From NCBI GenBank assembly GCA_965219085.1, contig OZ244720.1, positions 1,995,429 to 2,059,428 of the forward strand: a stretch of 64,000 bases of DNA. The letters are read 5' to 3'. Shown here piece after piece: positions 1-64,000 of the stretch (the first letter of the stretch is position 1; each line of letters starts with the position of its first letter). The DNA comes from Dehalococcoidia bacterium (GTDB lineage Bacteria > Chloroflexota > Dehalococcoidia > UBA2979). The notes under the pieces were generated by a model. That model worked only from the letters and a program-made list of their open reading frames with translations, had not been told where the DNA came from and did no database searches. Made by a program: the position numbers and the translations under genes.

Positions 1-92
1 CCGTGATGATGTTCGCGATCGCCTTCGTCCTTGCGAATCTCGTTGTCGACCTGTCGTACGCCTTGATCGACCCACGGATCAGGTACCAGTAG
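1..92 (+). CDS. ABC transporter permease (DppB/OppB type), 3' end only, 5' truncated by the window edge
   Basis: Translation ...VMMFAIAFVLANLVVDLSYALIDPRIRYQ* matches the conserved C-terminus of Dpp/Opp permeases; this tail recurs in the dppB copies at 59.3-61.5 kb. Confidence 0.7.
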   Translation, partial: VMMFAIAFVLANLVVDLSYALIDPRIRYQ

Positions 93-126
93 GCGTGGCG
101 ACACTCAGCCGCGCCGGCGGGAGCGT

Positions 127-1044
127 ATGAGCACTGCACAGCCAGGCGGGTCGGACGCGGTAACGGAGCTGCAGGCGGCCGGCTTGAGCCTGGAATCGCG
201 TGCTCCCGCCGTAGACATCAGCTTGCGGATCCTGCGCTCCCCCGTGGGTTCCTCGTCGTCGGTTGTGATCGCCATGCTCGCGCTCTCGGCGATCTTCGCG
301 CCGCTGATCGCGCCGTACGACCCGATTGCAATCTCGCTCGACAGCTTCCAGAGTCCAAGCCTCACGCACCCCATGGGCACGGATAACCTCGGACGTGATG
401 TGTTCTCGAGGGTCCTGTACGGCTCGCGCATCTCGCTCTACGTTGCGGCGCTGGCGGCCACCTCCGGAACGCTCGTGGGTTGCTGCCTGGGCCTGCTCAG
501 CGGGTTCTTCGGCGGGTGGTTTGACCTGGTCGCACAGCGCGTCGTCGACGCGATGCTGGCGTTCCCCGCGCTCGTACTGGCGATGGCGCTCGTGGCCGTC
601 CTCGGTCCGAGCACGACGAACGGCCTGCTGGCGATCTCAATCGTCATCATCCCCGGCAACTCGCGGGTTATCCGCAGCGCTGTGCTCTCCGTCAAGGAGA
701 GCACCTACGTGGAGGCGGCCTACTCGATCGGCGCTTCGCCGCTGCGGGTGATGCTCCGTCACATCCTGCCGCAGGTGTTCGCACCAATCCTCATCCTGGT
801 CTCGACGGTGCTCGGCGCGGCCATCCTGATCGAGACCGCGCTGAGCTTCCTCGGGCTCGGCACGCAGCCGCCCGATCCATCCTGGGGCCAGATGCTGAGC
901 GGGTCCGGACGCGAGTACATGGAGCAGGCCCCGTGGCTCGCGATCTTCCCCGGCCTCGCCATCAGCGTCACCGTCCTGGCGTTCAACATGCTCGGCGACG
1001 TGGTCCGGGATGTGCTCGACCCGAGGCTGCGCGGTTCGCAGTAG
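127..1044 (+). CDS. peptide/nickel ABC transporter permease, DppC/OppC type
   Basis: 305-aa ORF with multiple transmembrane segments and the permease signature ..ASPLRVMLRHILPQV..; paralogous (about 65% identity) to the ORF at 58386..59288. Confidence 0.85.
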   Translation: MSTAQPGGSDAVTELQAAGLSLESRAPAVDISLRILRSPVGSSSSVVIAMLALSAIFAPLIAPYDPIAISLDSFQSPSLTHPMGTDNLGRDVFSRVLYGSRISLYVAALAATSGTLVGCCLGLLSGFFGGWFDLVAQRVVDAMLAFPALVLAMALVAVLGPSTTNGLLAISIVIIPGNSRVIRSAVLSVKESTYVEAAYSIGASPLRVMLRHILPQVFAPILILVSTVLGAAILIETALSFLGLGTQPPDPSWGQMLSGSGREYMEQAPWLAIFPGLAISVTVLAFNMLGDVVRDVLDPRLRGSQ

Positions 1045-1281
1045 CGACATGCCCCCGACGCGGTTTCGGCGCCGCCGTGTCCCGGGGGCGACCGAGGCCA
1101 CCTACGAGGTGCAGGCCGCGGACGTGGGCTACAGGCCGGTGGCGAGGGTCTCGTACACGGACGACGATGGCTTCCGCGACAACCTGGGAGAGACGCGAGC
1201 GGGCGACACCTCGGCCTCCGGTGAGAAATGTCGCCCGCACACCTTGCAGAATCTATGCGGAATCACCCTCAACGCTCGCGA

Positions 1282-2577
1282 TCAGACGGCCTCGGTCTGA
1301 CCCGGAAGACCGAGGTCCGCCCCGCCGCCCACGATGCGACGAAGCGCAAGACGCCAGGCTACAAGGGCGAGGACGAGGATGACGGCACCCTCCAGGATGG
1401 CGACGGCACGGAGGCCGACCAGATCGGCGAGGGCGCCCGCGAAGATGGCGCCCACCGGGAAGAGTCCGAATATCGTGAAGGCGAGGCCCATCACGCGGCC
1501 TCGCATCTCGTCGGGGACGCGTATCAGCAGAAAGGTATCGTAGGCCACGAAGAGCGCGCTCTGAGCTGCGCCCGCAACACCGAGCGCGGCTGCCGTCAGC
1601 AGGATCCACTGGGAGAAGCCGTAGATGATTGCGGCTGCGCCGGTTCCGACGATGCCGAGGAACATGAGGTAGCCGATCTGCCTCGGCCGTCCCACCGCCG
1701 CGACGGCCATCGCCCCAATCACGCCGCCGGCGCCGAGCGACGCGCTGAGGAACCCAAACATCGCGGCGCCACCGCCAAGTTCCTCCTCGACGAACAGCGC
1801 AAGCAGGAGTATGTACGACGCGCCGAGTACGAACGGCGTGACGACCACGGCGGTGAGCCTCAGCAGGTGGGGGTCGGCTCTCAGGTAGTCGATCGCCTGT
1901 CGCAAGTCGGCGGTCACGGAGCGGGAGTCAGCGCGCTCGATCGAACCGAACGAAGCCGCGACGCCGATCAGCAATATCATGGCGGCCGCCAGATGCGCGC
2001 CGGATGTGGCGAAGTAGGCGACGCCGACGCCCACCCCGCCGACGAGCAACCCGCCGATGGCCGGGCCGACCACGCTCGGCACGCTGTGACTGGCAGTGTT
2101 CAGCGACGTGGCGTTCATGAAGTGCTCCTGAGGCACCAGGCGGCCCGTCATGGCCTGGCTCGCCGGGAAGCGCACTGCACCCAGCAGGCCGCTAATGAGC
2201 GAGGCGACGAGCACATGCCAGACAGCCACGAGGTCGGCGACAACCAGGACGCCGAGCGTCACAGCCACGAGCACGGCCATCAGGTTGTCGATCAGCAGCA
2301 GATTGCGTCGATTGAACCGGTCGGCAATGAGGCCCATCGGGATCGACCCCAGTGCGAAGGTGACCGCCCACGCTGCCTCGACCGCACCCAGGACCAGAGC
2401 GGAGTCGGTGAGTTGGACGACCAGCCAGGCGCGAGCAGTGAACTGCACCATCAGGCCCATCGACACGATGAAGTTGCTCGCCCAGAAGTAGCGGAACTGC
2501 CGGAACTTCAGCGAGCGCAGGGCGCGGTGGACGACACCTCCGCGCTCAACGATGGGCAGCTCGGTGGGGTCATTCAC
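1282..2577 (-). CDS. MFS transporter
   Basis: 431-aa ORF with 12 predicted transmembrane segments and MFS-like motifs (..GLIADRFNRRNLL..). Confidence 0.8.
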   Translation of the reverse strand: MNDPTELPIVERGGVVHRALRSLKFRQFRYFWASNFIVSMGLMVQFTARAWLVVQLTDSALVLGAVEAAWAVTFALGSIPMGLIADRFNRRNLLLIDNLMAVLVAVTLGVLVVADLVAVWHVLVASLISGLLGAVRFPASQAMTGRLVPQEHFMNATSLNTASHSVPSVVGPAIGGLLVGGVGVGVAYFATSGAHLAAAMILLIGVAASFGSIERADSRSVTADLRQAIDYLRADPHLLRLTAVVVTPFVLGASYILLLALFVEEELGGGAAMFGFLSASLGAGGVIGAMAVAAVGRPRQIGYLMFLGIVGTGAAAIIYGFSQWILLTAAALGVAGAAQSALFVAYDTFLLIRVPDEMRGRVMGLAFTIFGLFPVGAIFAGALADLVGLRAVAILEGAVILVLALVAWRLALRRIVGGGADLGLPGQTEAV

Positions 2578-2677
2578 GATGGCTGCCCGGCGGCGGCCAT
2601 GAAGAGCTTACGCACGCGTCCGGGGTCTTCCTCGCCGAGTCGATCCGGGACGCGGTCACAGCTTCGAGCAACCACGG

Positions 2678-3007
2678 CTAACCGACGACGCCCGCCCCGC
2701 GCAGCCGCTCGATCCCCGCATCATCTCGCTCGAGGTCTCTCAGCACCTCGGTCGTGTGCTCGCCAGGCGCAGGAGCGGCCAGGCGAACGTTGCCCGGCGT
2801 CCCGGAGTACTTCGGGCCGATGCCTACCTGGTGCACGGCGCCGACCTTCGGGTCGTCGACTTCAATCAGCATCTGGCGCGCGATCGCATGCTCGTTCTTG
2901 AACACCTCGTCAAGGGCGTGTCGACCCGGCGCGTACCCGGACAGGTCGAGGACTCTGACTCCGGCCGGCGGACCGGTCGCGACAGTGGGATTCGTCATGC
3001 GATACAT
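2678..3007 (-). pseudogene. remnant of a family-III CoA-transferase / alpha-methylacyl-CoA racemase-like gene with an internal deletion
   Basis: 109 aa; N-terminus ..LAGVRVLDLSGYAPG.. is the CaiB/BaiF N-motif, and it is joined directly to a C-terminal block ..IEVDDPKVG..GTPGNVRLAAPAPGEHTTEVLRDL.. that matches the C-terminus of the intact Mcr-like gene at 53712..54911; about 290 internal residues are missing. Confidence 0.6.
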
Positions 3008-3382
3008 CCTCCCCGGATCACGCGGGCTGCGCGAGCGGGATCATGGTAACGCGAAGGCGTGACCGGCTTCCCGGCGTTCTTCGTGGTTGACGGCGGACTG
3101 AGCCGGCCCTCAGCCAGCGCGGGAGCCCTGCCGCGAGCGACGTGAGCGACGCGGGGATGCCGGCGGGCTCATGCGTCGCGTGGCTCGCCTGGCCGGTGGA
3201 GGCAACGTTCGGCAGGTGAGTATCCGATCCATGCGCCGGCCTTGAGTCCCGGCATGGTCGATGTCATCGTGTGAAGCGACGCCACGATGCATCAGCTACT
3301 GCATCGTGAATGTAGCTTGCACTAATGTCTGTGCGTAGGTTCTACTGGTGTCCAGGTGCAGTGCTAACGCGGCAACGCGTAT

Positions 3383-4480
3383 GTGCGCGGCGACTTCCGG
3401 AGGGTAGCAGTGGCGTTACCTGGATTTGGTGCGGACCTACCGCGCAGAGCGAGTCCGCGCGCATCCGGCCGTGCGTGCCTCGCGCTGGTCGTCGCGGTGG
3501 CGGTGGCGGCCGTGGCGGTGCTGGCTGCGAGCTGCGGGGACGACGAGGAGCAGCGGCTCACGATCTACTCGGGCCGCAGCCCGGAGCTGGTCGGGCCACT
3601 GCTGGAGCGCTTCACCGAGGAGACGGGCATCAACGTCGGCGTCCGCTACGGCGGCACCGCACAACTCGCGGCCCTGCTCATCGAAGAGGGCGACCAGAGC
3701 CCGGCGGACATCTTCATCGCCCAGGACGCGGGCGCGCTCGGCGCCGTGCAGGCGGCCGGCCTCTTCACCACCATCGACGACGATATCCTCGAACGCGTCG
3801 CGCCGGCGTACCGCTCACGAGAGGGCGTCTGGGTCGGGCTCTCCGGGCGTGCGCGCGCGATCGTCTACAACACCGACGCGCTCGACCCTTCCGAGCTCCC
3901 CGACTCGATCCTCGAGTTCACCGACCCCAAGTGGCGCGGCCGGGTGGCGTGGGCGCCGACCAACGGCTCGTTCCAGGCCTGGGTCACCGCGCTGCGCGTC
4001 AGCGAGGGCGAAGACGGCGCGCGCGCGTGGCTCGAGGGGATGCTCGCGAACGACTCGCCCGAGTTCCCGAACAACGTCTCGATCGTCGCGGCGGTGGGTC
4101 GCGGTGAGGTCGACGCCGGCCTCGTCAACCACTACTACCTGAACCGCTTCCTCGCGGAGCAGGGCGAGGACTTCCCCGCCCGCAACCACCACACGGGCCC
4201 CGGCGACATCGGGACGCTGGTCAACGTCGCGGGCGCGGGCGTGCTCCGCAGTTCGGAGGCGACCGACGAGGCGCGCCGGTTCATCGAGTTCATGCTGAGC
4301 GAGGAGGCCCAGCGCTACTACGCCGAAACGAACGCCGAGCACCCACTCGTGGCCGGGGTGGCCGGTGCTCCCGGGCTGCGATCGATCGCCGATCTGCAGC
4401 CGCCCGCGATCGACCTGAGCGACCTCTCGGATCTCGAGGGCACGCTCCGGCTGCTGCGCTCTACCGGCGTGCTGCCGTAG
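3383..4480 (+). CDS. Fe(3+) ABC transporter substrate-binding lipoprotein (FbpA/AfuA family)
   Basis: Signal peptide with lipobox LAASCG; blocks LTIYSGRSPELV, ADIFIAQDAGAL, WVGLSGRARAIVYN and NHYYLNRF match FbpA-type iron-binding proteins; no cognate permease or ATPase adjacent. Confidence 0.75.
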   Translation: MRGDFRRVAVALPGFGADLPRRASPRASGRACLALVVAVAVAAVAVLAASCGDDEEQRLTIYSGRSPELVGPLLERFTEETGINVGVRYGGTAQLAALLIEEGDQSPADIFIAQDAGALGAVQAAGLFTTIDDDILERVAPAYRSREGVWVGLSGRARAIVYNTDALDPSELPDSILEFTDPKWRGRVAWAPTNGSFQAWVTALRVSEGEDGARAWLEGMLANDSPEFPNNVSIVAAVGRGEVDAGLVNHYYLNRFLAEQGEDFPARNHHTGPGDIGTLVNVAGAGVLRSSEATDEARRFIEFMLSEEAQRYYAETNAEHPLVAGVAGAPGLRSIADLQPPAIDLSDLSDLEGTLRLLRSTGVLP

Positions 4481-4579
4481 GCCAACTCCGGGTGTCCTGG
4501 CTGCACGGTCGCGCGTGGGGGCGCTCCCGTCTGGAGGCGCCGCGGCGCGAGCGGGCTGCGGTGAGATGACGAGTTCCAG

Positions 4580-5596
4580 TTGGCCCATCTATATGCTGGT
4601 CGCGCGCACGCGATGCTGGCCCCGGCCAGAGAGGACCGCATGACGCTCGACTTTGCGACTGCCCGGCTGCTGATGCAGATGGCGGAAGCCGGCGGCACGC
4701 CGCTGCACGAGAGCACGCCCGCGGAGGCGCGCGCGCTCGGGCGCGCGCTCATGGAGCTCAACGGCCCGGCGCCACCGATGCTTCGCGTCGACGAGCACAG
4801 CCTCGCCAGGCCGGACGGCACGGTCCCGATCCGCGTGTTGGCGCCGCTGGAGCAGCCGGCCGGCGTGATCGTCTACTACCACGGTGGCGGCTGGGTCATC
4901 GGTTCGATCGACGAGTCAGACACCGTGGCGCGCAAGCTCGCCGAGCGCACGTCGTGCACGGTGGTGCTCGTCGGCTACCGGCTCGCGCCCGAGCACCGCT
5001 ACCCAGTGGCGGTCGACGACTCGTACGCGGCGCTGGAGTGGGTCGGCGAGCACGTCGATGAGCTGGCAAGGCCGGGCGCTCCACTGTTTGTCGCTGGTGA
5101 CAGCGCCGGCGGCAACCTCGCGGCCGTGATGGCGCTGCGAGCGCGCGATCGCCGAGGCCCGCCGATCGCGGCGCAGATCCTGATCTACCCGGTCACCGAC
5201 GCCGACTTCGAGCGTCCGTCGTACACCGATCCCGGGAACCAGCTACTGCTGACGCGCGAGGCCATGGCCTGGTTCTGGGATCACTACGTCCCGGACGCCG
5301 CGCGACGCGTCGAGCCCGACGCCTCGCCGCTGCGCGCCGCCGACCTCGCCGGGCTGCCACCGGCGGTCGTGCTGACCGCCGAGCACGACGTGCTGCGCGA
5401 CGAGGGCGAAGCCTACGCCGAGCGGCTCGAGGCGGCCGGAGTGCCGGTCAACCTCCAGCGCCACGAGGGTCAGACACACGGCTTCTTCACGCTGCTGATG
5501 CTACCGGGCAGCGAGCGCGGCTTTCAGCAGGTGGTAAAGGCCGTGCGCGCGACGATCGCCGAGCGTGCGAGGGAGGCCGCGAACGCGACGCCGTAA
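4580..5596 (+). CDS. alpha/beta-hydrolase esterase/lipase (HSL family, Aes-like)
   Basis: HGGG oxyanion motif (VIVYYHGGGWVIGS) and nucleophile elbow GDSAGG; the true start may be the internal Met near 4640. Confidence 0.8.
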   Translation: MAHLYAGRAHAMLAPAREDRMTLDFATARLLMQMAEAGGTPLHESTPAEARALGRALMELNGPAPPMLRVDEHSLARPDGTVPIRVLAPLEQPAGVIVYYHGGGWVIGSIDESDTVARKLAERTSCTVVLVGYRLAPEHRYPVAVDDSYAALEWVGEHVDELARPGAPLFVAGDSAGGNLAAVMALRARDRRGPPIAAQILIYPVTDADFERPSYTDPGNQLLLTREAMAWFWDHYVPDAARRVEPDASPLRAADLAGLPPAVVLTAEHDVLRDEGEAYAERLEAAGVPVNLQRHEGQTHGFFTLLMLPGSERGFQQVVKAVRATIAERAREAANATP

Positions 5597-5672
5597 CCCA
5601 CGCTTCGCGCGCGAGGCGATAGAGTGTGGCGGGCGCGGCCTCGCGGGCGCCGCTCGACGCGGGAGGATTGAG

Positions 5673-7310
5673 ATGACGACCAACACCAGCCAGTCAGAAC
5701 TCGACGCCGTCGTGGTGGGGGCGGGATTCTCCGGCATGTACATGCTCTACCGGCTGCGCGAAGTGCTCGGCCTGTCCGCGCGCGTGTTCGAGGCGGGGGA
5801 CAACGTCGGCGGTACCTGGTACTGGAACCGCTACCCCGGCGCGCGCTGCGACTCCGAGTCGTACGTCTACTGCTTCTCGTTCGACAAGGACCTCGCCCAG
5901 GAGTGGAACTGGAGCGGCAAGTACCCCGAGCAGCCCGAGATCCTGCGCTACCTCAACCACGTCGCCGATCGGTTCGGCCTCCGCCCCGATATCCAGTTCG
6001 AGACGCGCGTCACCGCCGCGCACTTCCGCGAGGACCTCAACCGCTGGGAGATCGAGACCGACCAGGGCGACCGCGTGCTCGCGCGCTACTTCATCACCGG
6101 GATCGGCTGCCTCTCGGCGGGCCAGATCCCCGACATCGAGGGGCTCGATGGCTTCGAGGGCGACTGGTACCACACCGGCGCGTGGCCCCACGAAGGCGTC
6201 GACCTCGCGGGCAAGCGCGTAGGGGTGGTCGGCACTGGTTCGAGTGGTGTTCAGTCGATCCCGGTGATCGCGAAGCAGGCAGGGCACGTGACTGTCTTCC
6301 AGCGCACGCCGCAGTACATGATCCCGGCCCGCCACGGCACGGTCACGCCCGAGTTCCTCGATGACATCAAGGGCCGCTACGACCAGATCTTCGAGAAGAT
6401 CAAATGGTCGGGCGGTGGCGGCCCCTACGACGTCGTCGACCGCTCGGCCCTCGATGTCGGGGACGAGGAGCGGCGCGCGATCTACGAGGCGGCGTGGGAA
6501 CAGGGCGGGCACCGCTTCCTCAGCGCCACCTTCCACGACATCGCCGCCGACCGGCGGGCCAACGACACGGCCTCCGAGTTCATCCGCTCGAAGATCCGCG
6601 AAATCGTCCGCGACCCCGAGACCGCCGAGAAGCTGGTCCCGCGCGACCACCCGTTCGCGTCGAAGCGCGCGCTGATCGACACCGACTACTACGACACCTA
6701 CAACCGTGACAACGTCGACCTGGTCGACATTCGCCACGACCCGATCGAGGAGATCACGCCGCGCGGCATCCGCACCCAGGATGGCGAGTACGAGCTCGAC
6801 ATCATCGTCTTCGCCACCGGCTACGACGCGATGACCGGCGCGTTCAACCGCATCGACATCCGCGGCCGCGGCGGCGAGCTGCTCCGGGAGAAATGGGCGG
6901 AGGGCCCGAAGACCTACTTGGGGCTGTCCTCGGCGGGCTTCCCCAACATGTTCATGATCACCGGCCCCGGCAGCCCCTCGGTGCTGAGCAACATGCCCGT
7001 CTCGATCGAGCAGCACGTCGAGTGGATCTCGGACTTCGTCGACCACATGCTCGAGCACGGTGTCGAGATCGCCGAGGCGGACGCCGATGCCGAGGCGGAC
7101 TGGGTCGACCACGTCAACGACGCGGCGAGCAAGACGCTCTACCCGCTGGCGGACTCGTGGTACCTGGGCGCCAACATCCCCGGCAAGCCGCGCGTGTTCA
7201 TGCCCTACACGGGCGGGGTCGGCAACTACCGCAAGAAGTGCGACGAGGTCGCCGAGGCCGGCTACGAGGGTTACGTGCTCCACAGCGAGGCGCCCCTCGG
7301 CGTCCGCTGA
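5673..7310 (+). CDS. Baeyer-Villiger (flavin-containing) monooxygenase, cyclohexanone-monooxygenase type
   Basis: ATG at 5673 preceded by GGGAGG; FAD GxGxxG (VVVGAGFSG), BVMO fingerprint FEGDWYHTGAWP, second Rossmann GKRVGVVGTGSSG; the ORF-track entry 5565..7310 starts upstream at a GTG. Confidence 0.85.
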   Translation: MTTNTSQSELDAVVVGAGFSGMYMLYRLREVLGLSARVFEAGDNVGGTWYWNRYPGARCDSESYVYCFSFDKDLAQEWNWSGKYPEQPEILRYLNHVADRFGLRPDIQFETRVTAAHFREDLNRWEIETDQGDRVLARYFITGIGCLSAGQIPDIEGLDGFEGDWYHTGAWPHEGVDLAGKRVGVVGTGSSGVQSIPVIAKQAGHVTVFQRTPQYMIPARHGTVTPEFLDDIKGRYDQIFEKIKWSGGGGPYDVVDRSALDVGDEERRAIYEAAWEQGGHRFLSATFHDIAADRRANDTASEFIRSKIREIVRDPETAEKLVPRDHPFASKRALIDTDYYDTYNRDNVDLVDIRHDPIEEITPRGIRTQDGEYELDIIVFATGYDAMTGAFNRIDIRGRGGELLREKWAEGPKTYLGLSSAGFPNMFMITGPGSPSVLSNMPVSIEQHVEWISDFVDHMLEHGVEIAEADADAEADWVDHVNDAASKTLYPLADSWYLGANIPGKPRVFMPYTGGVGNYRKKCDEVAEAGYEGYVLHSEAPLGVR

Positions 7311-7518
7311 GCCGCCGGGCGCGCTCGCCTGAAGGGGATGCGGGACTCGATATCGAGGGTCCGAAGGCGTTCCCCGAGCATCGCCGCCCGGACGTCATCG
7401 ACGCGTAGCCTCCTGCGCGAGAGTCGGCACGACGACGGCACAGCCTGTTACCGCAGCGAAAGATTTGCGAAACGCGAACGTCACGCCCCTGACACCCGTC
7501 GGTACCCCACGCGTTCAA

Positions 7519-7600
7519 GCTAGCGCCTGCTTGCCCCGCCTGAGCACAGGCGGGTGCACGGCGCGATAACTGCCGGGGAAACCGAGGCCTCCTCGGCCTT
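7519..7600 (+). promoter_or_regulatory. structured leader upstream of the ABC binding-protein gene; weak resemblance to a guanidine-I (ykkC) riboswitch 3' half, followed by a short hairpin
   Basis: CUAG..., then ACGGCGCGAUAACUGCCGGGGAAAC (compare ykkC ACGGCGGGAUAAAAGCCCGGGAGA), then hairpin CCGAGG-CCU-CCUCGG; the 5' conserved blocks are not recognisable. Confidence 0.15.
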
Positions 7601-8336
7601 CTTGTAGGTGGCGCAACGCGCCCCGCCCGCAACGCGGAACCGGAGGAGAGACCCTTGATGTTGACCTGGCCCCACCTGGCGGACCTGCGATTGGTGGCGA
7701 TGCTCGTCGCCGCCGTCGCGCTCTTCGCGGTCGCATGCGGCGGCGACGACGACGACACCACGCCGGCTCCGATCAGGTGATCGTGCTGGTGAAAGACAAC
7801 TCCACCGGCAACGACCAGATCATCGCCACCGCGGACATCCAGTCGATCGAGGATCTCGGCGGCACGACGATCGGCGTTGAGGTCGGCGTTGTCGACCACT
7901 TCCTCCTGCTGCTCGGCCTCGAGTCCGTCGGGCTCACCGCCGCCGACGTCAACATCGTCAACCTCGAGACCGGCGCGGGGGTGCCGCATTCGCGTCGGGC
8001 CAGCTCGACGCGGTCGGCGTCTTCGCACCGTTTACGGTGCAGGCGCTGATCCGCGAGGGTTCGCACACGCTCTTCACGTCCGCCCTGTTCCCCGGCGCGA
8101 TTCCCGACCAACTCGTGCTCTCGCGCGAGATCGTCGACTCGCGACCGGAGGACGTGCAGAAGATCATCGAGGCCTGGTTCAAGACCCTCGAATGCATCGA
8201 GGCGAATCCGGCGGACGCGGTCGCCATCATGGCCAGGCGCGCGGGCGTCACGGCCGAGGAATACGCAGAGTACGACTGACCTGACCCCTTGAAACGGGAC
8301 CACCGTTGATGAGAGTCCTTTGGCCCATGAAAGTGG

Positions 8337-8633
8337 GTGGAGGAGGACATCACGGTGAAACGACGCAGGCACACGCCTGAGCAGATCGTGCGCAAGCTGC
8401 GCGAGGTGGAGCGGCTGCTCGGCGAAGGGCAGACGATCGCCGAGGCGGCGAAGCGGGTCGAGGTCTCGGAGCAGACCTACCACCGCTGGCGCAACCAGTA
8501 CGGCGGGATGAAGGCCGACGACGCCAAACGGCTGCGCGAGCTGGAGCGCGAGAACGTCCGGCTGAAGCGGATCGTCGCCGACAAGGAACTCGAGATCGAC
8601 GCGCTCAAGGAGATCGCCCGGGGAAACTGGTAA
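8337..8633 (+). CDS. IS3-family transposase OrfA (HTH)
   Basis: 98 aa, ..RRRHTPEQIVRKLREVERLLGEGQTIAEAAKRVEVSEQTYHRWRNQYGG.. with leucine-zipper tail, typical of IS3 OrfA. Confidence 0.9.
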   Translation: MEEDITVKRRRHTPEQIVRKLREVERLLGEGQTIAEAAKRVEVSEQTYHRWRNQYGGMKADDAKRLRELERENVRLKRIVADKELEIDALKEIARGNW

Positions 8634-8662
8634 GCCCGTCGCGCCGGCGCGAGGCAGTCTGC

Positions 8663-9487
8663 ATGTTGCAGGACCGCCTCGAGTTGTCGGAACGGCGGGC
8701 ATGCCGGGTCACCGGCCAGCACCGCTCCACACAGCGCCGCCTCCCGGTGCGCGGCCGCGGCGACGACGCGCTGCGCGCGGAACTCCACGCCTTCTCGCGT
8801 GGCCACCCCCGCTGGGGGTACCGCCGGGCCTGGGCGACCTTACGCGAGGAGGGCTGGGGCGTGAATCGCAAGCGGGTGCAACGGCTCTGGCGTGAGGAAG
8901 GGCTGCGCGTCCCGGTGAAACGGCGCAAGCGTCAGCGCCTGGGGGACTCGGCGGTGCCCGCCGCCAGGCTGCGCGCTGAGCGGCCGAACCACGTCTGGGC
9001 GCTGGACTTCCAGTTCGACCAGACCGCGGACGGGCGGGTCCTGAAGCTGCTCAACATCGTCGACGAGCACACACGGGAGGCGCTGGCGATCGTGGCCGCC
9101 AGGCGCATCAACGCCGACGCCACGGCCTCAACGCTCGACGGGATCGTCGCCCGGCGCGGGACGGCGCCTGGGTACATCCGTTGCGACAATGGGCCCGAGC
9201 TCACGGCCAACGCGCTGCGCGACTGGTGCCGGTTCAGCGGTACGGGCAGCAGCTACATCGAGCCCGGTGCGCCGTGGGAGAACCCGTACGTCGAGTCGTT
9301 CAACGGCCGGTTGCGCGACGAGTTCCTGGCGGTCGAGCAGTTCGACAGCCTGCTCGAGGCGCAGGTGCTGCTCGAGGACTGGCGGATCGAGTACAACACG
9401 AAGCGCCCGCATAGCAGCCTGGGCTGGCTCGCCCCGGCTGCCTACGCCGAGCGCTGGGAGACTCAGCTACACGCTGGACTCTCATAA
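8663..9487 (+). CDS. IS3-family transposase OrfB (DDE integrase core, rve)
   Basis: 274 aa with the integrase catalytic core (..HVWALDFQF.., ..YIRCDNGPELT.., ..SFNGRLRDEFL..); probably expressed as an OrfAB fusion by -1 frameshifting. Confidence 0.9.
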   Translation: MLQDRLELSERRACRVTGQHRSTQRRLPVRGRGDDALRAELHAFSRGHPRWGYRRAWATLREEGWGVNRKRVQRLWREEGLRVPVKRRKRQRLGDSAVPAARLRAERPNHVWALDFQFDQTADGRVLKLLNIVDEHTREALAIVAARRINADATASTLDGIVARRGTAPGYIRCDNGPELTANALRDWCRFSGTGSSYIEPGAPWENPYVESFNGRLRDEFLAVEQFDSLLEAQVLLEDWRIEYNTKRPHSSLGWLAPAAYAERWETQLHAGLS

Positions 9488-9799
9488 GCGGTGGACTCGC
9501 GAAGGGGGTCCGGTCACGACGCCGGCGCCACGATCTTCACGGCTGCGCAGAACCTCACGGCGTTCGAGGCCGGCGACGACTTCACGAGCCTGCAGTTCGT
9601 GGCCGACCAGATCGTCCCGTTCCTGATCGATGCCGAGTTCATCGAGGCGGAGCCGGATCTGTCGGGGCTCTTCGATCCGTCGTTCGTCGAGACCTACGTG
9701 TCGGCGAACTAACGGGTCTCGCAGGAAGTGGCTAAACCCGAATACACCGATCGAGGCTTGAGGGGGCGGGATGCCGGTATGCCGGAGAGTTCGGCAGGT

Positions 9800-11350
9800 G
9801 TGTCGGTGTTCGCCGGGCGGTGCCGGAGCGAGCAGGCGCAGCTCGGGGGCGCTGAGGGCGCGGGCGCAAGGCGTGCGCGGGCATGCTGGCGCGAGCCTCG
9901 GAGGGGGGCCGGCGCTGTGAGCGGTCGTCAGGCCGGGAGCGGTAACGCCCGTAGTCGCGCGAGCGCGGCTGCCAGCTGCCCGGCCCAGGGCCAGCGCCTG
10001 GGGAGGTGCAGGGTCCAGCGCCGGGCCGAGTGGGTGAGCCGTCCGGCGAGGGCGAAATAGCGCCGCCTGAGCGTCCTGGTGGTGACGATTCCCTCGCCGA
10101 GCCCGAGCCGTGCCGTCCAGCGGGCGAGGTTGTGCGCGATCACCTGCACCGCGAGCCATGCCGCGTTCGCGGCGAAGCGGCCCGAGGGGAGATGGTTGAG
10201 CCCGACGCCGTACTTGAGATCGCGGATCGCGTTCTCGATCTCGGCGTGGCGACGATGGTCGGTCTCGAGCTCCATCATCTCCCCCGAGCGGTCGGTGATG
10301 AAGGCGTGGTAGCTGTACGTCGCGAAGAGCGCCAGCTGTGAGCCGGGCGCCGGCTTCACGCGCCGCACGATGAGCCGCACCGCGCTGGCGTCCCTCGTGT
10401 GCCGGAACGGGGTGTAGGTCGTCTCGGCGACATCGGCGCCGCCCGGCAGCCAGTACGGGATCGGCGTCCAGTCCTCTTGCGGTATCGCCTCGATCAGCCT
10501 ACGCACGCTCGGCTGCTGGCGGATCGTGACCGAGAAGCGGACATCCTGCTTGCGGCAGACGGCGACGACCGCGTGGTTGTAGAAGCCGCTGTCGGCGCGC
10601 ACCGTGAGCTGCCCGCTCGCCCCGGCGTCGCGGACCCGCGCCACCGTCTCACGCAGGAAGTGTGCGGCGCCGCGGGCGGTGTTGGCGCGGCCCTCGCGCA
10701 GCCGCGCCATCAGCACGTCACCCGTCCCGGCCGCAACGGCGAGCAGCGGGTGGTAGCCGCGCGCGCCCGTGTAGCCGTGGTGCCGGGCGCCCTCCTTCGC
10801 CAAGCCGTAGGTCTCGCAGATCGTCGAGTCGAGGTCGATCGTGAACGGCGCGTCGCCGGGTCCCGCCCCGGCCGCCCAGCCGCGAGCGAGCAACTCGCGG
10901 CTGACGCGGTCGAGCTGGCGGACGTGGCCCCAGCGGAAGCTGCGCAGGAACGTGCCCAGGGTGGACGGCGCCTTGACCGTGCAAGCCAGCACGCTCGCCG
11001 TCCCGCCGGCGCGCAACGCATCGGCGTCGTCGATGCAGTCACCGCCCGCGAGCGCCGAGGCGATGAGGGTCAGCAGCTTGTCGCCGGCGTTCGCCCGGCC
11101 CGGCGCGTCACCGAGGTCGACGCAGCTGTCGGCGAGCTCTTGCAGACCGAGATGCTGGGCGAGCGTGGCCGGGAGCAGCAGGCCCGCGTGGTCCACGAGG
11201 CGGTCGTCATCGAAGGCGATGTCTATCCGGTCGGGGTCGCTCGTTGGTAGCATCGAATGGGTGCTCCCTGTGGCTGTGACGTGATTCGGCAAAACCCATT
11301 GTCCCAGCTACAGCGGAGCACCCAACCGCAGCCCCTAGCGCGCTCTTCTT
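9800..11350 (-). mobile_element. second insertion sequence, IS1380/IS4-like (boundaries approximate)
   Basis: Contains a single 454-aa DDE transposase ORF between the binding-protein remnant and the permease gene; ends and target duplication could not be fixed by eye. Confidence 0.55.
9928..11292 (-). CDS. DDE transposase, IS1380-family-like
   Basis: 454 aa; size and organisation typical of IS1380/IS4-type transposases (..TIDLDSTICETYG.., ..HPLLAVAAGTGDVL..). Confidence 0.7.
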   Translation of the reverse strand: MPNHVTATGSTHSMLPTSDPDRIDIAFDDDRLVDHAGLLLPATLAQHLGLQELADSCVDLGDAPGRANAGDKLLTLIASALAGGDCIDDADALRAGGTASVLACTVKAPSTLGTFLRSFRWGHVRQLDRVSRELLARGWAAGAGPGDAPFTIDLDSTICETYGLAKEGARHHGYTGARGYHPLLAVAAGTGDVLMARLREGRANTARGAAHFLRETVARVRDAGASGQLTVRADSGFYNHAVVAVCRKQDVRFSVTIRQQPSVRRLIEAIPQEDWTPIPYWLPGGADVAETTYTPFRHTRDASAVRLIVRRVKPAPGSQLALFATYSYHAFITDRSGEMMELETDHRRHAEIENAIRDLKYGVGLNHLPSGRFAANAAWLAVQVIAHNLARWTARLGLGEGIVTTRTLRRRYFALAGRLTHSARRWTLHLPRRWPWAGQLAAALARLRALPLPA

Positions 11351-11478
11351 CGGTGGATCAGGGCTAAAGCAGGCAAGGGGGCGGCCATGCGCGACAGCAC
11401 CGGCGCGCCCCAGGCGGAGTTGCCGCCCGTCGCCTGTGGACCACGCCGCCACGGGCCGGCACGCCCGGCGGCCGGCTC

Positions 11479-12267
11479 ATGGTCGGCCGCCGGCCGAGCT
11501 GGTTCTGGCGCATCCGCGAGGACATCTCGCCCACGCTCCGGATCGCGCTCGCATCGGCCTCGGTGACGGCGCCGCTGGCGGTCTGGATCATCCTCGTCGC
11601 GAACCACGCGGTGAACCCGATCTTCCTGCCGAATCCGCTCGACGTGCTGGGCTCGCTGCGAGACCTGTTTACCGAGGGGCTGCCGCTCTCGGACGCTCGA
11701 GCCAGCCTCCAGCGCGTCGCGATCGGCTTCGGGATCTCGCTGCCACTCGGCCTCGCGATGGGGACGTTCAAGAGCATGGAGGCGCTGTTCGAGCCGGTGA
11801 TCGGCCTGTTGCGCTACATGCCCGCGCCGGCATTCGTGCCGCTGCTCATCATCTGGTTCGGCTTCGCCGAGACGCCGAAGGTCGCGCTGATCCTCATCGG
11901 CACGATGTTCTTCAACACCCTGATGATCGCGAACGTCGTCTGGCAGGTACCGACCGATCTGATCCGGGTGGCGCTGACGCTGGGCGCGAGCAACGTGGCG
12001 GTCTTCACGAAGGTGATCTTCCCGCACAGCGTGCCCGGTGCGATCGATGCGGCGCGTGTGAACCTCGCCGCGGCGTGGAACCTGATCGTCGTGGCCGAGC
12101 TCTTCGCCGCCGACGAAGGCCTCGGTTACCGCATCGTCCGCTCCCAGAAGTTCCTGCACATCGACACCATCTTCGCGGTGCTGATCGTGATCGGGATTCT
12201 CGGCCTCACCAGCGATCTGCTGCTTCGCACCGCGCGCAACCGCCTCGCGCCGTGGTCACAGGAGTAG
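11479..12267 (+). CDS. ABC transporter permease, NitT/TauT family (SsuC-like)
   Basis: 262 aa, six transmembrane segments, EAA-like loop (..GASNVAVFTKVIFPHSVPG..). Confidence 0.85.
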   Translation: MVGRRPSWFWRIREDISPTLRIALASASVTAPLAVWIILVANHAVNPIFLPNPLDVLGSLRDLFTEGLPLSDARASLQRVAIGFGISLPLGLAMGTFKSMEALFEPVIGLLRYMPAPAFVPLLIIWFGFAETPKVALILIGTMFFNTLMIANVVWQVPTDLIRVALTLGASNVAVFTKVIFPHSVPGAIDAARVNLAAAWNLIVVAELFAADEGLGYRIVRSQKFLHIDTIFAVLIVIGILGLTSDLLLRTARNRLAPWSQE

Positions 12268-12273
12268 ACGGCC

Positions 12274-13056
12274 ATGGTCGCTCGGCACACAGCGTTGCAG
12301 ACCCGAGGGCTCACCAAGCCGTTCCCCGGCCGCGGCGGCGAATCGACCGTCGCGCTCGAGGACATCGACCTCCACGTGGAACGGGGCGAGTTCGTATGCC
12401 TCGACGGCGCCTCCGGCTGCGGCAAGTCCACGCTGCTGAATATCATCGCCGGTCTGATTGAGCCCTCCGAGGGCGAGGCGCTGCTCGATGGCCTGCCGAT
12501 TGGCGGACCCAGCCCGAACCGCGGGCTGGTCTCGCAGGGCTACTCGCTGCTTCCCTGGCGGACCGTCGCCAAGAACGTCGCGTTCGGCCTCGAGCTCTCG
12601 GGCTGGAGCAAGGCGGAGCGAGCGGAGCGCGTCGACTACCTCCTTGGGGTCATGCAACTCACGAAATGGGCCGACTCCCGGCCCAGCGCGCTCTCGGGCG
12701 GGATGCGGCAGCGTGTCGCCATCGCGCGTTCGCTCGCCCCCCAACCCGAGGTGCTGCTGCTGGACGAGCCGTTCGGCGCGCTGGACGCGCACACGCGGAT
12801 GCTGATGCAGGAGTTCCTGCCGGACATCTGGCGCGAGACCGGCACCACCGTGCTGATGGTCACGCACGATGTCGAAGAGGCATTGTTCCTCGCGCAGCGG
12901 ATCTACGTGCTGTCCTCGCACCCCGGTCGCGTGAAGCGCGAGATCGTGCTGCCCTTCGGCGATAACCGTTCGCAGCAGTTGCGACGGCAAGAGGACTTCC
13001 TGGACCTGCGCGACGAGGTGCATGCGTTGCTCTTCGCCGAGGTCTCCGAGGTCTAG
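12274..13056 (+). CDS. ABC transporter ATP-binding protein, NitT/TauT family (SsuB/TauB-like)
   Basis: Walker A GASGCGKST, signature LSGGMRQRVAIARSL, Walker B LLLDEPFGALD. Confidence 0.9.
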   Translation: MVARHTALQTRGLTKPFPGRGGESTVALEDIDLHVERGEFVCLDGASGCGKSTLLNIIAGLIEPSEGEALLDGLPIGGPSPNRGLVSQGYSLLPWRTVAKNVAFGLELSGWSKAERAERVDYLLGVMQLTKWADSRPSALSGGMRQRVAIARSLAPQPEVLLLDEPFGALDAHTRMLMQEFLPDIWRETGTTVLMVTHDVEEALFLAQRIYVLSSHPGRVKREIVLPFGDNRSQQLRRQEDFLDLRDEVHALLFAEVSEV

Positions 13057-13138
13057 GCGTCATGCCCGGTATCGAACCCCGCTGAAAGGACCCTCGTGAC
13101 CCAGCCGCCGTTCCCACTCGCACGAATACCGCGGTGAA

Positions 13139-14251
13139 GTGCCGCTCCACGACCATTACGGCCCCGAGGCGCGCTACGCTGCCGAGGCCGAGGCGCTGAT
13201 TCCGCAGACCGCCTGCGAGCGCGAGATCGCGTGCGGCCTCGAGCTCGGCCCGCAGGGCGCCGGCTCGATCGTCGATCGGTCGATCCCGACGTTCAGCCGC
13301 GGCGAGCTGCCCCACTTCGCGGGTATCAACACCTTCCTCAAGGCCCCCTACCGCGAGGATGTGCGCGAGTGCCGCGCGTACGACGTATCGATCCTCGGCG
13401 CCCCGTACGACGGCGGCGCCACGTACCGCCCGGGCACGCGTTTCGGCCCCCAGGGTATCCGCAAGATCTCCGCGCTCTACGGTCCGTACTCGTTCGAACT
13501 CGGCGTCGACCTGCGCGAGTCGATCACGATCTGCGACGTCGGCGACATCTTCACCATCCCGGCGAACATCGAGAAGACGTTCGACCAGATCAGCAAGGCC
13601 GTCGGTCACGTCTACGCGAGCGGCTCCTTCCCGATCGTGCCCGGCGGCGATCACTCGATCGGCTACCCGACGGTGCGCGCCGTCGCGGAGCACCTCGACG
13701 GCGGCAACCTCGGGATCATCCACTTCGACCGCCACGTTGACACGCAGGAGACCGACCTCGACGAGCGGATGCACACCACACCCTGGTTCCAGGCGACGGA
13801 CATCCCGAACGTGCCGGCGAAGAACCTCGTCCAGATCGGCATCGGCGGCTGGCAGGCGCCGCGCCCCGGCGTGAAGGTCGGCCGCGAGCGCGGCACGACG
13901 ATCATGACCGTCACCGACTGCGTCGAGATGGGCATCGAGGACGCCGCCGCGCGCGCCCTTGAGGTGGCATGGGACGGCGCCGACGCCGTCTGGCTCTCCT
14001 TCGATGTCGACTGCCTGGACGCGGCCTTCGTGCCCGGCACGGGCTGGCCCGAGCCGGGAGGCTTCCTGCCTCGCGAGGTGCTGAAGTTCATCCAGCTGAT
14101 CTCGGAGCGCCCGCTCGCCGGGATGGAGGTTGTGGAGTGCTCGCCCCCCTACGACACCGCCGAGATCACCGCACTGATCGCCACGCGCGTGATCTGCGAC
14201 ACGCTGGGCCGCCAGGTGCGCGCGGGGCACCTGCCGCGGCGGGGGGCGTAG
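13139..14251 (+). CDS. arginase/agmatinase-family ureohydrolase with an N-terminal extension of about 60 aa (candidate guanidine hydrolase; alternatively agmatinase or guanidinobutyrase)
   Basis: 370 aa; Mn/Ni-binding motifs [15 protein letters not shown] and SFDVDCLD; GTG start; lies directly between the NitT/TauT transporter genes and ureA. Confidence 0.75.
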
Positions 14252-14255
14252 CGCC

Positions 14256-14556
14256 ATGCGACTGACACCTCGCGAGCAGGATGCGCTGATGATCTACGTC
14301 GCCGCCGACCTCGCCCGGAAGCGGCGCGCGCGGCCTGCGCCTCAACTACCCCGAGTCCGTGGCGCTGATCAGCGAGGCCATGATGGAGGCCGCACGCGAC
14401 GGCACGGCGGTCACCGAGGCCGCCGTGCGGGGCGCCCAGGTGCTCGGCATCGAGGACGTGATGGAAGGCATCCCCGAGATGGTCACCCTCGTACAGGTGG
14501 AGGCGACGTTCCCGGACGGAACGAAGCTCGTCTCCTGCCACGATCCGATCCGCTGA
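14256..14556 (+). pseudogene. ureA: urease gamma subunit (ureA) with a 1-bp frameshift
   Basis: [25 protein letters not shown] then frame switch to [43 protein letters not shown]; the indel lies near 14335 in GCGGCGCGCGCGG. Confidence 0.75.
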
Positions 14557-14936
14557 TGGCGGACCACGCACGCTACCTCGTCGAGGACGGCGACCTCGAG
14601 ATCAACGCCGGACGCCCGACGGTCACGCTGGCGGTCGCGAACTCCGGCGACCGCCCGATCCAGGTGGGATCGCACGCGCACTTCTTCGAGGTGAACCGCG
14701 CACTCCGCCTCGACCGCGCCGCCGCATTCGGGATGCGACTCGACATTCCCGCCGGCACGGCGGTTCGGTTCGAGCCGGGTCAGCAGCAGACCGTCACGCT
14801 CGTCGCCTTCGGCGGCGCACGACGGGCGCACGGCATGAACGCGCTTGTCGAAGGCTCCACCGACAGCGCCGACGTGCGCGCCGCCGCGCTCGCCCGCCTC
14901 GAGGAGCGCGGATTCAGCTCGGAGGCCCCGCGATGA
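14555..14936 (+). CDS. ureB: urease beta subunit
   Basis: ATG overlaps the ureA stop (TGATG); [54 protein letters not shown].. Confidence 0.85.
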
Positions 14937-16650
14937 GCCGCATCTCCCGCGAGCGCTACGCCGCGCTCTACGGCCCCACGACCGGCGACCGCTTCCGCCC
15001 CGCCGACACGCAGCTGATCTGGCGCGTCGAGCATGACCACGCCGTACTCGGCGAGGAGGCCGTGTTCGGCGGGGGCAAGACGATCCGCGATGGCATGGCG
15101 CAGGCGCCACGCATGACCGCCGCGGGCGGCAGTCCCGACCTCGTGATCACGAGTGCGCTGATCCTCGATCCCGTGCTCGGCGTGATCAAGGGCGACATCG
15201 TCGTCAAGGATGGGCGGATCGCGGCCATCGGCAAGGCCGGAAAACCCCGACATCATGGACGGCGTCGACCCCGCGCTCGTGATCGGGCCGGGTACCGAGG
15301 TCATCGCCGGCGAGCACATGATCGCGACGCCCGGCGGCGTCGACAGCCACATCCACATGATCGCGCCGCAGCAGGCGTGGGCCGCCCTCTCGAACGGCAT
15401 CACGACGATGCTCGGCGGCGCCGCCGGCCCCGCCGACGGCACGCGCGCCACCACCACCACGCCCGGCCCGTGGAACATCGCGCGCATGCTCGAGGCCGCC
15501 GAGACCATGCCCGTGAACTGGGGCCTCTTCGCGAAGGCGAACGCCTCGGACGTGGCGGCGATCGCCGAGCAGGTCGCGGCCTGCGCGCTCAAGGTCCACG
15601 AGGACTGGGGCTCGTCCCCCGCCGTGATCGACGCCGCGCTCCGCGCCGCGGATGAGTACGACGTGCAGCTGGCGATCCACACCGACACCCTCAACGAGAG
15701 GGGCTTCGTCGAGGACACCATCGCCGCGATCGCGGGCCGCACGATCCACACGTTCCACACCGAGGGCGCGGGCGGCGGTCACGCTCCGGACATCCTCCGC
15801 CTCGCCGGCGAGCCGAACGTGCTCCCTTTGAGCACCAACCCGACTCGCCCCTACACGGTGAACACGCTGGCCGAGCACATGGACATGCTCATGGTCTGCC
15901 ATCACCTCAACCCGCAGGTCCCCGAGGACGTCGCCTTCGCCGACAGCCGCATCCGCCCCGAGACGATGGCCGCCGAGGATGTCGTCCACGACGTGGGCGT
16001 ACTGAGCATGTACTCGTCGGACTCGCAGGCGATGGGCCGCGCCGGCGAGAACTTCACGCGCCTGATCCAGACCGCCGACAAGATGAAGCAGGTGCGCGGC
16101 CCGCTGCCCGAGGACGCCGCGGGCGACGACAACGCCCGCGTCCTCCGCTACATCGCCAAGCTCACCATCAACCCCGCCCGCACCCACGGCATCGCGCACG
16201 AGGTTGGCAGCCTCGAGACCGGCAAGCTCGCCGACATCGTGCTGTGGCCGACGCAGTTCTTCGGTGCGAAGCCCGCGCTCGTCGTCAAGGGCGGCATGAT
16301 CGCGTGGTTCGTGATGGGCGAGCCGAACGCCTCGATCCCGACGGTCGAGCCGGTCATCTACCGCCCGATGTTCGGCGCACACCCCTCCGTGATCCCGGCG
16401 ACCAGCGTCACCTTCCTCAGCTAGGCCACGCTGGATCGCGGCGTGGCCGGGGCGCTCGGCCTGCGGTGTCGCATCGCCGTCAGCAGGAACAATCGTGCGC
16501 TCACCAAGGCCGACATGCTCCGCAATGACGCCCTCCGGGCGATCGATGTCGATCCCGAGACCTACGAGGTGCGCGACGATGGCGAGGTCGTCACCTCGCC
16601 CCCCGCAGAGACCCTCGCGCTGTCCCAGCGCTACTTCCCTGGTCTAGCGA
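14933..16650 (+). pseudogene. ureC: urease alpha subunit (ureC), disrupted: +1 indel near 15236, in-frame TAG at about 16425, and an indel at the ureC/ureF junction
   Basis: N-terminus [21 protein letters not shown]..; GGAAAACCCC gives ..AGKPRHH.. instead of ..AGNPDIMDG..; conserved ..TFLSQAA.. reads TFLS*AT (TAG); C-terminus ..SQRYF then runs into ureF because of CCCT in place of CCT. Confidence 0.8.
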
Positions 16651-17353
16651 TGCCCGCCTCGACCCGCTCGCTGATCGCGCTGCTCCAACTCGCGGATTCC
16701 TCGTTCCCGATGGGCGCGTTCGCCCACTCCTACGGGCTGGAGCAGCTCGTCCGCGACGGCATGGTGCGGGACGCCGCATCGCTCGAGGCCTTCGTCGACT
16801 CGATCGTCTCGCTCCAGCTCGCGCCCGCCGAGGCCCGCGCCGCCGCCTCGGCGTGCCACGCCGCCGCGCTGGGCGGCCTCGAGACTGGTGCTCGCGATCG
16901 ACCACTGCCTCCACGTCACGCGCGCCCCTCGTGAGCTGCGCGACGCGGCGGTCGCCGCCGGCCGCCGGCTGCTCGAGGAGGTCGCCGCGCACGCCGCCGG
17001 CCGCCGCGGCCTTGTGCCCGCGTTCCGCGACGCCGTGCTCGAAGACCGCGCGCCCGGCGCCCACGCCGTCGCGCTCGGCGTGGCGGGCGCGGCCTTCGGC
17101 GTGCCGCCCGAGGACGTTGCCGCCGCCCCGCTCTTCAGCACGGCGAACGCGCTCGTGCAGGCGGCGATGCGCCTGCTCCCGATCTCGCACCGCGACGCGC
17201 AGTCCGTGCTGCACCGCGTTCGCGACGCGATCGCCGACGCCGCGCGCGCGGCCGCCGCGGACGGAACCGCTCGCGTTCACATCGTTCCACCCACTCCGGG
17301 AGATCGCGTCGATGCGCCACGCGAGCGCACCGGTCCGCTTCTTCGCGTCGTAA
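16648..17353 (+). pseudogene. ureF: urease accessory protein UreF with two frameshifts
   Basis: MPASTRSLIALLQLADSSFPMGAFAHSYGLE.. (frame 0), then ..LVLAIDHCLHVTRAPRELRD..FSTANALVQAAMRLLP.. (frame +1), then ..EPLAFTSFHPLREIASMRHASAPVRFFAS* (frame +2, TAA at 17351). Confidence 0.7.
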
Positions 17354-17371
17354 CGCAAGCAATCGGGGCAC

Positions 17372-17397
17372 GCAGCCGAGGCATGCAGCCGAGGCAT
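17372..17397 (+). repeat. perfect 13-bp tandem duplication (GCAGCCGAGGCAT x2) in the ureF-ureG junction
   Basis: Read directly from the sequence, immediately 5' of the ureG ATG. Confidence 0.85.
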
Positions 17398-17409
17398 CGA
17401 GGTCAGACC

Positions 17410-18039
17410 ATGAGCCAGCCCATCACCATCGGCGTCGGCGGCCCCGTCGGCTCCGGCACGTCGCTGCTCGTCGAGCGCATCGTCCCGCCGATGATCGAAC
17501 GTGGCTTCTCGCCGGGCGTCGTGGCCAACGACGTCGTCACCGAGGAGGACGCACTGATCATCCGCCGCGGCCTCGATGGCATCCTCGACCCGGCGCGCAT
17601 CGTCGGCGTCGCGACCGGCGCCTGTCCGCATCAGGCGGTGCGCGAGGACCCATCGCTCAATCTCGCCGCGATCGAGCGTCTCGCGGAGGAGCACCCGGAC
17701 ATCGACCTCGTGTTCATCGAGAGCGGCGGCGACAACCTCACGCTGACCTTCAGCGCGCTGCTGGCGCGGCTCTCGATCTACGTGATGGATGTCGCCGGCG
17801 GCGACAAGACCCCTCGCAAGCGGGGGGCGGGCATGATCCAGTCGGACCTGCTGGTCATCAACAAGACCGATCTCGCGCCATACGTCGGGGTCGACGTCAT
17901 GGAGCGCGACGCCGCGACGTACCGCAGCGGCCCGCTGCTGTTCACCGACTGCCGCCACGGCAGCGGTCTCGTCGAGGTCGCCGACTGGCTTGCCACTTCG
18001 ATCAGCGCGCTCGCCGCTCCGGCTGCCGCCCCGGCGTGA
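17410..18039 (+). CDS. ureG: urease accessory GTPase
   Basis: MSQPITIGVGGPVGSGTSLL (P-loop), ..ESGGDNL.., ..INKTDL..; 209 aa, intact. Confidence 0.9.
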   Translation: MSQPITIGVGGPVGSGTSLLVERIVPPMIERGFSPGVVANDVVTEEDALIIRRGLDGILDPARIVGVATGACPHQAVREDPSLNLAAIERLAEEHPDIDLVFIESGGDNLTLTFSALLARLSIYVMDVAGGDKTPRKRGAGMIQSDLLVINKTDLAPYVGVDVMERDAATYRSGPLLFTDCRHGSGLVEVADWLATSISALAAPAAAPA

Positions 18040-18049
18040 CGCGCGCCTG

Positions 18050-18843
18050 ATGCCCGTCCGCAGCCGGCTGGTCGCGCGCTTCGCTCCGTCGCCGGGTGGA
18101 GCGCCCCGCGCGGTGCGCGCCGACGTTGCGGCGACCACCCCGCTCGAGCTGCGCGGCCCCTTCCCCGCCTCGATCCCCGGTACGCCCCGCGCTACCTCTT
18201 GCTCAACGTCACCGCCGGCATCCTCGACGGCGACGACTACGCGATCGAGGTCTGCGCGGCGCCGGGCACGCGAGTCGGCGTGGAGCCCACATTCGCCGCG
18301 AAGGTGTTCCGCTCACGCGGCGGCGGCGCGGCCTTGCGCACGCGCATCGAGGTCATGCCGGGCGCGGAGCTCCGCTACGACTCGGGCCTGCTGATCCCGC
18401 ATGCGGGAGCGGTCCTCCGTCAGCAAACCGAGATCGTGCTGCACGAATCGGCGCGGGCAAGCTGGAGCGAGTCGCTGTCGTTCGGCCGCCTCTCGCACGA
18501 CGAGCGGTTCCAGTTCAAGCGGATCGAGAACGAGCTGCGAGTCGTCGATCCCGCGGGGCGTGTGCGCTACGAGCGCCGCTCCGACCTCGTCCCGCAACGC
18601 GACCGTGCCGCCCTCGAATCAGCCGTCGGCTGCTTCGGCGCGGTCGGCTCGATGGTCCTGCTGGGCAGGCAGCCCGGCGAGGAGCCCGAACTCCCCGATC
18701 TCTCCGCGCTGCCCGGCGTCTACGCCGGTGCGACGACACTTCCCGACGACCTCGGCACGATCGTCCACGTGCTCGCTGAGTGGCCCGAGCAGATCGAGGC
18801 GGTATTCAGCCTCGCGCGAGCGGCGCGGTGCGCGCAGGTATGA
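18050..18843 (+). pseudogene. ureD: urease accessory protein UreD/UreH with a 1-bp frameshift near 18190
   Basis: MPVRSRLVARFAPSPGGAPRAVRADVAATTPLELRGPFPASIPGTPR then frame switch to YLLLNVTAGILDGDDYAIEV..RIENELRVVDPAGRVRYERR.. Confidence 0.7.
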
Positions 18844-19194
18844 GCGTCGCTGCCCCTCGAGGACCGGGTAGTGACTCCATCAGGAGACGGCGCTGCGGCC
18901 GCGGGCCGAGACTCACAACTCGGACACTGGTATCCGGCCCTCTGGAACCCTTCTGGACCCGGCCGCCATCCAACACCGCCCTGCATGGGGTAGATGTCCC
19001 GCGGCAGCAGGTCTCCAGGCAGAGGATGACACCGGCGCGATTATCTCCCCGCCGCGCTTGCTTCCAGTTGCTACTGATCCAGGCGGGCGGATGCTGTTCA
19101 GCGCTGGATGAGTTGCTGAGCCGATCGGCCACGCCCCAGGCGATTTCGCTACCGAGGCTCGCGGTTCCGCCTTGGGCCGTGCGAGGATCGCCGT

Positions 19195-20025
19195 ATGCCA
19201 CTCGTCGGAGGCAAGGAGCTGCTCGATCGCGCCGAGCGCGGCGGCTACGCCGTAGCCGGGTTCAACGTCTCCAACATCGAGCTCGCCCTCGGCGTCATTG
19301 ACGCCGCCGAGGCGCGGCGCGCGCCGATCCTGCTCCAGTTCAACCCCTCCAACATCGAGCACTTTGGGGGGATCGAGGTCGCCGCGGCAACGGCCCGTGC
19401 CCTCGCCCGGCGCGCCGAGGCACCGATCGCGGTCCACCTCGACCACGGCCCCGACATCACGCTGCTGCGCGCGGCGGGCCACGCCGGCTTTACCTCGCTC
19501 ATGTTCGACGGGTCGACCACGCCCATCGACCGCAATATCACCGACACGCGCGCTGCGGGCGCGCTCGCCATCGAGTACGGCGTGGCGCTCGAAGCCGAGC
19601 TCGGCCACGTCGGCGGCCGCGAACCCGGTGTCGTCAGCTCCGAGTCGATCCTGACCGACCCGACCGCGGCCCGCCGCTTCGTCGACGAGACACAGGTCGA
19701 CTCGCTCGCGATCTCGGTCGGCACCGCGCACGGGCTCGCCGGCATCGTCGACGTGGCGCTCGTGCGCGAGCTGCGCGCGGCGACGCGCGGGTTGCCGCTC
19801 GTGCTGCACGGCGGCTCCGGCGTCGCGCCCAACGCGCTGCGCGACTGCGTGCGAGCAGGGGTGCGCAAGCTCAACGTCAGCACCGAGATCCATGCGGCCT
19901 TCGCACAGGCAGTCGCGGGCGCCGGCGGCTCCGACCCACGCCCGGCGCTGCGCGCCGCCCGCAATGCAGTGGCCGCCGCCGCGTCGCTCCGCATCGACGC
20001 GCTCGGCTCGGCGCTGCGCGGCTGA
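19195..20025 (+). CDS. fba: class II fructose/ketose-bisphosphate aldolase
   Basis: ..GYAVAGFNVSNIE.., HLDHG, SVGTAHG, LVLHGGSG motifs; 276 aa. Confidence 0.85.
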   Translation: MPLVGGKELLDRAERGGYAVAGFNVSNIELALGVIDAAEARRAPILLQFNPSNIEHFGGIEVAAATARALARRAEAPIAVHLDHGPDITLLRAAGHAGFTSLMFDGSTTPIDRNITDTRAAGALAIEYGVALEAELGHVGGREPGVVSSESILTDPTAARRFVDETQVDSLAISVGTAHGLAGIVDVALVRELRAATRGLPLVLHGGSGVAPNALRDCVRAGVRKLNVSTEIHAAFAQAVAGAGGSDPRPALRAARNAVAAAASLRIDALGSALRG

Positions 20026-20086
20026 GGCTTGCCCGTCGCCGCTGCCGCGGGTTTCGGCGCCGGGGTGCGCGGCTATACTCGACGGG

Positions 20087-20880
20087 ATGGCCAGCTCGTA
20101 CCGACCCCAGCGCGGCTTTGCCGACGCATCGGAACGCGATCGCGCCGCCGGGGTCCCCCCGGCGGCCCGACGCCTCGTTCCGCCCATCTACGACCTCTCC
20201 CATGTCGGGCTCGAGGACGTCGACCCCTGGATCCCGCGCCCCGAAGACCGCGCGGCCGGCCGCCCATCGGTCGCTGCCGCGATCTGGCCGTGGGGACTGC
20301 GCGGGCTCGCCGACACCCTCGAGGTGGTCGCGCTCGCGCTGCTCATGTTCATCCTCGTGCGCGGAGTCGCGCAGAACTTCGTTGTCGACGGCGGCTCGAT
20401 GGAGCCCACGTTCAGCAGCGGCCAGATGCTGATCGTCAACAAGCTGGCCTACTCCGAGTTCGACCTTGCCTGGCTGCCGGCCGTCGGCTCCGACGATTGG
20501 CGTCCCTTCGGCGCGCTCGAGATCGGTGACGTGATCGTCTTCGAGTTCCCCGCACGGCCAGGACCGCGACTTCATCAAGCGTGTCGTGGCGCTGCCCGGC
20601 CAGACCGTCGAGGTGCGCGACGCGTTGGTGCTGGTCGACGGGGTCGCGCTGGTGGAGCCGTACCTCAGCGACCTCGCCCGTTACGCGTACGGCCCGGAGA
20701 CCGTGCCGCCCGGCCACGTCTTCGTACTGGGCGACGCGCGCAACAACTCCTACGACTCGCACTCCTGGGGGATGCTCGACCAGGCGTTCATCATCGGCCG
20801 CGTCGAGCTGCGCTACTGGCCGGTGGACCGCGCCGGCATGGTGGGCGGCGAGACGCCCTCGACCGAGGGGGGCGGGCAGG
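20087..20880 (+). pseudogene. lepB: signal peptidase I (LepB) with a +1 indel near 20560 (or a sequencing error)
   Basis: ..DGGSMEPTFSSGQMLIVNKLAY.. then ..IVFEFP, frame switch, ..DRDFIKRVVALPGQTVEVRDALVLVDGV..GDARNNSYDSHSWG..RYWPVDRAGMV; the site is TTCCCCGCACGGCC. Confidence 0.7.
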
Positions 20881-20886
20881 GAGACG

Positions 20887-21484
20887 ATGACCGCCGTGAA
20901 CGACACGCCGAACCCGTCCGTGCTCGATGCCGTGCGCGAGACCGGCGCGCTCCTCGAGGGCCACTTCCAGCTCGCCTCCGGCGTGCATTCGGACCGCTAC
21001 CTGGAGAAGTTCAACCTGCTCCAGTGGCCCGGCCATACCGAGGACGCCTGCCGGGCGCTCGCCGAGGCCGGCGCGCCCGCTCGCACCGAGCACCATCGTC
21101 GGCCCGACCACGGGCGGCGTGATCATCGCGTACGAGGTGGCGCGCCAGCTCGGCCTGCGCGGGATCATCGCCGAACGCAACGCGGACGGCCCCGGACGCC
21201 GTATCCAGCGCGACTTCCGCCTCGAGTCCGGCGAGCGGGTGCTGGTCGTCGACGATGTGCTGACGAGTGGCGGGTCGGTGTTTCGCGACACGATCGAGGC
21301 GGTCCGCATCGCCGGCGGCGATCCGATCGCCGTCGGCGTGCTCGTCGACCGCTCGGCAGGCCGCGTCGCGTTCGAAGGACTACCCCTGTACGCCTCGATG
21401 GTGCTCGACCTCGACACGTACCAGCCGGACGACTGCCCGCTGTGCCGCGACGGCCACCTCACCGTGCCGCTGACAGTGACGTAG
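20887..21484 (+). pseudogene. orotate phosphoribosyltransferase-like protein (PyrE family, C-terminal CPLC motif) with a frameshift near 21075
   Basis: MTAVNDTPNPSVLDAVRETGALLEGHFQLASGVHSDRYLEKFNLLQWPGH.. then frame switch to ..STIVGPTTGGVIIAYEVARQLGLRGIIAERN..VLVVDDVLTSGGS.. Confidence 0.65.
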
Positions 21485-21518
21485 CGGCCTCGATTCCCTC
21501 GACGCCGGGCAACGCAAA

Positions 21519-21547
21519 GCCGCTGCCGTATTGGCAGCGGCTTCGTC
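21519..21547. terminator. bidirectional intrinsic terminator hairpin between the convergent pyrE-like and GNAT genes
   Basis: GCCGCTGCC-GTATT-GGCAGCGGC (perfect 9-bp stem) followed by TTCGTC; a second GC hairpin CCCCGGCTGCAGCCGGGG lies about 15 bp downstream. Confidence 0.6.
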
Positions 21548-21596
21548 GGTGATGACCCCGGCTGCAGCCGGGGCGGGTTGCCGATGTACCCTGGCT

Positions 21597-22301
21597 CTAG
21601 ATCCCCATGAACTCGCTTTGCGCGCTCAGCATCATCACGTCGATCTTCGCCTGGAACTCGTCCACGTCCAGGCTCATGATCAGCAGGTCGTGCAGGACCG
21701 AGTCGCGGTCCATGACCTGGTTGCGCAGGCGCGCCTCGCGCTGGAACCCCATGCGCGTGAACACCTTGATGGCGGCGCCTTGGTCCGTGGTCATCTGCGC
21801 GAGCATCTTCTTCACGTCGCGCTCGCGCGCGATCACGAATGCCTGCTCGACCAGCAGCCGTCCGAGCCGCTTCGTGCGCATCGACGAGTCGACGAGTACG
21901 CGCAGTTCGGCGATGTGCCGGGTCCAGCTCATGCGGTCCGAGTTGACGCCGGCGTAACCGACGATCTCGTCTTCGTGCGTCGCGACGATGGTGGTGTTGA
22001 AGCCGTCCTCGATGTCCTGCAGCCAGGCGTCGACCACGAGCGGCTGCGTGATGTCGCGGCGCAGGAACAACAGGTCGTGCACGGGTTGGGCCCGCGCGAA
22101 CGTGACCATCGCGTCCCTGTCGGCGCGCTCGAACAGCCGCAGCGTGATTTCGGTGCCGTCGAGGTTGAGAACGGCCGGGTATTCGAGCTTCTGTGCGGCC
22201 TGCGCGGCCGCCTGGTCAGCGACCTTCCAGCCGTGACCCCCCAACGCCCGACCTACCGACTGGAGCACTCCCATGATCGTCCTCCCTCGTCCCGAACCCA
22301 A
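21597..22301 (-). CDS. GNAT-family N-acetyltransferase
   Basis: 234 aa with acetyl-CoA binding region ..RTKRLGRLLVEQAFVIARERDVKKM.. Confidence 0.7.
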   Translation of the reverse strand: MGSGRGRTIMGVLQSVGRALGGHGWKVADQAAAQAAQKLEYPAVLNLDGTEITLRLFERADRDAMVTFARAQPVHDLLFLRRDITQPLVVDAWLQDIEDGFNTTIVATHEDEIVGYAGVNSDRMSWTRHIAELRVLVDSSMRTKRLGRLLVEQAFVIARERDVKKMLAQMTTDQGAAIKVFTRMGFQREARLRNQVMDRDSVLHDLLIMSLDVDEFQAKIDVMMLSAQSEFMGI

Positions 22302-22471
22302 GGGACCGAGGGGAACCCGGCCCCGATGGCGTCAAGTATGGTGCGCGCGGCAAGCCATCACAACTCTGACGCGCACGCGAGCATGCGCACGCTGGCGGAC
22401 GGGGGACATCCCGCCGCGCCCCGCGGATCCCGGTACCCTAGCCTCCGCACACCTCGAGGGAGGCATGCGCC

Positions 22472-23663
22472 GTGGAGTGGTGGCCGGTCGCGGGCGGCGA
22501 GACGTGGGCGTGGGCGTGGCGCGCCTACCCCGGTGTCTGGCTCTTCATCGCAGCGCTCGGCGCCGCCTACGTACTGCTCCTGCGAGCCGAGTCCCGGGGC
22601 GCGCGGCGGCGCGGCGAAGCGGGCGTCGAGGCCTGGCGCATCGGCCTGTTCGCCGGCGGGCTCGTGCTGCTGTGGGTCTCGCTCGACTGGCCGCTGGGCG
22701 CCATGGCCGCTGGCTACCTCGCGACCGCGAACGCCGCGCAGGACCTGCTCGTCACGCTCGGCGCCGCGCCGCTGATGCTGCTCGGCCTGCCGCCGTCGAG
22801 GGACCGGCAGCGGCAGCCCGCGAGCTTACTGGTGCGCGCGCGAGGGATGCTCGGCCAGCCGATCATCGCGGCAGCGGTGTTCGGTGTGGTGCTGATGGTC
22901 ACGCACCTGCCGGACGTCGTCGACGCGCTGCGGCCGCACGCGGTGGGGTCGTTCGCGATCACATCGGCGTGGCTGCTCTCGGCGGTCGTGCTGTGGACGC
23001 CGCTGGCGGGGCCGCTCGCGGGGCGGCACCGCCTGCCGTACTTCGGCGCGCTCCTGTACCTCGATCGTGCCGTTCGTCTTCCCGAAGATCGCCGGCGCGT
23101 TCTTCGTCTTCGCCGACAGGCCGCTGTACGAGGTCTATACCTCCGCCCCTCGCGTCTTCGACGACGTCTCGGCTATGCAGGACCAGCACGTCGCGGGCTT
23201 CGTGCTGTGGGTGATCGGCAGCCTCATGGTCGTCGCCGCGCTCGGCGCGCTGTTCCGCCGCTGGTACACCGAGGACCGTCGCATGGCCGCGCCGCCGAGC
23301 CTCGAGATCCCCGCCGACCCGCGTGCCGTCGACCTGCTGTTCGAGGTGCAAGGTGGCTGGGCCGCGCTCGAGCAGCTCGTCGCGAGCGTTGAGCAGGCGC
23401 TGCCCCGCGACCGCACCGGCACCGCGCTGGCGTTCGGCTACCGCGCGCGCGCCGAGGATGCAGCGGGTGACGACGATGTCCCACCGACGCAGGTCATACT
23501 CGAACTGCACATCGCGCTCGGGGCGGCCGTGGAGGCGGGCGTCGCGCAGCGCATCGAGGCGGACTACGGGGACTACCTGGGTCGCCAGCCGCGCCGCCGC
23601 CGTGATGCGATCGCGCGGGCGCTGGCGTTCCGCGTCGTCGGCTACGGCTCGCGCGTGACATAA
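22472..23663 (+). pseudogene. cytochrome c oxidase assembly factor CtaG-like polytopic membrane protein with a +1 indel near 23060
   Basis: Caa3-CtaG-like transmembrane profile; ..FGALLYLD then frame switch to IVPFVFPKIAGAFFVFADRPLYEVY.. Confidence 0.55.
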
Positions 23664-23717
23664 CCCGTCGCACCGGCGGGGCGGTGGTACGATCGGCGCC
23701 CGGACCAGGAGTGCGCG

Positions 23718-23987
23718 GTGCTCTACTTCCTCGCGATGGTGCTGCCCCCGCTTGCCGTGCTGTTCACGGGCCGCAAGACGGCGGCCATCCTCAACATCCC
23801 GCTCACGCTCGCGGGCTGGCTGCCCGGCGTGCTCCACGCCGTGCTCGTCGTCAACGAGCACAAGGCCGACCAGCGCGCTAGGCGCGACTTCTTCGCCGAG
23901 CTCCCGGCCCACATCGCCGAACGCCTGTCGGAACACGTGGACGAGGAAGAAGAAGACACCGAGCAGTACGAGGACGACGAGCAGTGA
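23718..23987 (+). CDS. YqaE/Pmp3-family small membrane proteolipid with an acidic C-terminal tail
   Basis: ..LPPLAVLFTGRKTAAILNIPLTLAGWLPGVLHAVLVV.. matches the UPF0057/Pmp3 signature; the tail is ..EEEEDTEQYEDDEQ. Confidence 0.7.
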   Translation: MLYFLAMVLPPLAVLFTGRKTAAILNIPLTLAGWLPGVLHAVLVVNEHKADQRARRDFFAELPAHIAERLSEHVDEEEEDTEQYEDDEQ

Positions 23988-24361
23988 GAGCGATGGACGG
24001 CCCGTAGCCCTCGCCACGGTCGGCGACCAGGTACACGCCCCGGCCTCGGACAGCGGGGCCGAGCCCCCTCGGCCCCGCGGTCCACCAGGGGTCGAGACGC
24101 GAGGCAACAGGGGCGTCCGCCCTCGCATCCGTGCACAGGGCCGCGCCGGGGGAGGCGCCGAGTGCACGTGCCCGGCGTGGTGTCCGCTCCGGACACACGC
24201 AGCGTGATCGCCGCGCGTTAACGGCTCGTTAGACGGCGTGCGCGTCTTCGCACGTTTTCTGGCCCCTCCTCGCCCGCCAACCGCTGCTCCCGGCTTGACA
24301 GGCCTTGCCCGTGCGGTCGAGGCTCCGGCGAGGCGCGATCCTGCGCGCGAGGAGGGGCCAG

Positions 24362-25633
24362 ATGACGATCTCGACCGGGCGAAGCTCGGCGCTCCCGACC
24401 ACCACGGCCGACGGGCGGCCGTTGCCGCTTGCCGGCGTACGCGTCGTGGACTTCACGTGGATCGTCGCCGGGCCGCAGGCGACGCGGATCCTCGCCGACC
24501 TCGGCGCCGACGTGATCCGGGTGGAGAACGAGAGCCACCTTGACTCCCTGCGGATGGGCGGGGGCCGCCCCGCGGACGAACGGGCCCGCCACAACAGCTC
24601 CGGGCTGTTCAACAACCTCAACCGCAACAAGCGCAGCATGACCGTCAATCTCTTCCACCCGCGCGGACGCGAACTCGTCGAGGAGCTCATCACGGGCGCC
24701 GACGTGGTCACGGAGAACTTCAGCCCCGGCGCCTTCGAGCGGATGGGCTTCGGCTGGGACCGCCTGCGTGAGCTCAACCCCAACATCATCTACATGTCGC
24801 TGTCCGGGTACGGACACTTCGGGCGCGACGCCTCGTTCGTGACGTGGGGGCCGACGGCACAGGCCATCTCCGGCCTCACGTACCTGTCCGGGCTGCCGGA
24901 CCAGCCGCCGGCCGGCTGGGGCTACTCCTACCTCGACCACTCGGCCGGCTACTACGGCGCGATCGGCTTGCTGCTCGCCCTGCGCAAGCGTGCGCGCGAG
25001 GGCGGCCCGCTGCGCGTCGACCTCTCGCAGGCCGAGACGGGCATGGTGATGACCGGCGCGCAGATGCTCGACGCGCAGGTGAACAACCGCCCCTCGCGTC
25101 GCTCCGGAAACTTGCTGCCGTACCCCGAGATCGCCCCGCACAACACCTACCGTTGCGCCGGCGACGACCGCTGGATCGCGCTCGCCGTCGAGACCGACGC
25201 CCACTGGGCCGCGCTCTGCGACGTGCTCGGCGCGGACGCGCTCGCCTCCGACCCACGCTTCGGCACGAACGGCGGCCGCGTCGAGGCCCGCGAGGAGCTG
25301 GACGCGGCCATCGACGCACTGACGCGGGGCTGGGACACGCGCGAGCTGATGTACGCGCTGCAGGCGCGCGGCGTCCCCGCGGGCGTGGCCCAGACCACCC
25401 AGGACAAGATGGAGCTCGACCCGCAGCTCGCCGCGCGCGGCTTCTACCCGCGCGCCGACCACCCCATCCTCGGCGAACACCGCTACGAGGCGCTCCCGTT
25501 CCTCCTCGAACGCTTCGGCTGGCAGGTGCGCCGCGGCGCGCCGCTGCTCAGCGAGCACAGCGACGAGGTGCTCGCCGAACTCGGCTGCGACGAGGACGAG
25601 ATCGCGCGGCTGCACGAGGAGTTGGCGATATGA
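24362..25633 (+). CDS. family-III CoA-transferase (CaiB/BaiF), first of a tandem pair
   Basis: ..LAGVRVVDFTWIVAGPQATRILADLGADVIRVE.. N-motif; C-terminal ..LGEH..EVLAELG.. Confidence 0.85.
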   Translation: MTISTGRSSALPTTTADGRPLPLAGVRVVDFTWIVAGPQATRILADLGADVIRVENESHLDSLRMGGGRPADERARHNSSGLFNNLNRNKRSMTVNLFHPRGRELVEELITGADVVTENFSPGAFERMGFGWDRLRELNPNIIYMSLSGYGHFGRDASFVTWGPTAQAISGLTYLSGLPDQPPAGWGYSYLDHSAGYYGAIGLLLALRKRAREGGPLRVDLSQAETGMVMTGAQMLDAQVNNRPSRRSGNLLPYPEIAPHNTYRCAGDDRWIALAVETDAHWAALCDVLGADALASDPRFGTNGGRVEAREELDAAIDALTRGWDTRELMYALQARGVPAGVAQTTQDKMELDPQLAARGFYPRADHPILGEHRYEALPFLLERFGWQVRRGAPLLSEHSDEVLAELGCDEDEIARLHEELAI

Positions 25634-26889
25634 GTACCGGCGCCGAAGGACTCCGCATCATCGAGATCGGTGACCTGGGCGAGGTCGCCGGGAAGCTGCT
25701 GGCCGACGCCGGCGCCGACGTGATCCGCGTCGAGCCGCCCGCCGGCGCGCCCGCGCGGCGTATTGGGCCGTTCCCGGGCGACCGCCCGGACACGAACAGC
25801 TCGCTGCACTGGGCGCACTTCAACACGAGCAAGCGCGGCATCACCCTCGACGTCCATACCGCCGACGGCCTCGCGCTGTGGTGGAAGCTCGTCGAGGGCG
25901 CCGATGCAGTCATCGACGCCGCCGGGCACGGCGTGCTCGATGCCGCGGGCGCCGGCTGGGAAGAGGCTGCGCGTCGCTGCGACGGCAAGCCGCTCGTGTG
26001 GTGCTCCGTGACGCCGTTCGGCCGCGAAGGGCCGTGGTCGGACTGGGCCTCGAACGACCTCGTGCAGGTCGCCCTCGGCGGGCCGATGATGAGCACCGGC
26101 TACGACGACCACGAGCTGCCGCCGATCCGCGGTGGGTACGACCACTCGCTGTGGATGGCCGGCGAATACGCGACGATCGCCATCCTGGGCGCGACCGCGG
26201 GCTTCGAGGCCGGACTCGCCGACGGACCGGAGCTCGCCGACCTCTCGATCCACGAGTGCGTGAGCTGCACCGTCGAGGGGGCGTTCCCGAACTGGGAGTA
26301 CGACGGCCGGCTGGTGCAGCGCCAGACCGGCCGGCACTCCTCGCCCGACCGCACACCCGAGTGGCAGTTCCCGAGCGCCGACGGGCAGTTCATGAACGTC
26401 ATCGGCGGCGGGATGCCTCGCTCGGAGCAGGGGCTGGCCGACGTGCTCGACTGGATGGAGTCGCACGGCGCGGTCGAGGACCTGCGCGACCCGAAGTACC
26501 GCGACGCGATCCACTCGCCGCAGATGCCACCGAGCCCGGAGCGCCGCCACTTCTCGGAGGTGATCGAGCGCTTCATCGCCTCGCTCGACGCGCAGGACCT
26601 CTACCGGGGCGGGCAGGGCCTGCACCAGCCGTGGGCCGTGGTCCGCGCGCCCGAGGACAACCTCGACGACCCGCACTGGGCCGACCGCGGCACGTTCGCG
26701 GAGGTCGAGGTGCCCGGCCACCCCGAGCCCGTGCGCGTGCCGACCGCGCCATACCGCTTCGAGGGCGTGACGCGCCAGGTGCGCCGTCGCGCGCCGCTGC
26801 TCGCCGAACATAACCACGAGGTCTACGTCGGTGAACTCGGCCTCGATGACGCCGATATCCTGCGGCTGGCGCAGATCGGCGTGATCTAG
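25630..26889 (+). CDS. family-III CoA-transferase (CaiB/BaiF), second of the tandem pair, translationally coupled (ATGA overlap)
   Basis: MSTGAEGLRIIEIGDLGEVAGKLLADAGADVIRVEPP..; the 681-aa ORF-track entry starting at 24844 is an upstream run-on in the same frame. Confidence 0.85.
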   Translation: MSTGAEGLRIIEIGDLGEVAGKLLADAGADVIRVEPPAGAPARRIGPFPGDRPDTNSSLHWAHFNTSKRGITLDVHTADGLALWWKLVEGADAVIDAAGHGVLDAAGAGWEEAARRCDGKPLVWCSVTPFGREGPWSDWASNDLVQVALGGPMMSTGYDDHELPPIRGGYDHSLWMAGEYATIAILGATAGFEAGLADGPELADLSIHECVSCTVEGAFPNWEYDGRLVQRQTGRHSSPDRTPEWQFPSADGQFMNVIGGGMPRSEQGLADVLDWMESHGAVEDLRDPKYRDAIHSPQMPPSPERRHFSEVIERFIASLDAQDLYRGGQGLHQPWAVVRAPEDNLDDPHWADRGTFAEVEVPGHPEPVRVPTAPYRFEGVTRQVRRRAPLLAEHNHEVYVGELGLDDADILRLAQIGVI

Positions 26890-26998
26890 CATTGACGGAA
26901 CGTATGGCGACGCAGGGACTTCGGACTCCCCTGTCGACTGAGAGCGACCGTCACTGCGCCCATACCGGCGGTGGCTCTGGCGCGGCTGTGCCGCGCCG

Positions 26999-28201
26999 TC
27001 AGTTCCTCGGCAGCCCGAGCCCGCGCGTCGCGATGATGTTGCGCTGGATCTCCGAGGTGCCCCCGGCGATGGTCTGCGGCACCGAGAACACGTACTCGCG
27101 CGTCGCCCGGGCCGCCATCGGCGCCCGCGGGTCGTCCTCGTCCCAGAGGTTCGAGTAGAGGCCGAACGCGCTCACGGCCGTGCGGGCGATGCGCTGCGTC
27201 AGCTCGGTGCCGAAGACCTTGCCCATCGAGGCCTCGTAGTTCGGGATGCGCCCCGCATCCTGCATCGAGGCGATCCGCAGGCAGAGGTTGTAGTGCACGT
27301 CGGCGGCGATCGCCGCGTCCGCGACGTCGCGGCGCAGCGCCGGCGAGCTCGCCACGCGCGAGCGGGCCCGGCCCTCGGCGCTCCCGAGGTAGTCGGCCAG
27401 CTCGCGCACGTCGCGCCTGACCGTCGCCGAGCCGGCGATCCCGGAGCGTTCGAAGTCGAGCGCCGTCGCGCCGACGTACCAGCCACGGTTCTCCTCGCCG
27501 ATACGGTTCTTGACCGGCACGCGCACGTCCTCGAAGAAGGTCTCGTTGAAGCCGTGCTCTCCGCCCATGTTGATGAGCGGCCGGAACTCCACCCCGGGGA
27601 GGTCGGTGGGGATCAGCAGCGCGCTGATCCCGCGGTGCTTGGGCGCTGCGGGGTCCGTCCGTACCGGCACCCAGAGGTAGTCGGCGAGGTGGCCGTTCGA
27701 GGTCCAGATCTTCTGACCGTTCACCACGTACTCGTCGCCGTCGCGCACTGCGCGCGTCTGCAGCGAGGCGAGGTCGGAGCCTGCGCCGGGCTCTGAGAGC
27801 CCGGAGTGCATCAGGTGTTCGCCGCTCACCATCCGTGGCAGGTGCTCGCGCTTCTGCTCCTCGGTGCCGACGAGGATGATCGTCGGGCCGTACTGCACCA
27901 CGCCCGGCCCGCCAACGGCAGGCGCGTGCGCCGTTGCCATCTCCTCGCGGAGGATCGTCTGCGCCCAGATGGAGAGGCCGGCGCCGCCGTACTCCTCCGG
28001 CCAGTGGGGCGCGAACCAGCTGCGCTCGGCGAGTGCGTCGGTCCAGTCCTGCGCCGCCTGGCGCGCCTCGGAATCGGGCGAGCGGCGGTCCTGCGCCCAG
28101 TTGCCGCCGGGCGTGCGGTAGCGCTCGGGAAGCTGCTCGTCGAGGAGCGCGCGCACCTCGGCGCGGAAGGCGGCCTGCTCGGGGCTGTCGCTCCAGTCCA
28201 T
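26999..28201 (-). CDS. acyl-CoA dehydrogenase
   Basis: 400 aa; ..YGGAGLS.., catalytic region ..YEASMGKVFGTELTQ.., C-terminus ..QRNIIATRGLGLPR. Confidence 0.85.
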   Translation of the reverse strand: MDWSDSPEQAAFRAEVRALLDEQLPERYRTPGGNWAQDRRSPDSEARQAAQDWTDALAERSWFAPHWPEEYGGAGLSIWAQTILREEMATAHAPAVGGPGVVQYGPTIILVGTEEQKREHLPRMVSGEHLMHSGLSEPGAGSDLASLQTRAVRDGDEYVVNGQKIWTSNGHLADYLWVPVRTDPAAPKHRGISALLIPTDLPGVEFRPLINMGGEHGFNETFFEDVRVPVKNRIGEENRGWYVGATALDFERSGIAGSATVRRDVRELADYLGSAEGRARSRVASSPALRRDVADAAIAADVHYNLCLRIASMQDAGRIPNYEASMGKVFGTELTQRIARTAVSAFGLYSNLWDEDDPRAPMAARATREYVFSVPQTIAGGTSEIQRNIIATRGLGLPRN

Positions 28202-28527
28202 CGCCCGACCTTAGCCCAAATCCACCGAAGGAGAGCGCGCGAGCACCTGCCACGCGTGTCCGGTAAGGCCTCAGTGAGAACCGCCGGTCTCGACGCCGCC
28301 AACGGTGCATCAGTGCGACGAGCGCGCCGAGCAACATGGGCCGTGGTCCCCGGCACAGTTCAACTCGCGCCTGTCACGCCCAGAGTGCGGACTCAGTTGC
28401 GGCCCGTCGCCACGGATTGGCACGGTCCTGCAATCAGCGGGCGGCGGCGATGGGGCTATGGGTCGCCGTTAGCGGCGTTTAGCCGCGGTGCCTTGCGGCG
28501 CGGGTGGCCGAAGCCCACACTGACGCC

Positions 28528-29219
<692 letters not shown>

Positions 29220-29223
<4 letters not shown>

Positions 29224-30479
29224 GCACCGCGCGCTGGCTGGCCCTGACGTTCGCGACGGTGGCCGTCGTGGGGACGTTCGCGCTGCCGCAGGGCTGGGCC
29301 GCCGTGATCGCCCTCGTCGCCGTGCTCGCGCTGCTAGGGGTCGCGCTGCGGACCGGAGCCCGCCGGCCTCCGACGCCCACAGTCCGGGCGAGCCCCGAAC
29401 CCACCGAGCCGCCCGAGCCGCCCTCGTTGGACTCGTGGCGCGACGTACTCGACATGCTCCCGCTCGGCGTCGCGCTGCTCGACGAGGAGCTGACGGTGCT
29501 CGACGCGACCCCGGCGTTCGCGGAGCTCGTCGGCCACCCGGTGGGCGGCATGATCGAAGCCTCGCTGATCCGCGCCACGCGCGAGTACGACCTCACCGCC
29601 ACCGTCCGCGAGCGACCGGCCGAAGCGCGTGACGTGCACCTCACCGGCGGCCGCCAGGTGCGCGTCCGCGTCGCGCCGCTGTCGCCTCCGCTCCTCGGCG
29701 GACGAGCCACGCTGCTGCTCTGCATCGAGGACGTGACCGCGCTGCACGACGCCCAGCGCGCCCGTACGGACCTCGTTGCGAACCTCTCGCACGAGCTGCG
29801 CACCCCGATCGCCGGCGCGCGCGCCATCGCCGAGACGCTGCAGTCCGCCTCCGAGGACCCGGCGGACCGTGAACGCTTCCTCGGGCTGCTCACCGATGAG
29901 CTGGAGCGTATGACCGACATGGTGCAGCGCATGCTCCGGCTCGCGCAGCTCGAGTCGGAGCTTGAGCCGCTCGACCTCGAGGCTGTCACGCCTGGCTCGC
30001 TGCTCGAAGCGGCCGCGGAGCGCTTTGGCCCGGTTGCCGGACGCCAGGACGTGCGCATCGAGGTCGAGCAGGCGGCGCCGGACGCCGTCCGCGCCAACCC
30101 GGGTCGTGCCGGCGAGGTGCTCGCCAATCTCCTCGACAACGCCCTGCGGCACAGCCCGCCCGGCTCGCGCATCACCCTCGCCGCCGTGGCCGACGACGCC
30201 GACTCCGTGCGGTTCGAGGTGCGGGACGAGGGTCCGGGCATCCTCCTGCAGGAGCGCGACCGCGTCTTCGAGCGCTTCTACACCGGGGACATCGCGCGCG
30301 AGGCGGGCTCGCACACCGGGCTGGGGCTCGCGATCGCGCGGCGGTTGGTGCAGCAGCAGGGCGGACGCATCTGGGTCGCCGATCGCTCGCCGGGCGCGAC
30401 GCTGTGCTTCACGCTCGCGCGCGCCGACGGGACGGCGGACGCGAGTGTCGGCGCCGCTGGTGACGGGGCTTCAGGCTAG
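29220..30479 (+). CDS. sensor histidine kinase (partner of the preceding regulator)
   Basis: GTG start overlaps the regulator stop; two transmembrane segments, H-box LSHELRTPI, N/G boxes ..NLLDNALRHS..GTGLGLAIA.. Confidence 0.85.
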
Positions 30480-31765
30480 GCCTCGGCGGCGACGGCCACC
30501 GGCTCGGGGCGCTCACGGAAGTTGCCGGTGCGCACCAGCGAGCGGACCTCGGGCAGCAGCATCGACGCCGCGATGAACCCCACGGTCCACATGATGCCCG
30601 GCACGATCAGCAACAGCCGCACCCCGATGCCGTCGGAGAGCCAGCCGAAGCCGAAGTTCACGAACGCCATGTGTCCGGCGGCGAGCACGACGTACAGCGA
30701 CATCACCCGCCCCCGGAACGCGTCGGGCGTGATGCGCTGCACGAACGTCGCCGCCATCGCCATGTAGCTCGCCTGCGTCGCCCCTGCGAGGACGCCGCCG
30801 GTGACGGCCATGTAGGGCGTGGTGGCGAAGCCGACGACGAACATCGAGAGGCCGCTGCCCACGCCGATGATGAAGAACATGCGCCCCAGCGCCGCGTCGC
30901 TCTGGAGCATCGAGACGATCAGCGTCCCGATGATCGAGCCCGCGCCGATACCCACGATGATGCTGCTGAAGGTGATGTCGGCGCCGCCGACAACGGTCGC
31001 GAGTGTGGGCATCATCGAGTCGAACGCCATCGTCGCACCGCAGTGGAAGCCGACGAGCACGAGCATCACGAGCACGCGTGGGTCACGCTCGACGTAGGAG
31101 ATGCCCTCGCGCATGTCGCGGAACACGGGGCCGATCGCGAAGACGGGCTCGGCATCGTTCGGCCGCGCCGCGCTGCGGTACTCGAGCCGGAGGAGCTGGT
31201 AGAGTGCGAGCGCGAGGAACACGCCAGACAGCACGAAGACCGACCCCGCGCCGAGCTGATTCAGGAGCCCCGCGCCGATGAGCGGCCCGGCGATGCGCGA
31301 GCCGTGCCGGGTGATCCCGGAGAGCGCCACCGCGTTGAGCAGGTGCTCCTTCGGGACGACGTTGGGGATGATCGCCTGCTCTGCGGGCGTCCCGAACGCT
31401 CGCGCCATACCGCCGATCACCGCGAAGACGAGCACGTGCCAGGCTTCGACCCAACCCGCGAACGTGATCGCCGCAAGCGCGAGCGCTGCCACGATCCCGG
31501 CAGCGTCCGCGGCGATCGCCATCAGCCGCCGGTCGGCGCGGTCGGCGAGCGCGCCGCCGATGGGGCCCGCGAGGGTCATCTGGATCATGCCGGCGAACGT
31601 GACCGCGCCGACCCACGCCCCCTGCCCGGTCAGCTCGTAGACGAGCCAGCCGCGCGCGAGCAGCATCGTCCAGAACGACGCCGACGCGAAGAACGCGTTC
31701 CAGAAGACGCGGCGGAAGTCCGGGAAGAGCAGCGACGGGTGGCGCTCGGCGATGTACGTCCGCAT
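30476..31765 (-). CDS. MFS transporter
   Basis: 430 aa (start MRTYIAERHP..), 12 transmembrane segments; the longer ORF-track version 30476..31891 adds an Arg-rich run-on. Confidence 0.8.
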   Translation of the reverse strand: MRTYIAERHPSLLFPDFRRVFWNAFFASASFWTMLLARGWLVYELTGQGAWVGAVTFAGMIQMTLAGPIGGALADRADRRLMAIAADAAGIVAALALAAITFAGWVEAWHVLVFAVIGGMARAFGTPAEQAIIPNVVPKEHLLNAVALSGITRHGSRIAGPLIGAGLLNQLGAGSVFVLSGVFLALALYQLLRLEYRSAARPNDAEPVFAIGPVFRDMREGISYVERDPRVLVMLVLVGFHCGATMAFDSMMPTLATVVGGADITFSSIIVGIGAGSIIGTLIVSMLQSDAALGRMFFIIGVGSGLSMFVVGFATTPYMAVTGGVLAGATQASYMAMAATFVQRITPDAFRGRVMSLYVVLAAGHMAFVNFGFGWLSDGIGVRLLLIVPGIMWTVGFIAASMLLPEVRSLVRTGNFRERPEPVAVAAEA

Positions 31766-31785
31766 GCGCGCAGTGTACCGCTCCC

Positions 31786-32433
31786 TCACCCTCCCGTGAG
31801 CGTCGAGGCGCGTTCGAGGATCGCCTGCGCCCGCTCGCCGTGGTCGAGCGCGCGCGCTGCCTCGTGGCCACGCTCGCTCATCTTGCGCCACGTGCGGGCG
31901 ATGATCCGCGCCATCTTCTCGTCGTCGTCGATGCGCGCGGCCACCTCGGCGAACTGCGTCTCGAGGAAGACGAGGCTGAGCCCGTCCTCGAACGTCTGCA
32001 CGTCCGGGTCCGTCGTCGCCGCGTCACGCGTGAGGCCCTGCTTGAGCACGATCTGGCGGACGCGCTCGATCGTCGCGTCGTCGTAGCCGGCATCGCGCAG
32101 CAGGCGCTCGGCCTCGTCGGCGTGGAACGCGCGGAGATGCGCGCGCCAGCGCAGGTAGCCGCTGCGCCCCGGCGGGAACGAGTCTCGCGGGATCGTCCAG
32201 CGCCGCACGTGGTGCGCGCGTGCCGCGAGCAGCAGCGCCTCGCTCGCCGCGGGGTCGAGGCGGCGCACCCACGCGCCGAGCATGCGCGCGTGCGTGAGCT
32301 CCTTCGGCTGCGCCTCGCCGTCTACCTCGATGCGGTTCGGGTCGCCGGCGTTGGCGGCGTCGATGGCCGCGACGGCGCGCTCGAAGCGTTCGTGCGGTGT
32401 CGTGGCGGGCGCGGTTGTGGGATGGTTGGTCAT
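31786..32433 (-). CDS. DUF4202-family protein
   Basis: 215-aa non-repetitive ORF (MTNHPTTAPATTPHERFERAVAAIDAANAGDPN..) embedded in the C-terminal part of the spurious 913-aa antisense ORF 31786..34527. Confidence 0.5.
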   Translation of the reverse strand: MTNHPTTAPATTPHERFERAVAAIDAANAGDPNRIEVDGEAQPKELTHARMLGAWVRRLDPAASEALLLAARAHHVRRWTIPRDSFPPGRSGYLRWRAHLRAFHADEAERLLRDAGYDDATIERVRQIVLKQGLTRDAATTDPDVQTFEDGLSLVFLETQFAEVAARIDDDEKMARIIARTWRKMSERGHEAARALDHGERAQAILERASTLTGG

Positions 32434-32625
32434 GTCGAGCCCATTATGTGCCAACGGCTGCCGGTGCGAGGGGCCGGGCGCGTTGACACGACGGCCATCG
32501 GTGCTACGATCCCTGCATTGTCGAGAAACTTGACCAGGTTTATCGACATTAGCCGGACAGGGCCCGGCCGACGCTGATGCTCGGGTGAGAAGCCCCGCGA
32601 CCGCCCGCTGAGGATGGAGTGCCCT

Positions 32626-34410
32626 ATGACCACCGCCACACGTACCGACCGCCCCGGCCGCGTGATCGCGATCCTCGAGGAGGAGTTCGAGGACTTCCGC
32701 ACGGAGGCCACCGAGTTCCTCGCCGAGAACCCCGAGGGCGACGACTTCACGAGGTTCCGCCTCCGCCAGGGCGTCTACGGCCAGCGCCAGCCGGACCGCC
32801 AGATGATGCGCGTGAAGCTGCCCTTCGGCGGCACCACGTCGGAGCAACTCGACGCATTCGCGGTCATCGCCGAGGACTACACGCCGCTGCGCAAGGGCCA
32901 CCTCACGACGCGCGAGGCGATCCAGCTCCACCACATCCCGCTCGAACGCACCCTCGACATCATGCAGATCCTCGGTGACGCCGGACTCTCGACCCGCGAG
33001 GCCTGCGGCAACACGGTGCGCAACGTCACCGGCGACGCGTGGGCGGGCATCCGCTCCGATGAGCCCTTCGACGTGTCGCCTTACGCGGGCGCCTTCGTGC
33101 GCTACTTCGTGCGCAGCGAGCTCACGCAGCTGCTGCCGCGCAAGTTCAAGGTCGCCTTCTCCGGCAGCGACGAGGACGCCGCCCTCACGCAGATCCACGA
33201 CATCGGCTTCATCCCCGAGATCCGCGAGGTCGACGGCGTGCCTACCAAGGGCTTCAAGATGGTCGCCGGCGGCGGCCTCTCGATCATGGCCCGCCACGCC
33301 GTCGTGCTGCGCGAGTGGGTCTCCGTCGACGACTACCTGAAGGTCTCCGAGGCGGTCCTGCGCATCTTCGACGCCGCCGACGAGCTGCGGAAGAACATCG
33401 CCAAGGCGCGCATCAAGTTCCTGGTCCACCGCGTGGGCGAGGAGGAGTTCCGGCGCATGGTCGACGAGGAGCTGGCGAAGGACTGGGCCGCCGACCGTGA
33501 CGCCTCGCCCGACCCGCTGCTGTTCCTCGACGACGAGGAGGCGGACGCCCCGCCCGCACCCACGAATCCCGAGCAGCCGACCGACGCCGACCGTGCGGCG
33601 TTCGAGGAGTGGGCGCGCACCGCGGTGCGCGCGCAGCGCCAGGCCGGTTACTCGGCGATCGAGGTGAAGGTGCCGGAGGGCGACCTCAACCCCGGGCAGT
33701 TCCGTGGCCTCGCGGCGCTGCTGCGCGAGTATGGCTCGGGCCGCGCGCGCACCACGCCGTGGCAGAACATCGTGCTGCGCTGGATCCCCGACGGCAGCGT
33801 CTACACCGTCTGGAAGGGGCTGTCTGAACTCGGCCTCGGTGATGCGGGCACCCTCGAGATCGAGGACGTGGTGAGCTGCCCCGGCACCGACAGCTGCAAG
33901 CTCGGCATCACCAGCTCGATGGGGCTGAACCGCGCGATCGCGGACCGCGTGCGCGAGATGGCGGTCACCGACCCGCTGACGCGGCGCATCCTCATCAACG
34001 CCAGCGGCTGCCCCAACTCGTGCGGGCAGCACCACATCGCGAACATCGGGTTCCACGGCGCCGCCATCAAGTCCGGCGCGCGCCAGGTGCCCGCCTACCA
34101 CGTCTTCGTCGGCGGCAACCGCCGCCCCGGCGCGGACCTCGAGCTCGGCACGCTGCTCAAGGTGCGGCTCCCCGCCAAGCGGGTCCCCGACGCCGTCGAG
34201 CGCTTCGTCCGGCTCTATGAGGCCGAGCGCGAGGACGGCGAGGAGTTCAACGAGTACTTCGGGCGCGTCGGCAAGCTGCACTTCGAGGACTCGGTGCGGG
34301 ATCTGACCCTGCCGCCGGAGTTCTCGCTCGACACCATGAACGAGTTCATCGACTGGGAGCGCGAGAGCATTTACGTCCTCGAACGTGGCGAGGGCGAATG
34401 CGCGGTCTAG
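32626..34410 (+). CDS. sirA: ferredoxin-dependent sulfite (or nitrite) reductase hemoprotein, SirA/NirA type
   Basis: Two nitrite/sulfite-reductase ferredoxin-like half domains; siroheme/4Fe-4S cysteines (..CPGTDSCKLG.. and ..GCPNSCGQH..). Confidence 0.8.
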   Translation: MTTATRTDRPGRVIAILEEEFEDFRTEATEFLAENPEGDDFTRFRLRQGVYGQRQPDRQMMRVKLPFGGTTSEQLDAFAVIAEDYTPLRKGHLTTREAIQLHHIPLERTLDIMQILGDAGLSTREACGNTVRNVTGDAWAGIRSDEPFDVSPYAGAFVRYFVRSELTQLLPRKFKVAFSGSDEDAALTQIHDIGFIPEIREVDGVPTKGFKMVAGGGLSIMARHAVVLREWVSVDDYLKVSEAVLRIFDAADELRKNIAKARIKFLVHRVGEEEFRRMVDEELAKDWAADRDASPDPLLFLDDEEADAPPAPTNPEQPTDADRAAFEEWARTAVRAQRQAGYSAIEVKVPEGDLNPGQFRGLAALLREYGSGRARTTPWQNIVLRWIPDGSVYTVWKGLSELGLGDAGTLEIEDVVSCPGTDSCKLGITSSMGLNRAIADRVREMAVTDPLTRRILINASGCPNSCGQHHIANIGFHGAAIKSGARQVPAYHVFVGGNRRPGADLELGTLLKVRLPAKRVPDAVERFVRLYEAEREDGEEFNEYFGRVGKLHFEDSVRDLTLPPEFSLDTMNEFIDWERESIYVLERGEGECAV

Positions 34411-34444
34411 CGCGATCACTACGCAGCATCGGAAAGGCGGCGGC

Positions 34445-35227
34445 GTGACGACATCAACGGGCGGGCACCAGGTGGTACGAGGCAGCAGGGGCGATGAGAC
34501 GCCGACCGGCCGCCTGGCCGTGCCCATCGACTATGCCGAGGCGGAGATCATCCGCGTCGCCAACGAGGAGCTCGATCGCGCCGGCCCCGGCGACATCCTC
34601 AGCTGGGCCGTCGACCGCTACGGCGAGGGCCTGACGCTGGCGTGCTCCTTCGGCGGCACGTCCGGGATGGCGCTGGTCGACATGGTGCAGCGCCTCCAGC
34701 CCTCGACCGAGGTGTTCTACATCGACACCGACTACCTGTTCCCGGAGACGCACGACACGATCCGGGCGGCACGGCTGCACTGGCCCAAGGTCAACATCGT
34801 CGGCTACGGTCCGGAGCTGACCACGGAGGGGCAGATCGAGCTGCACGGCCCCGCGCTGTGGGATCGCGACCCGGACCTCTGCTGCGACATCCGCAAGGTC
34901 GAGCCGAACCGCGAGGCCCTGCGCGGCAAGCGCGCATGGGTCTCCGGCCTCCGCCGCGACCAGACCGGCCGCGAGGAGACCCCGGCGGTGCAGTGGGATG
35001 AGAAGTTCGGGCTGGTCAAGGTCAACCCGCTCATCAACTGGAGCGAGAAGTTGCTCTGGTCGTACATCTTCGAGCGCGGGCTGCCCTACAACCTGCTCCT
35101 CGACCGCGGCTTCCCGAGCATCGGCTGCACGAACTGCACGCGCGCCATCCAGCCGGGCGAGGACCCGCGCGCCGGCCGCTGGTCGGGCTTCGACAAGCTG
35201 GAGTGCGGACTGCACACGACCTCCTGA
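34445..35227 (+). CDS. cysH: phosphoadenosine/adenosine phosphosulfate reductase (CysH, APS-reductase type with a C-terminal Cys cluster)
   Basis: PAPS-reductase fold motifs (..LACSFGGTSGMALVDM.., ..ECGLH); CC..C..C cluster (..DLCCDIR.., ..IGCTNCT..). Confidence 0.8.
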   Translation: MTTSTGGHQVVRGSRGDETPTGRLAVPIDYAEAEIIRVANEELDRAGPGDILSWAVDRYGEGLTLACSFGGTSGMALVDMVQRLQPSTEVFYIDTDYLFPETHDTIRAARLHWPKVNIVGYGPELTTEGQIELHGPALWDRDPDLCCDIRKVEPNREALRGKRAWVSGLRRDQTGREETPAVQWDEKFGLVKVNPLINWSEKLLWSYIFERGLPYNLLLDRGFPSIGCTNCTRAIQPGEDPRAGRWSGFDKLECGLHTTS

Positions 35228-35246
35228 CGCCCGCTCGTGCTACCTC

Positions 35247-35270
35247 AACAGCCCGCTTCGGCGGGCTGTT
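35247..35270 (+). terminator. intrinsic terminator hairpin after cysH
   Basis: AACAGCCCGC-TTCG-GCGGGCTGTT (perfect 10-bp stem) followed by GTGCGTTCGG. Confidence 0.55.
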
Positions 35271-35350
35271 GTGCGTTCGGCGGGTGCATACGTAACGTGA
35301 TAATCAGACAAGGAAGTATAGTTGTCGCAGACGTGTATACTGGTGCCCGA

Positions 35351-35710
35351 ATGGCGGCGGGAAGCTGGGCGAGCGACGTGACCACCGAGGCATTCGACGC
35401 ACGCGATGTCTTCGCCACGAAGGCCGACCTCTTCGCAACGAGGGCCGAGCTCAAGGACGAGATCGCCGCGCTGCGTGTCGAGGTCAAGGAGGAGATTGCG
35501 GCGCTGCGTGTCGAGGTCAAGGACGAGATCGCCGCGCTGCGTGTCGAGGTCAAGGAGGAGATCGGCGCACTCCGGGCGGAGATGCAAGCGGAGATCGGCG
35601 CGCTCCGCGCGGAGATGCATCAGATGGAAGCACGCCTGATTCGCTGGATGGCCGGTGCCCTCATCGGCGGGATGGTTGCTGCTGCCACCATCTCGCGCCT
35701 CGTCGCCTGA
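35351..35710 (+). CDS. small coiled-coil membrane-anchored protein with tandem 11-residue repeats (DUF1640/XhlA-like)
   Basis: Three near-identical 33-bp DNA repeats encode EIAALRVEVKE/D, followed by two diverged copies (EIGALRAEMQA/H) and a C-terminal transmembrane helix. Confidence 0.6.
   Translation: MAAGSWASDVTTEAFDARDVFATKADLFATRAELKDEIAALRVEVKEEIAALRVEVKDEIAALRVEVKEEIGALRAEMQAEIGALRAEMHQMEARLIRWMAGALIGGMVAAATISRLVA
35458..35630 (+). repeat. 33-bp tandem repeat array (five units, three near-perfect) inside the coiled-coil gene
   Basis: GAGATCGCCGCGCTGCGTGTCGAGGTCAAGGAG/C repeated head to tail. Confidence 0.8.
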
Positions 35711-35738
35711 CGCCCGCTCCCCCCGCTAAGCTTGGGGC

Positions 35739-36704
35739 GTGACGAAGCTGCTGCCCGGCACCGCATCCTGGACCGACAAGCCCCTCATCGAGGGCGGGCG
35801 CTTCTATCCGCCCGAGGCGAAGTCCGCCGAGGCGCGACTGCGCTACTACGCCACGCAGTTCCCGCTCGTCGAGGTCGACGCGCCCTACTACGGCCTGCCG
35901 ACCGTCGCGCAGGCCGAGCGCTGGGTGGAGCGAACGCCGCCGGGTTTCACGTTCGACGTGAAGGCGTACTCGCTGTTCAGCGAGCACCCGACGCCCGTCG
36001 CGCGGCTCCCGAAGGCGATCCAGGCTGAACTCCCGCCCGACCTGCGCATGAAGCGCCAGTTCTACCGCCGCGACGCCCCCGGGGACCTGTGCTGGTCGAC
36101 TTACCTCGACGCGCTGCTGCCGCTGCACGATGCCGGCAAGCTCGGCGTGATCGTGCTGCAGTTCCCGCGCTGGGTGACGCCCAACCGCCGCAGCCACGCG
36201 TACCTCGAGGAGGTGCGCGAGCGGCTCGGCCACTACCGCGGCGCCGTCGAGTTCCGCAACCACCGCTGGCTCGACGCCGAGCACCGCGAGTCGACGCTTG
36301 CGCTGCTCGGCGACCTCGAGCTGGCGTTCATCTGCGTCGACGAGCCGCAGGGGTTCGACAGCTCCGTCCCGCCGGTCGCGGCGGCCACGACCGAGCTCGC
36401 GTTCGTGCGCTTCCACGGCCGCAACGCCGCGATGTGGGAGGCGAGTACGCGCACGTCCTCGGAGCGCTTCGACTACTACTACGAAGCGGCCGAGCTGGAC
36501 GAGTGGACGCCCCGCATCCGCTCGCTCGCCGAGGAGGCAAACGAGGTGCACCTGGTGGTCAACACCAACAACTTCGACCAGGGGCCGGTCAACGCACGCC
36601 TGCTCGCCGAGCGCCTCTCCGAGGTCGGCCTCGACACGGCGCCCGGCTTCGACCCCACACCCGCCGAGCCACCCGCCCCCTCCGGGCAGGGCCGCCTCCT
36701 GTAA
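35739..36704 (+). CDS. DUF72-family protein (YecE-like)
   Basis: 321 aa; ..ASWTDKPLIEGGRFYP.., ..RLRYYATQFPLVEVDAPYYGLP.., ..FVRFHGRN.. are DUF72 signatures. Confidence 0.75.
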   Translation: MTKLLPGTASWTDKPLIEGGRFYPPEAKSAEARLRYYATQFPLVEVDAPYYGLPTVAQAERWVERTPPGFTFDVKAYSLFSEHPTPVARLPKAIQAELPPDLRMKRQFYRRDAPGDLCWSTYLDALLPLHDAGKLGVIVLQFPRWVTPNRRSHAYLEEVRERLGHYRGAVEFRNHRWLDAEHRESTLALLGDLELAFICVDEPQGFDSSVPPVAAATTELAFVRFHGRNAAMWEASTRTSSERFDYYYEAAELDEWTPRIRSLAEEANEVHLVVNTNNFDQGPVNARLLAERLSEVGLDTAPGFDPTPAEPPAPSGQGRLL

Positions 36705-36736
36705 GATCGCCGAGGCGCTCCCACGGCGCGCACGGG

Positions 36737-37768
36737 ATGCTTGCGATGATTGAGCATCGGGTCCGGCTGCACTCACGGCGCGAGGCGCTGCGCCTCGTCG
36801 CGCTGAGCGGCGTCGCGCTCCTCGCCGCCTGCTCGCGATCGGCTGCGCCACCAGGTGACGACGGGCGCCCCAGCGAGCCGGCGCCGCCCGTGGTCGCCTC
36901 GGCGCCCTCGCCGGCTCCGACCCCGCCAGCGACCGCGACGCCGACACTCACTCCGACGCCTACCGTCACTCCGCCGCCGCCTCGCGGCCGCGACGAAGTC
37001 GCTCTCATGGCCGGCACGGAGTGGGAGACGCCGCTGGTGGTGACACACAGCGGCGTCGAGGGCCCGACGCTGCTTGTCCTCGGTGGCGTGCACGGCAACG
37101 AGCCCGGCGGCTGGTTCGCCGCCGACGGCATCGCCGGGTGGGAGCCCGCGCGCGGCAGCCTGCTCGTGGCCCCTCGCGCGAACGTCGTCGCCATCGGGCT
37201 GTTCCAGCGCACCACGGAGGCGCTCGGCGACCTCAACCGCCTCTACCCGGGCTCACTCGACGCCGAACTACCGATGGCGCGCATGGCCGCGCACATCGTC
37301 GACGTCGCACGGCGCTACGAGGTCGACGTGGTGCTCGACCTCCACGAGTCGTGGGGGTTCTACGCCGAGCGCGGCGAGAACCAGGGGACGGCGTTCCTCG
37401 GCCAGACGATCACGACCGGGCCGGCGCGCGACCGAGTCCCCTTCGCGCGGCTCATCGCCGGGCGCGTCAACCGGGAGATCGAGGTGGAGCGCGAGCTGAT
37501 GGTGCCGCGCGATTGGACGCAATGGCCCACGTCCGTCACCGACGAGGAGTTGGCCGCCGGCGCCCCCGAGGCCGCCATGGCGTCCGCGCTCGCGCGCACG
37601 CGCTGGCGGCCGGGCCGTTGGAGCAGCTCGCTGTCCCTCGGACGTATCGTGCCGGGGGTGCTCCCTGTGCTCGTCGAGATGGGGCAGGACCACCAGGCCG
37701 TCGAGCGCCGCGTCGAACTGCACCAACTCGTCGTTCAGAACACGATGGAGCTGCTGCGCATGGCGTAG
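36737..37768 (+). CDS. succinylglutamate desuccinylase/aspartoacylase-family zinc hydrolase lipoprotein with a Pro/Thr-rich linker
   Basis: Lipobox LLAACS; linker PAPTPPATATPTLTPTPTVTPPPP; zinc motif ..LVLGGVHGNEPGG.. and ..VVLDLHES.. Confidence 0.7.
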   Translation: MLAMIEHRVRLHSRREALRLVALSGVALLAACSRSAAPPGDDGRPSEPAPPVVASAPSPAPTPPATATPTLTPTPTVTPPPPRGRDEVALMAGTEWETPLVVTHSGVEGPTLLVLGGVHGNEPGGWFAADGIAGWEPARGSLLVAPRANVVAIGLFQRTTEALGDLNRLYPGSLDAELPMARMAAHIVDVARRYEVDVVLDLHESWGFYAERGENQGTAFLGQTITTGPARDRVPFARLIAGRVNREIEVERELMVPRDWTQWPTSVTDEELAAGAPEAAMASALARTRWRPGRWSSSLSLGRIVPGVLPVLVEMGQDHQAVERRVELHQLVVQNTMELLRMA

Positions 37769-37771
37769 CGT

Positions 37772-38419
37772 TTACGACACGACTGGAAGCGCCCTTAACA
37801 GCCCCTCGACGCCTTCACGCAGCTCGCCGATCCCGTCGTCGCCGAGCACCGCCCACGGCGCGAAGAACCACTCGTCCGTCTGCCCCTCGACGGCGTCGCG
37901 CAGGGCTTGCCCCTCAGGCGTGGTGCGGTACGCGCCACCCTCGGCGGCCACGAGCCAGCCCCGCGCCTCGAGGTCGGCGAGGGCACGCGCGTAGAACGCC
38001 GCGTCGTACCCACGGAACGCGGCGGCCGAAGCGATCGCCTCCGCCGTCCGCGCCTCGCCGGCCCAGACGTGCGAGAAGGCGTTCCACAGCCCGCCCTCCG
38101 TCGATGGATCGACGTGGGCGCTCCACGCCGCGAGGTGCACGTCGTCGCGGTAGGCGAGGCAGTCCAGCGCCGCCTCGCGGATCCGGCCGGGGAGCGGTGT
38201 GTGGGCGCTCGCGGTGCGGAAGCGGCGCTCGGCGCCCCAGCGCGCCGGCGGTTCGGGCGCGGCGAGGTTCGCCGCGGCGATCGCCGCGAGCAGCTCGTGG
38301 GTGCGCGCGAGGTCGGCGTCCGGCATCGCCACGACCGCGCCGAGGCGCGCGTCGCCGGCCTCGCCGAGCGCGCGCACCGCCTCCCGCGCGTGCGGCAACA
38401 CGACGTAACGAGTGGCCAT
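37772..38419 (-). CDS. hypothetical protein (start uncertain)
   Basis: 215-aa ORF; about 100 in-frame upstream codons look protein-like but contain no ATG/GTG/TTG after the preceding TGA. Confidence 0.4.
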   Translation of the reverse strand: MATRYVVLPHAREAVRALGEAGDARLGAVVAMPDADLARTHELLAAIAAANLAAPEPPARWGAERRFRTASAHTPLPGRIREAALDCLAYRDDVHLAAWSAHVDPSTEGGLWNAFSHVWAGEARTAEAIASAAAFRGYDAAFYARALADLEARGWLVAAEGGAYRTTPEGQALRDAVEGQTDEWFFAPWAVLGDDGIGELREGVEGLLRALPVVS

Positions 38420-38720
38420 GGGGTCGCCGCCGCGTTCGACCTCCTTGAGCCAACCCCCGGCGGCGAGGCGGGCGAACTCCGCGGCGAAGCCCTCGGGCCG
38501 CGTGTACGGGTCGCGGCCCTGGGCCTCGTCGACGGACAGCGTGTCGAGGCCGATCTCGGCGTAGTCGTACAGCGCGAGCGGGATGGCGCGCTCCGCGGCG
38601 AGGGCGTCGATGGCCGGGCGCGCGACGCGCCACAGCTCGAAGACAGCCGTCTCGACGAGCGACCATGTGCCGGCGAGGGGGTGCGGGTCGTGGGTGGGTG
38701 AGGTGGTCAGCCGGGCCGTC

Positions 38721-40049
38721 CTACGTGCTGACGCGGCGGACGATCTCGTACGTCAGCTCGGTGCCCATCTCCATGTTGTCGAGGGTGAGGAACTCGTTGT
38801 GGGCGTGGAGACCCGCGAGCTCCTCGGCGCTGAGCAGGCAGGGGATGAAGCCGTACGCCGGGATGCCGAACTCGCGCAGGAAGCGGTTGTCGGTGGCGAA
38901 CGTGGCGAGGCCCGGCACGACGATGGCGTCCTCGACGGCCGAGGTCATGGTGTCACGGATGGCGTGGAACAACTCGCTGTCCCAGTCCGACGGGTTGGCG
39001 CCGTAGACATCACGCGCCTCGGGCTCAACCTCGACGAGCGGGTCACCGATCTGCTCGCGCACCGCTTCCATCCAGCCCTCGATGTTCTCGCCGGGCAGGA
39101 GCCGGCAGTCGAGGACGGCCTCGGCGCGCGGCGGGATCACGTTCGCCTTGATGCCCGCCTCCACCATCGTGACGTTGAGCGTGTGCATGAACATCGCGTG
39201 CGAGCCGGGATTGGAGCGCAGCGCGGCCTCGAGGGCGCCCCGGTCGGCGGGATCGGGCAGAATGCCGGCCTCGGCGAGCCGTTCGACGAGCGCCGTCGTG
39301 CCGGGCGTGAACGTGAGGCCGCGGTCCCACTCCGCGAGGCGCAGCAATGCGCTCAGCAGGCGCACCGCCGGGTTCTCGGTCGTAGGCAGGCTGCCGTGGC
39401 CGCCGGGGCCGGTGGCGCGCAGCCGCAGCCAGGCGACGCCCTTCTCGTCGATGGTCGGCATGAAGATGCGGCCTTCACGGCCCGCGAACTCGGTGATGCC
39501 GCCGACACCCTCGTTGAGTGCGAATTCGATGCCGTCAAGGAGCTCGGGGCGGCGGCGGATGACCCAGCGGATGCCGCGGATGCTGCCGGCCTCCTCGTCC
39601 GGCACGCCGAGGAACACCACGTCACGTCGCAGCGGGACGCCGAGGCGATGCAGCAGCAGCACCGTCATCAGCTGCATCACCGCGGCGCCCTTCATGTCGA
39701 GCGCGCCGCGGCCGTAGATGCGGCCGTCCCGCACGACGCCCTCGAAGGGCGGCATGTCCCAGGACTCCTCCTCGACCGGCACGACGTCGAGATGGTTCCC
39801 GAGCAGCAACGCGCCGCCCTTGCTGCCGTCGCCGCGCAGGCGCGTCATCACCAGCTCGCGGTTGGGGTGCGTCTCGATGTAGTCGCACTCCAGGCCCTCG
39901 GCTTCGAGGATGGCGCCGAGGAAGCGCGCCGCGGGGGCCTCGTTGCCCGGCGGGTTCGAGGTGTCGATCCGGATGTAGCGCTGGAGGATGTCGAGCGCCT
40001 CGGCGTGGACCGCTCGCCAGTCGATCGCGCCCGCAGCCTGTTCCGCCAT
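38721..40049 (-). CDS. M20-family metallopeptidase (ArgE/DapE/CPG2 type)
   Basis: 442 aa; ..LLLGNHLDVVPV.., ..GRGALDMKGA.., ..GVPDEEAGS.. metal-binding motifs. Confidence 0.85.
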   Translation of the reverse strand: MAEQAAGAIDWRAVHAEALDILQRYIRIDTSNPPGNEAPAARFLGAILEAEGLECDYIETHPNRELVMTRLRGDGSKGGALLLGNHLDVVPVEEESWDMPPFEGVVRDGRIYGRGALDMKGAAVMQLMTVLLLHRLGVPLRRDVVFLGVPDEEAGSIRGIRWVIRRRPELLDGIEFALNEGVGGITEFAGREGRIFMPTIDEKGVAWLRLRATGPGGHGSLPTTENPAVRLLSALLRLAEWDRGLTFTPGTTALVERLAEAGILPDPADRGALEAALRSNPGSHAMFMHTLNVTMVEAGIKANVIPPRAEAVLDCRLLPGENIEGWMEAVREQIGDPLVEVEPEARDVYGANPSDWDSELFHAIRDTMTSAVEDAIVVPGLATFATDNRFLREFGIPAYGFIPCLLSAEELAGLHAHNEFLTLDNMEMGTELTYEIVRRVST

Positions 40050-40095
40050 CGTGTCCCGCCCGCCCGTGCTGCCGAGGTGTGCCGTCGAGGCGGCG

Positions 40096-40950
40096 CTAGA
40101 AGATGACGTTCATCAGCCGGCCGCGGTAGCGCGCCGCGAGTTCGTGCGTGTCGCCGAGCACCGCGAAGGCGTCGAGCATACGTAGCCGCCCGCCGTCCTC
40201 GTCGAGCTCGCGGTCGAGGCGCACCGTCGCGAGCAGGTGCTCGAGCGCGTCCTGCCACTCGCCCGCGACGGCGAGCACCGCGCCGAGGTGGTAGCGCGCC
40301 TCGGCGTCGTTCTCGTCGGCGGCAACGCGCGCCTCAAGGGCGGCGCGGTCCTTGCCGGCCGCCAGCTCGGCCAGGCCGATGCGGCCGAGTGCTCGCCGGG
40401 CGCGGGGGTCGTGCTCGTAGGGCGCGGCCAGCTCGCGCGCGCGCGCGGTGTCAGCCGCGTCGCCGCTCGCGGAGAGGATGTCGGCGAGTTCGAGCGCGGC
40501 ATCCAGATGGTTCGGGTCGCCGGCGATCACCAACTCGAGCTGCTCGCGCGCGGCCGCGTCGTCGCCGAGGGCGCGGAAGCGCTGCGCCGCGGTCATGGCA
40601 TGGTCGGCTTGCGAGGGCACGAGGATGTCGAAGAACGCCCGCACGTGCTCCTCGGGCTGTACCCCGGCGAACTCGCTGGTGACGCCGCCGCCCTCGAAGG
40701 CCTTCACCGCGGGGATGCTCTGGATGCCGTACTGCTGGGTCACCATCGGGTTCTGGTCGATGTTGACCTTCACGAGCTGTACGCGACCGGCGTACTCGTT
40801 CGCGATCTTCTCGAGCGTCGGGCTGAGGATGTGGCACGGCTCGCACCACGCCGCCCAGAAGTCGACGATGACGGGCATCTGGTGCGAGCGCTGAATGACG
40901 ACGTCGGTGAAGTTCGCGTCGGTGGCTTCGAGCACGGCTCCGGTGGTCAT
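40096..40950 (-). CDS. thioredoxin-domain plus TPR co-chaperone (YbbN/CnoX-like)
   Basis: ATG 40950 with GGAGG RBS; thioredoxin motif WAAWCEPCH; TPR-like C-terminal half; the ORF-track version (448 aa) adds an Arg-rich run-on. Confidence 0.8.
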   Translation of the reverse strand: MTTGAVLEATDANFTDVVIQRSHQMPVIVDFWAAWCEPCHILSPTLEKIANEYAGRVQLVKVNIDQNPMVTQQYGIQSIPAVKAFEGGGVTSEFAGVQPEEHVRAFFDILVPSQADHAMTAAQRFRALGDDAAAREQLELVIAGDPNHLDAALELADILSASGDAADTARARELAAPYEHDPRARRALGRIGLAELAAGKDRAALEARVAADENDAEARYHLGAVLAVAGEWQDALEHLLATVRLDRELDEDGGRLRMLDAFAVLGDTHELAARYRGRLMNVIF

Positions 40951-41015
40951 CGTTCTCCTCCCTCGCGCACCGCTCAGGGTAGCGCGCGCCGGGCGCTGGA
41001 TCAGTCCGCCCGCCC

Positions 41016-41915
41016 TCAGTCCGCCTGCAGCTCCGCGAGGTAGTCCGCGGCGAAGCGCTGTGCCAGTTCCGGGGCATCCTCGAGCTGGCGCGGATGCAGC
41101 CCGATGATCGCGTGATTCACCCCCGACTCGCGCGCGGCGTGTAGGCGCTCGGCGGTCTGCTCCAGCCGGTCGGCCGCGAGCGCGCCGACGTTGTTCATCG
41201 CGATCATCAGCGCGGCCGGGTCGCGGCCGGCGCGCGAGGCCGCCTCGCGCGCTGGCGTCATCGCCTCCTCGGCGCGGTTGAGGTAGCCGGCGTGGGCGAG
41301 CCAGCCGTCGCCGAGCTCGCCGATGCGGCGCATCTGCTGGGGGCTGTCGCCGCCGATCCAGATCGGCAGGTGCCGCGGCGGCAGCGGGCGCGCGGTCCAG
41401 CCGTCGACGGTGTGGAACTCGGTCTCGAGGCCGTCCACCCACTCCTCGTCGAGCAGCGCGCGGATGACGCGCACGCTCGCCTCGAAGCGGTCACCGCGGC
41501 GGTTCGTGGGCATGCCGAGGACTTCCATCTCCTCGCGCGCCCAGCCCATGCCGGCGCCGAGCAGGAAGCGCCCGCCCGCGAGGTGGTCGATGCTCGCGAC
41601 CATCTTCGCCGTGTAGGCGGCGCTGCGGTAGTTGAGCACCAGCACGGAAGTGCCGAGCCCGATCGTGCTCGTCACGCCCGCGACGAACGTCAGCTCCGTC
41701 AGCGGCTCGATGATCGAGTGGTCGACGTACGTGCGGGGCGGCACGACGCCGTCGGGCGCGTACGGGTACGGCGAGCGCCACTCGCGCGGGAACATGACGT
41801 GGTCGTTGACCCACAGCGCGTCGTAGCCGGCGTCCTCCGCCGCGCGCGCATGCCGCAGCACGAGGTCGCGCGAAGCCGCTTCGCCGAGCTGTGGCAGTTG
41901 CACTCCTACCTGCAT
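41016..41915 (-). CDS. LLM-class (luciferase-like) flavin/F420-dependent oxidoreductase
   Basis: MQVGVQLPQLGEAASRDLVLRHARAAEDAGYDALWVNDHV.. is the typical LLM N-terminus; about 300 aa. Confidence 0.75.
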   Translation of the reverse strand: MQVGVQLPQLGEAASRDLVLRHARAAEDAGYDALWVNDHVMFPREWRSPYPYAPDGVVPPRTYVDHSIIEPLTELTFVAGVTSTIGLGTSVLVLNYRSAAYTAKMVASIDHLAGGRFLLGAGMGWAREEMEVLGMPTNRRGDRFEASVRVIRALLDEEWVDGLETEFHTVDGWTARPLPPRHLPIWIGGDSPQQMRRIGELGDGWLAHAGYLNRAEEAMTPAREAASRAGRDPAALMIAMNNVGALAADRLEQTAERLHAARESGVNHAIIGLHPRQLEDAPELAQRFAADYLAELQAD

Positions 41916-42114
41916 CACGCCTCCGTTCGCGTCGCGAGGAACGTATGGAGCGCGCGCGCCCGGCGTCAAGGCGTCCCCGCGAGCAATGCAAGCCCGAGCG
42001 CACGCCGCTACGATGCGCTCAGGCCGCACCCCGCGCTGTGGCTTCGGGCGCGCCGCGCGCACGGACCTCGCACGCGGGCGGCAGCGCGCGGCCACCTGGG
42101 GAAGGACGGATAGC

Positions 42115-42832
42115 GATGCACGAGGCGCTCACGGTGGAGAAGACTGGTGGGATCGCGACCTTCACGATCACGAGGCCGCGCGTCAACGCGCTCAGCCTCG
42201 ACCTCCTCGAATCGTTCGCCGAGGAGTTGCACAGCGCCGCCGACGATCCCGACATCATGGTCGCGGTGTGGCGCAGCGGCCTGCCGAACATCTTCTGCGC
42301 CGGCTTCGACCTCAACGACAGCGGCCCCAGTTCGGCGCACCACATGCCCGGCGAGCGCACCGTGCGCGTGCGCAACGCGCAGACGGCGCTGCTCGACATC
42401 CCGATCCCGATCATCGTGGCCGTGAACGGGCCGGCGGTCGGGCTCGGCCTGCTCATGCCGGCGCTGTGCGACATCGTGGTGGCCGGGCGCAGTGCGCGCT
42501 TCGGGCTGCCCGAGATCCAGATCGGCGCCATCGGCGGCGCCGGCCATGCGCGCCGCATCCTGCCCGAGCCCGTCCTGCGCTACATGATGCTGACCGGCCG
42601 CCGCGTCACGCCCGAGTACCTCCAGCAGTGCGGCGCGATCGCGCTCGTCGTCGACGACGACCAGCTCGAGGCGGAGACGATGGCGATCGCGCGCGAGATC
42701 ACGACCTACGACCCGGTGGTCGTCCGCAACAACAAGATCGCGCTGGAGATGCTGCGAGGCGTCGACGACGTCGCCACCGTGTACGCGATCGAGCACAAGT
42801 GGGGCGCGGCGATCCGCGCCTCCCGCGAGTAA
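42115..42832 (+). CDS. enoyl-CoA hydratase/isomerase (crotonase family)
   Basis: ..IATFTITRPRVNALSLDL.., ..IFCAGFDL.., ..IVAVNGPAVGLG.. crotonase signatures. Confidence 0.8.
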
Positions 42833-42844
42833 CGAGGAGCCTCG

Positions 42845-44080
42845 ATGCCGAAGGCCCTCGCGGGCTACCGCATCTGCGACTTCACCGGCCAGCTGGCGGG
42901 CGCCGGGGCGACGCGCCACCTCGCCGCGTTCGGCGCCGAGGTGATCCGTATCGAGGACCCCGTGAATGAGGGGCGCTGGGACATCCTCCGCGGCCAGCCG
43001 CCGTACGTGGATGAGCGCCGCGGGATCAACCTCGGCGGTTCGTTCAACAACCACAACGTGGGGAAGCTCGGCATCACGCTCAACCTCCGCACCGAGCGCG
43101 GCAAGGAGCTGCTGACCGAGCTGGTCAAGGCGTCCGACGTGGTATCGGAGAACTTCTCGGCAGGCGTGATGGACCGGCTCGGATTCGGCTACGAGCAGTT
43201 GCAGGCCATCAAGTCCGACGTCATCTACGTCTCGAACAGCGGCTTCGGGAAGCAGGGGCCGTACGGCACGTACAAGACGTGGGGCCCGATCGTGCAGGCG
43301 GTGGCCGGGCTCACGTGGACCTCGAAGCTGCGCGACCAGCCGCCGGCCGGGTGGGGTTACTCCTACATGGACCACACCGGCGGCTACTACATGTGCATCG
43401 CCATCCTCGCCGCGCTGCATCACCGCAACGTCACCGGCGAGGGCCAGTGGGTCGACATGTCCTGCACCGACGCGGGCGCGACGCTGACCGGCCCCGCGAT
43501 CCTCGACTACACCGTCAATGGCCGCCCGACGCGCCGTGACGGCCTGCCCGACTCGAACCACAACCGCTGGCCCGCGATGGCCCCGCACGCCGTCTACCCA
43601 GCCGAGGGGGAGGACAACTGGATCGCCATCGCCTGCCGCGACGAGGCGGACTGGCACGCGCTGACCGCCGAGGTCGCCGAGCCGTGGACCGCCGACCCGC
43701 GTTTCGCGACCCTCGACGACCGTATCGAGCACGAGGCGGCGCTCGACGAGGCATTGGGCGGCTGGACTGCGTCGCGCGAGGCGTTCGCCACGGCTGAGCG
43801 CCTCCGCGCGGCGGGCGTGCCCACCTCGGCGGTCGCGCGCCCCGAGGACCGCATCGACCACGACGAGAACACGAGCGCGTGGGGGCTGTGGCCGGAGGTG
43901 CGGCAGACCGACATGGGCGCGGTGCGCGTCGATGGCGTGCCCGCGCACCTGAGCGAGACCGAATGGGAGCTCGGACGCGGCGCACCGAACCTCGGCGAGC
44001 ACAACGAGGAGGTCTACGGCGGACTGCTCGGCCTCGACGTCGGCGAGATCGCGAGCCTGCGCGAAGAGGGCGTGATTTGA
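42845..44080 (+). CDS. family-III CoA-transferase
   Basis: ..LAGYRICDFTGQLAGAGATRHLAAFGAEVIRIE..; 411 aa. Confidence 0.85.
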   Translation: MPKALAGYRICDFTGQLAGAGATRHLAAFGAEVIRIEDPVNEGRWDILRGQPPYVDERRGINLGGSFNNHNVGKLGITLNLRTERGKELLTELVKASDVVSENFSAGVMDRLGFGYEQLQAIKSDVIYVSNSGFGKQGPYGTYKTWGPIVQAVAGLTWTSKLRDQPPAGWGYSYMDHTGGYYMCIAILAALHHRNVTGEGQWVDMSCTDAGATLTGPAILDYTVNGRPTRRDGLPDSNHNRWPAMAPHAVYPAEGEDNWIAIACRDEADWHALTAEVAEPWTADPRFATLDDRIEHEAALDEALGGWTASREAFATAERLRAAGVPTSAVARPEDRIDHDENTSAWGLWPEVRQTDMGAVRVDGVPAHLSETEWELGRGAPNLGEHNEEVYGGLLGLDVGEIASLREEGVI

Positions 44081-44097
44081 CCGGCCCGAACGCTCCG

Positions 44098-45330
44098 ATG
44101 GGACCGATGCACGGCCTGCGCGTGATCGAGCTGTGCGAGGAGATCGGCGAGTTCGCCGGCAAGCTCCTCGCCGACATGGGCGCCGACGTCGTCAAGATCG
44201 AGCCGCCCGGCGGCTCGCGCACGCGCTCCTACGCGCCATTCCTCGACGACGTTCCGCACCCCGACCGCAGCCTCTTCTTCTGGCACTACAACACCAGCAA
44301 GCGCTCCGTCGCGCTCGACCTCGACGGCGAGGTGGGGCGCGAGGCGTTCCGCAAGCTCGTGGCCGGCGCCGACGTGCTCGTCGAGGACCGCGCGCCCGGC
44401 TGGCTGGCGGAGCGTGGCCTCGACTACGAGGACCTGCGCGGCGGCAACCCCGGCCTGATCCACTGCGCGATCACGCCCTTCGGGCGCTCCGGCCCGCGCG
44501 CAGGCGACCCCGCGACGGACCTCACGATCCTCGCGGGGGCCGGGCCTGCCTGGTCATGCGGCTACGACGACCACTCGATCCCGCCCGTGCGCGGCGGCGG
44601 CAACCAGGGCTACCAGACAGGCTGCCACTGGGCGCTGATCAGCATCCTCACCGCCGTGCTCTACCGCGACGGCGGCGGCGCGGGCCAGTTCATCGACGTG
44701 AGCCTGCACGCCGCCTCGAACGTCACGACCGAGGCGGGCAGCTACCAGTGGCTCGTCGCGCGTGAGACCGTGCAGCGCCAGACCGGACGCCACGCCGGCG
44801 TGACGCCCTCGGGGCCGACGCAGGTACAGGCGAAGGACGGCGTATGGATGAACACCGGGCTGTTCCCGCGCCGCCCGCACGAGTTCCGCATCCTCATCGA
44901 CTGGATGCAGGAGCTCGGCCTGTTCGACGAGTACGAGCAGTCGCCGCTGCTCGAGACGGCCGCCGGCATGGATCGCATGCTCGATATGGCCCGCGCCGCC
45001 GAGGACGAGGAAGAAGCAGCGCTCCTGAGCGCGGGCCGTGAGGCGATGATCTTCCTCGTGCAGCGCCTCGACGCCTACGAGTTCTTCTCGGGCGCGCAGG
45101 AGCGCGGCTTCCAGGTCGGCATCATCTACGCACCCGAGGACGTGATCGAAGACCCGCACTTCGTCGCACGAGGCTTCCCGACGGAGGTCGAGCACCCGGA
45201 ACTGGGCCGCTCGTTCGTCTACCCCGGCGCGCCGTACGCCTTCCGCGGCTCGCCGTGGGCGATCACGCGCCGCCCACCACTGCCCGGCGAGCACACCGCG
45301 GAGGTGCTCGCCCAACTCGACAGCGCCTGA
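44098..45330 (+). CDS. family-III CoA-transferase
   Basis: ..MHGLRVIELCEEIGEFAGKLLADMGADVVKIEPP..LPGEHTAEVL.. Confidence 0.85.
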   Translation: MGPMHGLRVIELCEEIGEFAGKLLADMGADVVKIEPPGGSRTRSYAPFLDDVPHPDRSLFFWHYNTSKRSVALDLDGEVGREAFRKLVAGADVLVEDRAPGWLAERGLDYEDLRGGNPGLIHCAITPFGRSGPRAGDPATDLTILAGAGPAWSCGYDDHSIPPVRGGGNQGYQTGCHWALISILTAVLYRDGGGAGQFIDVSLHAASNVTTEAGSYQWLVARETVQRQTGRHAGVTPSGPTQVQAKDGVWMNTGLFPRRPHEFRILIDWMQELGLFDEYEQSPLLETAAGMDRMLDMARAAEDEEEAALLSAGREAMIFLVQRLDAYEFFSGAQERGFQVGIIYAPEDVIEDPHFVARGFPTEVEHPELGRSFVYPGAPYAFRGSPWAITRRPPLPGEHTAEVLAQLDSA

Positions 45331-45340
45331 GGACAGCACC

Positions 45341-47872
45341 ATGACCGCATCACCCACGACCAACGGACAGGCCAGGCCCCTCGCGGGCATTCGCGTGCTC
45401 GACCTCGCCACCGGCTACTGCGAGATCACCGGTCGGCTGCTCGCCGACATGGGCGCCGAGGTGATCAAGATCGAGCCGCCCGGCGGACACCCCTCGCGCC
45501 GTCATCCGCCGTTCGTCGACGGCCGCGAGGGCGAGCTCGCCGGCTCGCTGCACTGGGCCGCCTACGCCATCGGCAAGCGCAGCATCGTGCTCGACCTCGA
45601 CGACGAGGTCGACCGCGCGCGGCTGCGCGAGCTCGCGCGCGGCGCCGACGTGCTCGTGGAGTCGCTCGAGCCGGGCGCGCTCGACGCGCTGGGGCTCGGC
45701 TACGCGGACCTGGGCGCGCTCAACCCCGCGTTGGTCTACGCCTCGATCAGCCCGTTCGGGCAGAGCGGCCCGCACGCGCACCGGCCGGCCACCGACCTCA
45801 CGTTGCAGGCAGCGGGTGGGCTCGTCTCGATGCAGGGCGACCGCGACCGGCCGCCGATCCCCGTCGGCTTCCCGCAGGCTGGCCTGCACGCGGGCGTGCA
45901 GGCCGCCGCCGACATCGTCGTCGCGCTGAATGAGCGCGACCACTCCGGGCTCGGCCAGCACCTCGACACCTCGATGCAGGCGTGCATCGTGTGGACGCTG
46001 CTCGACGCGACCGGCTACCCGCCGAACGAGGGCGGCGACAAGCCCGGCTACGGCGACGACCGCTCCAACCCCGTCCCGCGTCGGACGCCCGGGCTCGACT
46101 TGCCGACCATGCTCGAGGTGGCCGACGGGTACACGACGAGCTCGATGGGCGCCGGCCCGCAGATGACGAACACCGTGAACCAGGCCGTTGCCTGGATGCT
46201 GCGAGACGGCCCCGGGTTCCCCGAACACCTCCGCGGCATCGACTGGCAGCACTGGCACGAGGACTGGGCAGAGCCCGGCGTTGCGCCCGAGAGCGCGCCG
46301 CTGGTGAACGAGGCGCTCCAGCACGTCCTCGCCTTCCTGCGCTCCAGGACAAAGGCCGAGCTGCACCCGTGGTCGCTCGAGAGCAAGGCGCTCGTCGCGA
46401 AGATCGCGACGGCCAGGGACCTGCTCGAAGACCCGCAGCTCGAGGCGCGCGACTACTGGCAGCAAGTCGGCGGGCACACCGTGCCCGGCCCCTTCGTGCG
46501 CCTCTCGCGCACGCCGATCGGCTCGGTCGAGCCTGCTCCGGCGCTCGGCGACGGCGCTGCGCTCCTCGACACGCCGCGCGCGCTGGCCGTCAACGGCGCG
46601 CGATCCTCGAACGGCTCGACCACCCCGGACGGCTCGACCACCTCGGACGGCCGGGGCGGGCGGCGCCCGCGGACGTTCGAGGGGCTGAAGGTCGCCGACT
46701 TCTCGTGGTACGGCGTGGGGCCGCTCATCGCCAAGGCGCTCGCGGATCACGGGGCGACGGTGGTGCACGTGGAGTCCGAGCGGCACTTCGACGGCCTGCG
46801 CCTGGGGCCGCCATTCAAGGACGGCGAGTTCGACATCAACAAGGCGCAGTTCTTCGCCGACTACAACTCCTCGAAGCTCGGCATGTCGATCGACCTCTCG
46901 CACGAGGTCGGCCGTGAGATCGCGCGCGACCTCACGCAGTGGGCTGACGTCATGGTGGAGAGCTTCACGCCCGACACGATGGAGCGTCACGGCCTCGACT
47001 GGGCCGTGCTCGGCCCCGACCACCCCGACCTCATCATGGTCCGCACCTGCCTCCGAGGGCAGACCGGGCCGGAGCGCCGCTACACGGGCTTCGGCATGCA
47101 GGGCGCGGCACTGGCCGGGCTCCACGCCGTCACCGGCTGGGCGGACCGCCCGCCCGCCGGCCCGTACGGCGCGTACACCGACTTCATCAACCCGCGCTTC
47201 GGGCTCCTCGCCGTCGCGTCCGCGATCTACGAGCGGCGTCGCAGCGGCAGGGGACAGCTCATCGACCTCTCGCAGGGCGAGGCGGCGATCCACTTCGCCG
47301 CGCCGCTCGTGCTCGACTACGCCGCGAACGGCCGCGTCGCCGGACCCGCCGGTCACGACTCGATGACCGACGCGCCGAACGGCGTCTACGCCTGCCGCGG
47401 CGTCGAGCGCTACGTCGCCATCTCGTGCGCGACGACCGGGCAGTGGCGCGCACTGCGCGACCTCGCCGGCCTCGAGGGCTTCGATGGGGTGGAGTACGAG
47501 ACGTACGCGGGCCGGCAGGCCGACCGTGCGCGCATCGACGCCGCACTCGCGGCGTGGTGCGCGGACCAGGACGGGCACGAGCTGGCGGCGCGGCTCGCCG
47601 ACGCGGGCGTGCCCGCCTCGGCGGTGCTGCGCGCGACGGACCTCTACGAGGACGCGCAGCTCGCGCACCGCGGCTTCTTCGTGACGCTCGACCACCCGGC
47701 GATGGGCCCGACGCCGTACGACGGCCTCGCGACGCAGTACTCGGGATCGCCCGGCAGGCTCAGCAAGGCCGCGCCGATGTTCGGCGAAGACACGCACTAC
47801 GTGCTGACCGAGCTGCTCGGCGCGAGCCCCGAGGACGCGGCGCGCTTCGCTGAGAGCGGCGCGCTCACGTAG
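45341..47872 (+). CDS. single-chain tandem fusion of two family-III CoA-transferase domains (843 aa)
   Basis: Domain 1 ..LAGIRVLDLATGYCEITGRLLADMGAEVIKIEPP..; linker NGARSSNGSTTPDGSTTSDGRGGRRP, encoded by an 18-bp tandem repeat; domain 2 ..LKVADFSWYGVGPLIAKALADHGATVVHVE..; continuous frame, no stop. Confidence 0.85.
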   Translation: MTASPTTNGQARPLAGIRVLDLATGYCEITGRLLADMGAEVIKIEPPGGHPSRRHPPFVDGREGELAGSLHWAAYAIGKRSIVLDLDDEVDRARLRELARGADVLVESLEPGALDALGLGYADLGALNPALVYASISPFGQSGPHAHRPATDLTLQAAGGLVSMQGDRDRPPIPVGFPQAGLHAGVQAAADIVVALNERDHSGLGQHLDTSMQACIVWTLLDATGYPPNEGGDKPGYGDDRSNPVPRRTPGLDLPTMLEVADGYTTSSMGAGPQMTNTVNQAVAWMLRDGPGFPEHLRGIDWQHWHEDWAEPGVAPESAPLVNEALQHVLAFLRSRTKAELHPWSLESKALVAKIATARDLLEDPQLEARDYWQQVGGHTVPGPFVRLSRTPIGSVEPAPALGDGAALLDTPRALAVNGARSSNGSTTPDGSTTSDGRGGRRPRTFEGLKVADFSWYGVGPLIAKALADHGATVVHVESERHFDGLRLGPPFKDGEFDINKAQFFADYNSSKLGMSIDLSHEVGREIARDLTQWADVMVESFTPDTMERHGLDWAVLGPDHPDLIMVRTCLRGQTGPERRYTGFGMQGAALAGLHAVTGWADRPPAGPYGAYTDFINPRFGLLAVASAIYERRRSGRGQLIDLSQGEAAIHFAAPLVLDYAANGRVAGPAGHDSMTDAPNGVYACRGVERYVAISCATTGQWRALRDLAGLEGFDGVEYETYAGRQADRARIDAALAAWCADQDGHELAARLADAGVPASAVLRATDLYEDAQLAHRGFFVTLDHPAMGPTPYDGLATQYSGSPGRLSKAAPMFGEDTHYVLTELLGASPEDAARFAESGALT

Positions 47873-47972
47873 CAGGCCGCCCATGGACGCCCTGTCTACA
47901 ATCGGGGCGGCCGGACGCGTCGCGCCGCAGCGGACGCGGCGGGCAGGCGAAGGAGGACCCGTGGCGGAGACG

Positions 47973-49133
47973 ATGCGAGGGAAGACGGCGATCGTCGGTC
48001 TCGCCGAGACCACCTACTACAGGCGCGGTGGCGCCGAGGACGCCGAGTTCAAGCTCGGCCTCCAGGCCGTGCAGGCGGCCGCCGAGGACGCCGGCATCGA
48101 CGTCCGCGACATCGACGGCTTCTGTTCCTACAGCAATGACCGCAACGACCCGACGCGCTTCCATTCCGCGCTCGGCCTGCGGGACCTCAAGTGGTCCTCG
48201 ATGGTCTGGGGCGGTGGTGGCGGCGGCTGCGCGGGCGCCGTCGCGATGGCCGCCGCGGCGGTACACGCCGGGATCGCGACGAACGTCGTGGTCTTCCGCG
48301 CGCTCGCGCAGGGCCAGTTCGGGCGCTTCGGCGCCGCGAGCGCGTCCGGGCCGCTGGAGGGCGCGCCCGCGTACACGCAGCCGTTCGGGCAGATGTCGCC
48401 GGCGCAGTCGTACGCGATGAAGGTCACGCGCTTCATGCACGACCACGGCGTGCAGCAGAGCGCGCTGCGCGCCGTCTCGCTCGCGAGCTACTACCACGCC
48501 CAGCGCAACCCGCGCGCCGTCATGTACGGCCGCCCGCTCGACGAGGAGCGCTACGACAACTCGCGCTGGATCGTCGAGCCGTTCCACCTCTACGACTGCT
48601 GCCAGGAGAACGACGGCGCCGCCGCGGTCATCGTGACCACGGCCGAGCGCGCCCGAGACATGAAGAATAAGCCCGTCTACATCCTCGCCGGTGGGCAGGG
48701 CTCGCAGTACCGGCAGTCGGCGTGGGCGCACAACGCACCCGACTACGGCACCTCGAACTTCAAGAACAACGCGGCCTCGCTGTTCGACATGGCGCAGGTC
48801 AAGCCCGAGGAGGTCGACGTCGCGCAGGTCTACGAGAACTTCACCGGCGGCGTCGTGATGAGCATCGTCGAGCACGGCCTCATCCCCGTGGAGCAGGCCA
48901 ACGAGGAGTTCACGCTCGACAACTTCCGGTTCGACGGCGGCAAGCTGCCGCTCAACACCTCGGGCGGCAACCTCGCCGAGTGCTACATGCACGGCTTCGA
49001 GCTGGTGATCGAGGCGGCGCGGCAGGTCCGCGGCGAGTCGACCGCGCAGGTCGACGACCCGGAGATCTCGCTCGTCGCGGGCGGGCCGATGGTCGAGCCG
49101 ACGAGCAACCTGCTGCTCGGCGCGCAGGTCTAG
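47973..49133 (+). CDS. thiolase-like protein, SCP-x / lipid-transfer-protein type
   Basis: ..AIVGLAETTYYRRGG..; thiolase fold without the classic biosynthetic-thiolase signatures; C-terminal ..NTSGGNLAECYMHGFE.. typical of SCPx/Ltp thiolases. Confidence 0.8.
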   Translation: MRGKTAIVGLAETTYYRRGGAEDAEFKLGLQAVQAAAEDAGIDVRDIDGFCSYSNDRNDPTRFHSALGLRDLKWSSMVWGGGGGGCAGAVAMAAAAVHAGIATNVVVFRALAQGQFGRFGAASASGPLEGAPAYTQPFGQMSPAQSYAMKVTRFMHDHGVQQSALRAVSLASYYHAQRNPRAVMYGRPLDEERYDNSRWIVEPFHLYDCCQENDGAAAVIVTTAERARDMKNKPVYILAGGQGSQYRQSAWAHNAPDYGTSNFKNNAASLFDMAQVKPEEVDVAQVYENFTGGVVMSIVEHGLIPVEQANEEFTLDNFRFDGGKLPLNTSGGNLAECYMHGFELVIEAARQVRGESTAQVDDPEISLVAGGPMVEPTSNLLLGAQV

Positions 49134-49147
49134 GGCGGGAGCGAACC

Positions 49148-49618
49148 ATGGCGAACGCAACCAAAGCCGACGTCGAGGCGGGCGGCAGCTACTTCCCGAC
49201 GGCCGTCGCCCTCCCGGTGGCGATGGTGGATGGCCTCGACGCGCCGCACTACGAGGGCAAGGAGCGCGGCGAGCTGTGGGTGCAGTACTGCACCGCCTGC
49301 GAGGCGCACCAGTGGGGCCCCGAGTGGATTTGCCACCGCTGCCTCGGCTACGACCTTGAGTGGCGGCAGGTGGCGGCCGAGGGCCGGATCTTCTCGTGGG
49401 AGCGGATCTGGCACCCCGTCCACCCCGACCTCGCCGAGGCGGTGCCGTACGTCGTGGTGCTGATCGAGCTCCCGCACGCGGACGACATCCGCATGGTCGG
49501 CAACCTCCTCGGCGACCCCGAGGAGGAGATCGTCATTGGTTCGGAGGTCGAGGCGGTGTTCGAGCACCACCCTGATCACGATCCGGCCTACACTCTCGTG
49601 CAGTGGTCCCGGACGTAG
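49148..49618 (+). CDS. DUF35 protein (rubredoxin-like Zn ribbon plus OB fold), partner of SCP-x thiolases
   Basis: CTACEAHQWGPEWICHRCLG Zn ribbon followed by an OB-fold segment; immediately downstream of the thiolase-like gene. Confidence 0.8.
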   Translation: MANATKADVEAGGSYFPTAVALPVAMVDGLDAPHYEGKERGELWVQYCTACEAHQWGPEWICHRCLGYDLEWRQVAAEGRIFSWERIWHPVHPDLAEAVPYVVVLIELPHADDIRMVGNLLGDPEEEIVIGSEVEAVFEHHPDHDPAYTLVQWSRT

Positions 49619-49707
49619 GGGACGAACGCAGCAAGATGGACGCGCCGGCCGAGGCCTGAGCGCGGCGACCGCCCCCGGCACACCCCGGGGCGGGAAAGGA
49701 TGGGGAC

Positions 49708-50868
49708 ATGGACTTCGAGATGCCGGCGGAGGTGCTCGACTTCCGCAAGCAGGTGCAGGACTTCATCGCCTCGCACCGCACACCCGAACTCGACGCCGAG
49801 ATCGCCGAGAGCCACATCCACGGCTACGGCCCCGCGTCGCAGGGCTTCATGCGCGCGATGGCGCAGGAAGGCCTCGCCGCCGTCGCATGGCCCGAGGAGT
49901 ACGGCGGCCAGGGCAAGGGCGCGCTCTTCCTGTGGACCCTCGCCGAGGAGTGCGCGCGTGAGGACGTGCCGTTCGACAACCTCACCTTCATCTCCGTCGG
50001 CCCGAGCATCATGCGCAACGGCACGGAGGAGCAGAAGCAGGAGATCCTCCCCAAGGTGCTCAGGGGCGAGATCAACTTCGCCCTCGGATACACCGAGCCG
50101 AACGCCGGCACCGACCTCGCCTCGCTACAGACGCGCGCCGTCCGCGACGGCGACGAGTGGGTGATCAACGGGCAGAAGATCTACACCTCGTCTGCCCACC
50201 TCGCGACGCACGTCTGGCTCGCGGCGCGGACCGAGCCGGATGCGCCGAAGCATCGCGGCATCTCGACCTTCGTGCTGCCGCTCAACACCCCCGGCATCAC
50301 CGTTCGCCCGCTGTGGATCATGGGCGAGGGCCGCACCAACGAGACCTTCTGGGAGGACGTGCGTATCCCCGCCGACTCGCTGATCGGCGAGGAGAACCGC
50401 GGCTGGTACATCGTCAGCGGCGCTCTCGACCTCGAGCGTGTGGCCATCGGCACCTACCGCCCGCTCGAGAAGACGGTCGAGGACATGGTGGCGCACATCA
50501 AGGAGGCGCGGCCCGAGCTCCAGGACGACGCCTTCGCCCGCCAGGCGGTGGCCGACGCGCTCATGCGCGTCGAGGTCGCCCGCGCGCTCGCGACGAACAA
50601 CGCCGCGATGGTGCACAGCGACCTGATCCCGACGATGGAAGCCTCGATGGGCAAGGTCTGGACGACGGACTCCCGCGAGCGCGTGAACGACGCCTTCATG
50701 GACATCCTCGGCCGCACCGGCGGGATGCAGGCCGGCGTCGAGGACGCCCCGCTCGACGGCGCGCTCGATGCGGCGTGGCGCGGTTCCCCGGTGGGACGTT
50801 TCGGCGGAGGCACCAACGACATCCAGCGGCGCATCATCGCGACCCGCGGCCTCGGGCTGCCTCGCTAG
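49708..50868 (+). CDS. acyl-CoA dehydrogenase (first of an adjacent pair)
   Basis: 386 aa; ..YGGQGKGALF.., ..NGQKIYTSSAH.., C-terminus ..IQRRIIATRGLGLPR. Confidence 0.85.
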   Translation: MDFEMPAEVLDFRKQVQDFIASHRTPELDAEIAESHIHGYGPASQGFMRAMAQEGLAAVAWPEEYGGQGKGALFLWTLAEECAREDVPFDNLTFISVGPSIMRNGTEEQKQEILPKVLRGEINFALGYTEPNAGTDLASLQTRAVRDGDEWVINGQKIYTSSAHLATHVWLAARTEPDAPKHRGISTFVLPLNTPGITVRPLWIMGEGRTNETFWEDVRIPADSLIGEENRGWYIVSGALDLERVAIGTYRPLEKTVEDMVAHIKEARPELQDDAFARQAVADALMRVEVARALATNNAAMVHSDLIPTMEASMGKVWTTDSRERVNDAFMDILGRTGGMQAGVEDAPLDGALDAAWRGSPVGRFGGGTNDIQRRIIATRGLGLPR

Positions 50869-50877
50869 GAGGACGAC

Positions 50878-51951
50878 ATGGATATCCGTCTCAGCGAGCT
50901 GCAGGAGTTGCTCCGCACCAACGCGCAGGAGTTCTTCGAGCGCGAGGTCACCTTCGAGCGCATCCGCGAGATCGAGGCAGCCGACACGCCCGACATGCAA
51001 CTGTGGGACCAGATGGTCGAGCTCGGCTGGACCTCGCTGCCCATCGCCGAGGAGTACGGCGGTCAGGGCGGCACCCTGCTCGACACCTCGATCCTCGTCA
51101 ACGAGGCCTGCCGCGCCGCCTTGCCGAGCCCCTTCACCTCGACGCTGATCGCGGCCGTTGCCGTGCAGCGCCACGGCTCCGAGGACCTCAAGCAAGCTCT
51201 GCTGCCGCGCCTCGCCGACGGCCTCGCGATCTCCTCGGCGGTGCTCGAGGCCGACGACGCCATCTACGGCGAACCGCAGACGACGTCCGACGGCTCGACC
51301 GTCAGCGGCGAGAAGCGCTTCGTCGAGTTCGGCGCGACGAGCGACGTGCACCTGGTCACGGCGACGCGTAACGGCTCGCAGGGCATCGCGGTGGTGTCGC
51401 GCGACCAGGCCGGCGTGGAGCTGTCGCCCGTCCAGACGATCGGCGCGATTCCCCAGGCCCACGTCCGCTACGACGGCGCCGCCGTCGACGGCTGGATCGA
51501 GGGCGCGGAGGCCGTCGATGGCCTGCGCGACCTCGGCACGGCGCTCACGGCGTTCGAGGCCTACGCGTACGCGCAGAAGGCGCTCGACCTCACCATCGAC
51601 TACGTGCAGCTGCGCGTCCAGTTCGGCCAGCCGCTCGGCGCGTTCCAGGCGGTGCAGATGCACTGCGCCGACATGGCGACGCTCGTCGAAGGCTCGCGCT
51701 TCCTCGCGCAGGAGCTGCTATGGAACCTCGACCAGGGCGAGGTGACGCGCCGCGACGTGGCGATCGTGAAGGCGATCACCTCGAAGATGGCGCCGCAGGT
51801 GCTGCAGGACTGCCACATGCTGCACGGCGGCATCGGCTACATGCAGGAGTACGACCTGCACTTCTTCACGCGGCGCGGCAAGGAAGCCTCGCTGCGCTGG
51901 GGCTCCGCCCGCGAGGCGATGAACGTCGTCGTGGACGCCGCCTTCGCGTAG
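50878..51951 (+). CDS. acyl-CoA dehydrogenase-fold protein (second of the pair, shorter, possible beta subunit)
   Basis: 357 aa; ACAD fold (..EEYGGQGGTLLD.., ..MLHGGIGYMQEYDLHFFTRR..); 9-bp spacing from the upstream ACAD gene. Confidence 0.75.
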   Translation: MDIRLSELQELLRTNAQEFFEREVTFERIREIEAADTPDMQLWDQMVELGWTSLPIAEEYGGQGGTLLDTSILVNEACRAALPSPFTSTLIAAVAVQRHGSEDLKQALLPRLADGLAISSAVLEADDAIYGEPQTTSDGSTVSGEKRFVEFGATSDVHLVTATRNGSQGIAVVSRDQAGVELSPVQTIGAIPQAHVRYDGAAVDGWIEGAEAVDGLRDLGTALTAFEAYAYAQKALDLTIDYVQLRVQFGQPLGAFQAVQMHCADMATLVEGSRFLAQELLWNLDQGEVTRRDVAIVKAITSKMAPQVLQDCHMLHGGIGYMQEYDLHFFTRRGKEASLRWGSAREAMNVVVDAAFA

Positions 51952-51972
51952 CGACTGGCAGCACGGACGGCG

Positions 51973-52584
51973 GTGGGCAGCGTCGAGCTATTGCGGGAGC
52001 GTGGTGCTGCCGTGTCTGTTGATCGGATGACCAACTGGCAGATCGCTGCCCTCGCCCTCTACTCGCTGGGTGGAGCAACCTCGCGGCAACACCAAGAGGA
52101 TGTCGCCGTGAAGTGCTATGAGTTTGCCCCTCGGAGATTTCGGTGGGAGAAGTACGAGTACCCGAACCTCGATATCGTCGGCAAGGCGCTGCGTGACGCG
52201 AAGCACGTCAAGAATGGCAGCCTTGTCAGTGGCGATAAGCGCCTTGGCTGGCTCCTGAGTCCTGCTGGTGTCGACTGGGCATCCCGGAATGGGCCAGCTG
52301 GTCGGGACATGGACGACGGCGGCTCGTCTGTACTGCCTGCGGCCGAGGGCAGAGAGTTGCGGCTACTGAAGTCACACCAACTGTTCGGGGGGTGGGAGGC
52401 CGGGAGCGAAGCGGTGTCCGTCTTCCTGGTAGCCGACGCAGTCGGCCTCACGGCAGACGCGCCGATTCAATCGATCGCGCGGCGCATCACGGAGCTGCAA
52501 AGCGCCGCCCGAGCCGGGCGGCAACGCGATGTGGAAGGATTCTTGAGATGGCTCATGGACAGCCTGAACGCGTCAAGCTCGTAA
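51973..52584 (+). CDS. hypothetical protein, first gene of the low-GC island
   Basis: 203 aa, no recognisable motif; local GC is about 58% against about 72% in flanking genes; 3' end overlaps the next ORF. Confidence 0.5.
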   Translation: MGSVELLRERGAAVSVDRMTNWQIAALALYSLGGATSRQHQEDVAVKCYEFAPRRFRWEKYEYPNLDIVGKALRDAKHVKNGSLVSGDKRLGWLLSPAGVDWASRNGPAGRDMDDGGSSVLPAAEGRELRLLKSHQLFGGWEAGSEAVSVFLVADAVGLTADAPIQSIARRITELQSAARAGRQRDVEGFLRWLMDSLNASSS

Positions 52585-53686
52585 CGACTCAACGCGCCCA
52601 TCAGCAGGATGCCGCAAACGCGATGGGCTCGGATCCTATCAAGGCGATTATTGAGTTGGTGACCAATGCTGACGATGCCTACGACGGCGTTACAACGAAC
52701 CGCAAGGGGAAGATTCGGATCGAATGGGAGCGACACCGCAAGACCCCGACGGTCCTCCGTGTCCTCGACCGCGCCCGCGGGATGACAAGGGATGAGATGC
52801 TTGAGCGACTCGGCAGGCTCGGCGAACGCACAAGCGGATTTGAGCATGGCGCACAACGCCGGGGCTTCTTCGGCCGGGGCGGGAAGGACGTGGCGCACTT
52901 CGGGCCAGTGCGGTGGGAATCGAAGCGGAGCGGCGAGCACACCGGATTCGAGATCGAGTACAAATCCGGGGCCTCGGTTGACGCCCTCGTATACGAGCTC
53001 CCGGCAGTCGAGTCCCGCGACACGGGCACAACAGTCACTCTTGAGATTCAGCCTCGCTTCCAAAGTCCGCTGGAGTCGACCCTCATGGACAGACTCAAGC
53101 GGCACTATGCCCTGCGGCCGATACTTGACGACCGTCGCAACCGCGAGATTACCCTGAACGATCAGAAGGTCGTGTTCGAGCCACCTCGGGGCAGATTGCT
53201 CCTCGATCGCGAGAAGCACTCGATCCGGGGCTACGATGGTTTCGAGTGCGTCATCACGATTACGGAGTGCGCTGAGTCTCTCGACGATGACCAGTCCCCA
53301 GATTACTGGCGGCACTCGCTCCTGATCACGTCGGGGCGTGCAGCGTATGAGGTCTTTCAGGGCGGCAAGTTCTCACGCGGCCCGCATGCTCAATACCTGG
53401 GAAGGCTCTTCGGCACTGTTGACGTACCCGGCATCAACGAACTCATCCGCGAGCATGATGACCGTGTCGAGGCCGGGCTCGACCCGACCGAAACGCGATG
53501 CTGGCCGAAATCCTTGCCTCGACAGTAGTGCGGAGTAGGCTGCAGGAGAAGTATCAGGAGCGCCACGACGTAGCACGGCTATTCTTCGAGTACCAGAACG
53601 ACCTCGCGAAACTGTTGCCGCGCGTGCATGCCGCGCTCGTTCCCGCAGCCGAGCGCCGCAGCGTTGAGCCATGGCGACAAGGCTGA
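52546..53686 (+). CDS. GHKL-superfamily (Bergerat-fold, HATPase_c-like) ATPase; C-terminus reached through a +1 frame change near 53480
   Basis: N-box IIELVTNADDAY, G1 box VLDRARGMTRDE, G2 box GFFGRGGKDVAHFG; the frame ends ..DPTETRCWPKSLPRQ* at 53528 but the +1 frame continues protein-like (..MLAEILASTVVRSRLQEKYQERHDVARLFFEYQNDLAKLLPRV..) to 53686. Confidence 0.6.
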
Positions 53687-53711
53687 GTGCTGAGGCGCCC
53701 ACAGCCCCTGG

Positions 53712-54911
53712 TCAGGCGACGACGCCCCTCGCCTTGAGCGCCGCGATCGACTCGGCGGACTCGCCGAGCTCGGCGAGCACCTCGTCGGTGTGCCGGCCGA
53801 GGTGCGCAGGGGCGCTGCGCACGTTGCCCGGTGTGCCCAGCAGCTTCGGCGCGACGCCGACGTGGCGCACGGTCCCCGCGCCCACGCCCTCGCCCTCCAC
53901 CTCGATCGCCATCTCGCGCTCCCGCTGGTGGGGGTCGTCGAGCATCTCGTCGAGGTCGAGCACGGGCGTCAGGCATGCGTCGAGGTGGCCGAAGTCGGCG
54001 AACCACTCGTCGCGCGGGCGTTCGCGGAAGCGTGCTGCGAAGGCGGCCTGCATCCCGGCCTGGCGGTCGGGATCGTTCTGGTGCGGGACGAACTCCTCGA
54101 AGCCGAGCGCCTTGCACAGCTCCTCGAAGAAGTAGGGCTCGATCGCGCCGACGCTGATCCAGCGGCCGTCGGCGCACTCGTAGACCTGGTAGTAGCAGCG
54201 CGCGCCGGCGAGCGTGTGGTCGCCGCGGCGCGGCGGCCCGGCCCCGGCGAGCATCGTCGCGACGTGCGAGATCATGAGCGAGGCGACGCCGTCCGACATC
54301 GCGGCGTCGACGTCCTGGCCGTGGCCGGTGCGCTCGCGCGCCTGTAGCGCGAGCACGATGCCGAACGCGGCCATCAGCCCGCCGCCGGCGAAGTCGGCGA
54401 TGATGTTGAGCGGGATCACCGGGTCGCCCTGCACGTTCCCGATCGACCCGAGCGCGCCGCCGATCGAGATGTAGTTGATGTCGTGCCCGGCGCGCGGCTC
54501 ATATGGTCCGGTGCGCCCGAAGCCCGACACCGAGCACGTGATGATGCGCGGGTTGATAGCCTCGAGGCTCGCGTAGTCGATGCCGAGGCGGTTCGTGACG
54601 CCCGGCCGGAAGCCGTCGATGACCACGTCGGAGCGCTCGACCAGGGCCCGGAAGATGCGCTGGCCGTCCTCGTCGCGGAGGTTGATGGCTGTGCCGCGCT
54701 TGTTGCGCCGGATCGCGTCGTGGGCGAGCGCGCGCGCCGCCTCCTCGGTCTCGGGCGCGCCGGCGCGCACGTTGAAGCGGGCGACGGCGCCCGGCGGCAC
54801 CTCGACCATGAACACGTCGGCGCCGAAGTCGGCGAGAAGCATGGAGGCGTACTGGCCGGGCGGGGTGCGGGACAGGTCGAGGACGCGAACGCCCTCCAGC
54901 GCCATGGTCAT
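53712..54911 (-). CDS. mcr: alpha-methylacyl-CoA racemase (family-III CoA-transferase fold)
   Basis: ..GHDINYISIGGALGSIG.., ..PLNIIADFAGGGLMAAFGIVLAL.., ..YYQVYECADGRWISVGAIEPYFFEEL.., ..FADFGHLDACLTPVLDLDEM.. match Mcr-type racemases. Confidence 0.8.
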   Translation of the reverse strand: MTMALEGVRVLDLSRTPPGQYASMLLADFGADVFMVEVPPGAVARFNVRAGAPETEEAARALAHDAIRRNKRGTAINLRDEDGQRIFRALVERSDVVIDGFRPGVTNRLGIDYASLEAINPRIITCSVSGFGRTGPYEPRAGHDINYISIGGALGSIGNVQGDPVIPLNIIADFAGGGLMAAFGIVLALQARERTGHGQDVDAAMSDGVASLMISHVATMLAGAGPPRRGDHTLAGARCYYQVYECADGRWISVGAIEPYFFEELCKALGFEEFVPHQNDPDRQAGMQAAFAARFRERPRDEWFADFGHLDACLTPVLDLDEMLDDPHQREREMAIEVEGEGVGAGTVRHVGVAPKLLGTPGNVRSAPAHLGRHTDEVLAELGESAESIAALKARGVVA

Positions 54912-55109
54912 GGGGTGCCTCCTCGGTGCGCTACGGGTCGTTGCAGGCCCGTGTCGCGAGGAGGGTAGCTCGTGGCGCTGTGCGGGACGAGGGGCGCGAG
55001 GCGCCTGGAGGCTCGGGCTTATTTGCGTTGGATGGCCGAAACGAAAATCACAGCACTCGCTATTTTCGTCGGCGCTAACACACGGCGCCGAGGCTGGCCC
55101 CGGAGGAGG

Positions 55110-55400
55110 TTACAGTCGTTCCCGAAGAGTCGCGGCTTCCAGCCGCCGTGACTGCTCGGCACGCCCGTCGACAACGGCCACGCCTTCCTGTCGAAGCAGC
55201 TCGACCGGATCACGAGAGTCGACCGGGTCGCTCCAGTGGAAGCCTTCGGCGACCGAGCCGCCCGCCGTCAGTACACGGTGGGCAGCGGAGCATTGGTTGC
55301 AGGCGGTGATGTGTCCGCCCACGGCACGAGCCGAACTGCCAATCGCATCCGCGAGGTCCCCGTAGGTCGTCCACTCACCCGACTGTACTTGATCCAGCAG
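55110..55400 (-). pseudogene. alkyltransferase-like (ATL) protein, MGMT/Ogt DNA-binding domain lacking the reactive Cys; no usable start codon in frame
   Basis: ..GEWTTYGDLADAIGSSARAVGGHITACNQCSAAHRVLTAGGSVAEGFHWSD..; AHRV replaces PCHRV; the in-frame stretch begins right after a TGA without ATG/GTG/TTG, and an upstream ATG exists only in another frame. Confidence 0.55.
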
Positions 55401-55590
55401 ACGGTGAAGGCCGGATCAATCCCGAGGTTCAGCGCTGCGTCCGCGCACTTCGCCCGCCAAGGCAGACAAAGTTTGGCCGTCCGCCCATCCATGCTCTCGG
55501 TCCCTGAATGACCCTCGGGCGCTCACCAGTCGCTCGCTCCACGATCTCCTTCGCCAGTCCGGTGGGGCTCCAATGTTCCCCGTCGACCAT

Positions 55591-56469
55591 CTAGGTAAGT
55601 GGCGTTGAAGGATGGTTTCGCCAGGTCACATGAGAGCGCTGGGGATCGGCCTTGAGCCATTCCGCAACCCGCTCACGCCATAGAGGCCGAATGCCGCGGG
55701 GCGCAAGCTCGACCAACGCCCCGTCTTCAATGAGCCCGGCGTCGACTAGCCTTGCGACGGCGCGTGTTTCACGGCGCGTGTGTGATCGCTCGTCCGTTGC
55801 TCGTTGCTCCATTTCGCGAGGCGAGACGGTGAAGTCCTCGACCTCCTGCAATGGCCAGACCTGCGAGACCGAGAGCACGACGTCGTGCTCGGTGCGGTAA
55901 GCGTTGAACTCGATCAACGAGACCTCAACGCCCATCTCGGTCAGCCAGACGGCGCTCGCGGTGACTTGCGGCGGGAAGCTCGCCGCCACCAGAGCGATGC
56001 GTGGCCGCCGGAGCAAGTCCGGGTCGAGCTCACCGCCGGCGTGCTCCTCGAGTTGGACAAGGGCGTTCTCGGCTGACACCAACTCCGTACCCTCCCGCGA
56101 CAGGTAGTCGGCGTGCCGTTCGCTGAGTGTCTCCGGCGTGAAGCGGCTCGCGAAGGCCGCGTACTTGACTGCCTGCATCCCGACAGTGTCGGGCGCCGGC
56201 CCGCGTTTCAACTCGGCCACGAGGAGCCGCCCCTCGCCGTCGAGGCCGAGCAGATCGAGGCGGTCTGCCGCGCGTCCGTCGCGCGCCTGCCATGCGGCGA
56301 ACTCGAACGTCACGATGCGGATGTCGTCGCCGAGGATCTCCGGGTTGTTGCGTACCCACTCTTGCAGGTCGGACCGCTCGCGCAGTCCCGCTTCGGCAAG
56401 GCTGATCGGTTGCGCGGGCTGCGCCGCGCCGGGCTGGACGGTGAAGATCAGCTCACTGGGCATGCGCAC
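55591..56469 (-). CDS. NucS/DUF91-like PD-(D/E)xK nuclease-family protein
   Basis: ..ERSDLQEWVRNNPEILGDDIRIV..DRLDLLGLDGEGRLLVAELKRGPAPDTVGMQAVKYAAF.. matches the DUF91 nuclease core (E..L..nP.L....iDll..d..g..vViElKr). Confidence 0.7.
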   Translation of the reverse strand: MRMPSELIFTVQPGAAQPAQPISLAEAGLRERSDLQEWVRNNPEILGDDIRIVTFEFAAWQARDGRAADRLDLLGLDGEGRLLVAELKRGPAPDTVGMQAVKYAAFASRFTPETLSERHADYLSREGTELVSAENALVQLEEHAGGELDPDLLRRPRIALVAASFPPQVTASAVWLTEMGVEVSLIEFNAYRTEHDVVLSVSQVWPLQEVEDFTVSPREMEQRATDERSHTRRETRAVARLVDAGLIEDGALVELAPRGIRPLWRERVAEWLKADPQRSHVTWRNHPSTPLT

Positions 56470-56654
56470 CTCCCGCGCTGATGCAGGCTACGCAACGAGC
56501 GTGATGATGTCACGGTGCGGGGTGGGTGAAGATGTAGCGCAGGTTCTCGCGCTTGGATGGCGAAGTTCGCGCGCGTCTGCTCCCTGGTGAGCCGGCCCCC
56601 GTAATCGGATTGGCGCGAGCTGCGACGCCGATATGTGTAGCCACTCACAGGACG

Positions 56655-56739
56655 GCACAGCAAGACGCCCGCCTGAGGGCGGGTGTCCCTGTGCGTTGCG
56701 GCTGGAGCGTTGGCTGCTAGCGCGAGCCTCGCAGGCGCG
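56655..56739 (+). repeat. direct repeat copy 1 (85 bp): duplicate of the dppC 3' end (last 7 codons plus stop) and its terminator hairpin
   Basis: About 93% identical to 58325..58408; contains the GC palindrome GACGCCCGCC-TGAG-GGCGGGTGTC and a decoy ..RLRGSR* coding end. Confidence 0.85.
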
Positions 56740-56930
56740 TTGTGGGTGGTGACTCGTTCGCAAATAGCGATGGGCGCTGGTTGCGCTATCGCTAACAACG
56801 GCCACGGCAGGCATGCTCAGGTAGTGTTTGATGGGGTATTCGAAGATAACGGCGCTGACTCTTCTCGCTACCGCTAACAACAGACGCCTCCCTCGATCGT
56901 TATTTGTGATAAGGACCATGTGCGATAATA

Positions 56931-58142
56931 ATGGACTCGGAGTGCGTGTACGTTCACGAGGAAGAGCCTGTGACATCGCTGACCGAGCAGACCCGCGAGC
57001 CGCATGGCCGCATGGTGAACGGCCCCGGCGGCTATCGCGCCTACGTGCCCGCCCCGGCTCCGCCGCCCCTGACGTGGGATGTCGACCTCGTCCTGAGCCT
57101 CTCGGCCGCCGATCTGGCTGTTGGCAGACTCGCCGGCGAGGGACGACGTCTCCCGAATCCGCACATCCTGATCCGGCCATTCGTCCGCAAGGAGGCCGTC
57201 CTGTCCAGCCGTATCGAGGGGACCCAGGCCACGCTCGGCGAGTTGCTCGCCGCCGAGGCGGGCGCGTTCGTTGAGCGCAGCCGGGACGACTTGCGCGAGG
57301 TGGGGAACTATGTGGTCGCCCTCGAATACGGCGTCGCTCGTCTCGAGTCGTTGCCCGTATCGCTGCGTCTGGTGCGCGAGCTGCACGAGCGCCTCATGCG
57401 CGGCGTGCGGGGCGAGGTCGCCACCCCCGGCGAGTTTCGGCGCAGCCAGAACTGGATCGGGCCGCCGGGTAGCACGTTGAACAATGCGACCTACGTCCCG
57501 CCGCCGCCTCTGGAGTTGATGGCGTGCCTGGATGCATGGGAGCGGTTCATGCACGACGAGACGTTGCCGCCGCTGGCGCACGCCGCCATCGCACACGCCC
57601 AGTTCGAGGCAATCCACCCGTTCCTCGACGGTAACGGGCGCGTCGGGCGGCTGCTCATCACGCTGTTACTCGTCGCGCGAGGGGTGATTCCCTCTCCGCT
57701 GCTCTACCTCAGCGCGTGGTTCGAGGCCACGCGCGACGAGTACTACAGGCACCTCCTGGGCGTGACGCAGCGGGGTGAATGGGAGGAGTGGCTGACCTAC
57801 TTCCTGCGAGGCGTCGTGCGCCTGTCCGAGGATGCGCTCGGCCGGATCCAGCGTCTCGACGACCTCCTCGCCGGATGGAAGGGCGCGTTGGCGGGCGGCA
57901 GGTCGCGACAACCGGAGCAGGCGCTCGACCTCTTTGCCGAGAACCCCTTCTGGACGGTCGGGGGCGCGGCCGAACGGCTGGGGGTGGCGTTCACGACTGC
58001 CCAGCGAGCCATCGACCGACTGGTGGCAGCCGAAATGGTCGCCCAGGTGGGGGACGCTCAGCGCAACCGCGTGTATTGCGCGGGCGCCATCCTCCAACTG
58101 TTGGAGGAAGAACCGCGCTTCGCCGACGGCACGGTCTCGTGA
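56931..58142 (+). CDS. Fic-family protein (Fic_N plus FIC domain plus C-terminal winged HTH)
   Basis: Active-site motif HPFLDGNGRVGRLL; Fic_N block ..LPNPHILIRPFVRKEAVLSSRIEGTQATLGELL..; AT-rich promoter-like TTGTGA..N17..GATAAT about 30 bp upstream. Confidence 0.85.
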   Translation: MDSECVYVHEEEPVTSLTEQTREPHGRMVNGPGGYRAYVPAPAPPPLTWDVDLVLSLSAADLAVGRLAGEGRRLPNPHILIRPFVRKEAVLSSRIEGTQATLGELLAAEAGAFVERSRDDLREVGNYVVALEYGVARLESLPVSLRLVRELHERLMRGVRGEVATPGEFRRSQNWIGPPGSTLNNATYVPPPPLELMACLDAWERFMHDETLPPLAHAAIAHAQFEAIHPFLDGNGRVGRLLITLLLVARGVIPSPLLYLSAWFEATRDEYYRHLLGVTQRGEWEEWLTYFLRGVVRLSEDALGRIQRLDDLLAGWKGALAGGRSRQPEQALDLFAENPFWTVGGAAERLGVAFTTAQRAIDRLVAAEMVAQVGDAQRNRVYCAGAILQLLEEEPRFADGTVS

Positions 58143-58324
58143 GGTAATCGGCACGCCTCGCGCCGGTGCAGGCTAGGCAACGCCGGGGGCGATGTCACGG
58201 CGGAGGCAGCGCTACGTGAGCGCGTCGACCCCGCTGGGACCGTCCGTCACCCCAACTCCTCGGCTATCCGTTCGCCGGCGTCGAAGTCCTCGAAGGTCTT
58301 CAGCCCGGTGACACTTACCGGAGG

Positions 58325-58408
58325 GCACAGCAAGACGCCCGCCTGAGGGCGGGCGTCTTGTGCGTTGCGGCTGAAAGCGTGGCTGCTAGCGCGAGCCTCG
58401 CAGGCGCG
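58325..58408 (+). repeat. direct repeat copy 2 (84 bp), overlapping the authentic 3' end of the dppC paralog and its terminator
   Basis: Perfect 12-bp stem AAGACGCCCGCC-TGAG-GGCGGGCGTCTT; see copy 1. Confidence 0.85.
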
Positions 58409-59288
58409 GGTCGAGCACGTCGCGGACGACGTCGCCGAGCAGGTTGAAGCTCAGCACCGTGACGGCGATCGCGAGGCCGGGGAACAGCGCCAGCCACGGC
58501 GACGTCTCGATCGACTCACGGCCACGGCTCAGCATCAGGCCCCACGAGGCGTCGGGCGGCTGCGTGGCCAGGCCGAGGAAGCTGAGCGCGCCCTCGATCA
58601 GGATGGCCGAGCCGAACCCCGCCGAGACGAGGATGAGGATCGGCGCCACCACGTTGGGCAGGATGTGCTGCATCAGCACCCGCGTCGGACTCGCGCCGAT
58701 CGCTCGTGCCGCCTCGATGTAGGTGTTCTCCTTCACCGATAGCACGGCACTGCGCACCACGCGCGAGTTGTTCACCGCCACAATGAGGGCGATGGCAAGC
58801 ACTCCATTCGTCGTCGAGGGCCCGATCACGCTGACGATGGCCATTGCCAGCAGGATGGCCGGGAACGACTGGATGGCGTCCACAATACGCTGGACCAGCA
58901 GGTCGACCCAGCCGCCGGCGAACCCGGAGACCAGCCCGACGAACGCGCCGGCCAGGGTGCCGAACCCGACGGTCAGGAACCCCACGTACAGCGAGATCCG
59001 CGCGCCGTACATGACGCGCGTCAGGATGTCGCGGCCGATGCCGTCCGACCCGAGCCAGTGGCCATCGACGCCCGGCGCGACGAACTTCTCGCGCGAGATC
59101 GCCTGTGGGTCGAAGGGCGACACATAGGGCGCCGCCAGCGCGACCGCGATCAGGATCAGGATGATGAGCCCGGACCCCGCACCCACCGGAGTGCGTGCGA
59201 TCTTGATGGTCGCGTCTACCGCTGGGTGACGTTGCCTTGCGGCAAGGTCCTGGAAAGTAGTGTCTTCAACTTGCGCTGCTGAAGCCAT
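58386..59288 (-). CDS. peptide ABC transporter permease, DppC/OppC type
   Basis: 300 aa; paralog of 127..1044 (..DVVRDVLDPRLRGSR*). Confidence 0.85.
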   Translation of the reverse strand: MASAAQVEDTTFQDLAARQRHPAVDATIKIARTPVGAGSGLIILILIAVALAAPYVSPFDPQAISREKFVAPGVDGHWLGSDGIGRDILTRVMYGARISLYVGFLTVGFGTLAGAFVGLVSGFAGGWVDLLVQRIVDAIQSFPAILLAMAIVSVIGPSTTNGVLAIALIVAVNNSRVVRSAVLSVKENTYIEAARAIGASPTRVLMQHILPNVVAPILILVSAGFGSAILIEGALSFLGLATQPPDASWGLMLSRGRESIETSPWLALFPGLAIAVTVLSFNLLGDVVRDVLDPRLRGSR

Positions 59289-59325
59289 CGTTTGCTCCGC
59301 TCTCTACGCCTGTATGCGCCTGTGC

Positions 59326-60276
59326 CTACGAGTACCGGATCCGCGGGTCGATGATCGCGTACGACAGGTCGATCAGCAGGTTCGACGTGATGAACAGGAT
59401 GGCGGTGAAGAACACCACACCCTGCACCACCGGGTAGTCGCGCACCTGGATCGCCTCGAAGCCCAGCGTCCCCACGCCCGGCAGCGAGAACACGACCTCG
59501 ACGATGACGAGACCACCGAGGAGGAAGGTGAGCTGGCTGCCCATGATCGTGATCACGGGGATCAGCGCATTCCGCAGCGCGTGCTTGAGGATGATGACGC
59601 GCTCCATCAGCCCCTTCGCGCGGGCGGTGCGCACGTAGTCCTGTCGCAGCACCTCGAGCATCGCCGAGCGCGTCATGCGGGCGTTAATCGCGCTGGAGCG
59701 GTAGCCGACGATGAGCGCGGGGAAGATGAAGGCCTGCATGTTGGCCCACGGGTTCTCCCACGGCGGTGTGTAGCCGAAGTCTGGTAACCACCCGACCCAC
59801 ACGGACAGGATGTACAGGAGCATCGTCGCCAGGAAGAAGTCCGGGACGGATAACCCCGTGATGGAGAACATCCGTGCGGCGTAATCCATCCAGCTATCCT
59901 GTCTGATCGCGGATACGATGCCTAATGGGATGGCCGTCACCACCGCAACGAACATCGCCATCATCGCGAGTTGGATCGAGACGCGCGATCGCGTCACGAG
60001 CGTCTCCAGGACATCGCGGCCAGTCCACAGCGATACACCCATGTCGCCCCGGAGCACGCCGCTGACCCACTCGACGTATTGGACCGGGAAGCTCTTGTCG
60101 AGCCCCAGCTCCCTTCGCATCGCGTCGACGTCCTCCTGGGTGAGGTAGCCCGACTCGGAGAGCCGCGCCATGACGACGTCGCCGGGCTGCAGTCGTAGCA
60201 AGCCGGCGATGAGAATGGTCACGATGAGGAGCGAGGGCATCGCGACCACGAGCCTTCGTACGATGTAACGACCCAT
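59326..60276 (-). CDS. peptide ABC transporter permease, DppB/OppB type (copy 1)
   Basis: 316 aa, MGRYIVRRLVVAMPSLLIVT.. to ..LLIDLSYAIIDPRIRYS. Confidence 0.85.
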   Translation of the reverse strand: MGRYIVRRLVVAMPSLLIVTILIAGLLRLQPGDVVMARLSESGYLTQEDVDAMRRELGLDKSFPVQYVEWVSGVLRGDMGVSLWTGRDVLETLVTRSRVSIQLAMMAMFVAVVTAIPLGIVSAIRQDSWMDYAARMFSITGLSVPDFFLATMLLYILSVWVGWLPDFGYTPPWENPWANMQAFIFPALIVGYRSSAINARMTRSAMLEVLRQDYVRTARAKGLMERVIILKHALRNALIPVITIMGSQLTFLLGGLVIVEVVFSLPGVGTLGFEAIQVRDYPVVQGVVFFTAILFITSNLLIDLSYAIIDPRIRYS

Positions 60277-60556
60277 AGGTCAGAACCTTCCCCTGGTGCC
60301 CGCCCCGAAGCGACGGGACACCATCATAGGCGAGGCTGAATCATAGTGTGCAACCACGCCTCGCGTCTCCCTCATGTGTAGCGAATCCGGGGATCCATCG
60401 CCGCATACGACAAATCAATCACTCATGGCCGGCTCCATCACGGTCGGGCGCTCGTACTGGAGGTACGCTCGCGACCGAGCTTGGGATCCTCGTTCCTGTC
60501 TCCTGCGGCGAACCGGGCGCGCGCCGAGGGTGTCCCGGCGCGCGCCCCGTACCTGC

Positions 60557-61507
60557 CTACGAGTAGCGGATCCGCGGGTCGATCACCGCGTACGAGAGGT
60601 CGACCAGCAGGTTCGCACCGACGAACAGCAGCGCCGTGAACAGCACCACGCCCTGCACCATCGGGTAGTCGCGCACCTGGATCGCCTCGAACCCCAGCGT
60701 CCCCACGCCCGGCAGCGAGAACACCACCTCGATGATGACGAGGCCGCCGAGGAGGAAGCTGAGCTGGCTGCCCATGATCGTGATCACGGGGATGAGCGCG
60801 TTCCGCAGCGCGTGCTTGACGATGATCGCGCGCTCCATCAGTCCCTTGGACCGCGCGGTGCGCACGTAGTCCTGGCGCAGCACCTCGAGCATGGCCGAGC
60901 GCGTCATGCGCGCACTGATGGCGCTGAAGCGGTAGCCGACGATCAGCGACGGGAAAATGAACGCCTGCACGTTGGCCCACGGGTCTTCCCACGGCGGGAT
61001 GTATCCGAAGGCCGGCAGCCAGCCGACCCACACCGACAGCACGTAGAGCAGCATGGTGGCGAGGAAGAAGTCCGGGACGGACAGCCCCGTGATGGAGAAC
61101 ATCCTCGCCGCGTAGTCCATCCAGGTGTTCTGTTTCACTGCCGAGAGGATCCCGAGCGGGACCGCTGCCATCACCGCGACCGTCATTGCCATCACGGCGA
61201 GCTGCACCGAGACGCGTGAGCGCGTCGCGATGGTTTCCAGGACCTCCCGGCCGCTCCACAGCGATTCCCCGAGGTCGCCGCGCAGCACGCCGGCCATCCA
61301 CGAGGCGTACTGCTCCGGGAAGCTTCGGTCGAGCCCGAGTTCCTCGCGCATCTTCGCGATGTCCTCGGGAGTGGGGTAGCCGGCTTCTGCCAGTCGCGCC
61401 ATGACGACGTCGCCGGGCTGCAGCCGGATGAGGCCGGCGATGAGGATGGTGACGATGATCAGCGACGGTATCGCGATCAGCAGCCTGCGAATGATGTATC
61501 GACCCAT
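60557..61507 (-). CDS. peptide ABC transporter permease, DppB/OppB type (copy 2, tandem paralog about 85% identical to copy 1)
   Basis: MGRYIIRRLLIAIPSLIIVT.. to ..LLVDLSYAVIDPRIRYS; the ORF-track version 60557..61735 carries a 76-aa upstream run-on. Confidence 0.85.
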   Translation of the reverse strand: MGRYIIRRLLIAIPSLIIVTILIAGLIRLQPGDVVMARLAEAGYPTPEDIAKMREELGLDRSFPEQYASWMAGVLRGDLGESLWSGREVLETIATRSRVSVQLAVMAMTVAVMAAVPLGILSAVKQNTWMDYAARMFSITGLSVPDFFLATMLLYVLSVWVGWLPAFGYIPPWEDPWANVQAFIFPSLIVGYRFSAISARMTRSAMLEVLRQDYVRTARSKGLMERAIIVKHALRNALIPVITIMGSQLSFLLGGLVIIEVVFSLPGVGTLGFEAIQVRDYPMVQGVVLFTALLFVGANLLVDLSYAVIDPRIRYS

Positions 61508-61634
61508 GGTGAGGCCCCTATCCCGGGCGCCCGCGGCATCGGCGCCGCGCTCACGGCCGGCGCCTCGGCGGCGGTGCGTCCGTGCTCCCGGCGGGGCCGT
61601 CGGTCCCGCCGTCCCCGGCGACCTGTGCGCCGAG

Positions 61635-61676
61635 GGGAAAACGGGGACTCTAGCGATCTGGCACAATTTGTCAAGG
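61635..61676 (-). promoter_or_regulatory. promoter-like 41-bp element, proximal copy, reading toward dppB
   Basis: Minus-strand CTTGACAAATTGTGCCAGATCGCTAGAGTCCCCGTTTTCCC gives TTGACA (-35), 18-bp spacer, TAGAGT (-10); about 130 bp upstream of the dppB start. Confidence 0.5.
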
Positions 61677-61789
61677 CCCCTACGCGCTTGAGCAGATTCG
61701 AGGCGCGCTGAAACCGCGGCCGTGGATCGGGGCATCGATCCGGGCGTCCGCCGATCCCGTCCCGCGCGGGCGCCGAGGCGCCCTGCGGA

Positions 61790-61831
61790 GGGAAAACGGG
61801 GATTCTGACGATCTGGCAGGATTTGTCAAGC
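61790..61831 (-). promoter_or_regulatory. promoter-like 41-bp element, distal copy (about 85% identical, 155 bp upstream of the proximal copy)
   Basis: Minus-strand CTTGACAAATCCTGCCAGATCGTCAGAATCCCCGTTTTCCC. Confidence 0.45.
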
Positions 61832-61911
61832 TCTTGCCCGCCTCGCGCTCGCCGAGGAAGGCGTTGCAGCGCAAGGGATCGGCAGGGTTCGCCGGTGCTC
61901 GGAACCCCGTG

Positions 61912-63375
61912 CTACTCGGGCCAGACGTGCTGCGTGAACGCCCAGTCGAGCAGTGCGGCGGCCGCGCTGGCGCGCTCCGGGGCGCTCAGCAGCACCGCGA
62001 AGACGCGCCGGCCGTCGCGGGTCGCCGACGCCACGAGCGTGAGCCCGGCCTCCTCGGTGTAGCCCGTCTTCACGCCGTCGGCGTCGGCGTAGCTCGTGAG
62101 GAACGTATTGAGCGTGCGCATCCCGATCACGGTGGAGCCGGAGGTCGTCCACGAGTGCGAGCCGACGATCTCCGCGAACGCCGGCAGCGTCATCGCGTGG
62201 CGCGCCAGCATCGCGAGGTCGTACGCGCTGCTGTACTGCGCCTCGTCGTGCAGCCCGTGCGGGTTCGCGAAGTGCGTGTCGGCGAGCCCGAAGCGCTCGA
62301 CGAGCGCGTTCATCGACGCTACGAACGCCTCGTCGGAACCGGACAGGTGGCGGCCGATCGCCAGCGCCGCGTCGTTGCCCGAGCGCAGCATCAGCCCGTA
62401 CAGCAGGTCGAGGGTGGTGAAGCAGTCGCCGGCCACCAGGCCCATGAAGCTGCTGTCCTCGTCGAGGGTGCGGTAGTCGACATCCGTCCTGACCCAGGAG
62501 CCGAGGTCGCTGCCCTCGATGGCGAGGATGGCGGTGACGATCTTGGTGAGGCTCGCCTGCGGGAGCCGGGTCTGGGCGTTGTGGCCGTACAACACCGCGC
62601 CCGAGGCCGCGTCGACGACGATCGCACTGACCGCCTCGATCTCCGGTGCGGGCCCGCCGACGTGCAAGGGCGCCACAGCGGTAGAGGGCAGGGGCGGCAG
62701 GCCGGTGCTGGCGGGCGTGGCGGATCCGCCGCCGGCCGGAGGCGCCGTCACCGCGAGCAGCGCGGTGGGCGAGGGCATCCGTCCGCCGGGGAAGTGATCG
62801 TTCCACCGCTGGTTCACGAACGCCGGCGCGCCGACCACGTAGGGGATCCAGCGGCCCGCGTCGTTCATGACCCACAGCGACCGCAGCGTGACGTCGCGAG
62901 CGGCGGCCGCGTGGATGATCCCGGCGGCCGTGCCGCCGCCCCAAACGACGAGCGAAGGCCCGCCCTCGGCTCGCAGGTGGCCGAAGAGCCCGGGCGGGGT
63001 GGTTCGCGTGTCGCAGATCGGTTCGGGTTCGGTCGGCACGAGGTACAGGTCGGCCGCCCACCCGATGACCGAGTCGAGCCGGATCTGCTGCCACGTGTAG
63101 CCGTCCGCTTCGGCGACGCCGTCCAGCACGACCACGCTCGAGCCGTCCTCGGCGCAGGCGAGTTCCACGCCCTCGATCGTCGGCTCGGCGCGGATGCGCA
63201 GACAGTCGCCCGCCGTCTGGACGATCGCGGTCGAGCCCTGCTTGAGGCGGGCGGGGAGGGGCGAGCGAGCGTCGATGAGCGGCGCGGAGGCGGCGTGCGC
63301 GTCGGAGCGCGGCCCCGCGGCGAGCGGCGCGATCGCGAGCACGATCAGGGTCAGAGCAAGGACGAGGCGACTCAC
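61912..63375 (-). CDS. D-alanyl-D-alanine carboxypeptidase (S11 peptidase) with an N-terminal extension
   Basis: Signal peptide; SxxK motif (..QASLTKIVTAILA..), SGN (..MLRSGNDAAL..) and KTG (..GVKTGYT..) motifs. Confidence 0.8.
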   Translation of the reverse strand: MSRLVLALTLIVLAIAPLAAGPRSDAHAASAPLIDARSPLPARLKQGSTAIVQTAGDCLRIRAEPTIEGVELACAEDGSSVVVLDGVAEADGYTWQQIRLDSVIGWAADLYLVPTEPEPICDTRTTPPGLFGHLRAEGGPSLVVWGGGTAAGIIHAAAARDVTLRSLWVMNDAGRWIPYVVGAPAFVNQRWNDHFPGGRMPSPTALLAVTAPPAGGGSATPASTGLPPLPSTAVAPLHVGGPAPEIEAVSAIVVDAASGAVLYGHNAQTRLPQASLTKIVTAILAIEGSDLGSWVRTDVDYRTLDEDSSFMGLVAGDCFTTLDLLYGLMLRSGNDAALAIGRHLSGSDEAFVASMNALVERFGLADTHFANPHGLHDEAQYSSAYDLAMLARHAMTLPAFAEIVGSHSWTTSGSTVIGMRTLNTFLTSYADADGVKTGYTEEAGLTLVASATRDGRRVFAVLLSAPERASAAAALLDWAFTQHVWPE

Positions 63376-63494
63376 GCCGGAGCGTCTCCAACGAACTAAC
63401 CCCGCCGCGATCGAGGATACAGGATCGCCCGCTCGCGGTCGGCGCTTCGGCCGCGACGTTGCGGAACTCGCGCCGATCGGGTACCTGAGAGGCC

Positions 63495-64000
63495 ATGCTG
63501 GAATGGATCGGCGAGGCCATCGAGGACGGCGAGGTCCTCGAGCGGCGCTTCGACATCGTGCACGACGCGGGCGCCGGCGGAGCCGGGACCCGCGTGCCCG
63601 GCGTGCTCTGGACGCCCGCCGCGGCGCCCGGCCCCGTGCCGCTGGTCCTGCTCGGCCACGGCGGCGCCGGCCACAAGCGCGACGACAGCCGTCTCGACTA
63701 CGCCCACAGCTACGTCGCGAGCGGGCTCGCGGCGGCTGCCATCGACGGGCCGTTCCACGGCGACCGCGCGCCCGCGGAGCCCGGTGATCGGGCCTACGAC
63801 GAGGCCCTCGTGGACTCGATGGTCGCCGACTGGCGCGCGACCCTCGACGCGCTCACCGCGCTCGAGGAGATCGATGGCGACCGCGTCGCCTACGGCGGCG
63901 TCTCGATGGGGACGATGTTCGGGCTGCCGTTCCTCGTCGCCGACGGCCGCGTGGGCGCGGCCGTGCTCGGCCTCTGCGGGCTGCGCGGCGACGGCGAGGT
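63495..64000 (+). CDS. alpha/beta-hydrolase (dienelactone-hydrolase-like), 3' truncated by the window edge
   Basis: MLEWIGEAIEDGEVLERRFDIV..LVLLGHGGAGHKRDD..YGGVSMGTMFGLPFL..; no stop before the window end; not in the ORF track. Confidence 0.6.
   Translation, partial: MLEWIGEAIEDGEVLERRFDIVHDAGAGGAGTRVPGVLWTPAAAPGPVPLVLLGHGGAGHKRDDSRLDYAHSYVASGLAAAAIDGPFHGDRAPAEPGDRAYDEALVDSMVADWRATLDALTALEEIDGDRVAYGGVSMGTMFGLPFLVADGRVGAAVLGLCGLRGDGE

Follow-up and report, generated by a model that had tools for sequence, protein, structure and literature searches.

How two family III CoA-transferase domains come to lie in one reading frame, and whether the product is a covalently linked pseudo-heterodimer, is the question raised by a gene in the window, the 64,000-nucleotide stretch of Dehalococcoidia DNA analysed here. 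The answer depends on which half carries the active site, on the origin of the segment that joins the halves, and on how the protein relates to the stand-alone family III genes nearby and to fused proteins already described. The best explanation as a whole, to which we assign a probability of about 0.72, is a single-chain BbsE/BbsF-type CoA-transferase with one C-terminal active site that feeds a beta-oxidation-type operon. The parts of the gene are as follows.

45341-47872, + strand: fused two-domain family III CoA-transferase gene, a single ORF with an ATG start, 843 aa
45341-46576, + strand: N-terminal A-type domain (aa 1-412), BbsEF chain A-like, without the catalytic Asp and with the upstream 'TDL' Asp152 kept
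45881-45883, + strand: Gly181 codon, the N-half counterpart of the catalytic Asp (degenerate site), placed by the 4ed9 alignment, column counts and a paralogue alignment
46577-46663, + strand: inter-domain linker (aa 413-441), rich in Ser/Thr/Gly/Asn and predicted to be disordered (pLDDT, alignment)
46613-46648, + strand: two 18-bp tandem units within the linker, encoding GSTTPD and GSTTSD (Tandem Repeats Finder)
46664-47869, + strand: C-terminal B-type domain (aa 442-843), BbsEF chain B-like, predicted to be catalytic
47180-47182, + strand: Asp614 codon ('AYTDF'), predicted catalytic nucleophile by alignment to 'NYTD178HV' of 9fn0_B

The uninterrupted ORF holds two full-length PF02515 domains, and the claim of the sequence-only reading that two complete family III domains share one 843-aa frame was thereby borne out. 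Pfam matched CoA_transf_3 (PF02515) in two stretches (E = 1e-156, 522 bits against a gathering cutoff of 23.3), the best of which spans aa 447-818 and profile positions 2-366 of 366. Each half matches a different chain of the solved structure of BbsEF, the benzylsuccinate CoA-transferase, which is a succinyl-CoA-dependent heteromeric family III enzyme (PMC10818641). The N-half corresponds to chain A (9fn0_A, E = 7e-38 over aa 15-380; Foldseek TMt 0.78-0.88 to 9fn0_A/9fol_A) and the C-half to chain B (9fn0_B, E = 1.5e-75 over aa 4-393 of the half, 36% identity; Foldseek TMt 0.94-0.95 and rmsd 1.6-1.8 A to BbsEF structures). The motif pattern follows the same division: the CoA-accepting Asp (D178 = D614) is confined to the chain-B type, and the upstream 'xDL' Asp to the chain-A type.

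The residue equivalent to Asp169 of Frc and CaiB, and to D178 of BbsEF chain B, is thus present in the C-half and absent from the N-half, where Gly181 takes its place. D614 is invariant in 49/49 orthologues, position 181 is Gly, Ala or Ser and never acidic in the 49 sequences, and 38 of 39 fused relatives, drawn from many phyla, have the catalytic Asp in their C-terminal domain. The worry that the second half might lack the catalytic Asp region can be set aside, D614 being in place; it is the first half that is without a catalytic Asp. The upstream 'GYD'-motif Asp was also considered as the nucleophile, in which case the C-half would be inactive, and was rejected because the title of PDB entry 9fol refers to a D178-CoA adduct and, when residues are counted along the 9fn0_B alignment, chain B D178 falls on D614; both point to the downstream Asp. 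Frc, CaiB, YfdW/YfdE, SUGCT and MCR have the same fold (TMt 0.8-0.9) and the same catalytic Asp position, but they are symmetric homodimers with two identical sites, whereas the fused protein is an asymmetric chain with one.

The AF2 model of the 843-aa protein forms one compact body (pLDDT 90.2, pTM 0.93), with pLDDT below 50 limited to aa 1-8 and 420-439. With a pTM of this order over the full length, the two halves are confidently predicted to be held in a fixed arrangement. From the pTM and what is known of the family, we infer an interlocked topology in which the halves pair within one chain and not by domain swapping between chains, and the intramolecular pairing fits with orthologue linkers as short as 10-14 aa. 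Since one gene contains two complete paralogous subunit types that are predicted to pack against each other, the proposal of a covalently linked pseudo-heterodimer is supported. The fused gene joins two different subunits of a benzylsuccinate-CoA-transferase-like enzyme and has a single active site.

The N-half is constrained nearly as strongly as the C-half. Its mean pairwise identity in the orthologue alignment is 56%, with 54 invariant columns, close to the 63% of the C-half, and Gln179 and His183, which flank position 181, are invariant across the 49 orthologues. As judged from these alignments, this constraint hints at a role beyond scaffolding. One version of such a role is that both halves are catalytic, the N-half acting through another nucleophile or base (e.g. 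Asp/Glu152 or His183), so that the protein would have two different active sites, for example for a donor and a second acceptor. The strong purifying selection over the 54 invariant columns would be expected under this scheme, as would the N-terminal Rossmann-type motif that the N-half retains and the acidic residue found at position 152 in 47/49 orthologues, and some distant fused proteins (10/39) have, in both domains, an acidic residue in the catalytic column or adjacent to it. Against it, two orthologues have Ser at position 152, every member of the clade of the window gene lacks an acidic residue at position 181, and the titles of the BbsEF PDB entries mention the D178 adduct only. To our knowledge, there is no family III enzyme that uses another nucleophile, and a second catalytic half is considered unlikely. 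A broader scenario, which we advance tentatively, would have the two-domain class originate on several occasions, each time from neighbouring genes in A-then-B order that fused, with the one true site in the C-terminal domain; in the Chloroflexota-centred clade to which the window gene belongs, the pseudo-active site of the N-half, with its invariant Gln179 and His183, may then have gained a binding or catalytic role of its own, much as DddD has an additional lyase activity.

The genes around the fusion bear on what the enzyme may act on. Apart from the stand-alone family III genes at 42845-45330, described below, the co-directional run comprises the following.

42116-42832, + strand: enoyl-CoA hydratase of the crotonase family, first gene of the run (PF00378, E = 1e-36); syntenic in the loci L081 and L082
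47883-49133, + strand: SCP-x/lipid-transfer-type thiolase-like protein, BbsB/Ltp-like (PF22691)
49148-49618, + strand: DUF35/ChsH2 protein with OB-fold and zinc ribbon, BbsA-like (PF01796, PF12172)
49708-51951, + strand: two adjacent acyl-CoA dehydrogenase (ACAD) genes (49708-50868 and 50878-51951), kept beside the fused gene in L081 and L082

The operon is of beta-oxidation type and resembles the bbs operon, with BbsA-, BbsB-, BbsG- and BbsH-like genes; an SDR, the equivalent of BbsCD, is absent from it. The thiolase-like protein scores 66 bits against a BbsB equivalog cutoff of 750 and 343 bits with NCBIfam PRK07855, under the cutoff of that family, and the NCBIfam scan reached no equivalog cutoff and gave no equivalog-level assignment. 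The operon is identical around the 81% orthologue, and its core (enoyl-CoA hydratase, fused gene, DUF35 protein and two acyl-CoA dehydrogenases) is kept around the 67% orthologue. Around the more distant fused relatives L004-L008 and L083 the context is not kept, and it was rejected as a general feature of fused relatives, being confined to the clade at 67% identity or more. For this reason, inference about the substrate is limited to the close clade. The close orthologues carry Chloroflexota/Dehalococcoidia names, which makes benzylsuccinate itself a very unlikely substrate. BbsEF further differs in consisting of two separate polypeptides, to which the fused protein is only about 26-36% identical; the latter may be taken to work like a BbsEF-type enzyme but, being encoded by a single ORF, is not a two-subunit member of the group.

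The fused architecture itself, the novelty of which was implied in the sequence-only reading, turned out not to be new. A 2018 paper catalogued 2,401 two-domain CoA-transferases and placed the catalytic Asp in their C-terminal domain (PMC6006322). Two-domain CoA-transferases are a known and very widespread class, and the fused gene is an uncharacterised member of it and not a discovery. Going by published descriptions, it is like DddD and PtmU4 in its tandem family III domains, its length (some 800 aa), its weakly conserved linker and its C-terminal catalytic Asp (PMC6006322). These enzymes belong to DMSP catabolism or to a thioacid cassette, whereas a beta-oxidation module surrounds the fused gene. 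A DddD-like bifunctional enzyme, combining CoA transfer with a lyase-type or other second reaction on the CoA-bound substrate, is somewhat less probable still than two catalytic halves. The strongly conserved pseudo-site of the N-half (invariant Q179 and H183) could serve a second activity, and Chloroflexota (SAR202) CoA-transferases have been reported with DddD as their best Swiss-Prot match (PMC5395668). However, DddD is reported to branch outside all remaining two-domain proteins (PMC6006322); the closest solved relatives of the fused protein are the BbsEF chains, and its operon is a beta-oxidation module and not one for DMSP. The NCBIfam and Pfam scans gave no match to a DddD-specific family, and tblastn of plasmids returned mostly single-domain matches, none of which was named dddD among the 40 records listed. 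A PtmU4-like sulfur transferase, forming a thioacid from an acyl-CoA and a sulfur-carrier protein, is highly improbable, given that thioacid-group members come only from Actinobacteria, Beta- and Gammaproteobacteria (PMC6006322), so that the group lies outside the phylum of the fused gene and its close Chloroflexota/Dehalococcoidia orthologues, and that the seven flanking genes of the co-directional run include hydratase, thiolase-like and ACAD genes instead of any match to an acyl-CoA synthetase or sulfur-carrier family.

The single-chain BbsE/BbsF-type reading also has to accommodate the separate family III genes of the window, which were proposed as possible unfused equivalents of the fusion.

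24362-26889, + strand: stand-alone pair of a B-type gene (24362-25633) followed by an A-type gene (25630-26889), with a 4-nt overlap
42845-44080, + strand: separate B-type subunit of family III that has the catalytic Asp in 'SYMDH' and has lost the upstream Asp
44098-45330, + strand: separate A-type subunit of family III that keeps 'TDL' and lacks the catalytic Asp (9fn0_A, E = 9e-54)

Both pairs are present as described, the stop codon of the A-type gene at 44098-45330 ending 10 nt ahead of the start of the fused gene, and the A and B motifs of the split subunits complement each other just as those of the fused halves do. The equivalence itself did not hold, and the pairs were likewise rejected as precursors of the fusion: their gene order (B then A) is opposite to that of the fused halves, their identity to the matching halves is only 28-34%, and they fall in a clade distant from the fusion in a neighbour-joining tree (no support values). 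Closer unfused pairs, in A-then-B order, occur in other genomes. Among cultured organisms in the plasmid collection, the best match comes from plasmid 2 of Aromatoleum aromaticum EbN1, as a split A-then-B homologue 35.5% identical over 90% of the query. This pair lies beside UbiD/UbiX genes, in what its analogous parts list suggests may be a locus for phthalate degradation; the fused gene differs in being unsplit and in having beta-oxidation genes around it in place of a UbiD-type decarboxylase.

The linker is the most variable part of the protein, with a mean pairwise identity of 22%, where the domains on either side reach 56% and 63%. It measures 29 aa here against an orthologue median of 14 (range 10-30 aa, none without a linker). 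That it is encoded in part by an 18-bp tandem repeat in two copies was confirmed by Tandem Repeats Finder (46611-46651, 18-bp period, 2.3 copies, 95% matches, score 75), the first unit being GGCTCGACCACCCCGGAC at 46613-46630 (GSTTPD) and the second GGCTCGACCACCTCGGAC at 46631-46648 (GSTTSD). By our estimate, fewer than 1e-3 adjacent 18-mer copies with at most one mismatch are expected in 64 kb. Between this gene and that of a 95%-identical orthologue there is a clean indel of 18 bp, exactly one repeat unit, and a 91% orthologue has a different in-frame linker indel. On this comparison of orthologues, the repeat reflects a recent duplication of one unit that is private to this gene and contributes to the unusual length of the linker. 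The suggestion that the linker arose by slippage of the repeat was not upheld, since every orthologue has a linker and the repeat is an insertion private to this gene; replication slippage would instead have added a unit to a pre-existing linker, with no evident functional role.

A repeat at the junction also bears on the integrity of the frame. GC3 is 0.87-1.00 per 90-nt block of the fused gene, in one frame throughout, and 0.90-0.97 across the inter-domain junction with the frame unchanged; since it is uniform in a single frame, there is no sign of the hidden frameshift or missed stop between the halves that had been raised as a concern. Fused orthologues, which the sequence-only reading had proposed to look for in relatives, are plentiful: the same single ORF of 800-847 aa recurs full-length in more than 120 independent protein clusters, and 37/80 genome loci were confirmed as single ORFs. 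The recurrence in so many independent clusters, from different assemblies and phyla, means that the fused ORF is not an assembly artefact. The explanation that survives least well, namely that the organism really makes two subunits and its adjacent A and B genes were merged when the low-complexity repeat was wrongly sequenced or assembled, can draw on the slippage-prone repeat and on the split A-then-B pairs, abutting or overlapping by a few bases, that are common in other genomes, but is already effectively refuted by the steady GC3 through the junction, the recurrent single ORF, the exclusively in-frame linker indels (18 and 12 bp) of close relatives, and a junction without the start codon or domain N-terminus layout typical of a separate gene.

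Taken as a single-chain BbsE/BbsF-type enzyme, the protein would combine, in one covalent chain, an A-type subunit devoid of the nucleophilic Asp and a B-type subunit that has kept it as Asp614. Joined by a short, disordered and fast-evolving linker, the domains would fold against each other into the pseudo-dimer that the family fold requires, so that each chain has a single catalytic site. If the reaction follows that of Frc, CaiB and BbsEF, it would proceed via an Asp614-acyl anhydride and an Asp614-CoA thioester. CoA would be moved onto a carboxylic acid from a donor thioester, probably succinyl-CoA, the donor of the two characterised heteromeric relatives, BbsEF and the BbsEF-like family III enzyme PhtSa/PhtSb (bioRxiv 10.1101/2022.07.29.502009). 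The activated acid would then be degraded by the products of the co-transcribed beta-oxidation-type genes. In a genome with several competing A and B paralogues, fusion may serve to fix a 1:1 stoichiometry and the correct A:B pairing.

The significance of these findings is modest, and current understanding is not overturned. The two-domain class is very large and almost entirely uncharacterised, with only DddD and PtmU4 studied, and it is expanded in Chloroflexota/Dehalococcoidia, lineages that are discussed for the degradation of recalcitrant organic matter. Mapping each half onto a chain of the recently released BbsEF structure provides a structural and mechanistic template, with a single C-terminal active site and an N-terminal pseudo-subunit, for annotating the whole class. 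As natural single-chain counterparts of an interlocked heterodimer, with linkers down to 10 aa, these proteins are convenient for expression and engineering, and they offer test cases for the folding of entangled proteins.

The fused CoA-transferase gene is part of a tightly packed run of co-directional genes and is separated from its neighbours by 10 nt on either side.

Genes of the run and the repeat within the fused gene (window coordinates, strand, description)
42116-42832, +, enoyl-CoA hydratase, first in the run
42845-44080, +, stand-alone B-type subunit, second in the run
44098-45330, +, stand-alone A-type subunit, directly before the fused A-B gene
45341..47872, +, fused two-domain CoA-transferase ORF, ATG start, 843 aa
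46611-46651, tandem repeat, 18-bp period, 2.3 copies, 95% matches, score 75 (Tandem Repeats Finder)
47883-49133, +, SCP-x-type thiolase-like protein, directly after the fused gene
49148-49618, +, DUF35/ChsH2-OB protein, after the thiolase-like gene
49708-50868 and 50878-51951, +, two adjacent acyl-CoA dehydrogenases (ACADs) ending the run; the middle domain of the second is weak

Pfam detected PF02515 (CoA-transferase family III) twice in the fused protein, with 522 bits in total, the second stretch (aa 447-818) spanning profile positions 2-366 of 366. In this window of 70% G+C, all 90-nt blocks along the whole ORF, those at the junction included, had a third-position G+C of 0.87-1.00 in its frame, which gave no hint of a hidden frameshift or missed stop. 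The single gene, two domains and repeat-encoded linker described in a sequence-only reading were each found in place by ORF analysis, coding signal, Pfam and Tandem Repeats Finder.

The title of PDB entry 9fol, 'BbsEF, D178-CoA adduct', identifies D178 as the CoA-accepting residue of benzylsuccinate CoA-transferase, and counting residues along the alignment of the C-half with chain B of the related entry 9fn0 places it in chain B ('NYTD178HV'). The C-half motif 'AYTD614F' aligns with this segment, and D614 also with the Asp in 'AFADIFTG' of 4ed9; D614 is invariant (49/49 orthologues), whereas its N-half counterpart, position 181, is Gly in 20, Ala in 14, Ser in 11 and another non-acidic residue in the rest. 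The N-half, which matched 9fn0_A over aa 15-380 (E = 7e-38), retains an upstream Asp in 'ATD152LT' (Asp/Glu in 47/49, Ser in 2/49), and the corresponding C-half position is an invariant Gly585. That this upstream 'GYD'-type Asp is the nucleophile and the C-half is dead was rejected on the basis of the 9fol title and the placement of D178. The same division is seen in separate subunits: 9fn0_A ('GSDLT ... NQAYRMAE') has no Asp at the nucleophile position, and among the window's stand-alone genes 'xDL' is retained but the nucleophile missing in the A-type members (44098-45330 and 25630-26889), while 'Y(M/L)DH' is present but the upstream Asp missing in the B-type members (42845-44080 and 24362-25633). 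In the genome scan, the catalytic Asp was in the C-terminal domain of 38/39 fused ORFs, and in 28/39, including every member of the window clade, the N-terminal counterpart of this residue was non-acidic; only one ORF, at 611-3307 of locus L073, was reversed, a B-A fusion with the catalytic Asp in its N-terminal domain. This one-sided pattern supports an A-B pseudo-heterodimer with one predicted nucleophile per chain.

An AlphaFold2 model built from a 49-sequence alignment had a mean pLDDT of 90.2 and a pTM of 0.93, with pLDDT below 50 only at aa 1-8 and 420-439. In Foldseek superpositions, TMt was 0.94-0.95 for the C-half on 9fn0_B/D (rmsd 1.6-1.8 A, 36% identity) and 0.78-0.88 for the N-half on 9fn0_A/9fol_A. 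The best single-chain match spanned only half of the fused protein (TMq 0.46); since the pTM reached 0.93 despite this, the model is confident in how the halves sit against each other, as one pseudo-dimeric body. Interlocked-ring topology is characteristic of family III, as known from the Frc and CaiB structures, and by extension from the family we infer that the fused chain would adopt it. The covalent pseudo-heterodimer proposed in the sequence-only reading is supported by the different subunit types of the two halves, their complementary Asp pattern and the confident model; that reading would have been undermined by a second half devoid of the catalytic Asp region, but the C-half carries D614 and it is the N-half that lacks the Asp.

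The degenerate N-half site (P-Q179-A-x-x-H183-A-G, aa 179-184, window 45875-45892) is itself conserved. Gln179 and His183, beside the lost-Asp position 181, are invariant (49/49), and His183 also persists in more distant fused relatives, unlike BbsEF chain A and the window's stand-alone A-type subunits, which have no equivalents of either residue. The nucleophile-less N-half is constrained nearly as much as the catalytic C-half (56% vs 63% mean pairwise identity).

Poor conservation is confined to the linker (22% mean pairwise identity), which is bounded by 'PAPALGE..LL' at the C-terminal end of domain A and by 'R..FEGLKVAD' where domain B begins, and which is 10 to 30 aa long across orthologues (median 14; 29 aa in the window protein). 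The full repeat units GGCTCGACCACCCCGGAC and GGCTCGACCACCTCGGAC (46613-46648) encode GSTTPD and GSTTSD. This duplication is private to the window sequence: P0001 (the 95% orthologue) has one copy, its gene differing from the window gene by precisely one unit, a clean 18-bp gap, and P0002 (91%) has another arrangement, with a different in-frame indel at the site that leaves it 12 bp shorter. The repeat therefore reflects recent slippage lengthening an existing, length-tolerant linker. The suggestion that slippage had created the linker is not supported, given the orthologue linkers and this private one-unit insertion; the repeat generated neither linker nor fusion.

The nearby stand-alone pairs had been suggested as possible unfused equivalents of the fusion, which is not supported. 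Both are ordered B then A, against A then B in the fusion, their subunits share only 28-34% identity with the corresponding halves, and in a neighbour-joining tree of B-type domains, without support values and indicative only, the window's B-type paralogues fall in a distant clade. Split A-then-B pairs, abutting or overlapping by a few bases, are common elsewhere (e.g. Binatia loci L020-L031, Dehalococcoidia L009 and L021) and reach 199-238 bits against the N-half and 308-339 bits against the C-half, above the 93-150 and 165-198 bits, respectively, of the paralogues in the window itself. In the same unsupported tree, the window protein sits inside a large all-fused clade and fused and split forms are interspersed deeper down, which suggests several fusion or fission events. 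After the second pair (B-type 24362-25633 and A-type 25630-26889, overlapping by 4 nt) comes an acyl-CoA dehydrogenase in convergent orientation (26999-28201, -), and the three genes make up another small CoA-activation and oxidation module (24362-28201). A sixth family III gene (53712-54911, -, 399 aa, syntenic in the 81% relative L081) has both motif Asps and is apparently of the symmetric one-domain type; its 'AGHDINYISIGG' motif is typical of alpha-methylacyl-CoA racemases.

Searching a 5.8-billion-protein collection (E <= 1e-20) with the fused protein recovered 2,463 proteins. Among the best 120 clusters, nearly all were 800-847 aa with 97-100% query coverage and 95% down to 50% identity; named entries were 'CoA transferase' or 'CaiB-like', from Chloroflexota, Dehalococcoidia and Tepidiformaceae MAGs and a few Alphaproteobacteria. 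GTDB representative genomes gave 593 candidate stretches coding for relatives; at the 80 loci kept, ~37 had a true single two-domain ORF (in Chloroflexota, Acidimicrobiales, Pseudomonadales, Myxococcota, Mycobacterium, Entotheonella and others) and ~43 had two adjacent genes. The recurrence of the single chain in so many clusters and genomes shows it to be an old, widespread and selected architecture and rules out an assembly artefact. One Dehalococcoidia genome (L014) carries two two-domain genes back to back (10001-12403 and 12402-14864), and the reversed fusion of L073 comes from another. The novelty implied by the sequence-only reading cannot be maintained, as Dong et al. (PMC6006322) had already described two-domain family III proteins, 2,401 of them from a 2017 database search. 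All three descriptive features of that class (tandem domains, poorly conserved linker, C-terminal-domain Asp) are present here, and the fused protein is an uncharacterised addition to it. Earlier, the SAR202 genome paper (PMC5395668) observed that DddD is the best match of some of the expanded Chloroflexota CaiB/BaiF paralogues. No paper in the searchable literature, whose scope did not extend to the BbsEF structure paper, was found to assign the two domains explicitly to BbsE-type and BbsF-type subunits; the BbsEF PDB entries were released only in December 2025.

A luciferase-like flavin monooxygenase (41016-42095, -) lies divergently beside the operon, also in L081, and similar genes occur near family III pairs at loci L026, L027, L034, L046, L069 and L074, echoing the joint FMNO and CaiB/BaiF expansions of SAR202 Chloroflexota (PMC5395668). 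An OmpR-type response regulator (28504-29223, +) and sulfite/nitrite reductase followed by PAPS reductase genes (assimilatory sulfate reduction, 32614-35227, +) are unrelated to the fused gene.

The operon is identical in L081. L082 (67%) has no split pair but retains the enoyl-CoA hydratase, the fused gene, DUF35 and both ACADs, the ACAD pair adjoining the fused gene as in L081. Ahead of its DUF35 gene, two small MaoC/hotdog-like genes (FAS1_DH_region, 10515-11515) take the place of the thiolase-like gene, suggesting that the pathway here is a variant of hydratase/aldolase type. This context is lost at 52% identity (L083) and around more distant fused relatives. The run has the parts list of the bbs operon (benzylsuccinate beta-oxidation, PMC10818641) except for the SDR, also resembles steroid side-chain modules, and its ACAD pair is reminiscent of heteromeric alpha2beta2 steroid-type ACADs (ChsE/FadE pairs). 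No NCBIfam equivalog cutoff was reached. Among cultured organisms in the plasmid collection, Aromatoleum aromaticum EbN1 gave the best match, a split, BbsEF-like A-then-B pair on its plasmid 2 (L086, record 66351-70366, 4-nt overlap). Genes for UbiX and a UbiD-family decarboxylase immediately precede this pair and TRAP transporters are close by, a parts list matching the anaerobic o-phthalate activation and decarboxylation cluster of Azoarcus sp. PA01. The two characterised heteromeric relatives, BbsEF (PMC10818641) and the homologous phthalate enzyme PhtSa/PhtSb (bioRxiv 10.1101/2022.07.29.502009), both activate a dicarboxylic acid with succinyl-CoA, and by analogy succinyl-CoA is most likely the donor here. 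The best inference is that the fused enzyme would transfer CoA onto a carboxylic acid, the activated acid then feeding the adjacent beta-oxidation-type enzymes.
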